A stretch of DNA of 64,000 nt from an uncultured Thermodesulfobacteriota bacterium (GTDB lineage Bacteria > Desulfobacterota > GWC2-55-46 > JADFVP01), in contig CAYOVP010000005.1 in the NCBI GenBank assembly GCA_964407495.1, positions 905 to 64,904 of the forward strand. Reading direction: 5' to 3'. Shown piece after piece: positions 1 to 64,000 of this stretch. Position numbers and translations under genes: made by a program. Below the pieces are notes generated by a model. That model searched no databases and had not been told where the DNA came from. It saw only the letters and a program-made list of their open reading frames with translations. Every line of letters begins with the position of its first letter. The stretch's first letter is position 1.

Positions 1-752
1 GGGCCGTTGGCATCGGAAAGGACATCTCCGAGGAAAAACGCCTCCAGTTCAAACTCATGCAGGCCGAAAAACTCGTGGGTATCGGCACGCTGGCAAGCGG
101 CATAGCCCATGAGATTAACAACCCCCTTGCAGGGGTACTGGGCATGGCAGAGGCCATAAGAGACGAGGAAGACCTTGCCACCATAAAGGAATACTGCGAG
201 GACATCATCCGCTACGCCAAGAACGCGGCGAGCATTGTGCGCGAACTCTCCGACTACTCGCGGGCCGCAAACGAAGAGTCTGATACCATCTTTGACCTCG
301 CGGGTGTCATGGCACGGGCCCTCAAGATGGCGAGCCACTCCATCGCCGTTAGTCCCGTGGAAATCATAAGAGACTTTGGCGACGACTGCCATATCACTGG
401 CAATGAGGGCGAAATACAGCAGGTCTTCGTAAACCTCATCCTCAACGCAGTACAGGCCATGGAGGGAGCCGGCACACTCAGGCTCTCGTGCTACCGGGAG
501 CGGGGCCGCGTAAAGGCCGTGGTCTCGGACACTGGCCCCGGTATACCACCAGAGTTCATAAACCACATATACGACCCCTTCTTTACTACAAAGCCAGTGG
601 GCATAGGCACTGGCCTCGGGCTCTACGTAACATACCGCATCGTCTCACGGCACAAGGGCACCATAGACGTGGATACAGCGCCTGAAAGAGGTACTGCCTT
701 TACCCTGAGTTTTCCAAGTCCTTCTGCAGAAGGCTTCTTGCAGGAATTATAA
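1..752 (+). CDS. Sensor histidine kinase, C-terminal portion (5' end lies outside window)
   Basis: H-box 'LASGIAHEINNPL' (HisKA) followed by HATPase_c G-boxes 'DTGPGIP' and 'GTGLGL'. The frame is open from position 3 without an upstream stop. Confidence 0.8.
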   Translation, partial: AVGIGKDISEEKRLQFKLMQAEKLVGIGTLASGIAHEINNPLAGVLGMAEAIRDEEDLATIKEYCEDIIRYAKNAASIVRELSDYSRAANEESDTIFDLAGVMARALKMASHSIAVSPVEIIRDFGDDCHITGNEGEIQQVFVNLILNAVQAMEGAGTLRLSCYRERGRVKAVVSDTGPGIPPEFINHIYDPFFTTKPVGIGTGLGLYVTYRIVSRHKGTIDVDTAPERGTAFTLSFPSPSAEGFLQEL

Positions 753-796
753 AAGAACAGGACAAGACCAGGCAGGCGCAAAGATGATAGAAAAAC

Positions 797-826
797 AGAA
801 GGCCGCCCCGCTTTGGGGGCGGCCTT
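797..826 (+). terminator. Hairpin 'gaaggccgccccgctttgggggcggccttc' downstream of the kinase gene
   Basis: GC-rich inverted repeat 45 nt after the stop at 752. The T-tract is weak, so it may be a Rho-independent terminator or only a stabilising hairpin. Confidence 0.45.
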
Positions 827-1066
827 CTGTACTCTCGACCCTTACGCACCTGCCATCAACTGCCCTACACCGGACCACGGAGAAGGGCAGGGCCCCTCAA
901 GGTTGGAAGAGGCGGCGCCAACGCTCCCCCTGCCCTAAGAGAAGCAAGAGCGGCCATTAGGACGCCCTCTACGGGCAAGAGGACGGTTCAACGCCCGAGT
1001 ACTCGGTTCTCTAATACAAGGGAGACCTCGCCCCGGACTTACCCCTAACCCATGCGCCAGGGCAGA

Positions 1067-1345
1067 CTATATGTCACCCACATCCCTTACAAAGACATAA
1101 TGAAAGGGCTTCTGAAGAAGGACCTTGGCCGTGTCGTCAACAGAGTTGGTAATAATGGAATAGGGAAGCGTTGCCACGAAGATGCCGAGCCCTGCGGCCA
1201 TCATACCCAACCCGGCGGGCCGTAGTATGGCCAGGTCGAGGAGTATGCCGACGTCCGAAGGCTCTTCGTGATGCTCCAGGGCAAATGAGGCCGTACTGCT
1301 CATGAGGACGGCTAAAAAACAGAAGGCAACCAGTATCTTCTTCAT
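1067..1345 (-). CDS. Small hypothetical protein with N-terminal signal peptide/TM segment
   Basis: 92-aa ORF 'MKKILVAFCFLAVLMSSTASFA...' with a second hydrophobic segment. No recognisable family. Confidence 0.35.
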   Translation of the reverse strand: MKKILVAFCFLAVLMSSTASFALEHHEEPSDVGILLDLAILRPAGLGMMAAGLGIFVATLPYSIITNSVDDTAKVLLQKPFHYVFVRDVGDI

Positions 1346-1663
1346 ACTCTCCTCCTCCTTCCATGAAAATGAGGCCTATAGACAAGGCCCCTGGCGGGCT
1401 CTATTTCTCAACCCCTTGACAACCCATCGTTGAAGAAGCGGGGATAGGTAAAATCCCGGACCTTCAGCACCTTGCATCTTCAAGTATATATAACTGCCGA
1501 GTGGGCCGCCCCGGTTCCGGCGGGTTGTAAATCCAGGTCAATCGGTCTATACGCAGAGCCATCTCCCCTCTTGTAAAGCCTCCCCCCCCTCGCCCCCCCG
1601 CAGGTCCGCCGTTGAATCGGCCATCCCCCTGAGTATACCCATTCTCAGAAGAAAATCACAGCC

Positions 1664-2497
1664 TTATTTTGCCCCCCACTCCATACTCCGCGCCCTTACC
1701 CGTCTGTTTACGAGGTCGCGGAAGGCCGGGTGATAGGGGCCTGCCACAATGCTCTCTCTCAGTTCCTCTGTACTCTGAAGCCCCATGCGGATTATCCTTA
1801 TGCCCGCCTTGTCGAAGAGTTCCGCCATCTCTGCGCAGAGTTCTGTCATCTCATCCATTGTCCAGGGCCTGTACTCGCCAAGTATGTACATCCTCTCAAG
1901 GGGCGTACCCTTCATGACGACTGTCGGGTATATACGGACAAAATCTGGCCCAAGGTCTATGACCGAGCGTGCCGTGCGGAGCGCCCTGACGGCGTTGTCA
2001 CCAGGTAGACCCGGCATGAGTTGAACCCCGGCGCCGAGCCCGGCCCTCTTCAGCGTAAGCATAGCACGCACCGTGTCCTCTGCGCTGTGACCTCTGTTGC
2101 ATAATCTGAGGACCTCGTCGTCCATGGACTGTGCCCCCAGTTCTACGGTTGCCACCCCTCGGTCCTTCAGAAACTCTACCTTTCGTCTGTCAAGGCAGTC
2201 CGGCCTCGTAGATACCCTGATGCCATTGATACGGCCATCGCGCAAAAAAGGGCCTACCGGCCCGAGGCAGGCCTCCTGCTCGGCCAGGTCCATGGCTGTG
2301 AAGGTACCGCCGTAAAAGGCAACCTCTCTGGTTCCGCCACCGCTCCATGTTCCAAGACAGGTCTCCACTCTCTCTCTTATCTCCTCCGGGGCAGGTATGC
2401 CAACGGCCCCTGTCACTGCCTTCTGGTCGCAGAAGACGCAGATACTGGGGCACCCCCTGAAGGGGATGAAGAATGGGATTATGAGGTGCCTGCTCAT
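1664..2497 (-). CDS. Radical SAM protein (ELP3/YhcC-like family)
   Basis: CxxxCxxC 'CPSICVFC' near the N-terminus. It is the last gene of the operon, with a 4-nt ATGA-type overlap with the rnc stop. Confidence 0.7.
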   Translation of the reverse strand: MSRHLIIPFFIPFRGCPSICVFCDQKAVTGAVGIPAPEEIRERVETCLGTWSGGGTREVAFYGGTFTAMDLAEQEACLGPVGPFLRDGRINGIRVSTRPDCLDRRKVEFLKDRGVATVELGAQSMDDEVLRLCNRGHSAEDTVRAMLTLKRAGLGAGVQLMPGLPGDNAVRALRTARSVIDLGPDFVRIYPTVVMKGTPLERMYILGEYRPWTMDEMTELCAEMAELFDKAGIRIIRMGLQSTEELRESIVAGPYHPAFRDLVNRRVRARSMEWGAK

Positions 2498-3267
2498 GGG
2501 GCCTCCTCTTCCTGCCTCCCCTTCTCAGGTTCATTCCTCCGGAGCCTTTCCATGGCCTCTCTTGCCGCGGCCTGTTCGGCCTCTTTCTTGCTTGCCCCCC
2601 TTCCCCGGCCAATGACACGGCCCTTTATGGAGACCTCCACTGTATAGGTCCTCCTGTGGGGCGGACCACTGGTATCCTCAAGCGTATATTGGGGCGGCTC
2701 TTTAAAGAGGCGCTGAGTGAGTTCCTGGAGTTCGGGCTTGAAGTCAAAGTACCCGGGCTCCTCCGCCGCCTCTTCCAGGAGGGGCCCGAAGAGGTCCTCT
2801 ACCCTTGCAAGGAGGGCATCAAAGCCTTCCTCCATGTACCTGCCTCCAAGGTATGCCTCGAAGAGCCCGGCAAGGACTCTCTCGTTCGATGCACCACCAG
2901 AAGCGGCCATGCCCCTGCCCATGAGTATATACCCGCCAAGGCCGAGGTCACGGGCAAGGCCGGCAAGAACGCGCCTGTTCACGAGACGGGCACGTATCAG
3001 GGTGAGCCCGCCTTCGGGCGTTGAGGTAAACTCCCTGAAGAGTATGTGGCTTATGGCCGCACCGAGGACGGCGTCGCCGAGAAACTCGAGCCTCTCGTTC
3101 GAAGAGAACTCCCCGGGCCCGCCTGGGGCCTCGTTCAGGAAGGAACTGTGCGTAAAGACCTCGCGAAGGAGAGCCATGTCCCTGAAGGGAGGGTCGAGAC
3201 TGGCATTGAACTTCTCGAGCCTCCTCATGTAATCTCCCATGGAGTCGACCAAGCATCTCTCTCTCAT
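2494..3267 (-). CDS. rnc: Ribonuclease III
   Basis: RNase III signature 'ERLEFLGDAVLG' and a C-terminal dsRBD ('GRGRGASKKEAEQAAAREA'). Start chosen at the ATG overlapping the upstream TGA stop (ATGA coupling). The ORF track extends to 3303 and internal ATGs at 3240/3228 are alternatives. Confidence 0.8.
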   Translation of the reverse strand: MRERCLVDSMGDYMRRLEKFNASLDPPFRDMALLREVFTHSSFLNEAPGGPGEFSSNERLEFLGDAVLGAAISHILFREFTSTPEGGLTLIRARLVNRRVLAGLARDLGLGGYILMGRGMAASGGASNERVLAGLFEAYLGGRYMEEGFDALLARVEDLFGPLLEEAAEEPGYFDFKPELQELTQRLFKEPPQYTLEDTSGPPHRRTYTVEVSIKGRVIGRGRGASKKEAEQAAAREAMERLRRNEPEKGRQEEEAP

Positions 3268-4658
3268 AACGTCCCCCCTGTCCCCTGCGCCAGTGCCTCG
3301 CAAGGTGCCTCAGGGCCGGGCCCCTTCGAGGGGCTCAACGCGACGTATAGCCCACGGGAAGTGAGAGGCCCGCCAAGGACCAAGGTGGTAATCTCGCCAG
3401 TAGGCAGATTAAGGCCCGGCCTCACGAGTACGGGTATGTAGTTACGCGTCTTGCCCCGGAGTTGACCAGGCTCGGCATAGCGCCCTGCCTCCACAATCAC
3501 CTCGGCCTCGCTCCCAACGAACCTCTCGTAAAAGGCCCTTTTCTTCTCTTCGCCAAGGGCGCGAAGCATGGCAGAGCGCTCCTTGATGACTGGCCCAGGT
3601 ACCCTTGCGGACATCTCCGAGGCAAGTGTGCCACGGCGCGGGGAGAAGGGAAAGACATGCAGGTAGGCCACTGGCAGGTCTTCGAGGAGGCGGTACGTTC
3701 TGTTGAACTCTGCCTCGCCCTCGCCGGGAAAACCTGCTATCACGTCAACGCCTATGGATATGTCCGCCACCGCCTCGGTGAGGGTGAGCACCTTCTCACG
3801 AAAGAGGTCCGCACCGTGCGTCCTTCTCATGGCCCGGAGTATGCCGTCGTCACCACTCTGCAGGGCGAGGTGCAGATGGTTGCAGATGGAGCGGCTCTCC
3901 TTGAGGATATCAACAAGTTCGTCTGTCACCTCGTCCGGGTCGAGGGAACTTATCCTGAACCTGCAGGGAAGGGCCTCTTTATCGAGGAGACGAAGGAGCG
4001 AGGGAAGGCTCTCGCGGGGTTCAAGGTCCCTGCCCCAGGCCCCCAGGTGTATGCCCGTGAGGATTATCTCCCTGAACCCCCTTGCTGCCAGGTCCCGCAC
4101 CTCGGCAAGTATCTTGTCCGGCCCCAGGGAGCGCGAGGCCCCCCTGGCCCGGGGGATTATACAGTACGAGCAGTGCCTGTCACAGCCGTCCTGGATCTTG
4201 AGATTCATGCGCGTCCTGCCCGAGGCCGAGTCCGTGCGCAGCGACCACGGAACGCCCTCTCCCGCGGGCCCCCTTACCACCACGGGCCGGCCCTTGCGCC
4301 GGCCTCTCTCGAGATACTCCATGACCTCGGCCTTGGCCCTGTTCCCGAGGATATAATCGGCCTCCTCCACTCCCTGGAGTTCCTCTGCCGAGACCTCGGC
4401 ATAACAGCCGGTGACAATGATAACGGCCTCTGGGCTCCTCCGCCGTGCCCTGCGTATGAGTTGGCGCGACTGGGCGTCCGAACTCGCCGTCACAGTGCAG
4501 GTATTTATGATGCAGACGTCGGCCGGCCCAGGGAAAGGGACCTCGCGAAGCCCCCTTGTAGAGAGAAGCCCCTCTTCCATGGCCGCGGTATCGTACTGGT
4601 TGGCCTTGCACCCAAGGGTGGTGATACAGAAAGTCCTCGCCTCACCTCTCTGGCTCAT
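3264..4658 (-). CDS. MiaB-family tRNA methylthiotransferase (MtaB/RimO-like: radical SAM plus TRAM domain)
   Basis: N-terminal MTTase domain 'TLGCKANQYD', radical SAM 'CDRHCSYC', C-terminal TRAM-like domain. 4-nt overlap with the mnmA stop. Confidence 0.8.
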   Translation of the reverse strand: MSQRGEARTFCITTLGCKANQYDTAAMEEGLLSTRGLREVPFPGPADVCIINTCTVTASSDAQSRQLIRRARRRSPEAVIIVTGCYAEVSAEELQGVEEADYILGNRAKAEVMEYLERGRRKGRPVVVRGPAGEGVPWSLRTDSASGRTRMNLKIQDGCDRHCSYCIIPRARGASRSLGPDKILAEVRDLAARGFREIILTGIHLGAWGRDLEPRESLPSLLRLLDKEALPCRFRISSLDPDEVTDELVDILKESRSICNHLHLALQSGDDGILRAMRRTHGADLFREKVLTLTEAVADISIGVDVIAGFPGEGEAEFNRTYRLLEDLPVAYLHVFPFSPRRGTLASEMSARVPGPVIKERSAMLRALGEEKKRAFYERFVGSEAEVIVEAGRYAEPGQLRGKTRNYIPVLVRPGLNLPTGEITTLVLGGPLTSRGLYVALSPSKGPGPEAPCEALAQGTGGTL

Positions 4659-5902
4659 CTCAGGGCCTCCTCTATCCAGGCCCCGCCGACCACCACGTCG
4701 TCCCTGTAGAAGACAACCGCCTGACCAGGGGTAATGGACTTCTGCGCGCTCTCGAACCTCACCCTTACCCTGCCGCCTGGTTCCGGCTCTGCGAGACAGG
4801 GAGCAGGCAGTGAGCGGTATCGTATGCGCGCGCCGAGGCCCGGCCCGAGGAGGTCGTCTGGCGCGGCCCCTCCGGTAAGTACGAGCCCCGAGGCGATGAG
4901 CCCGCGGGCGTAGAGGGCCTCTTCTGGGCCCACAACGAGGCGTCTATTCTCCCTATCCATATCGATGACGTAAAAAGGACCGCCAGAGAGGCCAAGACCC
5001 CGTCTCTGGCCTATGGTGTAGTTGAAGAGCCCTCTGTGCTCACCAAGGACATTACCGTCCAGATCCGTTATCGGGCCTGGCACGGCTTGGGACGGCATTG
5101 CTGAGGATGGGCCCGAAGAGCCCCCTGTCTCCAAAGGGGCCTCACGGGAGCGCCGAGCACCGAGGCCCGCCTCTGCAACTATGAAATCCCTGTACGAGCC
5201 GCCCTCGACAAAACATATCTCCTGGCTCTCCTTCTTGTCATGGATGGGGAGCCCCAGAGTACGGGCGATGCTACGGACCTCGTCCTTTGTCATCGTGCCC
5301 ACGGGGAATAAGGTCGAGCGCATCTGGGCCTCTGTCATGGTAAAGAGAAAGTAACTCTGGTCCTTGGACGGGTCTAGGCCGCGAAGAAGGCGGGGGCCAT
5401 CGCCGCTGTAGTCAATGCGGGCATAGTGGCCCGTGGCGAGATAGCCGGCCCCAAGGGCCCGGGCCTTTGTCATGAGGACCTCGAACTTCAGGACCTCGTT
5501 ACACTTTATGCATGGGTTCGGCGTCCTTGCGTCAAGGTAGGCCGTAGTGAAGTAATCCACCACCTCGCGCCTGAAGGTCTCCTCCATGTTGAGGACATAG
5601 TAGGGCACGCCAAGGGAGTCGGCCACGCGGCGCGCATCGCCAAGGTCTTCGAGAGAGCAACAACCACCCACCACGTCCCCAGAGGGGCCGTCTTCCGGTG
5701 AGTAGTCCCAGAGGTGCATGGAGACGCCTATGCAGTCATATCCCTGCTCCTTGAGAACGGCAAGGGCAACGGACGAGTCCACGCCGCCGCTCATGGCAAC
5801 CACCACTCTATCTCTTACGCCTGCTCCCAAACTACTGCCTGTCCTCGCTTGTCTCGGTTCTTCATCTCCTGTGCGGCTACGCAAACAGTGCGTCTTCGCC
5901 AA
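4655..5902 (-). CDS. mnmA: tRNA-specific 2-thiouridylase MnmA
   Basis: PP-loop 'AMSGGVDSSVA' and a typical MnmA C-terminal region. The N-terminal ~35 aa may be over-extended. Confidence 0.8.
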   Translation of the reverse strand: MAKTHCLRSRTGDEEPRQARTGSSLGAGVRDRVVVAMSGGVDSSVALAVLKEQGYDCIGVSMHLWDYSPEDGPSGDVVGGCCSLEDLGDARRVADSLGVPYYVLNMEETFRREVVDYFTTAYLDARTPNPCIKCNEVLKFEVLMTKARALGAGYLATGHYARIDYSGDGPRLLRGLDPSKDQSYFLFTMTEAQMRSTLFPVGTMTKDEVRSIARTLGLPIHDKKESQEICFVEGGSYRDFIVAEAGLGARRSREAPLETGGSSGPSSAMPSQAVPGPITDLDGNVLGEHRGLFNYTIGQRRGLGLSGGPFYVIDMDRENRRLVVGPEEALYARGLIASGLVLTGGAAPDDLLGPGLGARIRYRSLPAPCLAEPEPGGRVRVRFESAQKSITPGQAVVFYRDDVVVGGAWIEEALR

Positions 5903-6016
5903 GTCCTTGCCCTCATATTATATAAGAAGGCGGGGTCATTGGATAGAAATAAAAAACAGGACACAGAACCATCAGGGGTCTGTGTCCCGAATCCTGCCTG
6001 TACGCTTGTCCTGCCC

Positions 6017-6397
6017 TTACTCTTCTTCGCCCGAGTGCTTCTTCTTGTAGTCCTCTATGGCGGCGTGCAGGGCATCGGCGGCAAGGTTGGAGCAGTGCAT
6101 CTTCACTGGCGGGAGTCCGTCAAGGGCCTCAGCCACTGTATCGTTGGAGATGCTCTCTGCCTCGTCGAGTTTCTTGCCCTTTACGAGTTCCGTAACCATG
6201 GAACTCGTGGCAATGGCCGCGCCGCACCCAAAGGTCTTGAACTTGACGTCCGTTATCTTGTCACCCTCGACCTTTATGGTGAGTTTCATTATATCGCCGC
6301 AGGCCGGGTTGCCCACAGTGCCCTCGCCGCTGGGGTCTTCTATCTCACCCACATTGCGCGGGTTTGTAAAGTGGTCCATAACCTTTTCACTGTACAT
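6017..6397 (-). CDS. iscU: Fe-S cluster assembly scaffold IscU/NifU N-terminal type
   Basis: Three conserved Cys ('NPACGD', 'FGCGAAIA', 'HCSNLA') and the 'LPPVK' motif. 126 aa. Confidence 0.85.
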   Translation of the reverse strand: MYSEKVMDHFTNPRNVGEIEDPSGEGTVGNPACGDIMKLTIKVEGDKITDVKFKTFGCGAAIATSSMVTELVKGKKLDEAESISNDTVAEALDGLPPVKMHCSNLAADALHAAIEDYKKKHSGEEE

Positions 6398-6434
6398 GCC
6401 TGGTATCTCCTTAAGAAGGTTTTTCTTTGTGTTC

Positions 6435-7607
6435 CTATGACTTTGTTCCTGCGTAAAGCGGGCTCATGCTCCTCATGCGTTCGACGATGGGGGGCATGAT
6501 CTCTATTATATAGTCTATCTCTTCTTCTGTGTTGTGTCTACCGAGGCTGAACCTCACGGAGCCGTGGCTCATCTCGTGCGAGAGGCTCATGGCAAGGAGG
6601 ACATGGCTCGCCTCGAGGCTTCCGGAGGTGCAGGCCGAGCCGCTCGATGCCGCAACCCCCATCATGTCGAGGTTCAGAAGGAGGGACTCGCCCTCCACGT
6701 ACTCGAAACTGATATTGGCCGTGTTGGGGAGCCTTGCCTCCGGGTCGCCGTTCACCTTGATATCGGGTATCTTCTCCATGAGGCCCTTTTCGAGCCTGTC
6801 GCGAAGGGCCTTCATCCTTGCAACAGACTCTTCCATGTGTTCTGCCGAGAGTTCACAGGCCTTTCCGAGACCCACGAGGCCGGCAACGTTCTCCGTGCCG
6901 CCGCGGCGGTTGCGTTCCTGGTGGCCGCCATGAAGAAGGGGCACGAGACGCACGCCGCGCCTCACATACAAGGCGCCCGTACCCTTTGGCCCGTAGAGTT
7001 TGTGTCCCGAGAGGGTGAGGAGGTCCACCCCAAGGTCCTTCACGTCTATGGGTATCTTTCCCACGGCCTGCACTGCATCTGTATGGAACGTGACGCCCCT
7101 CTCCCTCGCTATCTTTGCTATCTCCTTTATGGGAAAGATGACGCCTGTCTCGTTATTGGCATACATTATCGTAATCAGGATGGTCTCCGGCCTTATGGCA
7201 GAGCGCAGTTCCTCGAGGTCGAGCCTTCCCATGGAATCGACCTTGAGGTACGTTACCTCGAACCCCTCTTTTTCCATGTACTTGCAGGTGTTCAGCACCG
7301 CCGGGTGCTCCACCACGGTTGTGATGATGTGGTTACCCTTGTTTTTTCTTGCAAAGGCCGCGCCCTTTATGGCGTGGTTGTCGCCCTCTGTGCCCGTGGA
7401 GTTGAATACTATCTCCAGGGGCGCGGCGTTGATGAGGGAGGCCACGCGCTCCCTTGCCTTTTCGAGAGCGGCCTTGGGCCCTCTTGCGGCCCAGTGTACG
7501 CTCGAGGGGTTCCCCCAGTCGTCGCGTAAAAAAGGCAGCATCTCATCGAGTACAGCCGGGTCCAGCGGGGTCGTTGCGTTATGGTCTACATATATCTTTC
7601 TCTTCAA
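6435..7607 (-). CDS. iscS: Cysteine desulfurase (group I, IscS/NifS)
   Basis: PLP lysine region 'SGHKLYGPKG' and the group I motif 'SSGSACTSGS'. 390 aa. Confidence 0.9.
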   Translation of the reverse strand: MKRKIYVDHNATTPLDPAVLDEMLPFLRDDWGNPSSVHWAARGPKAALEKARERVASLINAAPLEIVFNSTGTEGDNHAIKGAAFARKNKGNHIITTVVEHPAVLNTCKYMEKEGFEVTYLKVDSMGRLDLEELRSAIRPETILITIMYANNETGVIFPIKEIAKIARERGVTFHTDAVQAVGKIPIDVKDLGVDLLTLSGHKLYGPKGTGALYVRRGVRLVPLLHGGHQERNRRGGTENVAGLVGLGKACELSAEHMEESVARMKALRDRLEKGLMEKIPDIKVNGDPEARLPNTANISFEYVEGESLLLNLDMMGVAASSGSACTSGSLEASHVLLAMSLSHEMSHGSVRFSLGRHNTEEEIDYIIEIMPPIVERMRSMSPLYAGTKS

Positions 7608-7670
7608 GTCTGTAAAGACCTCCTTTCAGCGTCCAGTCTCTCTTTGGTAAAGGTGCCTGCCCAAGGGCCC

Positions 7671-8096
7671 TCAGCGTGGCCCTGTCTTTAGCGCTTCTGT
7701 TGTAATGTCTTCTATGCTGATGGAGTTGAGAAACTCCGATATCTTTCCTGCAAGACCCTTCCAGACCGCCTTAGTAGAGCAGTTGGCCGCCCGTTCGCAA
7801 CCCCTGGAGTCCTTGTCCAGGCAGGCAACGGGGTTGAGGGGTTCTTCCACAACGGAGATCACCTCGCCGACACTGATCTCTGATGGAGACTTGGCAAGCA
7901 CGTACCCGCCGCCAGGGCCGCGCACGCTCCGCACTATCTGCCCCCTCCGGAGTTTTACGAAGAGTTGTTCGAGGTAAGAAAGTGATATGCCCTCGTGCTC
8001 CGAGATATAACGTAGCGAGACAGGGCTACCACTGCTCTGCCTGGCGAGGCTCACCATGGCCCTCACCGCATATTGACCCTTTGTGGATAATCTCAT
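7671..8096 (-). CDS. iscR: Rrf2-family transcriptional regulator, IscR-like
   Basis: N-terminal Rrf2 HTH 'MRLSTKGQYAVRAM' and three clustered Cys ('ACLDKDSRGCERAANC') able to ligate an Fe-S cluster. First gene of the isc-like operon. Confidence 0.8.
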   Translation of the reverse strand: MRLSTKGQYAVRAMVSLARQSSGSPVSLRYISEHEGISLSYLEQLFVKLRRGQIVRSVRGPGGGYVLAKSPSEISVGEVISVVEEPLNPVACLDKDSRGCERAANCSTKAVWKGLAGKISEFLNSISIEDITTEALKTGPR

Positions 8097-8431
8097 GATA
8101 TAAAATGCCCTCGCCAGAAGGGAGCATCATCTCATCCCTCCGGCGCTTAGAGGTCCTTGTGCCGCAAGAAGGGGAAAGCATGGTTGTCATCCAGGGCCCC
8201 GACTCCCTGCCCAGGACACAAGGGACTACCTTTACCCCGATTTTTTAAATTTAGTATACCTTATTATTTTTGTCAAGTATTGTTTTTGAGAGGGTCTCCC
8301 CTTCCCTTGAGGCCTGTCTCACGAGACAGGGCCAGGAAAGGGTGATCGCGGCCTCTCTGGGAATGGGAAACAAGGGGCAGCGCAGAGGCATGCTGGGCCA
8401 GAAAGCCCTGCCGCTTCTACGCCTCGGTCTA

Positions 8432-9082
8432 TCACGAGTCTGAGCGGATCTTCTCTACCTTTTTACGAAGGCTCTTCACGAGGTCTTCGTAGGACGAACG
8501 GCGGATTATCTTGCCGAACTGTGTACGGTAATTGCTCACAAGGCTTACGCCCTCTATCACTATGTCATAGGCCACCCACCTCTCGTCCTTCTTCATCATG
8601 CGGTAGAAGATGGGTATCTCCGTACCCTTGCTGGTAACGACCTTTGTCTTTACGAGCCCCCGGGTGCCCTTCCTGTTCTGCCTCTCATCGAGATACAATA
8701 CCTTGTCGTCCTTATCTGTCTGTTGCTCTATCTTGGATATGTAGGAGTTCTCCAGAAGGTCGCTGAAGAGGTCGACAAACTCTCTTCTCTGCTCTGGCGT
8801 AATCTTTCTCCAGTGTACGCCCAGGGAGCGGCGCGTCATCTCCTCAAAATCTATGGTATCCTCCACAACTGCACGTATACGCTCGCGCCGTTCCTTCTTG
8901 TGGGCCTTGCCCTGCAGGGCAGGGTCTCTCAGCACAGCCAGGGCGCTGTCCACGGTCTGGCGGATACGCTCGGTCATCTGGCCGGCCACTGCGGCATTGG
9001 TAGTAAAGAGGATAGCCAGTAGGGAAAAAGCCACGAGAACAAAGATAGTCCTGTTTTTCAAGATCGCACCACCTTTCTTCAA
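8432..9082 (-). CDS. hpnM: MlaC/Ttg2D-family periplasmic lipid-binding protein, HpnM-like
   Basis: Signal peptide plus Ttg2D/MlaC-like domain ('YDIVIEGVSLVSNYRTQF'). Lies adjacent to hpnN at the edge of the hopanoid locus. Confidence 0.7.
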   Translation of the reverse strand: MKKGGAILKNRTIFVLVAFSLLAILFTTNAAVAGQMTERIRQTVDSALAVLRDPALQGKAHKKERRERIRAVVEDTIDFEEMTRRSLGVHWRKITPEQRREFVDLFSDLLENSYISKIEQQTDKDDKVLYLDERQNRKGTRGLVKTKVVTSKGTEIPIFYRMMKKDERWVAYDIVIEGVSLVSNYRTQFGKIIRRSSYEDLVKSLRKKVEKIRSDS

Positions 9083-9555
9083 TATTCACCTATTTCAGTT
9101 CCAGTGAGACCGCCGCCTCAGGGGCCCTCGACAAGCGCCCCTTCCAAGGCCTCCTCGGTGCCGACCCGGTTTATCCCCAGAGTCCTTTTTAACACAAAAG
9201 GCCCTTATACACAAAAACTTAATTTCCTGTACAACCCCCGCCTCCAATCCCCTTGGCCTATGGTCTCAAGGGCTGGGGCCAAGGCACAATCTCTACCGGT
9301 GCGGGCCTTGCCTCATGTCCCTTTATATAATATACTACAAGACAAGGGTCGGCGCGGCAGGTCGTAAAGTGACTCCAGTCATGATTGAAAGTCTGATTGA
9401 TTCAGCCATATCTTCGGCCCATGGAGGGGCCGCCATTTTCAAAACTACAAGTCCTTGAAAATGTGAGGGAAAGAAAAACCGCGCTCTTTCTTTTACGCCC
9501 CAGAATAATTCAGGGACGAATCAAGGAGAGGTCCCTTGATAAGGATAGGTAGAAG

Positions 9556-10215
9556 GTGAGTAGGAGACAGGGGAAGCACATAGGGTATCTCTCCGGCGCC
9601 GTGGCCTTGGGCCTCCTCGTCCTCGTCCTCAACCTGGCAGTTCCGAGAGTCACACTCGGCGCCAGGCCGACAAAGGCCGAAGGGGCAGAGGCAGAGAAGG
9701 TCATAGAGACCCTGGACAATACCCTTCTCATGGTCATGAAAGACGCCAAGAGACTTGGCTACAGGGGGCGGTACGAGATCCTGAAGCCCGTGGTAGAGGA
9801 GACCTTCGACTTCGAGAGCATCACACGCTACTCTGTAGGCAGGCTCTGGAAGACCTTTGACGAGAAGGAGAAAGAAGAACTCGTCCAAAGGTTCACCACA
9901 CTCAGCATAGCCACCTACGCGGCCCGTTTCGACGGATATGGAGGAGAGAAGTTCCGGCTCGCCTCGAGCAAGCCCTTAAGACGAGGCCGTTACCTCGTAC
10001 GGACAGAACTCGTAAAGGCAGACGGCGAGATAATACACATGGACTACGTGATGAAGAAAAAGGGCGGCAAGTGGCGCGCCGTAAATGTAGTGGTAAACGG
10101 CGTGAGCGACCTCTCCCTAAAGCGCGCTCAGTACACGTACATACTCAGAAAAAAGAACTACGAGGGCCTCATCCGTAAACTCGACAAGAAGATAGCGGCC
10201 TACGAAGAGGATTAG
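9556..10215 (+). CDS. Second MlaC/Ttg2D-family protein (HpnM paralog)
   Basis: GTG start with upstream AAGGA. Signal peptide plus 'NVVVNGVSDLSLKRAQY', cognate to the MlaC motif. Divergent from the gene at 8432. Confidence 0.65.
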   Translation: MSRRQGKHIGYLSGAVALGLLVLVLNLAVPRVTLGARPTKAEGAEAEKVIETLDNTLLMVMKDAKRLGYRGRYEILKPVVEETFDFESITRYSVGRLWKTFDEKEKEELVQRFTTLSIATYAARFDGYGGEKFRLASSKPLRRGRYLVRTELVKADGEIIHMDYVMKKKGGKWRAVNVVVNGVSDLSLKRAQYTYILRKKNYEGLIRKLDKKIAAYEED

Positions 10216-10329
10216 CCCACCGGCAGGGGCCGCCATAGAGGTCACGGTGCCTGCCCCTCCCTACCGGACCACCACCCTACCCTATCCCCCAAAACCGCCA
10301 CTCTCTCATGCAGATATTCAGTCCTTACT

Positions 10330-13005
10330 TTACTTATCGGACCCTGGCAGGAGTAGCGGCAGTACAAAGAGCGTAGAGACAACTGTAAGGACTATGCCCA
10401 CGGTAAGGAGGTGTCCCATACTCGCCATGCCCCTGTGGTGAGAGAAGGCGAGGCCGCCGAAACTTATGACAGTGGTAAGGGCGCTGTAGAAGACCGCCCT
10501 CGAGGTGCTGGACCTCAGGAGAGCGCCCGGCGCCGTGGGCGTGGTGCGCGCCCGGTGCACCACGTGTATGCCGTTATCCACGCCAATACCGAGAAAGAGC
10601 GGCAGGGCGATGATGTTGGCAAAGTTGAATGGTATGTGCAGGATGACCGTTGCCGCGCCCGTAAGGAGCCCGGCGTACACGAGGGGCAGGAGTATGAGGG
10701 CCGTGTCCCTGGCGTCGCGCAGTATGACGAGGAGTATGATGATTATGAAGACAAGGGCATAGATAAAGGCCTGGCGAAAGGCATGCACAACCGTTCGGCC
10801 CGACTCCACTATGACCACCGGAAGGCCCGTTGCGTCCGGCTCTACGGTGCGCACACCCTCCACGAACTCGGCGAGGTCGGCAGGGTCAGAGATGTTCTTC
10901 TTTGGGAAGACCTTTATGAGCCTCGACCCGGTGCGGCCCACCCAGTGCCCGACAAGGTCTGGCGGCAGGTCGCTGAAGGTCACTGGCCCGGCCTCGAGGG
11001 ACTCTCGAAGGAGAGCGAGTCGTGCCGGCAGACCGGCAAGAAGGGCCTTCTCGAACTCCGAGACAAGGGCCTCTCCCTCGCGGGGCCCGGTTTTGTCCAC
11101 CTTTTCCATGAGCGCCTCTATTGCGCTGAGGGTGGCGCCTGCGGCCTCCCTCTCCCCGGGCCTTACTGACTCAGAGGATGCGTATCTCCTGAGCGCCCTC
11201 TCAAGGTCTTTTAGGGCCTCGATACGCGAGGCCCCCTCTTTCCCTGCCCCTGCCGGAGCCGTCTCTTGGCCCCATGGTTCGAGGCCAGGGCCCATGAGCA
11301 TGGATATCTCCTCAATTATATCGAGTTTCTCGTCCTGGTCCCTGGGCACGAAATCATATATGCTCACTGCCTTGTCAACGACTGGAAGGGCCTTGAGTTT
11401 CTTTACGCTCCGGGCAACGTCCTCGCCCTTGCCCTTTACCACCATTATGGTAAGCGGCGAGGAGCCCGGCTCCTTCATTAGTTCGTTGAAGGTGGCAACA
11501 GACTCCATGGAGGCGTCGCGAAGGTTCATGGGATTACCGTCAAAACGCACCCCGCCCAGAAGGGCCACGGAGCCGGCGCCTACGAGGGTAAGGAAAAGGA
11601 GTATGGGGAAGCGCCTGGCGCGGGCCCTGTCCATGAGGCCAGGCCCCGGCGGAGTGCCCGGGGGGGTCTTCGGGTCATGGCCACGCACCCTGAGGGGCCG
11701 GAGAGAGACGAGGGCAGGGAGAAAGGTAAGGCTTACGAAGAGACTGATGAAGATACCCGTGCCTGATATGAGGCCCAGTTCAGATACGCCGGAGTAGGCT
11801 GTCGGCATGAATGAATAAAAGCCCGCGGCAGTGGTGATGGTACAGAGGACAAGAGAGGCCCCAACGTCTCCTGCGGCCATTCGCATGGCCTCGGCGTGAG
11901 GGCGCCCCTCAAAGACGAGTTCACGGTAGCGCAGGCAGAGATGGATGGCAAAGTCTATTCCAAGGCCTATGTACAGGACGGCAAAGGCCATGGAGATCAT
12001 ATTCAGGTTGCCAACGGTTGCCGTGGCAAAGGCCGCTGTGCCTATGATGCCGCAAAGGAGCGTGACCATGGAGGCCACGAGCATGGTAAGGCTCCTGAGG
12101 GCCACGAAGAGTATGATACAGACAGCGAGAAAGGCCGCTATGCTCGCAAGCCCTGCGCCTTGGCTCACGCTCTTGAATTCCTCGTTGGCGAGGGCCACGG
12201 ACCCGGTAAGGCGCACACGCACGCCGCTGGACTCTGTAAGGGAGAGTTCCTGCACCAAGGCCCGTATCCTCTGCATGGCGGCCTCGCCCTGGAAGAGTTC
12301 GGAGAAGTTGAGCCTGGGCTGGACTATGATGAACCGCCTCCTGTCCGAGGGTTTGCTCTTTTTGCCGAGCATTATGTCCTGCCAGGCGAGGCGGTAAAAA
12401 CGCCCCTCTCTCGTAGCGCGCGCCGCTTCCCCAACACCCTCGAGGACAGGCCTCAACTCGAACTCCTCGCCCACGTCGCCCTCTTCCACGGCCTTCATCG
12501 CCTCTTTGAGCATGGAGAAGAAACCACTTAGGCTCTGGTCTGCCATGAGTTTGCCGAGAAAGGGCTGGACCTGGGCAAGGTGGTCTGAGAGGTCTTCGAG
12601 TTTCTCCACGCTAAGGTACAGGAGCCCGTTACGCCTGAAGAACTCGCTCCCACCAGGGCGGTACACGCTCTTGAAGAGCGTCTTCTCCTTGCCAAGGCGC
12701 ACCTCGAGCCTCTCTGCCGCACTCTCGGCAAGCCCTGGTGTGGCGCCGTCTATGACTATGGCTATCTCGCCAAAGTACTCTGGGAACTCCTTCTTGTACT
12801 CGAGGTAGGTCTTCCTCCAGGGGAGTTTCTCGGAGATCATCTTCGAGGCATCGGTGTTGATGCCTATGTGGTGAACCGTGTAGTTGAGAAGGAAGGCCGT
12901 GAGGATGAAGAAGGCGATGACCACTGGCCAGGCATGGGAAGAGACAAAGCCCACCCATGATGAGAGCGCCCTGCCTATGAGACCTGTACTTATGCTCTGT
13001 TTCAT
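10330..13005 (-). CDS. hpnN: RND/MMPL-superfamily hopanoid transporter HpnN-like
   Basis: 891 aa with two 6-TM bundles separated by large periplasmic loops, the MMPL/SSD architecture. Position next to hpnM is typical. Confidence 0.75.
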   Translation of the reverse strand: MKQSISTGLIGRALSSWVGFVSSHAWPVVIAFFILTAFLLNYTVHHIGINTDASKMISEKLPWRKTYLEYKKEFPEYFGEIAIVIDGATPGLAESAAERLEVRLGKEKTLFKSVYRPGGSEFFRRNGLLYLSVEKLEDLSDHLAQVQPFLGKLMADQSLSGFFSMLKEAMKAVEEGDVGEEFELRPVLEGVGEAARATREGRFYRLAWQDIMLGKKSKPSDRRRFIIVQPRLNFSELFQGEAAMQRIRALVQELSLTESSGVRVRLTGSVALANEEFKSVSQGAGLASIAAFLAVCIILFVALRSLTMLVASMVTLLCGIIGTAAFATATVGNLNMISMAFAVLYIGLGIDFAIHLCLRYRELVFEGRPHAEAMRMAAGDVGASLVLCTITTAAGFYSFMPTAYSGVSELGLISGTGIFISLFVSLTFLPALVSLRPLRVRGHDPKTPPGTPPGPGLMDRARARRFPILLFLTLVGAGSVALLGGVRFDGNPMNLRDASMESVATFNELMKEPGSSPLTIMVVKGKGEDVARSVKKLKALPVVDKAVSIYDFVPRDQDEKLDIIEEISMLMGPGLEPWGQETAPAGAGKEGASRIEALKDLERALRRYASSESVRPGEREAAGATLSAIEALMEKVDKTGPREGEALVSEFEKALLAGLPARLALLRESLEAGPVTFSDLPPDLVGHWVGRTGSRLIKVFPKKNISDPADLAEFVEGVRTVEPDATGLPVVIVESGRTVVHAFRQAFIYALVFIIIILLVILRDARDTALILLPLVYAGLLTGAATVILHIPFNFANIIALPLFLGIGVDNGIHVVHRARTTPTAPGALLRSSTSRAVFYSALTTVISFGGLAFSHHRGMASMGHLLTVGIVLTVVSTLFVLPLLLPGSDK

Positions 13006-13289
13006 GGATACCCTCAGATCTCCCCCTGGGGCCTTGAGGGCCCTCGGCCAGGCCCCTTCTGCGAACAGGCCTTTGGTTCACCTCAGGCCGGGCATCTACC
13101 CTCCTGAGTTGTCTTTTATGCGGCGCTGTGATATCTTTTGCCCGACGCGCACCCAGGTTTCCCCAGAGGGGCGAAGGCCGGCGCATGGGCCCCTGAGACC
13201 AACACCGCGATGGTCATGGTACAGCATGACATATTGCAACACCGTGACCGAAAATACAAGGCCTCTGCCGGGCCGGGCCCGGATTTTAC

Positions 13290-14699
13290 ATGAAAAAGAG
13301 AGAAAAAGACAGCCCTGGCGCCCAGGTATCCACGGCGGTCATCGTGGCCGCAGGGCTTGGTACGCGCATGGAGGGGTACGAAGAAGGGGCTGATCCAAAG
13401 CCACTCCTGCCCCTCGTGGGCGTGCCCATCATTGGCCGTGTCATGGCCGGCGCGGCAAGGGCAGGCATCAGCCGCCTTGTCGTTGTAATAGGCAACAAGG
13501 CAGAGGCCATGAGAGAGCGCCTCCCAACACTCACACCGCCAGGGGCTGAACTGATACTCGTAGAGAACACCCGATACAGAGAGCCCAACGGCCTGAGCCT
13601 CCTTGCGGGCCTTGGCGCAGCACATGGCCCCTTCGCGCTCCTCATGTCCGACCATATCTTCAGCCCGGAGCGCCTGGAACTCGCCATAAAGGCCTTTGGC
13701 AGGGACGGTACGCCGAGGCTCGTTGTAGAGAAGAAAGAGGACTTCACAGGAGACATCGAAGACGCCACCCTCGTAGGCGTAGACAACGAAGGCTTCATCC
13801 GTGCCATAGGAAAGGGCCTTACAGAGTATCACGCTATTGATACGGGCATGTTCGTCCTATGCCCAGACCTCGTGCGTGAGGCCGCAGAAAAGGCCGGCCC
13901 CTCGCCCTCCATCTCGGAGATAATGGGCGTACTCGCAGGAGAAAGAAAACTCAAGGCCCTCTTCCTTGATGCCGGCTACTGGCAGGACGTGGACACTCCC
14001 GCCGACATGCAAGAGGCCGAGAAGAAACTCTACGCATCTCTCGTAAAGCCTGCCGATGGTTTCATGGCCCGGCACGTCAACAGGAAGATAAGCCTCTTTA
14101 TAAGCACCCGTATCTGGCGCTTAGGCGTAACGCCCAACATGGTCACCACCTTTACCCTTGTCCTCGGCCTCCTGGCAGGCCTTGCCTTCTCGCGCGGCCC
14201 CGGGGCTGGCTGGGGGCTCCTTGGGGCCGCGCTCTTCCAGGCACACTCCATAATCGACGGCGTGGACGGAGAACTCGCCAGGCTCCTCCTCAAGGAGAGC
14301 AACCTTGGTTTCTGGTACGATATCGGTGCAGACAACATCACGCACATGGCCGTCTTCGCGGGCATTGCCATGGGGCAGAGGGCAGGGGGCGTGCCCGGGC
14401 CATGGGTGGCACTGGGCATTTTTTCAGCCCTCGGTGTCCTCGTCAGCGTAATAGCCCTCTCGCCCCTGCTGAAACCAGAGAGAAGAGGGCAAAAAGCGGC
14501 CACCAAGAAGAAGGGCCTCAAGAAGACAGTGGAGGCCCTTACGAGCCGGGACTTCTCCTATCTCCTCTTCCCCCTTGCCGTACTGCACTGGCTCGGCGGC
14601 TTTCTCTGGATAATAACCATAGGCACATGGATATACTCGGCACTGGTGATACTACTGAGGCTCAGGGCGCGGCCAGGGGGCGAGGGGGCCGCGGCCTGA
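13290..14699 (+). CDS. Bifunctional nucleotidyltransferase / CDP-alcohol phosphatidyltransferase (IPCT/DIPPS-like: inositol-1-phosphate cytidylyltransferase / di-myo-inositol-phosphate-phosphate synthase)
   Basis: N-terminal NTP_transferase 'VIVAAGLGTRM', C-terminal multi-TM domain with the CDP-OH_P_transf motif 'DGVDGELAR..G....G...D' and 'PNMVT'. Same two-domain order as archaeal/thermophilic IPCT-DIPPS fusions. Confidence 0.7.
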   Translation: MKKREKDSPGAQVSTAVIVAAGLGTRMEGYEEGADPKPLLPLVGVPIIGRVMAGAARAGISRLVVVIGNKAEAMRERLPTLTPPGAELILVENTRYREPNGLSLLAGLGAAHGPFALLMSDHIFSPERLELAIKAFGRDGTPRLVVEKKEDFTGDIEDATLVGVDNEGFIRAIGKGLTEYHAIDTGMFVLCPDLVREAAEKAGPSPSISEIMGVLAGERKLKALFLDAGYWQDVDTPADMQEAEKKLYASLVKPADGFMARHVNRKISLFISTRIWRLGVTPNMVTTFTLVLGLLAGLAFSRGPGAGWGLLGAALFQAHSIIDGVDGELARLLLKESNLGFWYDIGADNITHMAVFAGIAMGQRAGGVPGPWVALGIFSALGVLVSVIALSPLLKPERRGQKAATKKKGLKKTVEALTSRDFSYLLFPLAVLHWLGGFLWIITIGTWIYSALVILLRLRARPGGEGAAA

Positions 14700-15682
14700 A
14701 GGCGGTCCTTGTTGGGGCCGGTCTCCTGCTTGCGGCCTGGCTCATCTGGAGACTGGGCCCGGCAGAGGTCTGGAAGACCCTCGCAGGGGGGTGGTGGCCG
14801 GGGTTTGCCGGTGTAGTGGGGGCCTATCTCCTCCAGCAGGGCCTGGGGACCTTTGCTCTCTGGCTCCTTGGCACACGGAGAAGCGGGCCTGGATGGGCCA
14901 AGACAGGGGTCATGGGCCTTGCGCGCATCCGGTACATAGGCGAGGTCCTGAACTATGCCATGCCAACGGGAGGAATAGGAGGCGAGCCCTACAAACTCCT
15001 GGCCCTTTCCAGGAAAGAAGGGGTCAACTCGTCTTTCATGGCCCTTGCGGCGGCAAAGTTCCTCCACGTTGCGGCAGTAGGGCCCTTTGCCTCTGCTGTC
15101 TTTGCCGGAGCGGCCATAGAGGGCATGGGCGGGCCCAAGTGGCACCATACCTTCACAGTCATGGCCCTGGTCATGGCAGCCATGACCGTCTTCCTCTGGC
15201 TCGTCGTCCTCTGGAGCCGGACAGGCCGCGAACTCCTTGGAGGTTACTACCGCGTAAGGCACCGGGTGCCGAGAAAACTCCGCGGCCTCAGGCGCTTTCT
15301 CCACATCGATGTTGCAGCCTCAAAGGAGATAAAGCGCGCTCCGGCACGGGCCATTGTGGCATATGCCTGTTACATTGGCATGTGGGTAGCCGCATCCACC
15401 GAGTGGATAGCCATCTCTCGTGTCATAGGGGGGGGAGGCACAGGGCTCGGCCTCATCGGCGCCGGGCTCTTCGAGTGCGCCACGATAATAGTAGCCGCCG
15501 CTCTGCCCGTACCAGCAGGCATGGGCACCCAGGAGACAGGGAAGGCGGCTGTAGCGGTCCTACTCGGCCTCCCGCCCCAGGCGGGCCTTGCCATGAGCCT
15601 CGTCAGGAGGGGACGGGAGATACTCATGGTGGTAACGGGCATAGCCCTTGCCCTCTCCACCAGGAAAAAACAGGCCCCCTAA
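14627..15682 (+). CDS. hpnL: UPF0104/MprF-TM-like membrane protein, HpnL-like
   Basis: Multi-TM protein with a 'PTGGIGGEPYK' motif like the lysyl-PG synthase TM (flippase) region. First in-frame ATG is at 14627 (73-nt overlap with the upstream gene). The ORF track begins at 14402. Confidence 0.55.
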   Translation: MDILGTGDTTEAQGAARGRGGRGLKAVLVGAGLLLAAWLIWRLGPAEVWKTLAGGWWPGFAGVVGAYLLQQGLGTFALWLLGTRRSGPGWAKTGVMGLARIRYIGEVLNYAMPTGGIGGEPYKLLALSRKEGVNSSFMALAAAKFLHVAAVGPFASAVFAGAAIEGMGGPKWHHTFTVMALVMAAMTVFLWLVVLWSRTGRELLGGYYRVRHRVPRKLRGLRRFLHIDVAASKEIKRAPARAIVAYACYIGMWVAASTEWIAISRVIGGGGTGLGLIGAGLFECATIIVAAALPVPAGMGTQETGKAAVAVLLGLPPQAGLAMSLVRRGREILMVVTGIALALSTRKKQAP

Positions 15683-15796
15683 CCAAGATGTGGCGATACC
15701 AAGGGGCGCGCCCTTCTTGACACTCTGCCCCCCTGGTGCTAACTTTAATCAAGGCCCTTACCACGCATATTCTCCAGAGACCCAATACCCGGACAG

Positions 15797-17110
15797 ATGA
15801 AGATACATATAATCCAGCCCACGCACTTTGCGGCGCCGGGCTCACGCAAACTCTTCAAGACGAGAAAACTCAACCTCGTTCCCCTCTCCATCGCCTACCT
15901 CGCGGCCCTCATGCCAGAGGGGAGCGAGGTGCGCCTTACAGACGAACGGGTGCAGGACCTCGACCTCGACGAGGGCTTCGACCTCGTGCTCATCAGCGTC
16001 TGGACCATAAACTCGCTTCGGGCCTACGAGATAGCCGACGCCTACCGCTCCCGTGGAGTACCCGTCATACTGGGCGGGCCCCACTGCTTCTTCTATGCCG
16101 AGGAGGCCGCCGCCCACGCCGATGCCGTGGGCATAGGCGAGGGCGAGGTCATACTGCCGGATATCTTCAAAGACCTCAACAAGGGTAATCTAAAAAAATT
16201 CTACCATGCCCGCAAGTTTCACGACCTAAAGGGACTGCCCCTGCCGCGCCGAGACCTCCTCGACAGACGGGCCTTTACGCGCTTTCACACCGTTGCAGTG
16301 CAGACGAGCAGAGGGTGTCCCTTTTCGTGCGAGTTCTGCGCCGAGAGGTTCTATCTCGGTTCGAGGTACCGCATGCGGCCCGTTGACGAAGTGGTGGAGG
16401 AGATAAAGGCCACGGGGTCACGCCGCATATTCTTTGCGGACAGTACGTTCTCTGGCAATCGTGGCCGTACCATGCGGCTCATGGAGGCCCTTATTCCGCT
16501 GAAATTAAGGTGGAGCGCCCTCTGGACGGCCAACCGCGTCCTTGAACGCGACTTCATGGAACTGGCCAAGAAAAGCGGGCTCCTCCACGTGAACCTCGGC
16601 ATAGAGAGCATCAAACAGACCACCCTCGACGGCATGCACAAGAAGACCTCCAAGGCCGCTACCCTCAAAGACGTAATAAGGGCGCTTCGAGATCTTGATA
16701 TCAGTTTTTCCTTCAACCTCATCTTCGGCTGGGACACTGACCATGTGGAGGACTTCCAGACAACCCTCCAGTTCCTTAAAGAGAACAAGGTTCACGTCGC
16801 CTTCTTCAACTCCTTCTGCCCTTACAAGGGTACGCCGGTGTACAAGAAGTACCTCGAAGAGGGCCGTATAATAGACCCTGAGAACCTGAATCGCTGGCCC
16901 GGCATCTCGGCCCGTGTACGGCCAAAAAACTTCACTCCCGAGGAACTGGCCCGCGGCATCAGCGAGATGTACAGGGACTTCTACTCCTGGCCCTCCATAC
17001 TCAAGCGCCTGCCCATGCCAACGTCCATGGCCTCCATTACATCCTGGGTCATGAACATCTCGCAGAGAAAGATGGCCACAGGGAAAAACACCAACTTTGC
17101 AGAGTACTGA
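15797..17110 (+). CDS. hpnJ: B12-binding radical SAM protein, HpnJ-like
   Basis: N-terminal cobalamin-binding domain ('VPLSIAYLAA', 'VILGGPH') then radical SAM 'CPFSCEFC'. Cannot exclude an HpnP/HpnR-type methylase from sequence alone. Confidence 0.65.
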   Translation: MKIHIIQPTHFAAPGSRKLFKTRKLNLVPLSIAYLAALMPEGSEVRLTDERVQDLDLDEGFDLVLISVWTINSLRAYEIADAYRSRGVPVILGGPHCFFYAEEAAAHADAVGIGEGEVILPDIFKDLNKGNLKKFYHARKFHDLKGLPLPRRDLLDRRAFTRFHTVAVQTSRGCPFSCEFCAERFYLGSRYRMRPVDEVVEEIKATGSRRIFFADSTFSGNRGRTMRLMEALIPLKLRWSALWTANRVLERDFMELAKKSGLLHVNLGIESIKQTTLDGMHKKTSKAATLKDVIRALRDLDISFSFNLIFGWDTDHVEDFQTTLQFLKENKVHVAFFNSFCPYKGTPVYKKYLEEGRIIDPENLNRWPGISARVRPKNFTPEELARGISEMYRDFYSWPSILKRLPMPTSMASITSWVMNISQRKMATGKNTNFAEY

Positions 17111-17332
17111 ACCTCTGCCGGCACCGCTCTCCGGCAGAGGCTCCTGGCACTGATCTTTCCTTGTTCCTGTTTTCTAATGAGTTGGTTGTTGCGGGCTTGC
17201 CCCGGCCCTGCCTCGCTGACCGAACCTGCCGCTAATAGGGGTGTTCCCTGACCCGCTTTCTTTCTTGAGGATGACGATACTGTGCCCTGCGCGAAAGCCT
17301 CCGCAGGGGAACGTCAGGTCTGCGCTAAAAGC

Positions 17333-17375
17333 GGTTTTCTTTGTCTTACTTTCTTTTTTCCAAAAGAAAGTAAGG
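17333..17375 (+). repeat. Intergenic palindromic repeat, copy 1 (family consensus ggttttctttg-yc-yyactttctttttyccaaaagaaagtrrg)
   Basis: 'ggttttctttgtcttactttcttttttccaaaagaaagtaagg' contains the inverted repeat actttctttt/aaaagaaagt. Near-identical copy at 58203-58245. Confidence 0.8.
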
Positions 17376-17549
17376 TGTTTTTTCTGTCATTTTTTCCCTC
17401 TTCTCTTCTCTCTCCTGCCAGAGAGGGTCTTTCTTCCGTCATTACCTTTCATCCGGCAGGTTTGCAGGGCCGCACCCTCTGTGTTAAACTTCAGGGGTAA
17501 CCTCGGAACACAGTACTGGCCCAGGGAGGGCCTTGGCAGAGATCATCAT

Positions 17550-18596
17550 ATGAGAGAGACCAAGAGAGCAAAGACGAGGCCTGGCCCCATATTCATCTTG
17601 AGGGGGCTCAAGAGGCTCTATGACTCCAAGGCCCTATACGCCCAACTCGCCGTAACAGACGACTGTAACCTCTCGTGTTCATACTGTAACGAATTCACTC
17701 CCGGGGCAAGTCCTCCCGCCCTTTCAGACCTCAAGGCCCGTGTCGACCGTCTCTCGGCACTCGGTGTCATGGTCTTCGATCTCCTCGGCGGAGAGCCCCT
17801 TCTGCACCCCGATATCCTCGAAGTCATCGGCTACATCAAGGCGCCGGGACGCAGAGCAACCATTGTAACCCTCATTACCAATGGTTTTCTCCTGAGCGAA
17901 GACATGGTTAAGGGGCTCAACGACTCTGGCCTCGACATGATGCAGATAAGCGTCGACTCCGCGCATCCCACGGCGCAGTCCGAAAAGTCTCTGAAGTCGC
18001 TCCTGCCGCGCATGAAGATGCTCGCAAGAACGGCCCGGTTCAAGGTAAAGGTCCAGTCTGTTCTAACAAAAGAGACTGCGCGCGAATACGGTGAGTTCAG
18101 GAGGCTCCTGAAGGGGCTTCCCTTTGACTTTGGTTTCTCTCTGCTCCACAGGCCTGGCGGCGGCGTGGCGATAAAGGGAGAAGAGTTCGTCCGACTCCTG
18201 CGCGATGAGAATCTCTTTGCCGGCATGAACCTCTACCGCAGGCACGCCGAGGAGGCCCTGCTGGGAGATTTCTCCAGGCCCTGGAAGTGTCTTGGGGGGA
18301 GCAAATTTCTCTATGTGAACACCCGGGGCGAGGTCCAGTACTGCAGTCAGAACAGGGAGTTCAGGCGGCCCCTCGAAGACTTCGGAAGTAATGACGTCAG
18401 GGCCAACAGGAGACACAAGTCCTGCGAGGCAGGCTGTGTGCTCGGTTGCGCCAGGCTCATCTCCCATGCCCTCGGCGAGCCGGTGCGGACCATGCAGACG
18501 AGTATCGCGCTTCTAACCGGCATAAGGCGGGCCGGGGCAGAGGCAGTACGAGACCAGGGACCACCTCACAGCGCAAGAGGGCCGCGGCCCAGTTAG
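17550..18596 (+). CDS. Radical SAM protein with C-terminal SPASM/twitch-like Cys cluster
   Basis: 'CNLSCSYC' radical SAM motif and C-terminal 'C..G......G.V..C ... CEAGCVLGC'. Start placed at an internal ATG. The ORF track N-terminus (from 17241) runs through the repeat and is not credible. Confidence 0.65.
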   Translation: MRETKRAKTRPGPIFILRGLKRLYDSKALYAQLAVTDDCNLSCSYCNEFTPGASPPALSDLKARVDRLSALGVMVFDLLGGEPLLHPDILEVIGYIKAPGRRATIVTLITNGFLLSEDMVKGLNDSGLDMMQISVDSAHPTAQSEKSLKSLLPRMKMLARTARFKVKVQSVLTKETAREYGEFRRLLKGLPFDFGFSLLHRPGGGVAIKGEEFVRLLRDENLFAGMNLYRRHAEEALLGDFSRPWKCLGGSKFLYVNTRGEVQYCSQNREFRRPLEDFGSNDVRANRRHKSCEAGCVLGCARLISHALGEPVRTMQTSIALLTGIRRAGAEAVRDQGPPHSARGPRPS

Positions 18597-18607
18597 ACGC
18601 TCGAAAA

Positions 18608-19597
18608 ATGACCACCCTTGTTACAGGCGCAACGGGTTTTGTGGGATCTGCAGTGGTGCGGGCCCTTCTCAATAGGGGCCGGGCCGTACGGGTACTTGTG
18701 CGCCCTGAGAGCAACAGGCGCAACATCGTTGGCCTCGACGTAGAGGTCGTTACCGGCGACCTTACCAAGAGGGCCTCGCTCGTCCGCGCCATGAGGGGAT
18801 GCGTGGCCTTGTACCACGTTGCCGCAGACTACCGCCTCTGGGTGCCAAGGCCCGAGGAGATGTACGAGGCCAACGAGGCCGGCACGAGGCGGATCATGGA
18901 GGCCGCGCTCGAGGCAGGCATCGAGCAGATAGTATACACAAGTAGCGTAGCGACACTCGGGCTCCGCGCCGACGGCAGGCCTGCCGACGAAGACACGCCA
19001 TCTAGCCTAAAAGACATGATCGGCCACTACAAGAGGAGCAAATTCCTTGCAGAGCAAGAGGTCAAGAAACTCATAAGAGAAGAAGGCCTCCGGGCAGTCA
19101 TCGTCAACCCCTCTACGCCCGTTGGCCCTCGCGATGTGAAGCCCACACCCACGGGACGGCTCATAGTCAATGCCCTTGCAGGCAAGATGCCTGCCTACGT
19201 AGACACGGGCCTGAATATCGTGCACGTGGACGACGTTGCCGAGGGGCATGTCCTCGCCATGGAGCGGGGAAGAATTGGCCAACGGTACATACTCGGGGGA
19301 GAGAACCTCACTCTCTCGGAGATACTCGAACGCCTTGCCACGATAGGAGGGAGAAAACCCCCGCGCATCCGCCTGCCCCACGGCCTCGTAATGCCCCTTG
19401 CCCATGTATCAGAGGCCTGGGCAAGGCTCACAGGCGCCAAGAACCCCATGCTTACGAAAGACGGGGTAAAGATGGCCAGAAAACACATGTTCTTCACGAG
19501 CAGAAAGGCCATGGAAGAACTGGACTACCGCCCAAGACCCGCCATAGAGGCGCTCCGCGATGCCGCGAGATGGTTCAGAGAGAATAACTATGCCTGA
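18608..19597 (+). CDS. hpnA: NAD-dependent epimerase/dehydratase, HpnA-like
   Basis: Rossmann 'LVTGATGFVGSAV' at the N-terminus and SDR-extended-family length. Sits inside the hpn locus. Confidence 0.75.
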   Translation: MTTLVTGATGFVGSAVVRALLNRGRAVRVLVRPESNRRNIVGLDVEVVTGDLTKRASLVRAMRGCVALYHVAADYRLWVPRPEEMYEANEAGTRRIMEAALEAGIEQIVYTSSVATLGLRADGRPADEDTPSSLKDMIGHYKRSKFLAEQEVKKLIREEGLRAVIVNPSTPVGPRDVKPTPTGRLIVNALAGKMPAYVDTGLNIVHVDDVAEGHVLAMERGRIGQRYILGGENLTLSEILERLATIGGRKPPRIRLPHGLVMPLAHVSEAWARLTGAKNPMLTKDGVKMARKHMFFTSRKAMEELDYRPRPAIEALRDAARWFRENNYA

Positions 19598-19680
19598 TGG
19601 GACTTGTTTCTGCTATAATTATGAGATATGGTCAGTAGGAGGAAAGAGCAAGGCCCTGGTTTGGCACCATGAAAGACCTT

Positions 19681-19722
19681 CCCCTTTCTTTTAGAAAAAA
19701 GAAAGGGGAGCAAAGAAAAACC
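19681..19722 (-). repeat. Intergenic palindromic repeat, copy 2 (reverse orientation)
   Basis: 'cccctttcttttagaaaaaagaaaggggagcaaagaaaaacc' carries the same arm/tail structure. Upstream of ispH. Confidence 0.7.
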
Positions 19723-19795
19723 AGTTTTTGCCTATTAATCCAGGAACGAAAAACACAGGGCAAAACCCGCGTCTCCATAGAGAGGACAACCTGGC

Positions 19796-20710
19796 ATGAA
19801 ACTTCTTCTTGCAGAACCAAGGGGCTTCTGCGCAGGCGTAGAACGCGCTGTACTTACTGTGGAGAGGGCTCTCGAGAAGTACGGGGCTCCCATATACGTA
19901 CGCCATGAGATAGTGCACAACCGCCACGTGGTGGACAGTCTAAAGAACAAGGGAGTAATCTTTGTAGACGAACTCGACGAGGTCCCGGACGGCTCGGTGG
20001 TCATATTCAGCGCCCACGGCGTGTCAAGGAAAGTCAAGGCAGAGGGTCAGAGACGCGACCTCATCGTGATAGACGCCACCTGTCCTCTTGTGACAAAGGT
20101 GCACAGGGAGGCGCGGAGAAACGCCAGTGAGGGCCGCGAGCAGATACTCATCGGCCACGCAGGCCACCCCGAGGTGGTGGGGACGATGGGGCAGGTGGAT
20201 GGCCCCATGCACCTCGTCTCCTCGCCAGAGGACGTGGAGGCACTGGAGATAAAAAACCCGGACAACGTATCATACGTGACACAGACCACGCTCAGCATGG
20301 ACGACATGGCCGACATAGTGGCGGCGCTAAAGAAACGCTTCAGGAACATCCGGGGCCCCATGCGAGAGAACATATGCTATGCGACTCAGAACCGCCAGAA
20401 CGCCGTCAAGGCAGTGATAAAAAAGGTAGACCTACTTATAGTCGTAGGGGCCAGGAACAGTTCGAATTCCAACCGCCTCCGTGAACTGGGCGCAAGGTAC
20501 GGCGTACCATCCTACCTCGTGAGTACAGCAACTGACATAAGAGAGGAATGGCTCAATGGGGCCAGGAGGGTGGCCATTACAGCAGGGGCCTCGGCGCCCG
20601 AACTCCTCGTAAAGGAAGTCATCGAGTACCTGAAGGCCAGGTCTGGCGGCCTTACAATCGAGGACATAAAGGTAACGGACGAGAACGTGAAGTTCAGCCT
20701 CCCCATATAG
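19796..20710 (+). CDS. ispH: 4-hydroxy-3-methylbut-2-enyl diphosphate reductase
   Basis: '[14 protein letters not shown]', '[10 protein letters not shown]' and conserved Cys of IspH/LytB. An ispH copy is a frequent member of hpn clusters. Confidence 0.85.
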
Positions 20711-20741
20711 CCCGATACGGCAGAAGGGATAGAGGTAAGGC

Positions 20742-21806
20742 ATGGGTGTACCGCTCATACAACAGGTCCGCATAGGGGCCTATATCATGACGAGGAGCCT
20801 CAGGAGGGAGAAGCGCTTCCCCCTCGTCCTCATGCTTGAACCCCTCTTTCAATGCAACCTCGCCTGCGCAGGTTGCGGAAAGATAGACTACCCGCCCGAG
20901 ATCCTCAAGAAGAGACTCTCTGTGGAGGAATGTGTAGATGCGGCCCTTGAGTGCGGGGCGCCGGTAGTATCCATACCAGGCGGAGAGCCCCTCATACACC
21001 CGGAGATAGGCAGGATAGTACGGGGCCTTACGGGGCTGAAGAAGTTCGTATACCTCTGTACAAACGCCCTTCTTCTGAAGCGCAAGATGGACCTCTTCGA
21101 ACCAAGCCCCTACCTCACCTTCAGCATACACCTCGACGGCCTCGAGGAACGCCACGACAGCCTCGTGTCCTGCGAAGGGGTCTTCGAGAGCGCCGTGGAG
21201 GCCATAAGACTTGCCAAGAAACGGGGCTTTCGCGTTACCACCAACACCACCATTTACGGGAACGAATCGCCTGAAGAGGCAGTACGTCTCTTCGAGTTCA
21301 TCTCCGGCCTCGGCGTAGAGGGCATGACCTTGTCACCAGCCTTTCACTACGGCAACGCAAGAGAAAAGAAAGATTTTCTCGGACGGGAGGAGGCCGTGCT
21401 CATCATGAGGAGACTTATCAGGGAGGGCGCGATCCGGGGTTGGAAGTTCAATCACAGCACTCTCTTCCTCGACTTCCTCGCAGGCAACCAGGACTACCGT
21501 TGCTCCCCCTGGGGCAATCCCACGCGCAATATCTTCGGCTGGCAGATGCCCTGTTATCTCCTCAACGAGGGATACGCATCTTCTTACAGGGAACTCATGG
21601 AGAAGACGGACTGGGAGGCCTATGGCTATGACAGGAACGCCAAGTGCGCAGACTGCATGGTACACTGCGGGTATGAGCCAACGGCTGTCATGGACACACT
21701 TCGCCACCCCCTGAAGGCCCTCGTGGCCAAGTTGGGAGGCGTGGACCGAAAGGGGGCAGAGAGGCCACGCCCCGTAAAGACCATTCCGCCCCAGGAGACA
21801 ACCTAA
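20742..21806 (+). CDS. hpnH: Adenosylhopane synthase (radical SAM) HpnH
   Basis: 'EPLFQCNLACAGCGKI' radical SAM motif and C-terminal 'CADCMVHCGYE' (DUF3463-like), as in HpnH. Confidence 0.85.
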   Translation: MGVPLIQQVRIGAYIMTRSLRREKRFPLVLMLEPLFQCNLACAGCGKIDYPPEILKKRLSVEECVDAALECGAPVVSIPGGEPLIHPEIGRIVRGLTGLKKFVYLCTNALLLKRKMDLFEPSPYLTFSIHLDGLEERHDSLVSCEGVFESAVEAIRLAKKRGFRVTTNTTIYGNESPEEAVRLFEFISGLGVEGMTLSPAFHYGNAREKKDFLGREEAVLIMRRLIREGAIRGWKFNHSTLFLDFLAGNQDYRCSPWGNPTRNIFGWQMPCYLLNEGYASSYRELMEKTDWEAYGYDRNAKCADCMVHCGYEPTAVMDTLRHPLKALVAKLGGVDRKGAERPRPVKTIPPQETT

Positions 21807-21846
21807 CCCCACCTACCCTTAGCACCCCCAGACAACCTGGTCGCCG

Positions 21847-22389
21847 CTAAAACCCTATGGCAAGAGTAAGGAGGATCTCGTCCTCTCCAGGGTTCTTGTC
21901 GTGCACATTGGCATTGGATAGGTGGCCAAGGCGGAGCCCGACCCTCATGCGTTCCAAGACCTGGTAGTCGAAGTTGAGGGCAAGGCGGAATGTAAAGACA
22001 CCGCCGAGGTTTCTGCTCGACCCCTTGTGATACCCGCCCATGGCCGCAACAGGCGTAAGAACGAAGTCTCCATACAAGAGGTCTGCGTAAAAGCCGGCAT
22101 ACCCGTAGAACGCGCCGTCTGTGTTTGCAAGGATACCTATGAGGGGACCCACGAAGTAGTACTTCTTTCCAAAACGCAGTTCCCCGTTGAGTTCGCCCGC
22201 GCCGTCTCCATCGTCCACATTGTGAAAAGAAAAGGCACCTGCCCCAATATCTGCGTAATTGTACGAATCCCCTGCAACACTGAAGTTGCCAGATGAATAG
22301 AAGGGCGTCTGCCTGCCACCGGCAAGGGCCGTAGAAGCGGCAAAGAGGAGGAAGAAAAAGAGAATGCCTCTTGTGAGAAAAATGCGCAC
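21847..22389 (-). CDS. Outer-membrane beta-barrel protein, PagL-like acyloxyacyl hydrolase family
   Basis: Signal peptide, alternating-hydrophobic beta-strands, 'HLSNA' His/Ser region and a C-terminal aromatic residue. Confidence 0.5.
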   Translation of the reverse strand: MRIFLTRGILFFFLLFAASTALAGGRQTPFYSSGNFSVAGDSYNYADIGAGAFSFHNVDDGDGAGELNGELRFGKKYYFVGPLIGILANTDGAFYGYAGFYADLLYGDFVLTPVAAMGGYHKGSSRNLGGVFTFRLALNFDYQVLERMRVGLRLGHLSNANVHDKNPGEDEILLTLAIGF

Positions 22390-22652
22390 CTATTTCTCCT
22401 TTGTAGTAAAGACAAGGAAGGCAGAAAAAAACCGCTTAGTAAAAAAAGGAAAATACTTAAGGGAATCGCGTTACAGCGGCCCTGATCCGTAAAAGAGGCC
22501 GTTTCTCAGGGCCCAAGGCAAGGTGCAGCAAAAAAATCGCTTCTGGAAAGACGGTGAGACTATAACACTTGATGAGCGAGATGTAAAGCAGTGGACTGAG
22601 GACTCGAAAGGATTTGAGGCAAGAAAGCCTGGCCAGCAGACCCCTCTTACCC

Positions 22653-23438
22653 TCACTGGCCCTGCGCTCCACTGCCAGGGACGAGTGCAGAAAAAAAACC
22701 CTCGTCCACGAGGGCGCGCCAGGCGCGGCCCAGGGAAGATGTTGCCGAGTCAAAGGACTTCTTGAGATGCACCATCTCCTTCAGAAGGGAGGGCCGCTTC
22801 AGACATCTGCCAAGAAGTCTGCCTGTCATCAGACCACCCTCATCGTCCAGGCAGTCGTAAAGGTCTTCAGATATGCCTTGCTCTGCCGTGTCGCAGACAG
22901 CGCGCATCACAAGAAAGGGCACGCCCTCTCTTGCCGCCAGAGCGGCCACGGCCCCGCTCTCCATGTCAACGGCAAGGGCCCCGCTCTCCCGGAAGAGCCT
23001 GGCCTTGGCCCCTGCAGTGAGTACGGCCCCCGTGGTGCTCACCAGAGGGCCACGCGTAAAAACCACCCCCGCCCTCTTCAGCGCACCTGCCGCAAGGTCG
23101 AGTAAGTCCTTCCGGGCGGCATGGAAACCGCCCCCCCCTTCAAGTATGACCCCTCCGGCGAGAACCACGTCCCCTGAACCGAGTCCTGGTGAGAGGGCAC
23201 CGGAGACGCCAAGACTGAGGAGCAACTCCGCCCCCTCATCAAGGGCCAAGGCCGTTGCCACGGTGGCCCGCTCCATGCCCACGCCAGAGAGCACTGCTAT
23301 GAGTTCACTTACACCAAGGCTCGTCCTCGCCACGGTTGGCCCGCCCTTGCTGGTGCCGCCGCCTGAGGCCTCCCACCTTACGCGGCCAAGCACTGCACGT
23401 GCCTCGGCCCTGAGCGCCAATACGAGACCAACCCTCAC
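22653..23438 (-). CDS. hpnG: PNP/MTA-nucleosidase-family hopanoid-associated phosphorylase HpnG-like
   Basis: PNP_UDP fold motifs ('GVGMERA', 'AVDMESGA'). Directly downstream of shc with a 4-nt overlap. Confidence 0.7.
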   Translation of the reverse strand: MRVGLVLALRAEARAVLGRVRWEASGGGTSKGGPTVARTSLGVSELIAVLSGVGMERATVATALALDEGAELLLSLGVSGALSPGLGSGDVVLAGGVILEGGGGFHAARKDLLDLAAGALKRAGVVFTRGPLVSTTGAVLTAGAKARLFRESGALAVDMESGAVAALAAREGVPFLVMRAVCDTAEQGISEDLYDCLDDEGGLMTGRLLGRCLKRPSLLKEMVHLKKSFDSATSSLGRAWRALVDEGFFSALVPGSGAQGQ

Positions 23439-25507
23439 AGCCCGAGTCTCTTGATGACCGGAATGGTCCAGTCTGGTGGGCGCTCGAGAGATACCTCGTC
23501 CTGGCGGGTCTTTCCTGCATCCTTGAGCCGCCTGTACATGCCAAGGGCCCAGAGAGGAAAGTACAGCCTGTAGCCATGGTACTTGAGATAGAAGACGCGG
23601 GGAAAGCCAGTGCCTGTATAGAATCTCTCATCCCAGGTTCCATCTGGCTTCTGGGTCTGAAGGAGATACTCGATACCCCGCCTCACGGCCTCATCGTCAT
23701 GACCCGCAACGGCCATAAGCCCCATGACGGCCCATGCGGTCTGGGATGGAGTACTCGGGCCCATGCCTGCAAGGCGCGCGTCGTCATAACTCCGGCAGGT
23801 CTCGCCCCACCCGCCGTCGTCGTTCTGGCGCGAGCGAAGCCACGCCGCGGCCTTCTGTATGTAGGGCTGTCCCATCTCCTCACCTGCCCGCTTAAGGCCA
23901 GCCAAGACGGACCACGTGCCGTATATGTAATTTACGCCCCATCTTCCGAACCATGCGCCGCACTCTTCCTGCTCGGCCCGGAGAAACTCGATGGCACGGG
24001 CTACAGGCGGAAAATCGCGCCTGTAGCCCAGCATGGCGAGGACCTCTACACACCGGCCCGTAACGTCAGAGGTGCTGGGGTCGAGGAGCGCACCGTGGTC
24101 GGCAAAGGGGATATCATTCAGGTAGGTGTAGTTGTTGTCGATATCAAATGCGCCCCAGCCGCCGTCCGAACTCTGCATGCCTATTATCCAGTTTACGGCC
24201 CTTGCTATGGGTTCCCTGTATTCTTTCTTCTCCATGGCGCCTGCACGTAGAAGAGACATCACCACCATGGCCGTGTCGTCAGTGTCGGGATAGAAGTCAT
24301 TCTCGTACTGAAAGGCCCAGCCACCAGGCTCCAGATCAGGGGCATTCACAGACCAGTCGCCCCTTACGAATATCTGGTGCTCGAGGAGCCACTTCACGGC
24401 CTTCCCGGCCCTCTCCTCCAAGCCCTCTCCGCCTGCCTCGGCCATGGCCGAGAGAGATAGACAGGTGTCCCAGACCGGAGAGAAACAGGGCTGGCAGAAC
24501 CCCTCGTCGCCGTGCTCCACGAGAAGGTCGTCGAGGGCCTTCATGCCATGGACCATATCAGGGTGGTCCTTGCTGTACCCCAGTACGCTCAGGGCGATGA
24601 GGCAGTTCACCATTGGAGGGAATATGGCCCCTATGCCGCCCTCGCCTCGCATGCGCTCCAAGATGAAACGCTCGGCAAGTGCGGTGGCCCGGTCCTGCCA
24701 GAGTCTCGATATGATGGGATCGAGTCTCTTTATGATACGGTCCACGAGTATGAAGAAGTTCTTGCGCGGCCTGCCGGTGACAAACTTGTCTATGTGGCCG
24801 ATCTTGTCCGGAGGTGATACGAAGAGTTCATAGAGACACTCCTCGGGTCTGAGCGTACAGACCGTCCGGCGGGAGCAGAAGACGAGGAGCGTGACTATCA
24901 CGGTGCGCGACCAGTATGAGACCTTGTCGATATGAAAGGGAAACCAGCGCGGCAGGAGCATTATCTGCACGGGTATGGCGGGTACGGTGCGCCAGGGTAT
25001 CTGACCGTAAAGGGCAAGGAGTATGCGCGTAAAGACATTGACTCGTGCGGCCCCGCCCAGGCTGAGTATGAGTTGCCTTGCGCGGACCATGTGGGGTTCG
25101 TCCGGCGAGTCGCCAGAGAGTTTCAAGGCAAAGTAGGCCTTCACAGTGGCGCTTATGTCCGAGAACCCGCCCTCATAGAGCGGCCAGCCTCCATCGGCAA
25201 GTTGCCCCCGCCGTATGTAGCGCGTGAGGCGTTCCTTCAGGGCCGGATCCATCTCGCGTTCGAGGAAACGCTGGAGTATTATGTACTCGGCGGGGATGGT
25301 GACGTCGGCCTCGAGGTCGAATACCCAGTTTCCAGCCTCCGCCTGCAACCCGCCAAGGGCCCTGAAGGCCCTCTCTGCAGACTCTTCGAGCCCAGGGTAG
25401 GCCCCCAGCCGGTCCTCGACGCGCCGAGCCGCCGGGCCGGCTACCCTGAGCCTCCCTCTCGACCTCTTCATCATGCCAAAGACCTTCTTCTCCTTCATCT
25501 CGCTCAT
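23435..25507 (-). CDS. shc: Squalene-hopene cyclase
   Basis: Catalytic 'DTDDTAMV' (DxDD) motif and multiple QW motifs ('GGWG'). Start placed at an internal ATG with a plausible RBS. The ORF track extends to 25684. Confidence 0.9.
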   Translation of the reverse strand: MSEMKEKKVFGMMKRSRGRLRVAGPAARRVEDRLGAYPGLEESAERAFRALGGLQAEAGNWVFDLEADVTIPAEYIILQRFLEREMDPALKERLTRYIRRGQLADGGWPLYEGGFSDISATVKAYFALKLSGDSPDEPHMVRARQLILSLGGAARVNVFTRILLALYGQIPWRTVPAIPVQIMLLPRWFPFHIDKVSYWSRTVIVTLLVFCSRRTVCTLRPEECLYELFVSPPDKIGHIDKFVTGRPRKNFFILVDRIIKRLDPIISRLWQDRATALAERFILERMRGEGGIGAIFPPMVNCLIALSVLGYSKDHPDMVHGMKALDDLLVEHGDEGFCQPCFSPVWDTCLSLSAMAEAGGEGLEERAGKAVKWLLEHQIFVRGDWSVNAPDLEPGGWAFQYENDFYPDTDDTAMVVMSLLRAGAMEKKEYREPIARAVNWIIGMQSSDGGWGAFDIDNNYTYLNDIPFADHGALLDPSTSDVTGRCVEVLAMLGYRRDFPPVARAIEFLRAEQEECGAWFGRWGVNYIYGTWSVLAGLKRAGEEMGQPYIQKAAAWLRSRQNDDGGWGETCRSYDDARLAGMGPSTPSQTAWAVMGLMAVAGHDDEAVRRGIEYLLQTQKPDGTWDERFYTGTGFPRVFYLKYHGYRLYFPLWALGMYRRLKDAGKTRQDEVSLERPPDWTIPVIKRLGL

Positions 25508-25888
25508 GCCTATCTCTCTACGACGCTCCTCAGATATGATGATGCTCTGAAAGAAAATAAAGGGTTGATTACAGTACTCGATTCTACTAAGGATTAATTG
25601 TACCCATGTTTCTGTCCATTGCAAGCGAAAATAGGGCGAGACATGCCTGCCGCGCCCCAGTACGTAAGGCCGCTTCAGGGTCATGGGGACTCAAGGGTTT
25701 TTTCTTGACTCTTGTTTTTTTTATACCTAAAATGCACAGATACATCCATGCCCGTTGCTATTGGCCCGCCGTACCGTGGGGCTACGCAATCGGAAGCGAG
25801 ACAGCGGGTTGCAAGGCCTGTATGTCAAACCATCTAACAGAACCTTTATTCATCTTGTCTTGAGAAGATGCAAGGAGGGCCACCCCCC

Positions 25889-27040
25889 ATGTCCAGCATA
25901 AAGGTAGCCATAGTGGGAGCGGGCAACTGCGCCAGTTCCTTTATCCAGGGGATTCACTACTACAGGACAAAGACCCCTGAGGAGGCAGTAGGCCTCATGC
26001 ACTGGGAGATAGGCGGGTTCAGGCCCGGTGACATAGACGTAGTTGCGGCCTTTGACATAGACGGGCGCAAGGTAGGCCGTGACATTTCAGAGGCCATCTT
26101 CAGCCCGCCCAACTGCACCCTTGTCTTTCAGGACGATATCCCACCTACAGGCGTTCGCGTAAAGATGGGCCGCGTGCTCGACGGCTTTCCTCCTCACATG
26201 GAGAACTTCAACGAAGAGCGGCGCTTTGTTCTCGCCAGCGAGGCAGAGCCCACAAAAGAAGAAGTAGTGGCCACGCTCCGTGAATCCGGGGCCGAGATAC
26301 TCCTCAACTATCTCCCCGTTGGCTCGGAAAAGGCGACCCGCTTCTATGCCGAGTGCGCCCTCGATGCAGGTCTTGCCATGGTGAACAACATACCGGTCTT
26401 CATAGCCAGTGACGAGACCTGGGCCGCGAGGTTCAGGGAAAGGGGCCTGCCCATTATCGGCGACGACATAAAGGCCCAGCTCGGTGCCACCATCACGCAC
26501 AGGACACTTACGGACCTCTTCAGGAAACGGGGCGTACGCCTCGAACGTACCTACCAACTCAACACAGGGGGCAATACCGACTTTCTGAACATGCTCCAGA
26601 GGACACGCCTCCTCTCCAAGAAGATATCAAAGACCGAGGCCGTCCAGTCCGTGGCAGGGGAGCGTCTCGACGAGGAGAATATACACGTTGGTCCAAGCGA
26701 TTACGTACCCTGGCAGAACGACAACAAGATCTGCTTCATACGCATGGAGGGCAGACTATTCGGCGATGTGCCCATGAACCTCGAACTGCGACTCTCGGTG
26801 GAAGACTCGCCAAACTCGGCAGGAGTGGCAATAGACGCTGTGCGTTGCTGTAAACTGGCCATCGAGCGCGGTCAATCGGGCGTACTCTGCCCGCCATCGG
26901 CATACCTCATGAAACACCCTCCGGTGCAGTTCAATGACGATGATGCGTACAAGATGATAGAGGACTTCATCAGCGGAGACCATGAAAAGAACGAAGAACC
27001 GGCCATAATGGAGAACCACAAGAAGGCAGGTTGCCTCTAA
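25889..27040 (+). CDS. ino1: myo-Inositol-1-phosphate synthase
   Basis: Near-colinear with actinobacterial/archaeal MIPS: '[12 protein letters not shown]', 'YLPVGSE', '[15 protein letters not shown]', '[12 protein letters not shown]', 'DSPNSAG', 'AYLMKHPP'. ATG at 25889 has an AAGGAGG RBS. Confidence 0.9.
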
Positions 27041-27091
27041 AAAAAACGACCGGCCCTGCGCTGAGGGCCTGCGAATAAGAGAGAGACAGAG

Positions 27092-27130
27092 AAGGGGGAG
27101 GCCATGAACATGGCCTCCCCCTTCTTCTGG
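27092..27130 (+). terminator. Rho-independent terminator after ino1
   Basis: 'gggggaggccatgaacatggcctccccc' hairpin followed by 'ttcttctgg'. Confidence 0.55.
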
Positions 27131-27182
27131 CAGAGTTCTCATAAAGACTCGAGGCGCTTATATCAGGACCATGGCCTTGGGA

Positions 27183-27839
27183 CTAACCTTTCTTGTGGTG
27201 ATGCTTCGGCGCATAGGGTTTTCTGCCCTTGAGTTTCTTCTTGAGGCCCTTTACGAGGTCTTCGTATGACGAGTTCTGTATTATCTGGTTGAACTGCGTG
27301 CGGTAGTTGCTCACAAGGCTCACGCCCTCGATGACGATATCATAGGCCACCCACCCCTTGCCCTTCTTCATCATCCTGTAGTCTATGGGCACCTCGGTAT
27401 CCTTCCTCGTCACTACCAGGGTCTTGACCACGCCTCGGGTTCCCTTCTTGTTAATCTTCTCTCCCTTGAAGTAGACCTTGGCGTCATAGTTGGCCTCTAT
27501 CTTGTCCATGTACGAGTCCTCGAGGAGTTCGCTGAAGAGGGCCGTGAACTCGCCTCTCTCTGCATCCGTGCGTTTTCGCCAGTGTATCCCAAGAGACCTC
27601 TTCGTCATCTCCTCGAAGTCTATGGCATCCTCGATGGCGGCGCGGACCTTGGCCCTGCGCTCTGCGGTATGTTCCTTGCCCATGAGGGCCGGGTCGTTGA
27701 GCACCACAAAGGCCCTATCTATAGCGGATCTGACCGTGGCGGTCATGGCAGTTGTCTCGGTAGAGGCGCTGAGGCGCGCCATTGCCAGTACAAGGACGAG
27801 CGCTACAGCCAGTGTGCAGAGCCTGGAGATCTTCTTCAT
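27183..27839 (-). CDS. mlaC: Phospholipid-binding protein MlaC
   Basis: Signal peptide plus Ttg2D domain. Close paralog of the 8432-9082 protein ('YDIVIEGVSLVSNYRTQF' identical). ATG with a GGAGGT RBS. Confidence 0.75.
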   Translation of the reverse strand: MKKISRLCTLAVALVLVLAMARLSASTETTAMTATVRSAIDRAFVVLNDPALMGKEHTAERRAKVRAAIEDAIDFEEMTKRSLGIHWRKRTDAERGEFTALFSELLEDSYMDKIEANYDAKVYFKGEKINKKGTRGVVKTLVVTRKDTEVPIDYRMMKKGKGWVAYDIVIEGVSLVSNYRTQFNQIIQNSSYEDLVKGLKKKLKGRKPYAPKHHHKKG

Positions 27840-27872
27840 GGCAACCACCTCCAGTTTTAGAGATGCAGGGCC

Positions 27873-28952
27873 CTACTTCTTTATCTCACTCACGCGGTGT
27901 TGCTGATAGGCGTTCCGGATGAAGATGTAAGGGTCGAGGGCGTCACGCTTGATGCCCTCGTAAAGGCCTATGTTGAGGGAGGCCTCGTTGACCTTCTGGT
28001 AGGCGTTTATGCCTACAACGATCTCACGGTCATTGGGCAGGATGTACGCCGTAGGGCTCGCGAAGATATCGGCCACCATGCCGATGGTGTCCCTGATGTT
28101 GGAGGGCCCGAAGACCGGCAGGTTCAGGTACAGCCCCGGGCCGAATCCGTAGAAACCAAGAGTCTGGCCGAAGTCCTCTTCATGCATCTCCATGTTCCAC
28201 CACTTCTTGGCAGGGTCCATGAAACCGGCCACCCCTAAGGTGGTGTTTATGACAAAGCGCGCGACCTCTTCAGCGGCGTTCTTGAACTTGAATTGAAGTA
28301 CGTTGTTGGCAAAACGCACGGGCGTGTACGCATTGGCGAAGAACCTCCTAACAGCCACACGGCCCGGCTCCGGGACTACGTGGCTGTATCCAAGGGCAAC
28401 GGGGCGGAGGAACCAGAAGTACAGTTTGTCATTTATCTTGAAGATCAGCCTGTTGAACCCTTCGAGGGGGTCTGCTACAGGCGCCGCTTCCTCGCCGTTC
28501 AGCCCCGCAAGGTCTTCTTCCTCCTCATCAAGAAACTCGTCATCCGAGATAGATTCATCCGTTCCTGTGCTGAGACCTCCCTTTTCCCCCTCTTCGGCTA
28601 CCGACCCCTCTTGAGCAGTCCTGGTGGCACGCCTCTGCTCAAGGCCTCCTGCCCCGCCCTGGGGGGCACCTGTAGTGTATAGCACTGAGGACTTGACTGG
28701 CGTTCTCTCGCTCGCGGTATAGCCCTCTTCGAGAAAACTGTAATCCATGGGCTTAACGTCGCGGGGTGGTCTCTTCTTGGCCCTCGGCACGTACCCCTGG
28801 CCGAGCCCTCCGTTGGTTACGTATATGACCCGTGAGCCCCCTGTAGCCGCGGTATCGGAATCGGCCCTGGCAGGCACAAGGCCGTAAAGCAGGAGGGCCA
28901 GCACAAAGACCGGGACCATCATTCCCTTCTTGTATGTCCATGTAAGGCGCAT
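27873..28952 (-). CDS. mlaA: Lipoprotein MlaA/VacJ
   Basis: MlaA signature 'DPLEGFNR' and central conserved region. Has an acidic low-complexity insert. Confidence 0.8.
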   Translation of the reverse strand: MRLTWTYKKGMMVPVFVLALLLYGLVPARADSDTAATGGSRVIYVTNGGLGQGYVPRAKKRPPRDVKPMDYSFLEEGYTASERTPVKSSVLYTTGAPQGGAGGLEQRRATRTAQEGSVAEEGEKGGLSTGTDESISDDEFLDEEEEDLAGLNGEEAAPVADPLEGFNRLIFKINDKLYFWFLRPVALGYSHVVPEPGRVAVRRFFANAYTPVRFANNVLQFKFKNAAEEVARFVINTTLGVAGFMDPAKKWWNMEMHEEDFGQTLGFYGFGPGLYLNLPVFGPSNIRDTIGMVADIFASPTAYILPNDREIVVGINAYQKVNEASLNIGLYEGIKRDALDPYIFIRNAYQQHRVSEIKK

Positions 28953-28989
28953 GATATGTCTCCCTCGTTAAGGTACGCGGCGGAGCGGG

Positions 28990-29430
28990 TTACTTTGTGC
29001 TGAAGATGTACTTGCTGATAAGTTCCTCCAGGCTCACCGAGGACTCGGTGTCGTTTATGGTATCGCCGTCCTCGAGGTACTCCTCAGAGCCGCCTGGCAC
29101 TATCTTTATGACCTTCTCGCCTATGAGGCCGTTGGTACGCACTGCGGCTATGGAGTCCTCTGGAATCTTCACGTCTTTTCTAATCTTGAGTTCCACGCTG
29201 GAGAGATAGTCCTTCAGGGTAATACGCCCCACAGAACCTATGCTCACCCCTGCTATCTCTATCCTCGCCCCCGACCTCAGCCCTGCCGTAGAGTCGAAGT
29301 CAGCGTGTAGCACATAGTTATTCTTGTCAAGAAGCCCGATATTGCCAAAACTCACGGCAATGTAGGCCATGGCGATGATACCCACGACCACGAAGGCTCC
29401 GACTATGACCTCTATACTGTGCTGTCTCAT
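28990..29430 (-). CDS. mlaD: MCE-domain protein MlaD
   Basis: N-terminal TM segment followed by an MCE domain. 146 aa. Confidence 0.75.
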   Translation of the reverse strand: MRQHSIEVIVGAFVVVGIIAMAYIAVSFGNIGLLDKNNYVLHADFDSTAGLRSGARIEIAGVSIGSVGRITLKDYLSSVELKIRKDVKIPEDSIAAVRTNGLIGEKVIKIVPGGSEEYLEDGDTINDTESSVSLEELISKYIFSTK

Positions 29431-29491
29431 TACTTCCCCCTCTTGTTCGATAGGGTACCTGCCCGGTCACCGGACAGGGCGTGTTAAAGGT

Positions 29492-30238
29492 TCAGTACAA
29501 CTGTATGGGCCCCTCGGGGCTACCTGCGAGAAACTGCCTTACAACGGGGTTATCAGACTCCGCCATCTCGTCTGGCGTGCCGCAGGCGATTATCTCTCCC
29601 TCGTGGAGCATGGCCACCTTGTCGGAAATCTTCATGACCTCGCCTATGTTGTGGCTGATGACAATATCCGTACACTGGACCTCTGCCGTGCAGGTGGTCA
29701 TGAGTTGATGTATGTTGTTCTCCACTATGGGGTCGAGGCCAGTGGTGGGTTCGTCGAAGAACATGTACTCAGGCCTCATGGCAAGGGCCCTCGCTATGCC
29801 CACCCTCTTTGCCATGCCTCCGCTTATCTCATCAGGGTACTTGTGCTCCATGCCGGCCATACCGATGAGCCTTATCATCTCCCTTGCCCTCTCAACTATC
29901 TCTTCTTCGCTCATGGTGGAGAGTTCTCTCATCTGAAAGGCGATGTTGTCGAGCACAGTCATGGAGTCGAAGAGCGCGGCGAACTGGAAGACCATGCCGA
30001 ACTTTCTCTTCACCCGCTTGAGTTCTCTTCTGCTCATCTTGGTGATATCCTCACCGTCCACGATGATACTGCCGCTGTCCGGGCGGATGACCCCTATGAG
30101 ATGCTTCAGGAGTACGCTCTTTCCTCCACCGCTGCGGCCAATGATGGTGGTGGTCTCGCCCTTTTTTATGGTGAGGTTCACTCCACGGAGCACCTCTTGT
30201 CCGTTGAATGATTTTCTGAGATCTATTACCTCTATCAT
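29492..30238 (-). CDS. mlaF: ABC transporter ATP-binding protein MlaF
   Basis: Walker A 'GRSGGGKS', ABC signature 'ISGGMAKRV', Walker B 'FFDEP'. Confidence 0.85.
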   Translation of the reverse strand: MIEVIDLRKSFNGQEVLRGVNLTIKKGETTTIIGRSGGGKSVLLKHLIGVIRPDSGSIIVDGEDITKMSRRELKRVKRKFGMVFQFAALFDSMTVLDNIAFQMRELSTMSEEEIVERAREMIRLIGMAGMEHKYPDEISGGMAKRVGIARALAMRPEYMFFDEPTTGLDPIVENNIHQLMTTCTAEVQCTDIVISHNIGEVMKISDKVAMLHEGEIIACGTPDEMAESDNPVVRQFLAGSPEGPIQLY

Positions 30239-30266
30239 GACAACCTCGCGCGCCCCTGCCTGCCCA

Positions 30267-31034
30267 TCAGAGCAGGAGAGAGGTAAGGAAGTAATCGAGC
30301 ACAAAGATGAGTACCGAGGCCATTACCACGGCCTCGGTAGTGGCGTTACTCACGCCCTTTGCACCGTGTTCGCAGTGATAACCCTTGTAGCAACAGACCC
30401 ACGAGAGTATGAAACCAAAGACCAGGGCCTTTATGAGTCCACCGTACACGTCCTGGAATACGAGCGCCGATGTGGCCGAGTCCATGTAACTGCCGTGACT
30501 TATGCCCAGGAGCCCAACGCCAACGGCATAGCCGCTGAAGATACCCACCACGTCGAATATGCTCACGAGGAGCGGAAGGACCAGGATACCCGCCAGGATC
30601 TTGGGTGTAACAAGATACTTGAGCGGGTCGATGGTCATTACGTCCAGGGCGAGTATCTGCTCGGTAATCCTCATGATGCCTATCTCTGCGGTCATTGCCG
30701 AGCCCGCCCTCGCCCCCACCATGAGGGCCCCGAGCACAGGGCCCAGTTCTCTCACCAGGCCCATGGATACCGTGGACCCCAGGAGAGCCTCGGAACCAAA
30801 ACCTCGAAGTGCGTAATAACCCTGGAGCGCGAGGACCATGCCCGAGAAGGCGCCTACGAGAATGATGACAAAGAGAGACTTTACGCCGATGAAGTGCATC
30901 TCCTGCACCACGCGTCCTATTCTCAGGGGACGCTGGAAGATGGTAATGAGAAACTGGACGAAGAAGAGCACCATCCTCCCCATCTCCCTGAGGATATAAA
31001 GGGTGACCTGCCCAATGAGAGATAGTGCTTTCAA
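30267..31034 (-). CDS. mlaE: ABC transporter permease MlaE
   Basis: 255-aa multi-TM protein of the MlaE/YrbE family ('ELGPVL', 'VGARAGSAMTAEIG'). Confidence 0.85.
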   Translation of the reverse strand: MKALSLIGQVTLYILREMGRMVLFFVQFLITIFQRPLRIGRVVQEMHFIGVKSLFVIILVGAFSGMVLALQGYYALRGFGSEALLGSTVSMGLVRELGPVLGALMVGARAGSAMTAEIGIMRITEQILALDVMTIDPLKYLVTPKILAGILVLPLLVSIFDVVGIFSGYAVGVGLLGISHGSYMDSATSALVFQDVYGGLIKALVFGFILSWVCCYKGYHCEHGAKGVSNATTEAVVMASVLIFVLDYFLTSLLL

Positions 31035-31227
31035 GGTAACTGCTCCGTCTGTGATCGTGTTCTTCTAAGGGGCCGCGTCTCCACGCAGAGACCGCGGCTC
31101 CCGTTCCACAGGCATCTACCGTGCCACTGAATATATCATAACCCTTTACAAAGGTGAACAATGTAATAGGGCTTACAGGGCGTTGTCTCGAGGGTGTAAT
31201 CGAGGGTATAATTAATGGGGGGCTCGC

Positions 31228-31779
31228 TCAGTGAGAGGCCTTCTCGCCCTGCACCTTGGCACCACTATCAGGGGCCTTGCCCTGGGCACCGGCCTTTTCC
31301 ATCTCAGGGCCTGCCATCTGCCTGAATACGTCGGCGAATATCTTGACCCTGTGACGGCCAAGGTAGCAGTGGACGTAGAACTTCCTGTCGGCACCGGACT
31401 TGAGCAGATACCCTGCAAGACGGCGGGCCTGTTCAATATTCGACTCGTCCGAGAGATTCATGAAGTCCATGGGATAATTGAGGAACTCCATGCCATACTT
31501 CTCTGCCATGGCCTTTTCCTTCTCCACGAAGCCTCCCTCCACCTTTGAGTCAGGGTCCATGAGGCTAACGAGTACATCTATGTCCATGCGGTCTCGGAGC
31601 CTCTGCCACTCGGTCTTGGCCGGGTATGGCCCTATGATGACGTTCTCGGCCAGGGGTCTCACCTCGCCACGAATGAACTTGAGGGGGTAACTCTCGGGCC
31701 TGAAGGCGCTGTAGAGTCCGAAGCCGAAGAGTACTACGAAGAACAGCACAAGTAACTGGACCTTCTTTTCTGTACGCAT
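31228..31779 (-). CDS. Membrane-anchored CX5R (tyrosine/dual-specificity-type) phosphatase-like protein
   Basis: N-terminal TM helix and the 'VHCYLGRHR' P-loop (C-x5-R). Last gene of the EPS-type operon. Confidence 0.5.
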   Translation of the reverse strand: MRTEKKVQLLVLFFVVLFGFGLYSAFRPESYPLKFIRGEVRPLAENVIIGPYPAKTEWQRLRDRMDIDVLVSLMDPDSKVEGGFVEKEKAMAEKYGMEFLNYPMDFMNLSDESNIEQARRLAGYLLKSGADRKFYVHCYLGRHRVKIFADVFRQMAGPEMEKAGAQGKAPDSGAKVQGEKASH

Positions 31780-31888
31780 GATATCACCCGGACTGTCTCG
31801 ATGTTTCGTTCCAGTGGTCTCCTGACCACTGGTTATCCTGCCTCACAAGACCCGGCCCGTCCCGCTTCAAAGGCAGGCCAGGTGCGTC

Positions 31889-33610
31889 CTAAAACAGGTA
31901 GTCAAGCCCTGCCCTGTATTCCTCGTACTTGAAGCCTGCCGCGCTTGCAAGTGCGCTCCTGGCATACTTTGCCCCGCCCCTGATGACAAACCTCTCGGTA
32001 ATATGGCCCTTGACCTGGAGCGAGAGTTTAACCGTTGACTCGGTAGTGGAGTTGAAGGACTGCAGGCCCCCTGCCGCAAGGGCGTCGTACTCGATGCGAC
32101 CGCCGTAGAGCCCTCCCCTGGCCCTGCCGTAGAAGGTATGGGCAACAAAGTTCGAGGGGTCGAAGTAGCCGCTGTTGAGGTCCTGGTCAAAGTCGCGGTA
32201 ATCGAGACGGTACCCAAGGGTGAGAAGTACGCCCCGTACTTCATGGCTCTTCGAGAGGTCCAGGAAAAAGTCCTTTCTCCTGTTGCCGTCCGAGTAGTCT
32301 CCATACCTTACGCCCGTTGTAAAGTCAAGAGAGATGGCCTTTCCAGAGACATAGGCGAAGAACTCGTCTATTCTGATGTCATTTCGTATGAGTTGTGCCG
32401 TGTCCAGGAGCACGTAACGGCTGACCCCAGCGCCTGCCCTGAACCCGCCGGCCATCTCCCGGCGCAAGGATATGCCTCCCGTGACCTCGGACGTGGGATT
32501 AAGGGGGGTGTCGAGGCTGAGGAGGGAAGAGCGTAGCGCGACCGTGTTCTTCTCCAGAAACCTGTAACTCAGACGAAGGCCCAGCGACCTTGCGCGCGAC
32601 CGGTCGGTATGCCGCGAGGCCTCGAACTGCGAGAAGACAAGGTTGAGTTTCAGTTCTCTTCTTGGTGAGTAGTAGAGCCCGGCGCTGTATATCTCGAGAT
32701 GATTACTGTCCGAGTCATCGGATACGACGAAGTCGAGGCTAAGGAGGGGGCCTGTCGCGAGGTGTATCTTGTGTCTCATCTCTGCGGCCTCGGCGTTGCC
32801 GGGGTCATCGGCAAGGACGAGGCCGAGTTCACGCCTTGCGCCCTCTCTATCGCCCATCCACCAGAGTGTGCGCCCGAGGCCGAGCCTGGCCTCACTGTCA
32901 GAGGGGTCTTCCGAGAGAATGGCCCTGTACGTGGCAAGGGCTGTCCTGTAATCGCCCTTCCAGGCAAGGGTGCGCGCAAGGCCGAGCATGGCCTCCCTGT
33001 CCTTGGGATGGGTCTTGAGGGCCTTTCCATACTCCACTACGGCCTCGTCGTACTCTCCCTTCCACGAGAGTGTGCGTGCAAGGCCGAGCCGGGCCGAGAC
33101 CATCTCGGGATAATCTTTCAAAAGGCCCTCATATATCTCTATGGCCTGGTCATAGTCATGGGCCCAGGCCAGGAATCCAGCCTCTGTTACCTGGAGACGG
33201 GCCCGTTCAGGCCCCCTTTCCATGTCTTTTACATTCTCCCCGATGAGGGCCGCGGCCTCACGGTAGCGACCCTCTTCCTTGAGCGCGGCTACGCGCTCCG
33301 TCAATCCCTCTACAGGTACGGAAGGGGGCTCTCCTGTGCTCACCGGGCCGGAGCCGGCCTTGGCGGGAGAAGGCCCCTGTTCAAAAGGAACCTCCCCTGC
33401 GCCGCTATCGAGGGTATCAGTGCCTGCATCTATGACGGTGCTATCGGCCAGGGCGAGCATAGCGGCTGTTCTCGAGGCCCTCGAGGCCATTGCCATAGAG
33501 GGGCTCAAGGCCTGGCCCACGAGTATCAGCGCCCAGAGAAGGAGCGCAACACCTCCCCTTACCACGGCACACCGCAGGTCAGACTCACCCCTTGTTCCAC
33601 TCATAACCAT
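31889..33610 (-). CDS. TPR-repeat / C-terminal beta-barrel outer-membrane export protein (PgaA/BcsC-like)
   Basis: Signal peptide, at least 5 TPR units ('ARLGLARTLSWKGEYDEAV' etc.), C-terminal beta-strand-rich domain ending '...GLDYLF'. Confidence 0.6.
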   Translation of the reverse strand: MVMSGTRGESDLRCAVVRGGVALLLWALILVGQALSPSMAMASRASRTAAMLALADSTVIDAGTDTLDSGAGEVPFEQGPSPAKAGSGPVSTGEPPSVPVEGLTERVAALKEEGRYREAAALIGENVKDMERGPERARLQVTEAGFLAWAHDYDQAIEIYEGLLKDYPEMVSARLGLARTLSWKGEYDEAVVEYGKALKTHPKDREAMLGLARTLAWKGDYRTALATYRAILSEDPSDSEARLGLGRTLWWMGDREGARRELGLVLADDPGNAEAAEMRHKIHLATGPLLSLDFVVSDDSDSNHLEIYSAGLYYSPRRELKLNLVFSQFEASRHTDRSRARSLGLRLSYRFLEKNTVALRSSLLSLDTPLNPTSEVTGGISLRREMAGGFRAGAGVSRYVLLDTAQLIRNDIRIDEFFAYVSGKAISLDFTTGVRYGDYSDGNRRKDFFLDLSKSHEVRGVLLTLGYRLDYRDFDQDLNSGYFDPSNFVAHTFYGRARGGLYGGRIEYDALAAGGLQSFNSTTESTVKLSLQVKGHITERFVIRGGAKYARSALASAAGFKYEEYRAGLDYLF

Positions 33611-34997
33611 GTTTCTCCACCCTCTCCCACCTTCTGCGTCCAAACAAACTCATTACGAGCGCCTCTGTCCGCCAGAGGCTGTTCATCTGCCTGTAGCCGA
33701 AATTCTCAAGAATACCGTATATTATAAGCGTGATGAAGTCGCTCTTTCGCGGATACCTCATGTAGGTCATCTCCTCAAGGAGTATGGCGCCGGTTGAGAG
33801 AAGGACGCCGATGAGGATGGCCATGGTAAGAAAGAGGACGAAGAACCTGCCGTCAATAATACCAAGGGCAAAGCAGATTGTCACCACTACATAGCCGAAA
33901 ATTTCCACGAGCGGGCCGAGCATCTCCACGAGCAACTGGTATGGAAGGGAAAAGAGGCCAACGAGCGAGTACCTGGGGTTGAAGAGCATGCCCCTGTGGC
34001 AGAAGATGGATTGCACGAGCCCCATGTGCCAGCGCCGCCTCTGGCGGGCGAGCATCTTGAAGGTCTGCGGCGCCTCGGTCCAGCAGACAGGGTCTGGGAC
34101 AAAGAGTATCTTGTACTTTCGGCCCTTGTCCACGAAGCGCTCGTGAAGGGTGAGAATGAGGTCCATGTCCTCTGTGACCGTTCTCGTCGTGTAGCCGCCC
34201 ACCTCGAGCAGCGCCCTCTTGTTCACCACCGAGAAGGTGCCCGAGATGATGAGAAGCGAGTTGATGGCACTCCAGCCGGCCCTGCCAAAGAGAAAACTCC
34301 TCATGTACTCCACTATCTGAAAGCGTGAGAGGCTGTCTTCGGGCAGATTGAGTTCTTCTATCCTTCCGCCCCTCACCTTGCAACCGTTCAGTATCTTTAC
34401 TATGCCGCCAGTTGCGATAACGGACTTGGGGTCTTCTATGATGGCGCGCATGAGGCGCTGTATGGCCTTTTCCTCAAGGATGGAATCTGCATCCACGGAA
34501 CAGACATATGGCGACCTCGATACATTTACGCCAACGTTCAGGGAGTCGGCCTTACCGCCGTGCTCCTTGGCCACTATTGTCAGGTTGGGTATGGAAGGGT
34601 TTATGTAAAAGGCCTTGACGTCCGAAGTATCGAGTATCTTGCGGTACACGAGGTCAACGGGTTCGAGGTCAAAGGCCTTTATAAGGGCGCTGAGCGTTCC
34701 GTCCTCAGAGCCGTCGTCCACCACTACGACCTCATAATCAGGGTAGTCCTGGCGAAGCATAGCCTTTACGGTCTCGACGATATTGTCTTCCTCGTTGTAG
34801 GTGGCTATGATCATGGTGACGGGCAGGAGGAGCGATGGGTGCAGGTCGGCCTGGTAGCGGCCGTATCTAAGGCGCCTCATGTGCCTTATGATGACTATGG
34901 TTGCAATTACGAGGAGAAAGGCATAAATGAGGTTGGCCAGGCCGTAATAGGCGATTACCGCGTAATTGAACCACGTTACTATGGTGTAGGCATTCAC
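33585..34997 (-). CDS. Processive family-2 glycosyltransferase (PgaC/IcaA/NodC-like polysaccharide synthase)
   Basis: 'VVVVDDGSEDGT', 'DAD', 'QRRRW' (QxxRW) motifs with N- and C-terminal TM segments. Confidence 0.75.
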   Translation of the reverse strand: MNAYTIVTWFNYAVIAYYGLANLIYAFLLVIATIVIIRHMRRLRYGRYQADLHPSLLLPVTMIIATYNEEDNIVETVKAMLRQDYPDYEVVVVDDGSEDGTLSALIKAFDLEPVDLVYRKILDTSDVKAFYINPSIPNLTIVAKEHGGKADSLNVGVNVSRSPYVCSVDADSILEEKAIQRLMRAIIEDPKSVIATGGIVKILNGCKVRGGRIEELNLPEDSLSRFQIVEYMRSFLFGRAGWSAINSLLIISGTFSVVNKRALLEVGGYTTRTVTEDMDLILTLHERFVDKGRKYKILFVPDPVCWTEAPQTFKMLARQRRRWHMGLVQSIFCHRGMLFNPRYSLVGLFSLPYQLLVEMLGPLVEIFGYVVVTICFALGIIDGRFFVLFLTMAILIGVLLSTGAILLEEMTYMRYPRKSDFITLIIYGILENFGYRQMNSLWRTEALVMSLFGRRRWERVEKHGYEWNKG

Positions 34998-35042
34998 CGA
35001 ACATACCTCCGGTATGGGTATTTTGTCTTGCGTATCATGGAA

Positions 35043-36368
35043 TCAGGGATATCCGAGGGCCGCTCTTGCCGCCCTTCTGACCTCAGGGTCAGCGTCTGTA
35101 TCTGCCACGTTCTTTACTGCGCGTTCGAGGCGCTCCTCTCTGAAGCGGCCCAGTATGGAGACAATGACCTTCTTTGCCGCGGGAGAAGACTTTCCAAGTG
35201 CGTTTATGAGCGGTGAGAAGGCGCCGTTCCTGGCTATGGCATAGAGCGTCTCCTCGGCAAGGCCTCTCACATCCTCCCTGCCATCGTCCAGGCTCTCTAC
35301 TATGCGCCAGACAAGGCCCGAGCGCTGGAGTTCCTCCACCACCTGCTCCCTTGCGTAAGCGTCGTTCTTCTTCAATAGTACATCACGGAGGGCCTCAAGA
35401 GAGTGTTCCTTCATCATGCCGAGAGACTCGGCGGCGGCACGTCTTACCTGCCAGTTCGTGTCGAGGAGGCGCTCCTTCAACCTCCCTATGGCCTGGGGAG
35501 CGTATATGAGCCCCAGTGCGCGGGAGCACTGGAGGCGGACGAGCCAGAAGGGGTCCTCTGTTAGTATCATGAGATCTGGTATGGCCGAACGTCCCCGCTT
35601 CTGTCCCAGGGCCCTTGCGGCCTTTGCCCTTACGTCTGGCTCGCGGTCAAAGAGAGCGAGGGTGAGTTCGTCCACCACAGCAGGGTCATCGATATTGCCG
35701 AGTATCTCCACGGTCACTGCCCTTACGCGCCAGTTGCTACTCTTTAGGCCGCGCCTGATGACCCTTATAGCCGGCCGTCCGTAGGAGATGAGGGCAGACT
35801 TCACGATCCTTACGGAGACTTCCTCCAAGGGGCCGAGGCAATCGAGGAGACAACGCATGATGGCCTCTAAGCCCTTATCATCACCAAGGAGCCCGAGGGC
35901 GTAGATCGCCATATTGCGCACATCCCTCGCCTCGTCATCAAGGGCCTCTATGAGCGCCGGCACCGCCTTTCTGCATCTTATTATCCCGAGCCTCTCGGCG
36001 GCCTGGGCCCTTTTCCAGACCTTTGCGTTTCTAAGTAAATCAAGGTAATGATCGACATAGCCGAGTTGTTCGAAGATGACGTAGATACGCGGATAATGGC
36101 GGGGCTCGACAAAACTCATCTGGTCCAGGAGGGCCTCTTCAACGACAATCCAGTCGAGCGAGCCCTTTCGGGACCTTATACGTTCTATGGATAGGGTTCC
36201 TGGAAACTGAACCATGGATGTGACAACAGGGTAAAGGAGTGCGCGTTTCCTGTCGAGACGGAGAAAACGCCTGCGTCTGTAGAAACGCCTCAGAAAGGCA
36301 TAGACTATGATGAGAACAATGGAGGCGAGGATGGAGAGTATCAGGATAATAAGGGCGTGGCGGGTCAC
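35043..36368 (-). CDS. HEAT/PBS-lyase-repeat protein with N-terminal TM anchor
   Basis: Repeated 'D.D..VR..A..ALG' HEAT-like units throughout. First gene of the EPS-type operon. Confidence 0.6.
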   Translation of the reverse strand: MTRHALIILILSILASIVLIIVYAFLRRFYRRRRFLRLDRKRALLYPVVTSMVQFPGTLSIERIRSRKGSLDWIVVEEALLDQMSFVEPRHYPRIYVIFEQLGYVDHYLDLLRNAKVWKRAQAAERLGIIRCRKAVPALIEALDDEARDVRNMAIYALGLLGDDKGLEAIMRCLLDCLGPLEEVSVRIVKSALISYGRPAIRVIRRGLKSSNWRVRAVTVEILGNIDDPAVVDELTLALFDREPDVRAKAARALGQKRGRSAIPDLMILTEDPFWLVRLQCSRALGLIYAPQAIGRLKERLLDTNWQVRRAAAESLGMMKEHSLEALRDVLLKKNDAYAREQVVEELQRSGLVWRIVESLDDGREDVRGLAEETLYAIARNGAFSPLINALGKSSPAAKKVIVSILGRFREERLERAVKNVADTDADPEVRRAARAALGYP

Positions 36369-36684
36369 GGTAGGAACTCTTTAAGAGGTTGACGGGTCAC
36401 TCTCCTGTCATGATGACAGGGGTGATGGAGGATGGAAGGGTGATGACCCTTGAGGTTTGATTGCGGCAGGAGAAGGCACCACGTTTAGCCGCATTGCAAT
36501 TTTACTACACCTTCAACTCTGAAGTCAAGTGTTTTTTAAAGGATCTCTGAATGTCCGGTCACTGGATCGTACCTGGACGGGAAGGAAAAAAGCGCTTTTC
36601 TTTCTCTCTCATTTTCCATGACTTAGAGCCCTGAAAATGGCGGCCCATCCATGTACCGAAGAAGGGCCAGAACTAATATCGGAC

Positions 36685-36723
36685 TTTCCTTAAAAAGGTC
36701 TCCCCTGCCGGCAAGAAGCCGGC
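36685..36723 (-). terminator. Rho-independent terminator after the Spy-like gene
   Basis: On the minus strand, 'cccctgccggcttcttgccggcagggg' followed by 'agaccttttt'. Confidence 0.55.
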
Positions 36724-36755
36724 AGGGGAGGCAGGTAAGACAACAAGGCCGCTGG

Positions 36756-37268
36756 TCAGTCTCTCTCCCTCTCACCACGCCAGTGTTCGGCCCCAGAGAT
36801 TATCTCCAGATCAAAGGACCGGCGCTGGTCAGGGTTCAGGATATTTCTCATCTTCACGATATGGGAGTACCGTTTTGTCAGTATCTTCTCCCTTATGGCG
36901 CTTATCTCCCTTATCTTTCTCTTTATGGCTCCCATATCGGGCTTCTTAGTGGTTACGAGGTTGCGTAGTTCGGCCTTTCTGAAGGCGAGTTCTGCCCTCA
37001 GGGGCATCATGTCTCTCTTCAGCGAGAGATGGAGGGCCTCTATCTTCTCACGCTGTGTCCTGTCCAGCGAATTCTTCCAGTTGTAATGGCCTCTCATCTG
37101 ACCAAATGCGCCGCCATGGGCCCTGGTCATGGCAGAACTGTGAAGCATTACGTTCTTGTGAGACTCGGCCAGGTTCTTTCCCTCCTTCTTCTCACCCGCA
37201 AAGGTCGGCCCCGCGAGGACAAAGACCACGAGCGCCACTGCCATGGTGCTTGTTCTTATCAATCTCAT
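36756..37268 (-). CDS. Periplasmic Spy/CpxP/ZraP-family (LTxxQ-motif) stress protein
   Basis: Signal peptide and two 'L(N/D)xxQ(R/r)' motif regions ('LDRTQREKI', 'LNPDQRRSF'). Confidence 0.55.
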   Translation of the reverse strand: MRLIRTSTMAVALVVFVLAGPTFAGEKKEGKNLAESHKNVMLHSSAMTRAHGGAFGQMRGHYNWKNSLDRTQREKIEALHLSLKRDMMPLRAELAFRKAELRNLVTTKKPDMGAIKRKIREISAIREKILTKRYSHIVKMRNILNPDQRRSFDLEIISGAEHWRGERERD

Positions 37269-37440
37269 GCCACTTCTCCCCTGTCTTCTCGGTTGCTGTT
37301 GATAAAAAACCCATTCACTGCCACTGTTATTATACAAATACGGCCTGAAATGGCAATGTTTTATGCCCTATTCCATCAAAAAAAGGCCAGACGCCCCCTT
37401 GAGGGCGTCTGGCCCGGCCCATCTTCTCCAGGCTCTTGGC

Positions 37441-38454
37441 CTACCTTCTTACGGCAACCCTCGAGCCCCCTGCAAGCCTGTAAACTGCATGCCTGTTCTC
37501 GTGGACGCGCTCGGTGCGCGTATACCCAAGGGCCTGGACCCTGCCATCACATACCCTGAAGTCACGAACCACCTTTACCACGGTCTTTTCCCCCTCTCCC
37601 CTGCGCTCGAGCCTTACAGAATCACACCTGCCGGTTTCATCCCTCCCCTTGTAGGTCCCGTAGTATCTCTTGCCGCCAACGTTCTTTACAAACCCGGTCT
37701 TGAGCGCCGCTATCTCGCGGGCCGTATCCTCGAGCGTGGTCTTATACCCCGACCACCGGCCCTCGAGCTCAGTGAGCCTCCTGGCCTCGTGCCTGCTGTT
37801 TCTCACATAGTCCACGCCCTCAAGGGCTACTCCTGGGGCAAATTCTACGACGGCCTTGCCGTCATTGACGAAGTTGTAGTTCTTCATTACCTGGAACCTG
37901 CCCTCTCCCCTGGCGTCACAGGCGAGAAACCAGACCCCCTCGGTTCCGCTCAGAAGTAGGTACCTGAAGGCCTCGAGCGCGCTTACCTCGGTAAGGCGGC
38001 TGAATCTCCCGTACTTGCGGGGGATTACGTACAGGAGACGCGCGCCGCGGTGAAGACAGGCAAGTGTTGCGGCCTCGAAGACATCGAGGGCGGAATACCC
38101 CGTAGATGATGGCATGAGCGGGTCCCTCGTGAGTTGCACGGCGCCCTGGTCAAGAAAAGAGAGCGGCCCTGCACCCGGGTCCACCCCTATCATGGGCTCC
38201 TCGGCATGCTCCACCATGAAGCCATGGAGGCTGTCCTCGCCGCCGCCCTCATAGGTGCCAAGTACCCTGTAACCGTCACTTGCCGCAAACCCGCCGTGCC
38301 CGATGACAAAACTATGCCTCCTGTCCACGCTATAGACGGCCTCCACGCCCGGCATCTTGGCAAGGGTTGGTCTCTCTGCCATGGCAGAAGCCGGCAAAAG
38401 ACCGAGCCAAGCGGAAAAAAGGAGTATCAGACTGAGCATCAGGGTATTGATCAT
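37441..38454 (-). CDS. Secreted hypothetical protein
   Basis: Signal peptide 'MINTLMLSLILLFSAWLGLLPASAMA' with a GGAGGA RBS. No family recognised. Confidence 0.4.
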   Translation of the reverse strand: MINTLMLSLILLFSAWLGLLPASAMAERPTLAKMPGVEAVYSVDRRHSFVIGHGGFAASDGYRVLGTYEGGGEDSLHGFMVEHAEEPMIGVDPGAGPLSFLDQGAVQLTRDPLMPSSTGYSALDVFEAATLACLHRGARLLYVIPRKYGRFSRLTEVSALEAFRYLLLSGTEGVWFLACDARGEGRFQVMKNYNFVNDGKAVVEFAPGVALEGVDYVRNSRHEARRLTELEGRWSGYKTTLEDTAREIAALKTGFVKNVGGKRYYGTYKGRDETGRCDSVRLERRGEGEKTVVKVVRDFRVCDGRVQALGYTRTERVHENRHAVYRLAGGSRVAVRR

Positions 38455-38801
38455 CACGAGCCTCCTCCAAGTAGAATCGCCGGCAGGGCCTGCCGGCCTC
38501 GACACATGGATGTTGCACAGTCTGTGCCAAGGGGGCCTTATTGGCCAACCCCTTGTAAAAAAAGAACAAAATATTGCAGGGGCCTTGCTCTCCCAAAGCA
38601 TGTGTGGGCGCTTTTGGTATGCCCCGAAAGAGGAATGGGGCCGCTTGCGCCGCAAAAAAACACCCCTGCCCGCTCCTTGTGCTCCTCTACGGCATGAAGT
38701 GTGCGTTTTTGACCATGGGCGGTATCGGCACGCAGGGTGCCCGCCCCCCCTATCAGCCGATTCCTGTTGACCACGCGTCCCCAGGGGATATAATGTAAGG
38801 A

Positions 38802-39164
38802 GTGCACATGGAGGTAAACCGCTACCAGGGGGTTAGAGGCATGGAGGAGCGCAGGGAAAAGGAGCGAATAAGCACCAGAAGGAACGTGCGCTATGGCACG
38901 ACAGACCCACCAGGGCACATCTCCTTTATCACAGACCTATCAGCCAGGGGGCTCTGCATACACTCCAGCAAGGTCTTTGCCCCTGGCACCAGGCTCTTTC
39001 TCCAGATAGAGAGCGCGAAGGGGCCCCTTCGCGCCGAGGGAGTGGTCGTCTGGGCGAGAAAGAGCCCTCCTCACCTCGTGCGCCACGTCCTGAGCGGCAT
39101 GGGCGTACGCTTCACGAGTATAGACAAGGATGCTCTCGAGGCCCTGGGGTGCCTGGGGCCATGA
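38802..39164 (+). CDS. PilZ-domain protein (putative c-di-GMP receptor)
   Basis: 'RREKERISTRR' (RxxxR) and 'DLSARGLCI' (D/NxSxxG) motifs. Confidence 0.6.
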   Translation: MHMEVNRYQGVRGMEERREKERISTRRNVRYGTTDPPGHISFITDLSARGLCIHSSKVFAPGTRLFLQIESAKGPLRAEGVVVWARKSPPHLVRHVLSGMGVRFTSIDKDALEALGCLGP

Positions 39165-39396
39165 AGACTCGGCCCAGGGGAAGGTGAAGAGACGGATTTT
39201 TTCCTGCCTCCCGAGGGCCTGTCTCCCGCCAAGTCAGATCTCCCCTATTTCAGGCGCCCGCCTCGGTCGCCCTTTCAGGGACTTCCCTTTGGCCGCCAGA
39301 GACGCAGGAGGCCTGCGGTGACGAGCGTCCTTCTTTCCAAAGCATCACTACTGTGCTATTATTGAACAATACGCTTTCACCTGAAACGTCCTTGCC

Positions 39397-40875
39397 ATGA
39401 TAAAGAAGACCTCGCGGCTGAGGGTGCCAAACGACCCCGGCTACATAAAGGCCATTACCGCCTACTGTCGAGAACTCTCCCGCAGAATGGGCTTTACGCC
39501 CAAGGAGACAAGGCAGATAAACCGCGCGCTATCGAGCGCTGTCTTCAGCGTCATGACCGAGGCCTACAACCCCTATGAGGACGAATCCTTTGATATCTCC
39601 TTCGAACTGCACGAAGACGGCCTCCAGATAAACATCGATGACATGGGGCTTCCTTTCTCCTTTTCCATGAGCAGGGGGAAGGGGCACGGCGGAGGGCTCA
39701 AGTCCATAGAAAAGAACGTAGACCGCCTGGTCTTTGTAAACAGGGGAAAGAAGGGCAAGGAACTCCAACTCTTCAAGTACCTGAAGGGCCGCCACGTAGA
39801 GGACATCTTCAGCCCAGAGGAACTCCAGCCCTTTGGGTTCTGCGAGTTACCGGCGCGAGACGAGGACCTCGATATCCGCCCCATGCGGCCCGAAGAGGCC
39901 ACCGAGGTCTCGCGGTGCATATACAGGACATACCGTTACACATACCTGAAGGAAGACCTGTACTTTCCAGAACGTATAGAGGCCATGAACCGCGATGGAA
40001 AGATGGTCTCCATTGTAGCGGTCAACAACAAGGGAGAGGTAATAGGCCACTTTGCCATCATGCCCAGGCCCAACGGCAAGGTGGCCGAGATAGGCGTTGC
40101 AGTGGTGGTGCCGCGGTACAGGGGAAGGGGGGTGATGAAAAAGATGCTACTGCGCCTTGTGCAGGAGGCAAAAGACCGCTCGCTCTACGCCCTTTACGGG
40201 AACGCCCTCACCATACACGCCCTGAGTCAGCGCGCCAACCTAAAGTTCGGCTTTCACGAGACAGCCCTCCAACTCGGCTGGATACCACCTGGCTCCACGA
40301 AGATAATAAAGGAGCGGGGGTTAAAGGGTGCCGGTAATATCCTGACCTTTTTCAAGTACTTGAGGGAGACCGACCCCTACCCTGTCTTCATACCGCCGCG
40401 CTACTCCAAGATACTGGAGCGTATCTACACCGGCCTGGGCCTCATGCGCATACTCGAAGACCCCCTGCCCATCACAGCCGCGGTCCTTACAGAGGAATCA
40501 GAGATAAGGCTGAAACTCAAGCCCCTTCACAGGACAGCCATTATAGAGGTCCGCAGGTATGGAAAGGATTTTTACGAGCGCCTCAAGACCAAGACCGAAG
40601 AACTCTGGAAGAAGAACTTCAATGCCCTCTACATGGACCTCGAATTAAAAGACCCCTTTACGCCCGAGGCCGTCTTGATGGCAGGAGACCTCGGCTTTTT
40701 CTTCTCGGGCCTCTTGCCGGACTTCTCTGACGGGGATATCCTCAGGCTCCAGCATTACACGACAACGGTCTGTTACGACGAAATCCATACCTCATCGGCC
40801 TTTGGTGCGGAACTCACGGAGTACATAGGCGCTGAGGACAGGAGGTTTCACCTGCGTGGGGGTGCGGCGGGCTGA
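39397..40875 (+). CDS. Three-domain protein: RsbW/SpoIIAB-like anti-sigma-factor kinase domain, GNAT acetyltransferase domain, unknown C-terminal domain
   Basis: N-terminus resembles HATPase-type anti-sigma kinases ('LRVPNDPGYIKAITAYCRE...EDGLQINIDDMGLPF'). Centre has GNAT motif A 'VVPRYRGRGVMKKMLLRL'. Confidence 0.55.
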   Translation: MIKKTSRLRVPNDPGYIKAITAYCRELSRRMGFTPKETRQINRALSSAVFSVMTEAYNPYEDESFDISFELHEDGLQINIDDMGLPFSFSMSRGKGHGGGLKSIEKNVDRLVFVNRGKKGKELQLFKYLKGRHVEDIFSPEELQPFGFCELPARDEDLDIRPMRPEEATEVSRCIYRTYRYTYLKEDLYFPERIEAMNRDGKMVSIVAVNNKGEVIGHFAIMPRPNGKVAEIGVAVVVPRYRGRGVMKKMLLRLVQEAKDRSLYALYGNALTIHALSQRANLKFGFHETALQLGWIPPGSTKIIKERGLKGAGNILTFFKYLRETDPYPVFIPPRYSKILERIYTGLGLMRILEDPLPITAAVLTEESEIRLKLKPLHRTAIIEVRRYGKDFYERLKTKTEELWKKNFNALYMDLELKDPFTPEAVLMAGDLGFFFSGLLPDFSDGDILRLQHYTTTVCYDEIHTSSAFGAELTEYIGAEDRRFHLRGGAAG

Positions 40876-40950
40876 GAGGCGCGCAATAAAGGCCCGGTCT
40901 AGGACAACCTTGCGGTCAAGGTCTCTGATACTCTGGCTGCGCCCACCACA

Positions 40951-42015
40951 CTACCCGGCCTCTCCCTTGACAAGGGACAGACCAAGGAGGAGCCGTCTCA
41001 TGGCGCCAATAGGGTTGTCTATGATGCCCACGAGCCTGGAACTCTCGTAAAGTTCCCGCAGGGGAAGCCTCGAACGGTGCGCAAAGTATATCTTCCTCCT
41101 GGTGACGCTACTGTCGCGCATCTGCCCCTCACAGAGTCCACCGCCAAACCTTGCCTTGAAAAAGGACAGTCCCTTGAAGGAGTATACCCCGGCGCCCCTC
41201 TCATAGAGAAAACGGAAGATATGTTTCATCAGAAGGGAGTGCCTGTAAGACGAGTCCTCGACCTCGCAGAAGGGCGATAGCCCAAGGGAGAGGACCTCAA
41301 TGCCATCACTTCGAAAGGTCTCTATGGCGCGGCTCATGATGAGGGCGAGCGTTCCTCTGTGAGCGCCATGCCTGGTTCGGAGCGCGCTTGCGAGATACCC
41401 GTAGACCCGGCCGTCCCTGTACATTGGGTCAAAGAAGATGAAACCAACGGCCCGGCCCCTCTCCATGGCAACGAACTTCCTTACGTCAGGCTCCCTTTCA
41501 TACACGGCCCTTCGGACGAGAAACCAGAACTCCCGGTCTCTCACCGTCTTTGTAGACAGCCACTCGTCCGATATCTTCCTGAGTTCTGTCTCCATATCCG
41601 GCCTTCCGTCATACTCGCAGACATGGAGCCCGGCTTCCGCGGCCCTCCTTATCATCCTCCTCATGGACTCCTTGTACCTGCCCCGGTACGTGAATCCGCG
41701 AAGGCAGAGTTCTGTCTCCACGCCCATCTCGTTCATGTAGAACCCGAGTTTCGCAAGGCGCCCCGCGGCCTCTGGCGTCACATGAAGAAAGGCTACGCGG
41801 GGAAACCTCTCGATGAAGGCCCCCACAAGCGCCGGATAATCATCGAGAGAGCAGATGGGGTTGGACAGGGCAAAGGCCATGCCAGAGGAGGCCCTTGCAT
41901 AGGGGATGTAGCCGGTGCCAGGGATCATGAAGTACTCCAACCCATCCTGAAGCGAAGAGTAGGCAGGGCTGTGGGAGCCGTGCTTGATGAGATATTCCCG
42001 GAGTCTGGACTTCAT
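40951..42015 (-). CDS. Hypothetical protein (weak resemblance to GNAT-fold acyl/aminoacyl-transferase domains such as the MprF C-terminal/DUF2156 type)
   Basis: 354-aa ORF with consistent codon usage. Family assignment is only an impression. Confidence 0.4.
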   Translation of the reverse strand: MKSRLREYLIKHGSHSPAYSSLQDGLEYFMIPGTGYIPYARASSGMAFALSNPICSLDDYPALVGAFIERFPRVAFLHVTPEAAGRLAKLGFYMNEMGVETELCLRGFTYRGRYKESMRRMIRRAAEAGLHVCEYDGRPDMETELRKISDEWLSTKTVRDREFWFLVRRAVYEREPDVRKFVAMERGRAVGFIFFDPMYRDGRVYGYLASALRTRHGAHRGTLALIMSRAIETFRSDGIEVLSLGLSPFCEVEDSSYRHSLLMKHIFRFLYERGAGVYSFKGLSFFKARFGGGLCEGQMRDSSVTRRKIYFAHRSRLPLRELYESSRLVGIIDNPIGAMRRLLLGLSLVKGEAG

Positions 42016-42988
42016 CTTCCCTTCCCTCTTGCTTGGTTGAGAGGCATTTTTACATTAAACCACCCATTGGCGGTCTTTTCAAGGGCCTGACGCCGGCCCT
42101 TCGCCCGTACTGCCTGTACGAGGGCCGCAACGGCCCCGGCAGGGTACTGCCTGGGAAATGTATAGAGGCTCCTGTTACCTCGAAGGAAGCCCTCGAAGAA
42201 GCCTCTTCTCATGAAAAAGGGGTATTAGGGCATGGGTAAGGAGATACCTATCATCTGGGGGAACCCCTGAACAATTCATCCCTGCATTATTCAGATATGG
42301 AAAAAAGCGCGGTTTTTTTCCTTCCCACATATCTTCAAGGTCTTGCAGTTCACAAGATTGCGGCGCCTTCGAACGCCGCCGGAGGGTCTGCATCAATCTG
42401 GTCTTCGTGACAAAAGGCCTCTAATGCAAGGGGCTTGGTGTGCGCCAGATCAGGGACCGAGGCCTGCGTGACAAGAGGGCAAGAGACCATTGGGAGGCGT
42501 TCAGATGTAGTTCCCCGGGTAATGATGCGCAGGGGTAGGGGTAGAGATAGAGATAGAGATGGTTGTTGGATCGTTGTCCTCGAGAATGGGTGGGATGTGT
42601 CAGGGATGTGTTCTTGAAGCCGTCTGGCTACTCAAGGGTAATAGAGGCAGAAAGACCGCGCGGCCCGTGGACCGGCCCAGGAAAGTGAACAGGAGGAGAG
42701 ACCGTGGTCTGCGCCCCAGGGTCCATTGCGAAGCGCCCAGAAGGGCCTCCTCGAAGAGGCCCCAAGGCGCCCCGCCCTCCAAGAGACGTACGCCCCGGGC
42801 CTCGCAGGGCCGCCATCAGCCCCCTTTACTTCAAAGGCCCATTCATGGCCCCCCATTCATGGCCCCCATACATCGCCCCCTCCCCCCTCATAGCCCCTTC
42901 AAAACCACCTGTCAGCCCCCCCCGCTCCCTATTGTCTCGCATCGTCTCCTCCAGGGCCCCCTCAGCCCTCCGCCCACATAGGGCCCCA

Positions 42989-43723
42989 TCAGAATCTTCT
43001 CGAAATCCGTGCCCTGCCAAGGGGCCTTGGCCCGCCGTCGAACCAGCCGCTCTCGCGGGCGCTGAAGTGTTCGTCGCGGCCTATGATGATGTGGTCCTGT
43101 ACCACGAGGTCCACGGCGCGGGCGGCGCGGTGGAGCATACCCGTGAGTTGCCGGTCAACTGCAGAGGGAGCAGGGTCGCCACTGGGGTGATTATGGACGA
43201 ATATCATTGAGTGGGCGTTATTGCGAAAGGCCCTCTCAATGACCTTCCTGGGGTATACCACGGTCTGGTTTATCGTGCCCTCGTGGAGGGTCTCGATGGC
43301 AAGGAGTTCGTTACGGGAGTTGAGGAATAGTGCGATGAACTTCTCCACCCTCTCGCCTGAGAGCGAGAGGTTCAGATAGTCAAGGACGTCCTTTTTCGAG
43401 CGTATGACGTCCTTGCCCATTATTCTTTCCCGTAGATAGAGGGCCGCCATCTCTTTCATGAACTTGATGAGTACAACGGCGTTCTCGCTGAGGCCTTCTA
43501 TGGAGCGGAGTTCATCTGCCGGGGCATCGAAGACACCGCGAAGCCCCTTGAAGGCCTTGAGCAGGCGTCTTGCCACAGGCCTTACGTTGCTCCTTGGCAT
43601 AGCGAAGGATAGGACGAACTCTATGATCTCGTGTTTCTGAAAACCATGGAGCGAGGTCTTCATGAACCTTGCCATGAGTTTCTTTCTGTATTCTTTTGCC
43701 GCAGAAGCCCTTCCCGTCATCAA
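42989..43723 (-). CDS. radC: RadC-family JAB/MPN-domain protein
   Basis: 'HNHPSGDPAPSAVD' JAMM-like motif and an N-terminal HhH-like region. Confidence 0.8.
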   Translation of the reverse strand: MMTGRASAAKEYRKKLMARFMKTSLHGFQKHEIIEFVLSFAMPRSNVRPVARRLLKAFKGLRGVFDAPADELRSIEGLSENAVVLIKFMKEMAALYLRERIMGKDVIRSKKDVLDYLNLSLSGERVEKFIALFLNSRNELLAIETLHEGTINQTVVYPRKVIERAFRNNAHSMIFVHNHPSGDPAPSAVDRQLTGMLHRAARAVDLVVQDHIIIGRDEHFSARESGWFDGGPRPLGRARISRRF

Positions 43724-43866
43724 GAGACTCCTTTCATGCTACATCGCCTCCCCCAGCCTCACTGCCCGCGGCATGAGATGGCCCGGCATCTCATGAGACG
43801 GCCAGTATCGAGAGCGCAAATATCCTCCTCATATCCACCATGATACAGGAAGCAAAGGATTTTGTC

Positions 43867-43886
43867 TCCTGTACCAGAGTACAGTT
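43867..43886 (+). promoter_or_regulatory. lux-box-like palindrome upstream of luxI
   Basis: 'tCCTGTAccagagTACAGtt' has the same CTGTA-N6-TACAG core and spacing as the canonical lux box. It lies ~90 bp upstream of the luxI start in an AT-rich stretch. Confidence 0.55.
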
Positions 43887-43977
43887 GAAAATCTTTAATT
43901 CTATAACTTTTCGTTTATATTTTAAACTGTCATGGAAGTCAGTTACGCAACGAAGCGATTCCTGTTAAAAAAGCGCC

Positions 43978-44640
43978 ATGGAACTCATGGTGCAGGAAGA
44001 CAACTTCATCATCAAGACACTCAGCGCACACGAAGAACTTGAAGCAGGCTACAGGCTGAGGCACGAGGTCTTCAGCGAGGAACTGAAGTGGGTGCCAGTC
44101 TCGCCAGACGGCATGGAGGTAGACCGCTATGACAGCGGGCCAGTGAGTTATATCGGGGTATTTGACGAGTGGGGGACCCTCCAGGGCTACGCGCGCCTCA
44201 TTACCTCTCCCAACACCTTCATGATCGACAGGGAGTTCGCCTGTCTCCTGGAGGATGGCATGTGCGTGGAGAAGAGCCCGGACATGGCGGAGATAACGAG
44301 GCTCTGTGTGAGGAAACGTGGGAGAAAGGGAGACCTGGTCATGAGGGTCTCCAACTTCCTTTACAAGGGCATATACCTCTGGAGTACGAAAATGGATATA
44401 AGACACCTCGTAATGGTGGTGGACAACAGGTACTACCGTCTTCTACGCTTTACAGGTTTCCCTGTAAGGACGGTGGGCGACTTCATAGAGATGCCCGACA
44501 GCGTGCGGGCCGCGGTGATAAGGCTTGATTGGAGGGAATTCGATAGGATTGCAGTGGAGAAGAAGCCCGAGTTCTTCCACTGGATATCTACACAACCAGA
44601 CCCCGTTCCATCGCCAGTGCTATTGCGTGGGCTTTATTGA
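43978..44640 (+). CDS. luxI: Acyl-homoserine-lactone synthase, LuxI family
   Basis: 'LRHEVFSEELKWVPVSPDGMEVDRYD' aligns with the LuxI-family signature (R..F...LGW....GME.D.FD). Confidence 0.8.
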   Translation: MELMVQEDNFIIKTLSAHEELEAGYRLRHEVFSEELKWVPVSPDGMEVDRYDSGPVSYIGVFDEWGTLQGYARLITSPNTFMIDREFACLLEDGMCVEKSPDMAEITRLCVRKRGRKGDLVMRVSNFLYKGIYLWSTKMDIRHLVMVVDNRYYRLLRFTGFPVRTVGDFIEMPDSVRAAVIRLDWREFDRIAVEKKPEFFHWISTQPDPVPSPVLLRGLY

Positions 44641-45331
44641 CGGCATTGAGTTTGTGCTCTATGTTCTGAACGTGAAACTTCACGGTCCTCTCGCTGATAT
44701 TCAGTATCATGGATATCTCCCAGTTCGTCTTTCCCTCCTTTACCCATGCAAGGACCTCCCTCTCGCGGGCCGAGAGGTCCATTGTACTCCTTTTCTCAAG
44801 CATGCAGACCCTCTCCAGCGCCATGTGAACATGGGGTACGAGGGCGTTGAGAATTTCCTTGTGATGGTCACGGAAGGAATCATCAGGGCCTGAGAAGGAA
44901 AAGACGCTCATGAGCCCTGTTTTCTGCTCGGTCAACCCGGCGGCAACGCCATAGCGCAGGCCGAAGTCGCCGGCAAGGCGCATGAAGGAGATGGCCTCGT
45001 CCAGGTCTTTTCCGGTTATGGCCTCGTTCCACATGAAACTCGACTCTGCTACGACATTGTGAGATACAATGGGGTCGACACTGTAAAGTTGCCTCTGCGC
45101 GTAGATCCTCATCCACTGCGCAGGGTAATCGAGGTTGTATATCTTCTTTACACCAGTAAGTTTTCCAGAGTTTACGATACCAAGGCCGCAGACCCCATGG
45201 TCTGCCTCAACGAGTTCCTTGATCCTCGCAAGCAACCTCGTAAGGTCGGCATCGTTCCTGCACGCAAGGGACGAGTGTATTATGTCGAGGATCTGGGTTA
45301 GTTCTCTTCGTGAGAAATCCTTGTAAGCCAT
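44588..45331 (-). CDS. luxR: LuxR-family transcriptional regulator (autoinducer-binding plus HTH)
   Basis: C-terminal LuxR HTH 'REREVLAWVKEGKTNWEISMILNISERTVKFHV' and an N-terminal autoinducer-binding domain. Convergent with luxI and overlaps it by 53 nt. Confidence 0.8.
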   Translation of the reverse strand: MAYKDFSRRELTQILDIIHSSLACRNDADLTRLLARIKELVEADHGVCGLGIVNSGKLTGVKKIYNLDYPAQWMRIYAQRQLYSVDPIVSHNVVAESSFMWNEAITGKDLDEAISFMRLAGDFGLRYGVAAGLTEQKTGLMSVFSFSGPDDSFRDHHKEILNALVPHVHMALERVCMLEKRSTMDLSAREREVLAWVKEGKTNWEISMILNISERTVKFHVQNIEHKLNAVNKAHAIALAMERGLVV

Positions 45332-45367
45332 AGGGAGCCTCTCCTGGTTGTTGAGGTACGGGTCTTC

Positions 45368-45964
45368 CTACTGAACCACCCTCCTTCTCGATATAGTGGC
45401 CGGTTGCAGAGGTATCTCGGGCCGCCTATCGCCGGTAATAGCCATGTTCAGGTGTAGTGTGAGGGCGCCGAGAAGTTCCTTGTGCCGCTCGGTGAAGACA
45501 TCTTCTGAGGAGGCGAAGCAAAAGAGGCTGAACATGCCCGTGCCCGGCAGGTAAACGCTCGATGATAGGCCGTATCTGAGCCCATAGGCCGCGGCCCACT
45601 CGGTGACGGCCAGGGAGCGCTCATCATTGGTTTTCTGTCTTATCTCGGACCAGAACGCAGGGGCAGAGAACTGCATGTGGTGACGCATGACAGGGTCGTA
45701 ACGATAGAGGCCTTCCCTGAAGTAGAGGTTAAGCCACTCGCTTGGGTAACCGGAATCTAAGATGGTCTCAATATCCATCTTCCCGTTCTCATAGACCCGT
45801 CCCGTGCCGCAGACGGCAAACTCCGCACCGAGCAGGTCCCGTACTCTCGTAAGGAGAGCCGCTGCCGCGTCCTCTGAGGCACAACGGCTGAGGTCATCGA
45901 TGAGTTCGATGACGCTTATGAGGTCACGCTTTGGCAAGACGCTGGAAATGTTCATGAGAAGCAC
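45368..45964 (-). CDS. LuxR paralog with autoinducer-binding domain only (no HTH)
   Basis: Homologous to the N-terminal domain of the adjacent LuxR. It ends just where the HTH would begin ('...ISRRRVVQ*'). Confidence 0.6.
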   Translation of the reverse strand: MLLMNISSVLPKRDLISVIELIDDLSRCASEDAAAALLTRVRDLLGAEFAVCGTGRVYENGKMDIETILDSGYPSEWLNLYFREGLYRYDPVMRHHMQFSAPAFWSEIRQKTNDERSLAVTEWAAAYGLRYGLSSSVYLPGTGMFSLFCFASSEDVFTERHKELLGALTLHLNMAITGDRRPEIPLQPATISRRRVVQ

Positions 45965-45976
45965 CTCTTCAAGCGA

Positions 45977-46648
45977 TTATAGTGGCCACAAAGAACGGAA
46001 GAGACGTCGTATTCTACCCTTTTTCTCTGGTTTTGTAAAGTGGGGGTGTGTCTTCCTGAACTCTGCCATCTCGTCGCGCCTCATCTCCCTACGCTGGTCA
46101 ACGTTCTTCACTGAGTGGCACTTGAAACAGTTTCGTATGGGAAAGGCCACCCTGTCATGGCACCTGGCGCAGTACCTGCCCTTCCAGATGGCGAGCATGG
46201 AGATGCCGCTTGCACCCGCCTTTTTCCTGAATATCTTGGGATGGCAGGGTGCACAGCCGAGCCACTGGTTGTGGACGGAGTGGGGGAAGATGACATCGGG
46301 CATGAACTTGAGTTTGGCCTTGATGAGTACGTCGTCGTTGAAGGCGGGTGGCGGCGGGGCCGGGCTTCCAGGAAAGGCGTCTCTCGGCTTTATGAGCCCC
46401 TCTTTCAGCGCCTTTGCCCAATCGACGAAACCATACTTGTCCTTTGGGAGGTACTCGAGGGGCTTGACCTGGGGCGTTGGGTCCATGATGCCCCACTTGT
46501 TAAGTTTTACGGTAGTGCCTTTTCGCTCTTCGTAGTGCATGGACGGCCTGTCCACCGGCGCAGGCATGAGAGGCAACTCTTCAGCCACCGCGCCAGCGGC
46601 GGCAAGGAAGGTAAGGCTGATGAGGATATTGAGTATAAAGCGTCTCAT
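45977..46648 (-). CDS. Tri-heme c-type cytochrome (secreted)
   Basis: Signal peptide 'MRRFILNILISLTFLAAAGAVA' and three CxxCH motifs ('CAPCH', 'CARCH', 'CFKCH'). Start placed at an internal ATG and may be off by a base. Confidence 0.6.
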   Translation of the reverse strand: MRRFILNILISLTFLAAAGAVAEELPLMPAPVDRPSMHYEERKGTTVKLNKWGIMDPTPQVKPLEYLPKDKYGFVDWAKALKEGLIKPRDAFPGSPAPPPPAFNDDVLIKAKLKFMPDVIFPHSVHNQWLGCAPCHPKIFRKKAGASGISMLAIWKGRYCARCHDRVAFPIRNCFKCHSVKNVDQRREMRRDEMAEFRKTHPHFTKPEKKGRIRRLFRSLWPL

Positions 46649-46962
46649 GGTCCTTACGTCTGTACATGGTGGTACCGTGCCACTGCGCCGGGGCATACAC
46701 AGGGGTATGGGTCTTTGGCAGAGGTGTAGCAGGTGGTAGCGCCAATCTCCCCCCCACCAAGGCACCTGGGCCATCCTCCATCCAGCGCCAGGGGTCTAGC
46801 CCCCCGGCCTGCACCCCATTACCCGACCCCTTCGAGAGGAAGGCGCGCTGGAGCGGCAGAAAGGCCCATGCCGCGGGCCTGGACACAGAGCCCTCACCAG
46901 GCCGAGTTCCAGATGTCATGACCACCGGATAAAATGGAGAACAAAGCCGTATTATAACGCCT

Positions 46963-48630
46963 TCAGATCTCTATGACAAGGGGAAGTATGACGGGTCTTC
47001 TCTCGATTGTGCGGTTGAAGAACCTTCTAAGTGCCCTCTTTATCTCTTCCTCCACCTCCAACTGCTCGGTCTTGGCCTCTGCGTTGAGTTCTTCCATTGT
47101 CTTGATGACTACCTCGCGGGCCCCCTCGAGGAGTCCGGGGGTCTCGTCCTTGAAGGCAAATCCGCGCGTGATGATATCAGGCCCGAAGATGACGGCACCA
47201 GTGGTCTCGTTTATGGAGAGGAGCGCGATGACCATGCCGTCGCGCGCAAGGTGACGCCTGTCCTTGAGGACCATGTCGCTTGTCTCGCCAAGCCCCTTTC
47301 CGTCCACGAGGACGCGGCCCGAGGTAACGGTGCCAGCCTTGAAGGCGCGGTCCCGGGCAATCTCTATGACATCGCCGTCCTCGGCAACTATGATGTTCTT
47401 TTCAGGAAGGCCCACGGTACGCGCCAGGCGGGCATGCAGAACGAGGTGTCGGTACTCGCCGTGTATGGGCACGAAGAAGCGCGGCCTCGTCATATTGAGC
47501 ATTATCTTCAGTTCTTCCTGGCTCGCGTGGCCCGAGACGTGAATCTCCGAGACCTTCTCGTATATGACCGTGGCGCCCCGGCGGTAGAGGTGGTTCATCA
47601 TTGTGGTAATGGCCTTCTCGTTGCCTGGTATGAGTTTTGACGAGAGTATTACTGTATCACCCTCTTCCACCTTTATCTTCTTGTGGTTGTCCATGGCCAT
47701 ACGCGTAAGCGCGCTCATGGGTTCGCCCTGGCTCCCTGTAGTGAGGAGAAGTACCTTGTTGCGCTCGAGGTCCTTGAGCCTCTTCATGTCCACGATTAGC
47801 CCCTCCGGGGCCTTGAGGTAGCCCAGGCGCATGGCTATATCCACGTTTGTGACCATGCTCCGTCCGTTGAGTATGACCTTTCGCCCGCAACGCACGCAGG
47901 CATCGAAGACCTGCTGCATCCTGTGTATGTGCGAGGCAAAGGTGGCCAGTATCACCCTGCCCGTGGCCGAGGCGAGTATTGCCTCTATGTTGGATCCGAT
48001 CTCCTTTTCCGAGAGGGTATAGCCCGCCTTTTCAACGTTGGTAGAGTCGGAAAAGAGCGCCAGCACCCCGCGCTCGCCATACTCGGAGAAGCGGGCATAG
48101 TCTATGACCTCGCCGTCCACCGGGGTCTGGTCGAGTTTGAAGTCGCCCGTGTGTATGACTACGCCAATGGGCGTGGTGATGGCAAGGGAGCAGCCGTCTA
48201 CAATGGAATGGCTCACGCGGAGAAACTCCACTCTGAAGGGCCCTACGGAGACCGTGTCCCGCGGCCTCACCATCTCGAAGACAACGTCGTCGAGCATGCC
48301 ATGCTCTGCGAGTTTGGCCTCGATGAGCCCGAGCGTAAGGGCCGTGGCGTATACAGGGGCGTTTACTTCCCTCAACACAAAGGGCAGGGCCCCTGTGTGG
48401 TCCTCGTGTCCGTGAGTAATGAAAAACCCCTTCACACGGTCTTTGTTCTCGATGAGGTAGGTGACGTCCGGGATCACGAAGTCTATGCCCAGCATGTAGT
48501 CCTCAGGGAACATTAGACCGCAGTCCACGACGATGATGGTATCTTCATACTCGTAGGCCATCATGTTGAGGCCGATCTCACCGAGCCCGCCAAGGGGCAC
48601 TACCCTGAGCCTTGTCCGACTCTCTTCCAT
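46963..48630 (-). CDS. rnj: Ribonuclease J
   Basis: Metallo-beta-lactamase 'HGHEDHTGALPF', beta-CASP and RNase J C-terminal domain. 555 aa. Confidence 0.9.
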   Translation of the reverse strand: MEESRTRLRVVPLGGLGEIGLNMMAYEYEDTIIVVDCGLMFPEDYMLGIDFVIPDVTYLIENKDRVKGFFITHGHEDHTGALPFVLREVNAPVYATALTLGLIEAKLAEHGMLDDVVFEMVRPRDTVSVGPFRVEFLRVSHSIVDGCSLAITTPIGVVIHTGDFKLDQTPVDGEVIDYARFSEYGERGVLALFSDSTNVEKAGYTLSEKEIGSNIEAILASATGRVILATFASHIHRMQQVFDACVRCGRKVILNGRSMVTNVDIAMRLGYLKAPEGLIVDMKRLKDLERNKVLLLTTGSQGEPMSALTRMAMDNHKKIKVEEGDTVILSSKLIPGNEKAITTMMNHLYRRGATVIYEKVSEIHVSGHASQEELKIMLNMTRPRFFVPIHGEYRHLVLHARLARTVGLPEKNIIVAEDGDVIEIARDRAFKAGTVTSGRVLVDGKGLGETSDMVLKDRRHLARDGMVIALLSINETTGAVIFGPDIITRGFAFKDETPGLLEGAREVVIKTMEELNAEAKTEQLEVEEEIKRALRRFFNRTIERRPVILPLVIEI

Positions 48631-48641
48631 TTGTTCTTCCT

Positions 48642-49379
48642 TTATCCTGTTTTCATTGCCTCTTCGGCCTCATGCGGCCCGTCCTCCTGGCCGAGCATGG
48701 CGAGTATGGCCCGGCGCGTCATATCCATGAGTTCCTCGTCTGTCCTTCCCCTCGTTGAGAAGGGCCTTCCTATGGAGATGGAGGCCTCTGACGGCGCTAT
48801 CATGAGCGAGCCCTTTTTCATGATGTCCTTTGTACCGGTGACGGCTATGGGTACTATCTCGACGCCGCTCTTTCTGGCCAGTATGAAGGCCCCTTTCTTG
48901 AATGGCAGGAGGCGGCCCGTGGTGCTCCTCGTGCCCTCGGGAAATACGACCACAGAGGTGCCGTTCTTTATCTTCTCTGCCGCCTGGAGAAGGTCCCTGA
49001 AGGCCTTCTTCCTGTTCTCCCGCTCAACGGCGATGTACCCTGCAAGGGTCATGGACCAACCAACTACAGGTATCCTGAAGAGGCTCTTTTTCGAGACCCA
49101 ACGGAACTGGAGCGGGAGGTACCCCTGGAGTACGGGGATATCAAAGGCGCCCTGGTGGTTGGATAGAAAAATCCTCGGCCTGCTGCCGGCGAGGTTTTCC
49201 ACACCCTTGACGCGCACCTTTACTCCCCCCAGTGCGAGGATTATCCTGCACCAGAGTGCGCCTATGGAGTGCACGTAACGGCCGCTCCTGTCTATGATGA
49301 GGGATAGGAGTATGACGAGGAAGAGAAGGGCTGTAACTGGAAGCCCTGCTGTCCAGACGAGGAATGTCCTTAAATACAT
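48642..49379 (-). CDS. plsC: 1-acyl-sn-glycerol-3-phosphate acyltransferase
   Basis: Acyltransferase motifs 'NHQGAFD' and 'FPEGTRS'. Confidence 0.8.
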   Translation of the reverse strand: MYLRTFLVWTAGLPVTALLFLVILLSLIIDRSGRYVHSIGALWCRIILALGGVKVRVKGVENLAGSRPRIFLSNHQGAFDIPVLQGYLPLQFRWVSKKSLFRIPVVGWSMTLAGYIAVERENRKKAFRDLLQAAEKIKNGTSVVVFPEGTRSTTGRLLPFKKGAFILARKSGVEIVPIAVTGTKDIMKKGSLMIAPSEASISIGRPFSTRGRTDEELMDMTRRAILAMLGQEDGPHEAEEAMKTG

Positions 49380-49511
49380 GATAAAATTCTACTTTTTTAG
49401 GGGATATAAGTCAATTCCTACTTTTACGCTCAAAGTGTCTTCTTGACATTGCATACCATGCTGGTAAATTAGAAGTACGCACAAAAAAAGAAAGCAGGGC
49501 AAAGAAAACCT

Positions 49512-49553
49512 CCCACTGTCTTTTGGGAAAAAGAAAGTGGGGCAAAGAAAACC
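49512..49553 (-). repeat. Intergenic palindromic repeat, copy 3 (reverse), with an adjacent partial copy at 49486-49510
   Basis: 'cactgtcttttgggaaaaagaaagtggggcaaagaaaacc', preceded by the partial 'aagaaagcagggcaaagaaaacc'. Confidence 0.7.
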
Positions 49554-49576
49554 AATATTTCAATAAGGAGCCTCAG

Positions 49577-49981
49577 ATGGCGGGAGTAAACAAGGTTATT
49601 CTCATTGGCAACCTTGGCGCAGACCCTGAGATAAGGTATACGCCAGGTGGGACGGCTGTAGCCAACTTCAGCCTTGCCACCACCGAGACCTACACGAACA
49701 AGGAAGGCGAGCGGGTGACAAAGACGGAGTGGCACAGGATAGTTGCCTTCAGGCGCCTTGCCGAGATCTGCGGGGAGTATCTCTCCAAGGGCAGGCAGGT
49801 CTACATTGAGGGCAAGATCCAGACCAGAAGTTGGGAAGATCGCGACGGGGTAAAGAAGTACACTACAGAGATAGTAGCCGACAACATGCAGATGCTCGGC
49901 ACGAGGGCCAGCCAGGGCGGCGGAGGCGAGCCTCCTGCGGGCGGCGCGCCGGGTTCAGACCTCGACGACGTGCCTTTTTAA
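49577..49981 (+). CDS. ssb: Single-stranded DNA-binding protein
   Basis: OB-fold '[21 protein letters not shown]', Gly-rich tail and C-terminal 'DDVPF'. AAGGAG RBS. Confidence 0.9.
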
Positions 49982-49994
49982 GAGGCGGTTTTTT

Positions 49995-50015
49995 CCAGCG
50001 GCCCCTGGCCGCTGG
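49995..50015 (+). terminator. Terminator hairpin after ssb
   Basis: 'ccagcggcccctggccgctgg' preceded by 'gcggtttttt' and followed by 'cattggtttt'. Confidence 0.5.
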
Positions 50016-50019
50016 CATT

Positions 50020-50064
50020 GGTTTTATTTGCCCCACTTTCTTTTTCCCAAAAGAAAGTGGAAGG
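50020..50064 (+). repeat. Intergenic palindromic repeat, copy 4
   Basis: 'ggttttatttgccccactttctttttcccaaaagaaagtggaagg'. Confidence 0.75.
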
Positions 50065-50114
50065 TTTTCGGTATGCGGCCTATGGCCGCTTCTTTCGCTT
50101 TTGTGTCTTTGGTC

Positions 50115-51131
50115 ATGAAGGATTCTCTCAGAAAGGCCGAGGTCATTGCCCCGGCGGGCAATCTCCGTTCATTGAAGGCTGCCATAGAGGCGGGTGCAGA
50201 TGCGGTGTATCTTGGTTTTCGAGATGCCACGAATGCGCGCAACTTCGAGGGTCTGAACTTTACGGATAAAGACCTTGCCGAGGGTATTGAAGTGGTGCGC
50301 ATGGCTGGGAGGAAGTTCTTTGTTGCCATAAACACCTTTCCTCAACTCGGAGATTTCACCACCTGGTACGGTGCAGTGGACAGGGCCGTGGAGATGGGTG
50401 CCGATGCCGTCATAATTGCCAACCTGGGCATACTCAGGTACGCGAGGGAAAGGTATCCGGACATCAATATTCACCTCAGCACTCAGGCCAGTGCCTCCAA
50501 TTACGAGAGTATAAATTTCTATGCCGAGCACTTTGGCATCCGGCGCGTCGTACTTCCGCGCGTGCTCACCATAGACGAAATAAAGGATATTGTGGCCCAT
50601 ACGGATGTGGAGGTAGAGGTATTTGCCCTTGGCGGGCTCTGCATAAACATCGAGGGAAGGTGTTATCTCTCGTCCTACGTGACAGGTGCCTCTACGAACA
50701 CAGAGGGCGCATGCTCGCCCTCGAGGTTCGTAAAGTTCAGGAGCGGGGACGGGGGCTCCATGACCATCTCGCTGAACGACGTACTCCTGAACCGCCTCGG
50801 CCACGGTGAGTCCTCTCCCTATCCCACCTGTTGCAAGGGTCGCTACCTCATGCCCAATGGGAGTCCTGTTTATGCCTTCGAGGAGCCTGAATCTCTCAAT
50901 ATACTGGAGATACTGCCGGGCCTCGTCGAGGCCGGGGTGAGTGCCTTCAAGATAGAGGGCCGTCAGAGGACGGGTGCCTATGTTGCGGCCATGACGGGCG
51001 TGATGCGTGAGGCCCTTGATTCCTATTATTCCTCGCCCGGAAGTTACAGCGTAAGGCCCGAGTGGCGTAATAAGACCCTCTCGTCCTTTGAGGGCTCGAA
51101 GGAGACAATTGGTTCGTACTTGGTGAAGTAG
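50115..51131 (+). CDS. Peptidase U32 family protein (YhbU/YegQ/TrhP-like)
   Basis: 'EVIAPAGNL', 'AGADAVYLG' and Cys-rich 'GLCINIEGRCYLSSY' typical of U32. Start chosen to match family N-termini. ATG at 50073 is an alternative. Confidence 0.7.
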   Translation: MKDSLRKAEVIAPAGNLRSLKAAIEAGADAVYLGFRDATNARNFEGLNFTDKDLAEGIEVVRMAGRKFFVAINTFPQLGDFTTWYGAVDRAVEMGADAVIIANLGILRYARERYPDINIHLSTQASASNYESINFYAEHFGIRRVVLPRVLTIDEIKDIVAHTDVEVEVFALGGLCINIEGRCYLSSYVTGASTNTEGACSPSRFVKFRSGDGGSMTISLNDVLLNRLGHGESSPYPTCCKGRYLMPNGSPVYAFEEPESLNILEILPGLVEAGVSAFKIEGRQRTGAYVAAMTGVMREALDSYYSSPGSYSVRPEWRNKTLSSFEGSKETIGSYLVK

Positions 51132-51335
51132 GGGGTCTTGTTCGAGCGCCTCTGCCTGCCCCCAGTAGACGTCAGGGCAGATGGTATGCCGTCACCCCGT
51201 CAAAGGGTCTCTCTCACCCATCTTCCGAAGCCTTGTACTGCCTTGGCAGTATGATGGTCATCTCCGTCTATTTAAATCCGTCATTGGCACGCGTCCTGGC
51301 CAGTTACTATCCGGGCATTTTACCTGCCCGCTGAT

Positions 51336-51364
51336 TTGACAACGGCCAGGCACGCTCCTACAAT
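51336..51364 (+). promoter_or_regulatory. Sigma70-type promoter for the FmdB-like gene
   Basis: TTGACA, 17-nt spacer, TACAAT, then an AAGGAGG RBS upstream of the ATG at 51407. Confidence 0.55.
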
Positions 51365-51406
51365 AGAGTTAGAGATCATAGCCATAAATGAAGGAGGTCT
51401 TTTTTT

Positions 51407-51676
51407 ATGCCCATATACGAGTACAGGTGTCCTGACTGCGAGAAGGTCTTCGAGGTCATACAGAAGTTCAAGGACGATGCAATAACCAAGTGCCGCTACT
51501 GTTCAGGCACGAACGTGGAGAAACTCATCTCGCGCTCCAGTTTTGTGCTCAAGGGCAGCGGGTGGTACAAGACTGATTATGCCCGCAAGACATCCTCTAC
51601 GCCGCAGACCTCGTCCACCTCGGACTCCGCGCCCCCGTCGTGCGCTGGTTGTCCTTCGGCCAAGAAGGCGCAATGA
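51407..51676 (+). CDS. FmdB-family zinc-ribbon protein
   Basis: 'MPIYEYRCPDCEKVFE' plus a second CxxC pair ('KCRYCSG'). 89 aa. Confidence 0.7.
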   Translation: MPIYEYRCPDCEKVFEVIQKFKDDAITKCRYCSGTNVEKLISRSSFVLKGSGWYKTDYARKTSSTPQTSSTSDSAPPSCAGCPSAKKAQ

Positions 51677-51726
51677 ACCTCTGCGAGTTTGCCATTCCTA
51701 CTCCTTCGAGCCAGAGGCGGACCTGA

Positions 51727-52527
51727 ATGGAAATCCGTAAGGTTGCAATAGAGGCGGCCCTCGAGGCCGGCGCCCTCCTCAAGGGCCGTCTTGGTCATGC
51801 CGGCAGGGTTGACTTCAAGGGCGAGGTGGACATTGTCACGGAGATGGACCGAAGGTCCGAGGGACTCATCGTGGAGAGGATCAGGCGCGAGTTCCCGGGC
51901 CACGGCATCATTGCCGAGGAGAGTGACGAGCGCAAGGCAGCGAGCGGATACCGATGGATAATCGACCCCCTTGACGGCACCACCAACTACTCGCACGGCT
52001 TTCCCGTCTTCTGCGTCTCCATTGGTTTCGAGGCAGAGGGCGAGGTTATCCTCGGTGTTGTGTACAACCCCATGCTCGACGAACTCTTTGTGGCCGAGAA
52101 GGGGCGCGGTGCTCTCTTGAACAACGCACCGATCTCAGTATCGAGGACGGCCTCCCTCGGACGCAGCCTCCTTGCCACGGGTTTTCCCTATGATCTTCGC
52201 ACTGCCAGTGCAAACAACTTCGACCTCTTCAGGAACTTCTCTCTCCGGGCCCAGGCCATAAGGCGTGCCGGCTCGGCGGCTCTCGATCTCTGCTATGTGG
52301 CCTCTGGCCGCTTCGACGGGTTCTGGGAGATGAAACTCTCGGCCTGGGACACTGCCGCAGGCACGCTCATGGTGACCGAGGCCGGGGGTCGTGTCACGGA
52401 TTTTGACGGAGGCCTGTACTCCAACTTCAAGCCCCGGTGTCTGGCCTCGAACGGTCTCATCCACGAAGAGATGATGGAGGTCCTTGGTACTGGGCGCTGG
52501 TGCTCTGTTCGCAAAGGGGACGGCTGA
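51727..52527 (+). CDS. suhB: Inositol monophosphatase family protein (SuhB/IMPase)
   Basis: 'WIIDPLDGTTNY' and 'WDTAAG' motifs. Confidence 0.85.
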   Translation: MEIRKVAIEAALEAGALLKGRLGHAGRVDFKGEVDIVTEMDRRSEGLIVERIRREFPGHGIIAEESDERKAASGYRWIIDPLDGTTNYSHGFPVFCVSIGFEAEGEVILGVVYNPMLDELFVAEKGRGALLNNAPISVSRTASLGRSLLATGFPYDLRTASANNFDLFRNFSLRAQAIRRAGSAALDLCYVASGRFDGFWEMKLSAWDTAAGTLMVTEAGGRVTDFDGGLYSNFKPRCLASNGLIHEEMMEVLGTGRWCSVRKGDG

Positions 52528-52588
52528 GTACCACGGACCCCGAGGCAGTAAAGGACGCGGTGTTTGCGTGGATACGGGGATATAACAA

Positions 52589-52692
52589 CAATTGCATATA
52601 TGACGAATTGTTTTCTGAACAATCTCCATAAAAGGTACATTCCGCGACCTTTTTCGCGAGAAGGCGCAACGTTCGTTTGCATATATAACGAA
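52589..52692 (+). promoter_or_regulatory. AT-rich island with two copies of a 15-mer, each inside a short palindrome
   Basis: 'CAATTgcatatatgacgAATTG' (52589-52610) and 'TTCGTTtgcatatatAACGAA' (52672-52692). The 15-mer core is tgcatatat[g/a]acgaa. Upstream of the holin-like gene. Confidence 0.3.
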
Positions 52693-52825
52693 ATAGTAAT
52701 AATAAAAGGTACTTACGTCCAGGTTCTTACCCCTAAACGGTAAGGAGTTGCCTCAAATGACCATGTTTTACTTCTCAAGGCGAATCCGCGTCTTCAGGGA
52801 TTCATACCCAGAAAAGGACGGACTA

Positions 52826-53164
52826 ATGAAAAACCTCGTACTCCGCCTTGCCATACTCGCAGTAGGCATAGCCCTTGCCGTGTACATCGTGCCTGGCATG
52901 GAATCCGTCGGATACGGCCCTGTCATAGAGGCGGCCATTGTCCTCGGCGTCCTTAACCTCGTCATAAAGCCCGTCCTCTTCATCCTCACCCTGCCCATCA
53001 ATATCCTGAGCCTCGGGCTCTTCACCTTCATACTCAACGGCATACTCCTGCTCATCGTGGGCGCGCTCGTGCCTGGCCTCGATGTGCAGGGCCTTGGAGT
53101 GGCCATACTCGGCTCCATAGTCATAAGCCTCTTCAGCATGGTGGCGGGCTGGCTCGTAAAGTAA
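52826..53164 (+). CDS. Small 4-TM membrane protein, phage-holin-4-like family
   Basis: 112 aa with four hydrophobic helices. AGGACGG RBS. Confidence 0.5.
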   Translation: MKNLVLRLAILAVGIALAVYIVPGMESVGYGPVIEAAIVLGVLNLVIKPVLFILTLPINILSLGLFTFILNGILLLIVGALVPGLDVQGLGVAILGSIVISLFSMVAGWLVK

Positions 53165-53223
53165 GAGGCAGGAGAAAGAAAGGGAAAGGAAAGAAGCAGC
53201 ACTCGAATGCATATTGAGATATT

Positions 53224-53264
53224 GCGCTTTCTTTTGGGAAAAAGAAAGTGCCCAAAGAAAAACC
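53224..53264 (-). repeat. Intergenic palindromic repeat, copy 5 (reverse)
   Basis: 'gcgctttcttttgggaaaaagaaagtgcccaaagaaaaacc'. Confidence 0.75.
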
Positions 53265-53358
53265 GGTTCCATCGGCCCTTCGGGCCGGTGGAGGGTTCGC
53301 AGGCGTTGATAACCGCGAGCCTGTAAGACTATCATTCAATCAAGAAAAGGAGGGTTCC

Positions 53359-53877
53359 ATGGGGGCGTCTGGTCCGGGGCCGGAGAGAACAAAAATACTG
53401 AATTCAGAACTTGCCGATTCGGCCATAGGTGGCGACACGAAGAGAGTGGAGGAACTTCTCGCCGAGGGCGCTGACGTAGACGCTAAAAACGATTACGGAC
53501 TTACGCCCCTTATATTCGCCTCCATACAGGGCCATCCCGATGTTGTGGCGGTTCTCCTCGAGAGAGGCGCCGAAGTTAACGTCAACTCCCCGGAAGGGAT
53601 CACCCCTCTCATAGCCGCCTCAGCGGGCGGCCACCTGAGCGTAGTCAGGCAACTTCTCGACAAGGGCGCTGACGTGAACGCAAGAGCTCAGGGGGGCGTG
53701 ACGGCGCTTATCTTCGCCTCTGGCGGAGGGCACTCCAAGGTGGTGGAGGCGCTCCTTGAAAAAGGCGCCGACGTGAACGCCGAGACAAAGACAGGCGAGA
53801 CTGCCCTGGTCTTCGCATCAAGAGGGGTACACTCCGGAACAGTGGCGCTCCTCAAGAAACACGGGGCCTCTGAATAG
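53359..53877 (+). CDS. Ankyrin-repeat protein
   Basis: Four to five ANK units ('G.TPLI.AS..GH..VV..LL..GADVN'). AAGGAGGG RBS. Confidence 0.75.
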   Translation: MGASGPGPERTKILNSELADSAIGGDTKRVEELLAEGADVDAKNDYGLTPLIFASIQGHPDVVAVLLERGAEVNVNSPEGITPLIAASAGGHLSVVRQLLDKGADVNARAQGGVTALIFASGGGHSKVVEALLEKGADVNAETKTGETALVFASRGVHSGTVALLKKHGASE

Positions 53878-53940
53878 GCTGGCCTGCGGTAGTCAAAGGG
53901 CCTTGCCCCGCTCTGTACCCGGTGTGGAACGAGACCCGGC

Positions 53941-54318
53941 TCAGCCGCTGTAATGGGCGTATACGCGGGCTATCTTGCCGCGCTCATCGAGATACATGAA
54001 CTCGCCTGCCCGCACGTTGTTCTGGTTGGTATAAAAGAGCACGATGCTCCTCAGTCCGCACATTACATCCTGCAGTCGAAACTCGAGGTCCGGGTAGGCC
54101 TCGAGCCCCTTCTGAAAGTACTCCCTCAGGGCCTCCATGCCCCTCACCTCCCCGTTACCGAGAAGCCTCTCTGCTATGGGCGAAATAAGGACCACTGACT
54201 CGGAGTAATGAGATAAGATTTTTTCGATATCATGTGCGTTCCAGGCCTCGGTCCAGTCTTTCGCAAACTTCAGGGCGTCATCTCTTGAGAGCACCTCTCT
54301 AAGTCCTCCTTCTGGCAT
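53941..54318 (-). CDS. NTF2/SnoaL-like small protein
   Basis: Alpha+beta cone-like pattern with 'WNAHDIEKILSHYSESVVL'. The ORF track start (54408) is a TTG and the first ATG is used here. Confidence 0.4.
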   Translation of the reverse strand: MPEGGLREVLSRDDALKFAKDWTEAWNAHDIEKILSHYSESVVLISPIAERLLGNGEVRGMEALREYFQKGLEAYPDLEFRLQDVMCGLRSIVLFYTNQNNVRAGEFMYLDERGKIARVYAHYSG

Positions 54319-54460
54319 TGAATAGAGAAAAGCCTCTCTTAAGCGTTGCTCCGCAAGGCCCCGTGGCCTTGCGTTGGCCTGCCCCAGATTGGCGCCAGGG
54401 CCTGGCAAACGCCACCGATCATGTCCCCACCCGTAGACTGCTCGCCCTCGCCCTCCCCCC

Positions 54461-55828
54461 TCAGGCGCTCTCTATGAATATGAGGTTCGGGTCTTCGAGG
54501 TACTCCTTTACACGCTTGAGAAAGGTCGAGGCCTCTACTCCGTCCACCACCCTGTGGTCAAAGGTGAGCGAGAGGGGGAGTATCATGCGCGGCACCACCT
54601 TGCCTTCAAATATCCATGGCCGCTCGGTAATACGGCCCGTGCCGAGTATGGCTATGTCCGGGTAGTTGATTATGGGGGTGGCGTATCTCCCGCCAAAGGC
54701 GCCGTAGTTGGTTATGGTGAAGGTAGAGCCCTTGAGTTCACCAAGGGTTATCTTTCGCTCGCGGGCCCTTTTGCTCAGTTCCTGGAGTTCCTCTGCTATC
54801 TCCAGTATGGTCTTCTTCTCCACATCGCGCAAGACCGCCACCATGAGCCCATCGGGCGTATCCACTGCAACGCCAACATTGAAATATTTCTTGATGATTA
54901 TCTCTCCGCGCTCCTCGTCCACAGAGCCGTTGAGGAGCGGATGGCTCTCTATGGCATGGCGCACGGCCTTCATGAAAAAGGGAAGAAAGGTAAGGTTGAT
55001 GCCCTTTTTGGCGGCAGCCTCTTTCTCGTGGTTACGGAGGTTCCAGAGGTCTGTCACGTCGGCGTCGTCCATGCCCGTTACAGAGGCCGTGTTCCTCTGC
55101 GAGGCCATGAGGTTACGCGAGATGCTCTTTCTTATGCCGCGAAATGGGATGCGCTCCACAGGGCCCCAGGGGTCGCGGTCTTCGCCCGCGGGCGGCGGTG
55201 CGGGTGGTGCGTGGTGCGGCGCCGGTGGCGGTGGAGGCGCATGGTGAGGCAGGGGTGGAACCGGCCTTGCCCCCTGCGGTGGAACGGCGGCTTTCCCAGG
55301 GGCAGGCGCCCCTCCGGCGGCCAGCACATCGGCCTCGGTGATGATGCCGCCCGGGCCCGTGCCCGTAATCTTGGAGATATCAATACCCCTCTCCCGTGCC
55401 AGGGCCCGCGCCTTTGGCGCGGCGAGGACACCTATTGAGGGGGGCAACTTACCGACAACAGATGCAGCCTCTTCTTCCTCTTCATCCTCATGGGCGGGCG
55501 CGGCCTTCGGGGCCGGCGCAGTCGGCGCTTCAACTCTCGACTCCGGTCTGGCGGCCGCCTCCTCTGCCACGGCGCCCTCGGCCTCTTCACCGCCCGTCTC
55601 TATGGTAAGAAGGACCTCGCCAACGAGAACGGTATCGCCCTCTGCCTTGTTGAGTTTCAGAACCTTACCCTTCTTTGGCGAGGGGACCTCTACAATGGCC
55701 TTGTCCGTCTCCACCTCGAGGATCACCTGGTGCTCCTCCACAAGGTCGCCCTCACGAACATGCCACTTTACGACCTCGCCCTCCTTTATGCCCTCGCCAA
55801 GGTCAGGTAACTTGAAATCAAAAGGCAT
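54461..55828 (-). CDS. Dihydrolipoamide acyltransferase (E2) of a 2-oxoacid dehydrogenase complex
   Basis: Lipoyl domain 'ETDKAIVEVPSP', Pro/Ala-rich linkers, E3-binding domain, catalytic 'DHRVVDG'. AAGGAGG RBS. Confidence 0.9.
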   Translation of the reverse strand: MPFDFKLPDLGEGIKEGEVVKWHVREGDLVEEHQVILEVETDKAIVEVPSPKKGKVLKLNKAEGDTVLVGEVLLTIETGGEEAEGAVAEEAAARPESRVEAPTAPAPKAAPAHEDEEEEEAASVVGKLPPSIGVLAAPKARALARERGIDISKITGTGPGGIITEADVLAAGGAPAPGKAAVPPQGARPVPPLPHHAPPPPPAPHHAPPAPPPAGEDRDPWGPVERIPFRGIRKSISRNLMASQRNTASVTGMDDADVTDLWNLRNHEKEAAAKKGINLTFLPFFMKAVRHAIESHPLLNGSVDEERGEIIIKKYFNVGVAVDTPDGLMVAVLRDVEKKTILEIAEELQELSKRARERKITLGELKGSTFTITNYGAFGGRYATPIINYPDIAILGTGRITERPWIFEGKVVPRMILPLSLTFDHRVVDGVEASTFLKRVKEYLEDPNLIFIESA

Positions 55829-55873
55829 GAGAGACCTCCTTATTTGAAAGAAAGAAGAAAAAAACAAAAGATT

Positions 55874-55916
55874 TCCTTACTTTCTTTTGGAAAAAAGAAA
55901 GTAAGACAAAGAAAAC
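55874..55916 (-). repeat. Intergenic palindromic repeat, copy 6 (reverse)
   Basis: 'ccttactttcttttggaaaaaagaaagtaagacaaagaaaacc'. Confidence 0.75.
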
Positions 55917-55938
55917 CAATAATTAGAAGTTGATCTTT

Positions 55939-55963
55939 TCCAAGCCGCGCGAAGCGCGGCTTG
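55939..55963. other. Perfect 10-bp-stem hairpin between two convergent repeat copies
   Basis: 'ccaagccgcg cgaag cgcggcttgg' between E1beta and E2. Confidence 0.6.
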
Positions 55964-55967
55964 GCAT

Positions 55968-56006
55968 CAGTTTTCTTTGCCAGGCTTTCTTTTTCAAAAG
56001 AAAGCC
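55968..56006 (+). repeat. Intergenic palindromic repeat, copy 7
   Basis: 'agttttctttgccaggctttctttttcaaaagaaagccg'. Confidence 0.65.
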
Positions 56007-56028
56007 GAAATTATCCTATTAATTTCTC

Positions 56029-56994
56029 TCAGTACTTCATTACCTCTTCGAGGGCACTGCGTATTCTCTCTACCCCTGGCATGTACTCGTCCTCGAGTCT
56101 TGCCATGGGCATTACGGCCTCAGGTCCGGCCACCCTAACAACAGGGGCCTTCAGAGAGAAGATCGCCTCCTCGGAGACAAGGGCCGATATCTCGGCGCCG
56201 AGGCCGCAGTTCTTGGTGGCCTCGTGCACTATTACGAGGCGGCCTGTCTTGCGGACCGATTCAAGGATGGTCTCCTCGTCAAAGGGTTTCAGGGTCATGA
56301 GGTCTATTATCTCGGCGTCAAGGCCCTCTGCCGCGGCCATGGCCCTGTGCAGCATTGCGCCCCAGGCGACAACCGTCACTTCAGCCCCTTCCTGTAGAAC
56401 CGCGGCCTTCCCAAGGGGCACGGTGTACTCCTCTTCTGGCACGGGCGTCCTTATGGCGCGGTAGATGCTCGCAGGCTCCATGAAGAGCACGGGATCGTCG
56501 TCACGGATGGCCGAGATGAGAAGGCCCTTGGCATTGTATGGCGTGGATGGGACCACCACCTTGAGGCCGGGCATATGGCAATACACGGCCTCTGAGGACT
56601 CGCTGTGGAGTTCCGGGGCCTTTATGCCGATGCCGTAGGGTGTACGTATGACAAGGGGGCAGGTAAAGCGTCCGCGCGAGCGCGAGCGTATGCGTGTTGC
56701 ATGTGAGAAGATCTGCTCGAAGGCCCCGTAGGTAAAGCCCATGAACTGGATCTCTGCAACAGGCCTGAGGCCGTAGACAGCCATGCCAATGGCCGTACCA
56801 ACGATTGCGAGTTCGGCCAGCGGCGTATCCATGACGCGCTCTGGCCCGAATTTTTCAAGAAGGCCTTCTGTTGCGCGAAAGACCCCGCCGTCTACGCCCA
56901 CGTCCTCACCAAGGACCACGACGTTGGTGTTGCGCTCCATCTCCTCTGCAAGGGCCCGGTTCACGGCCTGTACTATGGTCAGTCCCTTTCCCAT
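56029..56994 (-). CDS. 2-oxoacid dehydrogenase E1 component beta subunit
   Basis: Transketolase-like pyrimidine-binding and C-terminal domains. 321 aa. Overlaps E1alpha by 16 nt. Confidence 0.9.
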   Translation of the reverse strand: MGKGLTIVQAVNRALAEEMERNTNVVVLGEDVGVDGGVFRATEGLLEKFGPERVMDTPLAELAIVGTAIGMAVYGLRPVAEIQFMGFTYGAFEQIFSHATRIRSRSRGRFTCPLVIRTPYGIGIKAPELHSESSEAVYCHMPGLKVVVPSTPYNAKGLLISAIRDDDPVLFMEPASIYRAIRTPVPEEEYTVPLGKAAVLQEGAEVTVVAWGAMLHRAMAAAEGLDAEIIDLMTLKPFDEETILESVRKTGRLVIVHEATKNCGLGAEISALVSEEAIFSLKAPVVRVAGPEAVMPMARLEDEYMPGVERIRSALEEVMKY

Positions 56995-58049
56995 CCCAGG
57001 GCCTTCAGTTCCTTTCTCTGTCTCCTGCTGAGTTCACTCGATGTATATCTGATGATCTCCGCCGGCTCTGGCGCTCCAAAGGCCTCGGCCTCTTCTACGG
57101 CAGACTTTATCTCGGCCTCCACCCCGGCCTTGATCTCCTTCTCAATCTCTTCTGTGAGGATGCCCCTCTGGCGGAGGAACTTCGTGTATCTCTTCAGGGG
57201 CTCCCGTGCCTCCCACTTCTTTACCTCTTCCTCTGTCCTGTAACGCGACGAGTCGTCGGCTGTGGTGTGGTCGTCGAGGCGGTAGGTATAGCACTCTATG
57301 AGAGTGGCGCCCATGCCTGCGCGGGCGCGCTCCACTGCCTCTGCTGTTGTCTTGTACACGGCAAGGACGTCGTTTCCGTCTACCTGTATACCAGGGATGC
57401 CGTAGCCCGCGGCCCTCTGCGCTATGGTCTCTGCGGCTGTCTGGCGAGAGCGCGGCAGGGAGATTGCCCACTGGTTGTTCTGGCAGATGAAGACCACCGG
57501 GGCCTTGAAGACACCGGCAAAGTTGAGGCCCTCGTGAAAGTCGCCCCTCGATGAGCCGCCGTCGCCAAAATAGGTGACTGCAACGCTTCTCTCACCCTTT
57601 ATCTTCATGGCCATTGCAGTGCCAACGGCATGGGTTATCTGGCTCCCCACGGGAACGCTCATGGGAAAGATGTTCTGCCCAGGGGGGGCCTTCATTCCCC
57701 GCTCGTCGCCCATCCAGTAACGGTACATGAGCCAGGCCGGGTATCCTCGCGTAAGGAAGACACCTGTCTCTCGAAAGGATGGGAAGATCCAATCTTCCTC
57801 TGAGAGGGCCAGGGCCGAGCCTGTCTCGCTGGCCTCCTGGCCAAGTATAGAGGCATAGGTGCCTATGCGTCCCTCTCGCTGTAGGTCCAGGGCCATGTGG
57901 TTGAAGGCCCGTGAAAAGACCATGGCCCTGTACGCGCGAAGGAGGTCCTCGTCGGAGAGGGGCGGGAGAAGGGCCTCGTCGAGAGCCCCTGTCTCGTCTA
58001 ATACCTGGAGATAATCCACCCCAAAGGTCTTTAATGTTTTTTCAGGCAT
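56979..58049 (-). CDS. 2-oxoacid dehydrogenase E1 component alpha subunit (TPP-dependent)
   Basis: TPP-binding motif 'YFGDGGSSRGDFHEGLNFAGV' and phosphorylation-loop-like 'YRLDDHTTADD'. Confidence 0.85.
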   Translation of the reverse strand: MPEKTLKTFGVDYLQVLDETGALDEALLPPLSDEDLLRAYRAMVFSRAFNHMALDLQREGRIGTYASILGQEASETGSALALSEEDWIFPSFRETGVFLTRGYPAWLMYRYWMGDERGMKAPPGQNIFPMSVPVGSQITHAVGTAMAMKIKGERSVAVTYFGDGGSSRGDFHEGLNFAGVFKAPVVFICQNNQWAISLPRSRQTAAETIAQRAAGYGIPGIQVDGNDVLAVYKTTAEAVERARAGMGATLIECYTYRLDDHTTADDSSRYRTEEEVKKWEAREPLKRYTKFLRQRGILTEEIEKEIKAGVEAEIKSAVEEAEAFGAPEPAEIIRYTSSELSRRQRKELKALGWERD

Positions 58050-58202
58050 GTGGAGAGTTTAGCATTGCTTTGCAAGGGCGTCAAGCAGGGCCGGAAGCAC
58101 ATCCTTCTATTTTTTCTTTGACTTGCTCTCGGCTTCCGAGGCAGGGAGTCACTTGCTGGGGAAGGGCCTGCCAGGGGCGTACTTGGACTGCAAAGAGAAT
58201 CA

Positions 58203-58245
58203 GGTTTTCTTTGTCTTACTCTCTTTTTTCCAAAAGAAAGTAAGG
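58203..58245 (+). repeat. Intergenic palindromic repeat, copy 8
   Basis: 'ggttttctttgtcttactctcttttttccaaaagaaagtaagg', upstream of mfd. Confidence 0.8.
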
Positions 58246-58371
58246 TCTTTCAATGTGTTGGAAGGTTTCTCCGGGGCCCCCTTTTTTCACCTACTTTTTT
58301 CTCTTCTTTCTCTCTTTTTCACCTGATTTTGTGTTAGAATATATGGTTTCAACAACTCATCGAGATGGTTT

Positions 58372-61300
58372 ATGAAAAGAGAAGTTCTGAATAGGAGGGT
58401 ATGTTCCCTGGATGAGGCCCTGGAGGCCTCTTCGGCCATTGGCCCTGGGGAGAGACTCGTTGTAGGGGGTCTTCACGGCTCATCGGGTGCCTATGCGGTA
58501 GCCTCCTTCTTCAGGCGCTACGGCCGTGCCGTGCTCGTCGTGGCCGCTGATGAGAGGGCGGCTACGGCCATGGAGGAAGACCTTCTTTTTTTTCTCGGAA
58601 GTGACCATGTCTTTCTCTTTCCCTCTACCGAGGTCCTCCCCCTCTCGCTCAAGGCGCCGCATCCCGCCATTCTGGCAAAGAGAATGGAACTTAACCAGAA
58701 GATCCTGGAGGGCCGCCCCTTTATCACCATTACCTCTGCGCGAAACCTCATGCAGAGGATACCCCCGCTCCCAGCCCTTGAGAAGGGGATCACGAGGCTT
58801 GCACGTGGTGAGGAACATCCGCGTGACAACCTCGTACTGACCCTCGTGGAGCACGGGTTTACACGTGTGCCGATGGTGGAGGGCCCGGGCGAGATAAGCG
58901 TGAGGGGGGCCATAGTGGATATCTTTCCTCCTGGCCACGGCCTGCCTCTGAGGGTCGAGTTCTTCGGCGATACTGTAGAGTCGATACGCACCTTCAGCAC
59001 TGATACTCAGAGATCTGTGGAGCGCCTCGACGAGGCCATTATCCTGCCCGCAGGAGAGGCAGACCGTACAGAGGCGGCGCGGGCAAGGGCAAGGCGCAGA
59101 CTCATGGAGAGGGCCGCAGAACTGGGTCTCGACCCAAGTGCCTGGGAAGGTCTCTTCAGGGCCCTGAAGCAGGCCTCGCCGGAAAACGATGCCTATGGTC
59201 TCTACCCCCTGTTTCACGAGAGCCTCGAGCCCATCACAGAGCGTCTGCCAGAGGACACGGTGGTCTTTGTTCGGGAGAGGGCCAGCGTGGCTGAGGCACT
59301 GGAGGTATTCGAGGAAGAGGTACAGGAATGCGAGGCAAGGCTACGAGAGCGGGGAGAATTTTTTCTGCCTCCAGATGATCTCTACACCAGCGCAAGTGAG
59401 GCAGTCGAGATACTCGACAACTTTGCGGGCGTGGACCTAGAGGGCCTCGCTAACCCTGCCCCCCATGCCATCGAGGTGGCGACAAGAACGCAACTGGACC
59501 TCAGTGCCGAGATAAGACACGCAAAGACCGGCAGAGAACTACCCCTCCGGCCCCTTGCCTCTGCCATAGAAGAATGGCTCGGCAGGGGCGCGGCTGTCTG
59601 CATCTCAGCCCACAACAGGGCCCAGGCCGAGCGCACATCCGAACTCCTCGCTGGATATGAAATAGGTACGAGGCTCATAAAGGGGTCCGACTTTCTCGAT
59701 ATGAAGGCAGGCAGGGCCTACATTGCCGAGGGCTCGTTGTCTGCAGGCTTTCTCATGGAGGCCCCCTGCATAGCCATTGTCTCGGAAGAGGAGATCTTCG
59801 GCGCACGTGTAAAAAAGCGTCCGCCTCCCCGAAGACGTCCGGGTGAGACCTTGAGATCCCTCACTGACATGAAGGAGGGAGATATCGTGGTCCATACGCT
59901 CCACGGCGTGGGCATTTATCATGGCATCAAGAGACGCGCTGTAGAGGGTGTGGCCCGCGACTTCATCCTCATAGAGTATGAGGGCGGAGACAAACTCTAT
60001 CTTCCCGTGGAGAGGATGGACCTTCTGGTCAGGTATCATGGTTTCGAGGGCCGAGAGCGCCCTGCCCTCGACAGGCTCGGGGGATCGAGGTGGAAGAAGA
60101 CAAAGGGCAGGATAAAAAAATCCATAGAGGAGATGGCAGGCGAACTCCTGCGTCTCTATGCCGCGCGCCGCGCGGCCCCTGGGTTCGCCTTTTCTCCCCC
60201 AGACGCCATGTTCCACGAGTTCGAGGCTGCCTTCGAGTTCGAGGAGACTCCGGACCAGGCACAGGCCATAGAGGAGTGCATAAGAGACATGACCTCTGCG
60301 TCGCCCATGGACAGGCTCGTCTGTGGTGACGTGGGATACGGCAAGACAGAGGTGGCAATGAGGGCGGCCTTCAAGGCAGTGCTCGACAACAAACAGGTGG
60401 CAGTGCTCGTCCCAACAACAGTCCTTGCCCAGCAACACTACCTTACCTTTTCGAGGCGTTTCGGGCCATACCCTGTGAACATCGAGGTCCTGAGCCGGTT
60501 CAGGACCAGGAAGGAACAGGCCGGCACCCTCAAGCGTCTTGCAACCGGGGAGGTAGACATAATAATAGGGACCCACAGGCTCACGCAGGGGGATATAATC
60601 TTCAGGGACCTCGGTCTCGTCATCATAGACGAAGAACACAGATTCGGCGTACGCCAGAAGGAGCGTCTCAAGAAACTTCGCAGTACTGTTGATGTACTCG
60701 CCCTTACGGCCACCCCCATACCCCGTACGCTCCACATGTCGCTGGCGAGCATACGCGACCTCTCCATCATAAACACGGCCCCCGAGGACAGGTGCTCGGT
60801 ACGTACAGAGGTTCTTCGCTTTGACGAGGGCGTTATAAAAGACGCCATTGAGCGTGAGATGGACCGTGGGGGGCAGGTCTTCTTCGTACACAACAGGGTC
60901 CAGTCCATGGCGCCCCTCGAGGATATGCTCCGGCGGCTCCTGCCGCGTGCCAGGCTGGCCGTGGCCCATGGCCAGATGCGCGAGGCTGAACTCGAAAAAA
61001 AGATGCTCGACTTCGTGGCAGGCAAGGCAGACATACTCCTCTGCACAAATATAATCGAGTCTGGCCTCGATATCCCCAGGGCCAATACCATAATCATCAA
61101 CCGGGCCGAGTCCTTCGGCCTTGCCGAACTGTATCAACTTCGCGGGCGTGTTGGCCGGTCCAGCCACCGTGCATATGCCTACTTCATGATAGGCGAGAGC
61201 GCAAACCTCGGCCCAGAGGCGCGTAAACGCCTCGACGTCATCCGCGAACTCTCTGAGCCAGGCTCAGGGTTCAAGGTGGCGGCCTATGACCTCGAGATAC

Positions 61301-61917
61301 GCGGCGCAGGCGAACTCCTCGGCACCAACCAGTCGGGCAGGATCGCGGCAGTGGGGTTTGAGATGTACGCGCGCATACTGGAGGAAACAGTGCGCGAGAT
61401 GAAGGGCGAGCCCCTGGTGGAAGAAGAGCGGCCAGAGGTGAAACTCCGCGTCTCCGAGTTCATACCAGAGGACTACGTGCCCGACGCAGGGCAGAGGCTC
61501 GGACTCTACAAGCGCTTTGCCTGCATTGGCGGCGAGGCCGAACTCCGGGCCCTCGCAGAAGAGGTCCGCGACAGGTACGGGCCCCTGCCAGAGGTGGTGG
61601 AGAACATAGTGGAGACAGCGTCTCTCAGGCTTCTTCTAAAGCGCCTCGGCGCACGGGAACTCACCGAGAAGGCAGGGCGCATACACCTGAGTTTCAAGTT
61701 CAACGAGGCGGCCACGCAGAGCAGGAGAGAGGAAATACCAGTTGTCGACGAGGCCGTGGTCAGAAAGGCCCTCGAACTCGTGGCAGCCGACCCAGTGAAG
61801 TTTCGTATCACGGGAGACGGAAGGTTCTCTGTGCGTCTTGAGAGCAGGGACAAGAGCGTGGAGACGGCCCGATATGTATTGAAAGAACTTCTCGGCGAGT
61901 GTTATAGTGAGGTTTGA
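58372..61917 (+). CDS. mfd: Transcription-repair coupling factor
   Basis: 1181 aa. UvrB-like N-terminal region, RNAP-interacting domain, SF2 helicase motifs ('GDVGYGKTEVA', 'LVIIDEEHRFGV', 'TATPIPRTL') and a TRG motif region. Confidence 0.9.
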   Translation: MKREVLNRRVCSLDEALEASSAIGPGERLVVGGLHGSSGAYAVASFFRRYGRAVLVVAADERAATAMEEDLLFFLGSDHVFLFPSTEVLPLSLKAPHPAILAKRMELNQKILEGRPFITITSARNLMQRIPPLPALEKGITRLARGEEHPRDNLVLTLVEHGFTRVPMVEGPGEISVRGAIVDIFPPGHGLPLRVEFFGDTVESIRTFSTDTQRSVERLDEAIILPAGEADRTEAARARARRRLMERAAELGLDPSAWEGLFRALKQASPENDAYGLYPLFHESLEPITERLPEDTVVFVRERASVAEALEVFEEEVQECEARLRERGEFFLPPDDLYTSASEAVEILDNFAGVDLEGLANPAPHAIEVATRTQLDLSAEIRHAKTGRELPLRPLASAIEEWLGRGAAVCISAHNRAQAERTSELLAGYEIGTRLIKGSDFLDMKAGRAYIAEGSLSAGFLMEAPCIAIVSEEEIFGARVKKRPPPRRRPGETLRSLTDMKEGDIVVHTLHGVGIYHGIKRRAVEGVARDFILIEYEGGDKLYLPVERMDLLVRYHGFEGRERPALDRLGGSRWKKTKGRIKKSIEEMAGELLRLYAARRAAPGFAFSPPDAMFHEFEAAFEFEETPDQAQAIEECIRDMTSASPMDRLVCGDVGYGKTEVAMRAAFKAVLDNKQVAVLVPTTVLAQQHYLTFSRRFGPYPVNIEVLSRFRTRKEQAGTLKRLATGEVDIIIGTHRLTQGDIIFRDLGLVIIDEEHRFGVRQKERLKKLRSTVDVLALTATPIPRTLHMSLASIRDLSIINTAPEDRCSVRTEVLRFDEGVIKDAIEREMDRGGQVFFVHNRVQSMAPLEDMLRRLLPRARLAVAHGQMREAELEKKMLDFVAGKADILLCTNIIESGLDIPRANTIIINRAESFGLAELYQLRGRVGRSSHRAYAYFMIGESANLGPEARKRLDVIRELSEPGSGFKVAAYDLEIRGAGELLGTNQSGRIAAVGFEMYARILEETVREMKGEPLVEEERPEVKLRVSEFIPEDYVPDAGQRLGLYKRFACIGGEAELRALAEEVRDRYGPLPEVVENIVETASLRLLLKRLGARELTEKAGRIHLSFKFNEAATQSRREEIPVVDEAVVRKALELVAADPVKFRITGDGRFSVRLESRDKSVETARYVLKELLGECYSEV

Positions 61918-61933
61918 GATAGGACAGGCGGAT

Positions 61934-62848
61934 ATGAAGAAGTATGCATCTCTCCTACTCCTCGTCATTGGCCTGTGTTTCTTCCTGCCCGGCTGTGGCG
62001 GCAGAGACAAGAAGCCCCCTGACGAAGAGGTCATAATCAGCGTCGGCGGCAGGCCCATAACCCTTGCCCTGCTGAACGAGAGGGTAAAGCGCTATCTTGA
62101 CGGAGCGGCAGAGACCAGGGCCGTTCGCAAAGACGTTGCCGCTGAGTTGATAGAAGAAGAACTCATCCTCGGCGAGGCCGCCCGCCTTGGTCTCTCAATC
62201 CCTGCCGAGGAACTACGAAAAGAAGAGGCACGGCTCAGAGAGGAGACAGGGCCCGAGGGTTTCTACGACTCCATACGCTCGGCCTACGGGTCTATAGACA
62301 AGTGGAGAGAAGGACTCCGAAGACGACTCCTCATAGAGAAGACCATTGAGAAGGCCCTGGGGGCCAAGATAAGAGTTTCGAAGAAAGAGGCCCTTGATTA
62401 TTACTCCAGACACAAGAAGGACTATCTCCGAGCCGAGAAGGCGCACGCCCGTATGATAGTCCTGGCCACAGAAGAGGAGGCGCAGAAGGTGCGCTCAGGG
62501 CTCACAAGAAAGAACTTCGCCGAGACTGCGCGCAAGGTCTCCCTGAGTCCGGAGGCCAAGGACGGAGGAGACCTTGGCACATTCGCGCGCGGAGAGATGC
62601 CCGAAGAGTTCGAGAAGGCCGTCTTCGCCCTGAAGCCAGGCGAGATAAGCCAGATCGTCAAGACAGAGTACGGCTACCACATCTTTCTTCTCGAGTCCCG
62701 CATCCCGGCAAAGCGGCTCTCCTTCAAGGAGGCCGCCCCGGAAATATACGCCAAACTCCGGCGTATGAAGAGGGAGGCCCGTTTCGAGAGGTGGATGGAG
62801 GTACTGAAGAAAAAAACCGTAATAGACGTGAGAGAGGAGTTCCTGTGA
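61934..62848 (+). CDS. PpiC-type peptidyl-prolyl isomerase, lipoprotein, SurA N-domain-like
   Basis: Lipobox 'FLPGC' and a parvulin domain ('ARMIVLATEEEA...GGDLGTFARGEM...GYHIFLLESR'). Confidence 0.7.
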   Translation: MKKYASLLLLVIGLCFFLPGCGGRDKKPPDEEVIISVGGRPITLALLNERVKRYLDGAAETRAVRKDVAAELIEEELILGEAARLGLSIPAEELRKEEARLREETGPEGFYDSIRSAYGSIDKWREGLRRRLLIEKTIEKALGAKIRVSKKEALDYYSRHKKDYLRAEKAHARMIVLATEEEAQKVRSGLTRKNFAETARKVSLSPEAKDGGDLGTFARGEMPEEFEKAVFALKPGEISQIVKTEYGYHIFLLESRIPAKRLSFKEAAPEIYAKLRRMKREARFERWMEVLKKKTVIDVREEFL

Positions 62849-62874
62849 GAATAGCGAAGAGAAAGGAAGGGCCC

Positions 62875-63825
62875 ATGAGGGCAAGGGCGGCGGCCCTGCC
62901 GCTTGTCATCCTCGCCCTTATGACTCTCATTGGCGCGGGCGTGGCAGGAGCAAAGGTCCTGGACAGGATTGTTGCCGTAATCAACGACGAGGTGATAACG
63001 CTCTCTGAACTCAACGCCGCTGTGGCCCTTGCAAAGAGTTCTTTTGAGGATAACCCTGGTGAGAAAAAGGGCATGACTGTCTCGCGGGAAAAAATTCTCA
63101 ACAACCTGGTAAAGGAAAAACTCATCAAACAGGCCGCAGACGAGATGGGCATCGAGGTGAGCGAGGAGGAGATAGACAACGCCGTAAGGGAGATAAAAGA
63201 CCAGAACGGTTTTACTCAGAAGGAACTCCTCCTTGCCCTTGCCGGGAACGGCCTGACCCTTGACGAGTACAGGGCAAGACTCAAGGAGCAGATAAGGTCA
63301 GTAAAGTTCATGGACATGAAGTTCCGCTCGCGCATAGACATAAAGCCCGATGAGGTGGACAATTACTACAGGCAACACCTCGAGGAGTTCTATGGACCCC
63401 CCTCCTACAAGATAAGCATCATATTCATAGATGGCGAGGACAAGACAAGGATGAAAAAACGGGTGAACAAGGTCCTGAGGGGCCTGAAGAGGAAAAAACC
63501 CTTCGCAGAACTCGCCAGGCTCTACTCTGACGACGAGAGTTCCGCATCGGGCGGCGACCTCGGCTATGTCAAGGCAGGTGAACTGGACGAAGATCTTGAA
63601 CGCGCCATACTCAAACTCAACGTCGGCCAGGTGAGCCAGCCCATAAAAAAACCTGAAGGCACATACTTCGTAAAGTTCGTGGAATACAGGGCCGGTGAAC
63701 CCGCTCCGCTGAAAGACGTCCGGGGCAGGATATACCAGAAACTCTTTGACAGGACATACAACGAGATGGTCGAGTCCTGGTTCGAGGAAGAAAAACGCAT
63801 AGCCAACATAGACCTGAGGCTCTGA
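62875..63825 (+). CDS. surA: SurA-like periplasmic chaperone / PPIase
   Basis: Signal peptide, SurA N-terminal domain ('LDRIVAVINDEVITLSEL'), parvulin domain ('GGDLGYVKAGELDEDLERA'). Followed by pdxA as in the classical surA-pdxA synteny. Confidence 0.75.
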   Translation: MRARAAALPLVILALMTLIGAGVAGAKVLDRIVAVINDEVITLSELNAAVALAKSSFEDNPGEKKGMTVSREKILNNLVKEKLIKQAADEMGIEVSEEEIDNAVREIKDQNGFTQKELLLALAGNGLTLDEYRARLKEQIRSVKFMDMKFRSRIDIKPDEVDNYYRQHLEEFYGPPSYKISIIFIDGEDKTRMKKRVNKVLRGLKRKKPFAELARLYSDDESSASGGDLGYVKAGELDEDLERAILKLNVGQVSQPIKKPEGTYFVKFVEYRAGEPAPLKDVRGRIYQKLFDRTYNEMVESWFEEEKRIANIDLRL

Positions 63826-63837
63826 CCATGGCGAAAA

Positions 63838-64000
63838 AGCCAAAAATAGCCGTCACCATGGGCGACCCTGCGGGCGTTGGGCCCGAGATAGTCCTGAAGG
63901 CCGTTGCCGACGAGGATGTCCGGAAGGTGGCCGACCCCGTTGTCTATGGCTCGGTCGAGGCCCTTGAGATGGTGGCCGGGAGGCTCGGCCTCGATCTGCC
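63838..64000 (+). CDS. pdxA: 4-hydroxythreonine-4-phosphate dehydrogenase, N-terminal part (3' end outside window)
   Basis: 'KIAVTMGDPAGVGPEIVLKA' is the PdxA N-terminal signature. Confidence 0.8.

Follow-up and report, generated by a model that had tools for sequence, protein, structure and literature searches.

A chromosomal LuxI/LuxR-type cassette with a conserved receptor paralog lacking the DNA-binding domain in uncultured Thermodesulfobacteriota

The window, by which we mean the whole 64-kb stretch of DNA analysed, carries on its forward strand luxI (43978 to 44640), coding for a putative acyl-homoserine-lactone (AHL) synthase of the LuxI family with 220 amino acids, and on the reverse strand two consecutive LuxR-type genes. 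The first of these, luxR (44588 to 45331), is convergent with luxI, is preceded by the ribosome-binding site (RBS) GGAGAGG and encodes a full-length receptor of 247 amino acids, in which the AHL-binding domain (PF03472, residues 28-171, 68.7 bits) is followed by a GerE helix-turn-helix (HTH; PF00196, residues 185-240, 77.9 bits). The second, a short luxR paralog (45368 to 45955), codes for 195 amino acids that comprise the ligand-binding domain (LBD) only. Its longest open reading frame (ORF) spans 45368 to 45964, with a GTG at 45964; translation probably begins at the ATG of position 45955, with a GAGG 6 nt upstream, and from this ATG the product matches the database protein P0001. PF03472 is its only Pfam match (78.1 bits), and just 36 nt, which carry the luxR RBS and are closed in the other frames, separate its stop from the luxR ATG. 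Hence, as the original prediction had it, the second gene encodes an autoinducer-binding domain devoid of HTH, and ORFs and Pfam matches agree with the complete LuxI/LuxR module that was described there.

The cassette is flanked on the luxI side by a radC-like JAB-domain gene (42989 to 43723, reverse strand; PF04002, 135 bits), divergent from luxI, and on the other side by a cytochrome c7-like gene (45977 to 46774, reverse strand; PF14522), whose 3′ end is separated by 21 nt from the start of the short luxR. The cytochrome c7-like gene and the short luxR are probably co-transcribed; the promoter scan also located a promoter-like site at 46039 to 46011, within the 3′ end of the former. No known RNA family was found in the window at gathering thresholds. 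The window encodes a squalene-hopene cyclase and, probably, a pathway for di-myo-inositol phosphate; as the relatives, moreover, belong to uncultured Thermodesulfobacteriota, the earlier remark on a hopanoid-producing, thermophile-like lineage is a reasonable one; the host is an uncultured, hopanoid-making anaerobe of the Thermodesulfobacteriota and is probably heat-loving.

All the relatives compared belong to the uncultured Thermodesulfobacteriota, every organism being represented by a MAG. The gene order short luxR, luxR and convergent luxI is fixed across them, and the identical order was recovered from two independent starts, the short LuxR and luxI. Short luxR and luxR are adjacent in every locus with enough sequence, and the syntenic luxR orthologs are 66-74% identical. 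The radC gene adjoins luxI in most relatives and is missing in L014 and L051, while the cytochrome c7-like gene, called as a protein of about 190-223 amino acids in the relatives, is kept beside the cassette in L001, L003, L004, L025 and L048-L050. Locus L014 has all three cassette genes in an unrelated neighbourhood, and the outgroup L051 has luxR and luxI without the short gene. A second copy of the cassette, 95% identical and with frameshifts in short luxR and luxI, is present in the MAG of L015. When metagenomes were scanned, protein patterns gave 563 matches, none of them confirmed, and the regulatory DNA motif gave 20, among which L042 is the only true relative, the remaining 19 being chance matches without LuxI/LuxR ORFs. 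We read the locus as a quorum-sensing cassette of AHL type, located on the chromosome and made up of three genes inherited together.

The short LuxR ends where the interdomain linker of LuxR begins, with a disordered tail of about 18 amino acids. It shares 29% identity with LuxR over 167 amino acids, the similarity between the paralogs being highest in the pocket and in the last LBD helix; at such low identity the duplication must be old. Its close homologs form 24 clusters (57-73% identity), all of 181-197 amino acids, with 55 alignment columns invariant across them. Beyond these, at least 16 more distant clusters of short proteins (about 161-203 amino acids) were found, and in an exhaustive search the best-ranked 17 clusters (50% identity), all of 161-203 amino acids, came before any full-length LuxR. 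Conservation of the truncated paralog in relatives, which had been put forward as a check, was thus confirmed as an LBD-only clade of about 195 amino acids. In the short family the residues equivalent to Y61, D70, P71, W85 and G113 of TraR show no variation, and W57 is retained in 17 of 19 proteins (25-38% identity); moreover, the ligand-contact residues align with those of CviR. The AF2 model of the short LuxR (pLDDT 82; Foldseek TM 0.76/0.82 to the CviR LBD) terminates after the last LBD helix and superposes on the LBDs of AHL receptors. Among full-length proteins, the companion LuxRs are the closest to the short family. In a neighbour-joining tree the short proteins grouped across species and not with their own neighbouring luxR; 19 of 25 fell in one clade (bootstrap 24/100), one full-length protein being found among the stragglers, so a single origin of the clade is weakly supported.

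The six pocket residues W57, Y61, D70, P71, W85 and G113 (TraR numbering) are also present in the consensus of the companion LuxRs and, since its own pocket motif is fully conserved, LuxR itself probably senses AHL. As already noticed in the original prediction, luxI and luxR converge and overlap at their 3′ ends by 53 nt (44588 to 44640). The overlap is 53 nt long in all 12 distinct loci measured, but lengthens to 62 nt in L048-L050 and, in L026, to 110 nt. Variation was found at 17 of the 18 LuxR wobble positions of the overlap, versus 11 of 35 positions elsewhere, and the tail of LuxI shows little conservation. Since the substitutions track LuxR wobble and the LuxI tail is so variable, the length of the overlap would be mostly a by-product of the LuxR coding constraint. 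That the overlap is a selected antisense element, in line with the possible antisense interference suggested at first, was rejected on this codon-position pattern and on the lengths of 62 and 110 nt in other subclades. The sole hint of selection on the luxI stop is the use of the Val codons GTC/GTT there in 11 of 11 loci.

Two dyads lie between radC and luxI. Lux box 1 (43869 to 43884, CTGTAC-N4-GTACAG) had been described as a canonical lux box at the classical distance from luxI. The search for further CTGTA-N6-TACAG sites that was then suggested found the exact motif only once in the 64 kb, at box 1, which also has the top position weight matrix (PWM) score (21.4 bits). About one chance match is expected in 64 kb with one mismatch, and the single site would by itself be weak evidence; the box is real in that it occupies an equivalent position in 15 related loci, where its arms are conserved around a variable centre. 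The classical distance to luxI was not confirmed. Over the 15 loci box 1 is found anywhere from −109 to −120 relative to luxI, whereas its distance to a −10 hexamer on the opposite strand is 22-24 nt (23 in 13 of the 15), and its geometry better fits the promoter on that strand. There the promoter scan predicted a divergent sigma-70-type promoter directed towards radC (43840 to 43868, reverse strand), with GAGACA as −35 (43868-43863) and TATCAT as −10 (43845-43840). The predicted transcription start, near 43833, would leave box 1 centred at about −43.5. Eleven of the 15 relatives have a perfect TATAAT as this −10, its spacing from box 1 being fixed, and the promoter of this type in L051 reads TTGACA-16-TAAAAT. 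The radC gene is a candidate target of box 1.

Lux box 2 (43927 to 43942, AACTGTCA-N4-AGTCAGTTAC, with a CTG-N10-CAG core), which had been missed earlier, is the second-best PWM match of the window (17.4 bits) and is found in 14 of 15 loci at −51/−52 from the ATG; L026 keeps its right half only. As in box 1, conserved arms enclose a centre that varies between loci. An extended −10-like element follows (TGTTAAAAA, 43963 to 43971, forward strand), ending 6 nt before the luxI ATG. In the form TGnTA(A/T)A(A/C)(A/C) it recurs in all 15 loci, 23-24 nt downstream of box 2 and with 6-7 nt left to the ATG. No Shine-Dalgarno sequence precedes the luxI ATG, and at the start of the gene CATGGA (C at −1, A at +1) is invariant in 15 of 15 loci and CATGGAACT is found in 13. 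An extended −10 so close to the ATG predicts a leaderless luxI mRNA, with transcription starting on the A of the ATG or on a neighbouring base and box 2 centred at about −43.5. This prediction is not secure, since the T usually found at −7 is missing from both −10 candidates for luxI (TAAAAA and TATAAC) and an AGGA, a possible RBS, lies 5 nt before the ATG in L026. The alternative −10, TATAAC (43902 to 43907, forward strand), stands 17 nt downstream of box 1, a less canonical gap, and is conserved in close relatives, being TACTAC in L014 and L015; if this candidate were used, box 1 would be centred at about −37.5 and box 2 at about +20. Apart from box 2 the luxI promoter has no −35, which suggests activator dependence. 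In the 15 loci both boxes are 22-24 nt from their own −10-like hexamer, predicting about −43.5 for each, and it is box 2 that, as a putative operator, would have the classical class-II geometry for luxI. The PWM detected no further strong boxes in the 64-kb window or within 4-5 kb in any locus scanned, and none upstream of short luxR, luxR, the cytochrome c7-like gene or RNase J in the window and about 10 loci. The next-best match of the window (8313-8330) was discarded as a GC-rich palindrome of hairpin-like character, situated in a different intergenic region.

In the LuxI/LuxR system of Vibrio fischeri the lux box is at −42.5, the class-II distance, and the promoter has a weak −10 without −35. 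The cassette described here resembles it in the LuxI synthase, the LuxR receptor, the CTG-N10-CAG dyad of 16-20 bp and, as a prediction, the distance to a weak −10 that has no −35. It differs in that the genes are convergent and overlapping instead of divergent, and in having two boxes with two divergent promoters, a luxI predicted to be leaderless and an extra LBD-only receptor. Convergence with overlapping 3′ ends is shared with the EsaI/EsaR-type pairs of Pantoea, Pectobacterium, Yersinia and Serratia, and such an arrangement is typical of EsaR-like dissociative receptors. Those are, however, dissociative repressors with characteristic extensions, and no LBD-only partner is known for them.

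The closest precedents for the short LuxR are TrlR/TraR and CerN/CerM; like TrlR and CerN it combines a stable LBD-only state with a full-length LuxR partner, here encoded next to it. TrlR, from octopine-type Ti plasmids of Agrobacterium tumefaciens, has no DNA-binding domain, binds AHL and forms inactive heterodimers with TraR. The short LuxR also lacks the DNA-binding domain and would likewise bind AHL. However, TrlR, with 88% identity to TraR, is a truncated copy of recent date whose opine-regulated gene resides on a plasmid, away from that of its target, whereas the short LuxR shares 29% identity with its partner, has its gene on the chromosome, operon-linked to luxR, and is conserved in many species; on identity and cross-species clustering it is not a recent derivative of the TrlR type. 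In Cereibacter sphaeroides, CerN binds CerM only in the presence of AHL and releases it from the DNA (PMC11655674). There too an LBD-only homolog lies beside a full-length LuxR paralog and near a luxI homolog (PMC11655674), the divergence of the pair is ancient (31% identity there, 29% here) and the AHL pocket residues are kept. The two systems differ in lineage (Alphaproteobacteria versus Thermodesulfobacteriota), in the extra cognate CerR between cerM and cerI of C. sphaeroides, where the present cassette has a single full-length LuxR, and in that the LBD-only form is here a multi-species clade within a fixed three-gene cassette, the function of which we infer.

LuxR proteins without HTH, an established but seldom documented means of tuning quorum-sensing circuits, have been known from two single-organism cases, TrlR being a recent accident of a Ti plasmid and CerN belonging to one Cereibacter strain. 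Here the LBD-only LuxR is stably inherited in a three-gene cassette by many species of an uncultured, anaerobic and non-proteobacterial lineage (at least 17 clusters at 50% identity), and this stable inheritance argues for a selected circuit element rather than decay. The locus also extends probable AHL signalling to hopanoid-making, probably thermophilic Thermodesulfobacteriota, where the heat stability of the AHL lactone is at issue; our literature search found no paper tying this phylum to LuxR/AHL systems.

Taking these features into account, we propose the following model, which we regard as fairly probable. LuxI would produce an acyl-homoserine lactone and the full-length LuxR would bind it. 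AHL-bound LuxR would act at the two CTG-N10-CAG boxes between luxI and radC, each centred about 43.5 bp upstream of a predicted transcription start: box 2 would serve the luxI promoter, closing a positive feedback through the predicted leaderless mRNA, and box 1 the divergent promoter, which in most genomes points towards radC. The short luxR, 36 nt upstream of luxR, is probably on the same transcript and its product may still bind AHL. By analogy with TrlR-TraR and CerN-CerM, the short LuxR most likely pairs with LuxR through their LBDs in an AHL-dependent manner, and such pairing would shift the supply of DNA-binding-competent LuxR, setting the threshold and the sharpness of the response. 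That the two paralogs are most alike in the pocket and in the terminal helix of the LBD gives indirect support to an AHL-dependent contact of this kind. Of the roles offered at first for the short gene, decoy or anti-activator versus decayed duplicate, the former is the favoured class. The heteromer may instead have a positive or sensor role, since co-transcription at a roughly fixed stoichiometry would be odd for a pure dominant-negative. The model makes falsifiable predictions on box-promoter assignment and on the leaderless luxI, and the three genes with a 140-bp control region and its two boxes form a compact, clonable system for testing an LBD-only paralog against quorum thresholds.

The sign of the regulation could be the opposite of that proposed. 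If the pair worked with the polarity of CerN/CerM, signal-free LuxR would occupy the boxes, either repressing or activating, while the primary AHL sensor would be the short LuxR, which, once bound to AHL, would strip LuxR off the DNA; one protein would then do the sensing and the other the DNA binding. CerN/CerM does work so, with a like layout and an adjacent LBD-only gene at a similar identity (about 31%); the convergent, overlapping luxI/luxR arrangement, the good −35/−10 abutting box 1, which may not need activation, and the repressor-like position that box 2 would have if TATAAC were the −10 of luxI are also consistent with it. On the other hand, LuxR has its own conserved pocket and probably senses AHL itself, the luxI promoter without a −35 beyond the box suggests activator dependence, and an informal look at the 247 residues of LuxR revealed neither the extended linker nor the C-terminal extension of the EsaR class. 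We consider this polarity possible but doubtful. Equally tentative is the idea that the short LuxR is an obligatory sensing subunit of a split LuxR receptor, with LuxR as the DNA-binding partner, and not a brake, in a cassette kept fixed throughout a deep clade of anaerobic, thermophile-like Thermodesulfobacteriota, with leaderless luxI transcribed from a lux-box-dependent extended −10 promoter; if true, AHL reception by two proteins would be a lineage-wide design and not the oddity of one Cereibacter strain.

The short LuxR might also act as a pure ligand sink, binding AHL without touching LuxR, buffering the signal and raising the quorum threshold. The intact, invariant pocket and the co-expression with luxR allowed by the 36-nt spacer would suit this role, but strong conservation extends past the pocket to the last LBD helix, the very site of top paralog similarity, and both LBD-only LuxRs studied act by protein-protein contact; we consider a sink quite unlikely.

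All these readings assume that the signal is an AHL. The luxI product scores 73.8 bits with PF00765 (Pfam cut-off 24), versus 31.5 with FeeM and 25.2 with Acetyltransf_5; among the NCBIfam models it scores about 80 bits with those of TraI and 63.9 with TIGR03694, the exosortase-associated acyltransferase (cut-off 111.95). The EpsA model gave 100.6 bits (cut-off 170), and all scores at the equivalog level are far under their cut-offs. Its sequence matches in the PDB are LasI, TofI, BjaI, EsaI and 6wns. Nine residues associated with SAM binding and lactonisation in LuxI (R28, F32, W38, E47, D49, D52, R73, E105 and R108, corresponding to R25, F29, W35, E44, D46, D49, R70, E101 and R104 in LuxI numbering) are invariant in 26 homologs (39-100% identity) and align with those of LasI. 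Hence the enzyme groups with AHL synthases and not with FeeM-like proteins, a grouping with the latter being what would have told against the original assignment, and it appears to be a LuxI-family synthase presumably producing AHL. A system in which the synthase made an N-acyl amino acid or another acylated product sensed by both receptors, either FeeM-like or akin to an exosortase-associated acyltransferase/EpsA pair, would draw on those secondary matches and on the generic GNAT label given to some homologs in some sources. It is very improbable, given the higher PF00765 and TraI scores, the nine invariant residues and the WYDPWG pocket signature retained by both receptors. The exosortase-acyltransferase/EpsA identity was discarded because its scores are sub-threshold and the matching PEP-CTERM/exosortase context is absent at the cassette loci and in the window.

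Finally, the short gene might be what is left of a luxR duplicate that has lost its function, either decayed, as had initially been envisaged, or frameshifted with its HTH in another frame; this reading could draw on the tandem position, on the missing HTH and on the frameshifted second copy of L015. It is effectively refuted by a 36-nt spacer that leaves no sequence space for the HTH, by the old duplication, by a length and 55 columns constant across 24 clusters, by pocket residues retained down to 25% identity in a clade of fixed synteny and by a confident predicted fold. A hidden HTH after the short gene was likewise rejected, all frames of the spacer being closed. In the window the short luxR and luxR are in frame, a stop and 12 codons apart, which would permit a read-through fusion; this candidate was discarded, the frame not being conserved since the spacer of L001 is 26 nt long.

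The window holds a complete LuxI/LuxR module, which we judge to be genuine and whose three open reading frames lie where the original prediction had placed them. In the Pfam comparison luxI (43978-44640, + strand) encodes a synthase matching PF00765 at 73.8 bits, luxR (44588-45331, − strand) a receptor with PF03472 and PF00196, and the short luxR (− strand) PF03472 alone. The longest frame of the latter spans 45368-45964, its likely start being the ATG at 45955, which is preceded by GAGG; the 195-aa product from there is found verbatim in public data (protein P0001). A LuxI/LuxR pair with an HTH-less paralog is of a kind already known; what is notable is the lineage, the depth of conservation of a protein with only the ligand-binding domain (LBD), and a clean, testable promoter architecture. 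In the literature searched we found no paper linking Thermodesulfobacteriota with LuxR/AHL systems, nor one that treats leaderless luxI in connection with lux boxes; the LuxI genes validated in a survey of cold seeps came from Nitrospirota and Pseudomonadota and not from Thermodesulfobacteriota.

As judged from sequence and model comparisons, the short gene is a member of a conserved family and not a remnant. A word-indexed search returned 24 clusters at 57-73% identity, all of 181-197 aa and all with PF03472 only, so that the truncated form is indeed conserved without HTH in relatives. When 1.84 billion representatives were searched exhaustively with a profile, 17 clusters (at 50% identity), all of 161-203 aa, ranked above the first full-length LuxR. 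The close family has 55 invariant columns. At the 25-38% identity of the deep clade, the positions corresponding to TraR Y61, D70, P71, W85 and G113 still do not vary, and the counterpart of W57 is retained in 17 of 19. Run against the PDB, a profile of the family aligned with the LBD of CviR, the AHL-contact residues being conserved. The AlphaFold2 model (pLDDT 82.3, pTM 0.79), confident to about residue 177 and followed by a disordered tail, superposes on CviR (TM 0.76/0.82, RMSD 2.6 Å) and then matches CepR2, QscR, RhlR, LasR, TraR and SdiA. The resemblance to LuxR peaks over the pocket and the final helix of the LBD, and the C-terminal end of the short protein is the exact start of the LuxR interdomain linker.

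Two LBD-only LuxRs, TrlR and CerN, have been studied (PMC11655674). TrlR is 88% identical to TraR, with which it forms inactive heterodimers, whereas CerN shares 31% identity with CerM, encoded next to it, and binds CerM only when AHL is present, freeing CerM from DNA (PMC11655674). The short LuxR resembles CerN in three testable features, namely a partner encoded alongside, an old divergence from that partner and a pocket that is still intact, and with only 29% identity to the luxR product it lacks the recent derivation particular to TrlR. Since these features and the precedents favour an AHL-dependent LBD-LBD contact, we propose, with somewhat better than even confidence and by analogy, that the short LuxR LBD would contact the LuxR LBD when AHL is present, and that this contact would tune the amount of LuxR competent for DNA binding. 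A rival reading with the polarity of CerN, in which the AHL-bound short LuxR would release LuxR from DNA, draws on the same likeness and is less likely. A pure ligand sink, which an intact pocket would also allow, is improbable beside the features and precedents that point to contact.

It is quite unlikely that the signal is other than an AHL. The luxI product does match FeeM, at only 31.5 bits versus 73.8 bits for PF00765, and exosortase-associated acyltransferase and EpsA identities were rejected, with weaker NCBIfam scores under the model cut-offs. TraI-type synthases are its top NCBIfam models, its matches among PDB sequences are AHL synthases only (6wns, LasI, TofI, BjaI, RpaI, EsaI), and the nine canonical LuxI residues do not vary among 26 homologs (39-100% identity). 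Grouping with non-AHL acyl amino acid synthases thus finds no place in the PDB, NCBIfam or residue comparisons.

Least credible of all is a dead remnant: of the two options first offered, decoy or anti-activator and decayed duplicate, the second falls to the conserved clade, the intact pocket and the lack of room for an HTH, the 36 nt between the short luxR stop and the luxR ATG containing the luxR ribosome-binding site and no alternative open frame for an HTH. Both genes share a reading frame across this spacer (45332-45367), with a stop codon and 12 further codons between them, and read-through of the stop would yield an LBD-LBD-HTH fusion. A conserved fusion of this type was discarded, as the spacer is 26 nt in a related locus (L001) and the frame relation is not kept.

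The order short luxR, luxR, convergent luxI recurs in loci fetched via the short LuxR and in those fetched independently via luxI, a closed 2.75-Mb genome included. A cytochrome c7 gene usually borders this core at one end, with radC and a PAS histidine kinase at the other. In one locus (L014) the three genes lie within an unrelated neighbourhood, and therefore travel as a unit; in the window the flanking housekeeping genes (RNase J, PlsC, peptidase U32, Mfd) place the module in the core chromosome. Among the luxI relatives examined, the most distant one (L051, 47% identity) keeps the convergent luxR/luxI pair, has no short LuxR and no radC at the locus, and is a natural outgroup. Named records of relatives are all MAGs of uncultured Thermodesulfobacteriota or 'Deltaproteobacteria'. 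Among full-length proteins the companion LuxRs come closest to the short family, and in a distance tree with weak deep nodes the short proteins group across species, not with their own neighbours; this pattern fits an old tandem duplication followed by HTH loss before these lineages diverged. A second cassette copy (L015, contig CAVSHY010000028.1), 95% identical and in the same MAG as L014, has both short luxR and luxI frameshifted, which may reflect decay of a duplicate, strain variation or assembly indel errors. The cytochrome c7-like multihaem gene (45977-46774, − strand) ends 21 nt before short luxR, a position kept in most relatives, and may be co-transcribed with both receptor genes.

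The 64-kb window has a single exact match to CTGTA-N6-TACAG, at 43869-43884 (box 1, CTGTAC-N4-GTACAG). With one mismatch allowed about one chance match is expected in the window, and the significance of box 1 therefore comes from its conservation. Aligned luxI upstream regions of relatives show conserved blocks amid an otherwise diverged spacer: box 1; a TGTTAAAAA block; and a second box, missed originally, at 43927-43942 (box 2, AACTGTCA-N4-AGTCAGTTAC, with a CTG-N10-CAG core). CATGGA at the luxI start is invariant in 15/15 loci, the longer CATGGAACT being present in 13/15. Across these 15 loci (LuxI identity 100% down to 45%), an opposite-strand −10 hexamer lies 22-24 nt from box 1 (23 nt in 13); 11 loci have the perfect TATAAT there, and the window has TATCAT (43845-43840). 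A TGnTA(A/T)A(A/C)(A/C) element lies 23-24 nt from box 2 and stops 6-7 nt short of the luxI ATG in 15 of 15, while the distance of box 1 to that ATG floats from −109 to −120. The steady gaps and the floating distance indicate that each box is coupled to its own −10 hexamer, and both geometries put the box centre near −43.5 from the predicted starts, the classical class-II position. The box first assigned to luxI is hence conserved but probably controls the divergent promoter, reading towards radC in most genomes, and box 2 is favoured as the element controlling luxI. Alternatively, luxI would use a −10 TATAAC at 43902-43907, 17 nt from box 1, and box 2 would be an operator at about +20. With box 2 as the favoured luxI element, transcription would begin on the A of the ATG or on a neighbouring base and, no Shine-Dalgarno being present, the luxI mRNA is predicted to be leaderless.

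A PWM combining both boxes detected no other strong lux box in the window or within 4-5 kb in any relative, and hence nothing that would point to the luxR-side operon being directly autoregulated. The third-best match in the window (14.4 bits) is a perfect GC-rich palindrome, GGCCTGTCTC-AC-GAGACAGGGCC (8311-8333), intergenic and downstream of the 8432-9082 (−) ORF, which in appearance is closer to a hairpin or terminator-type element than to an operator. An inverted repeat, CATGAGAT-N8-ATCTCATG (43772-43795), falls in the putative 5′ UTR of radC, flanked by the predicted divergent transcription start (~43833) and the start of the gene (43723). In L051 box 1 abuts a consensus TTGACA-16-TAAAAT promoter pointing at a 46-aa ORF (3533-3673, −) and a prepilin-type N-methylation-domain protein (2655-3227, −), so that the divergent lux-box promoter predates its association with radC.

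The convergent luxI/luxR overlap, 53 nt in the window, has this length in the 12 distinct loci measured, but is 62 nt in three others (L048-L050) and 110 nt in L026. Variation within it falls at 17/18 LuxR wobble positions versus 11/35 other positions, and the LuxI tail is poorly conserved, so that its constant length is mainly a passenger of the conserved LuxR HTH C-terminus. The overlap itself had been correctly noted, and convergent transcription could cause interference, but its length mostly tracks LuxR coding and gives no support to a selected antisense device. The only hint of selection on the luxI stop is its preservation by Val codons GTC/GTT in 11/11 loci.

The window also bears on host physiology. 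A squalene-hopene cyclase (PF13243/PF13249, 500+ bits; 23435-25684, −), an MMPL transporter (10330-13005, −) and two radical-SAM proteins (15797-17110, +; 17241-18596, +), one with a B12-binding domain, look like a hopanoid biosynthesis and modification cluster, supporting the hopanoid-producing lineage first proposed. A fused NTP-transferase/CDP-alcohol phosphatidyltransferase (13290-14699, +), a myo-inositol-1-phosphate synthase (25868-27040, +) and an inositol monophosphatase (51727-52527, +) form what we take to be the genes needed to make di-myo-inositol-phosphate, which (hyper)thermophiles typically use as a compatible solute.
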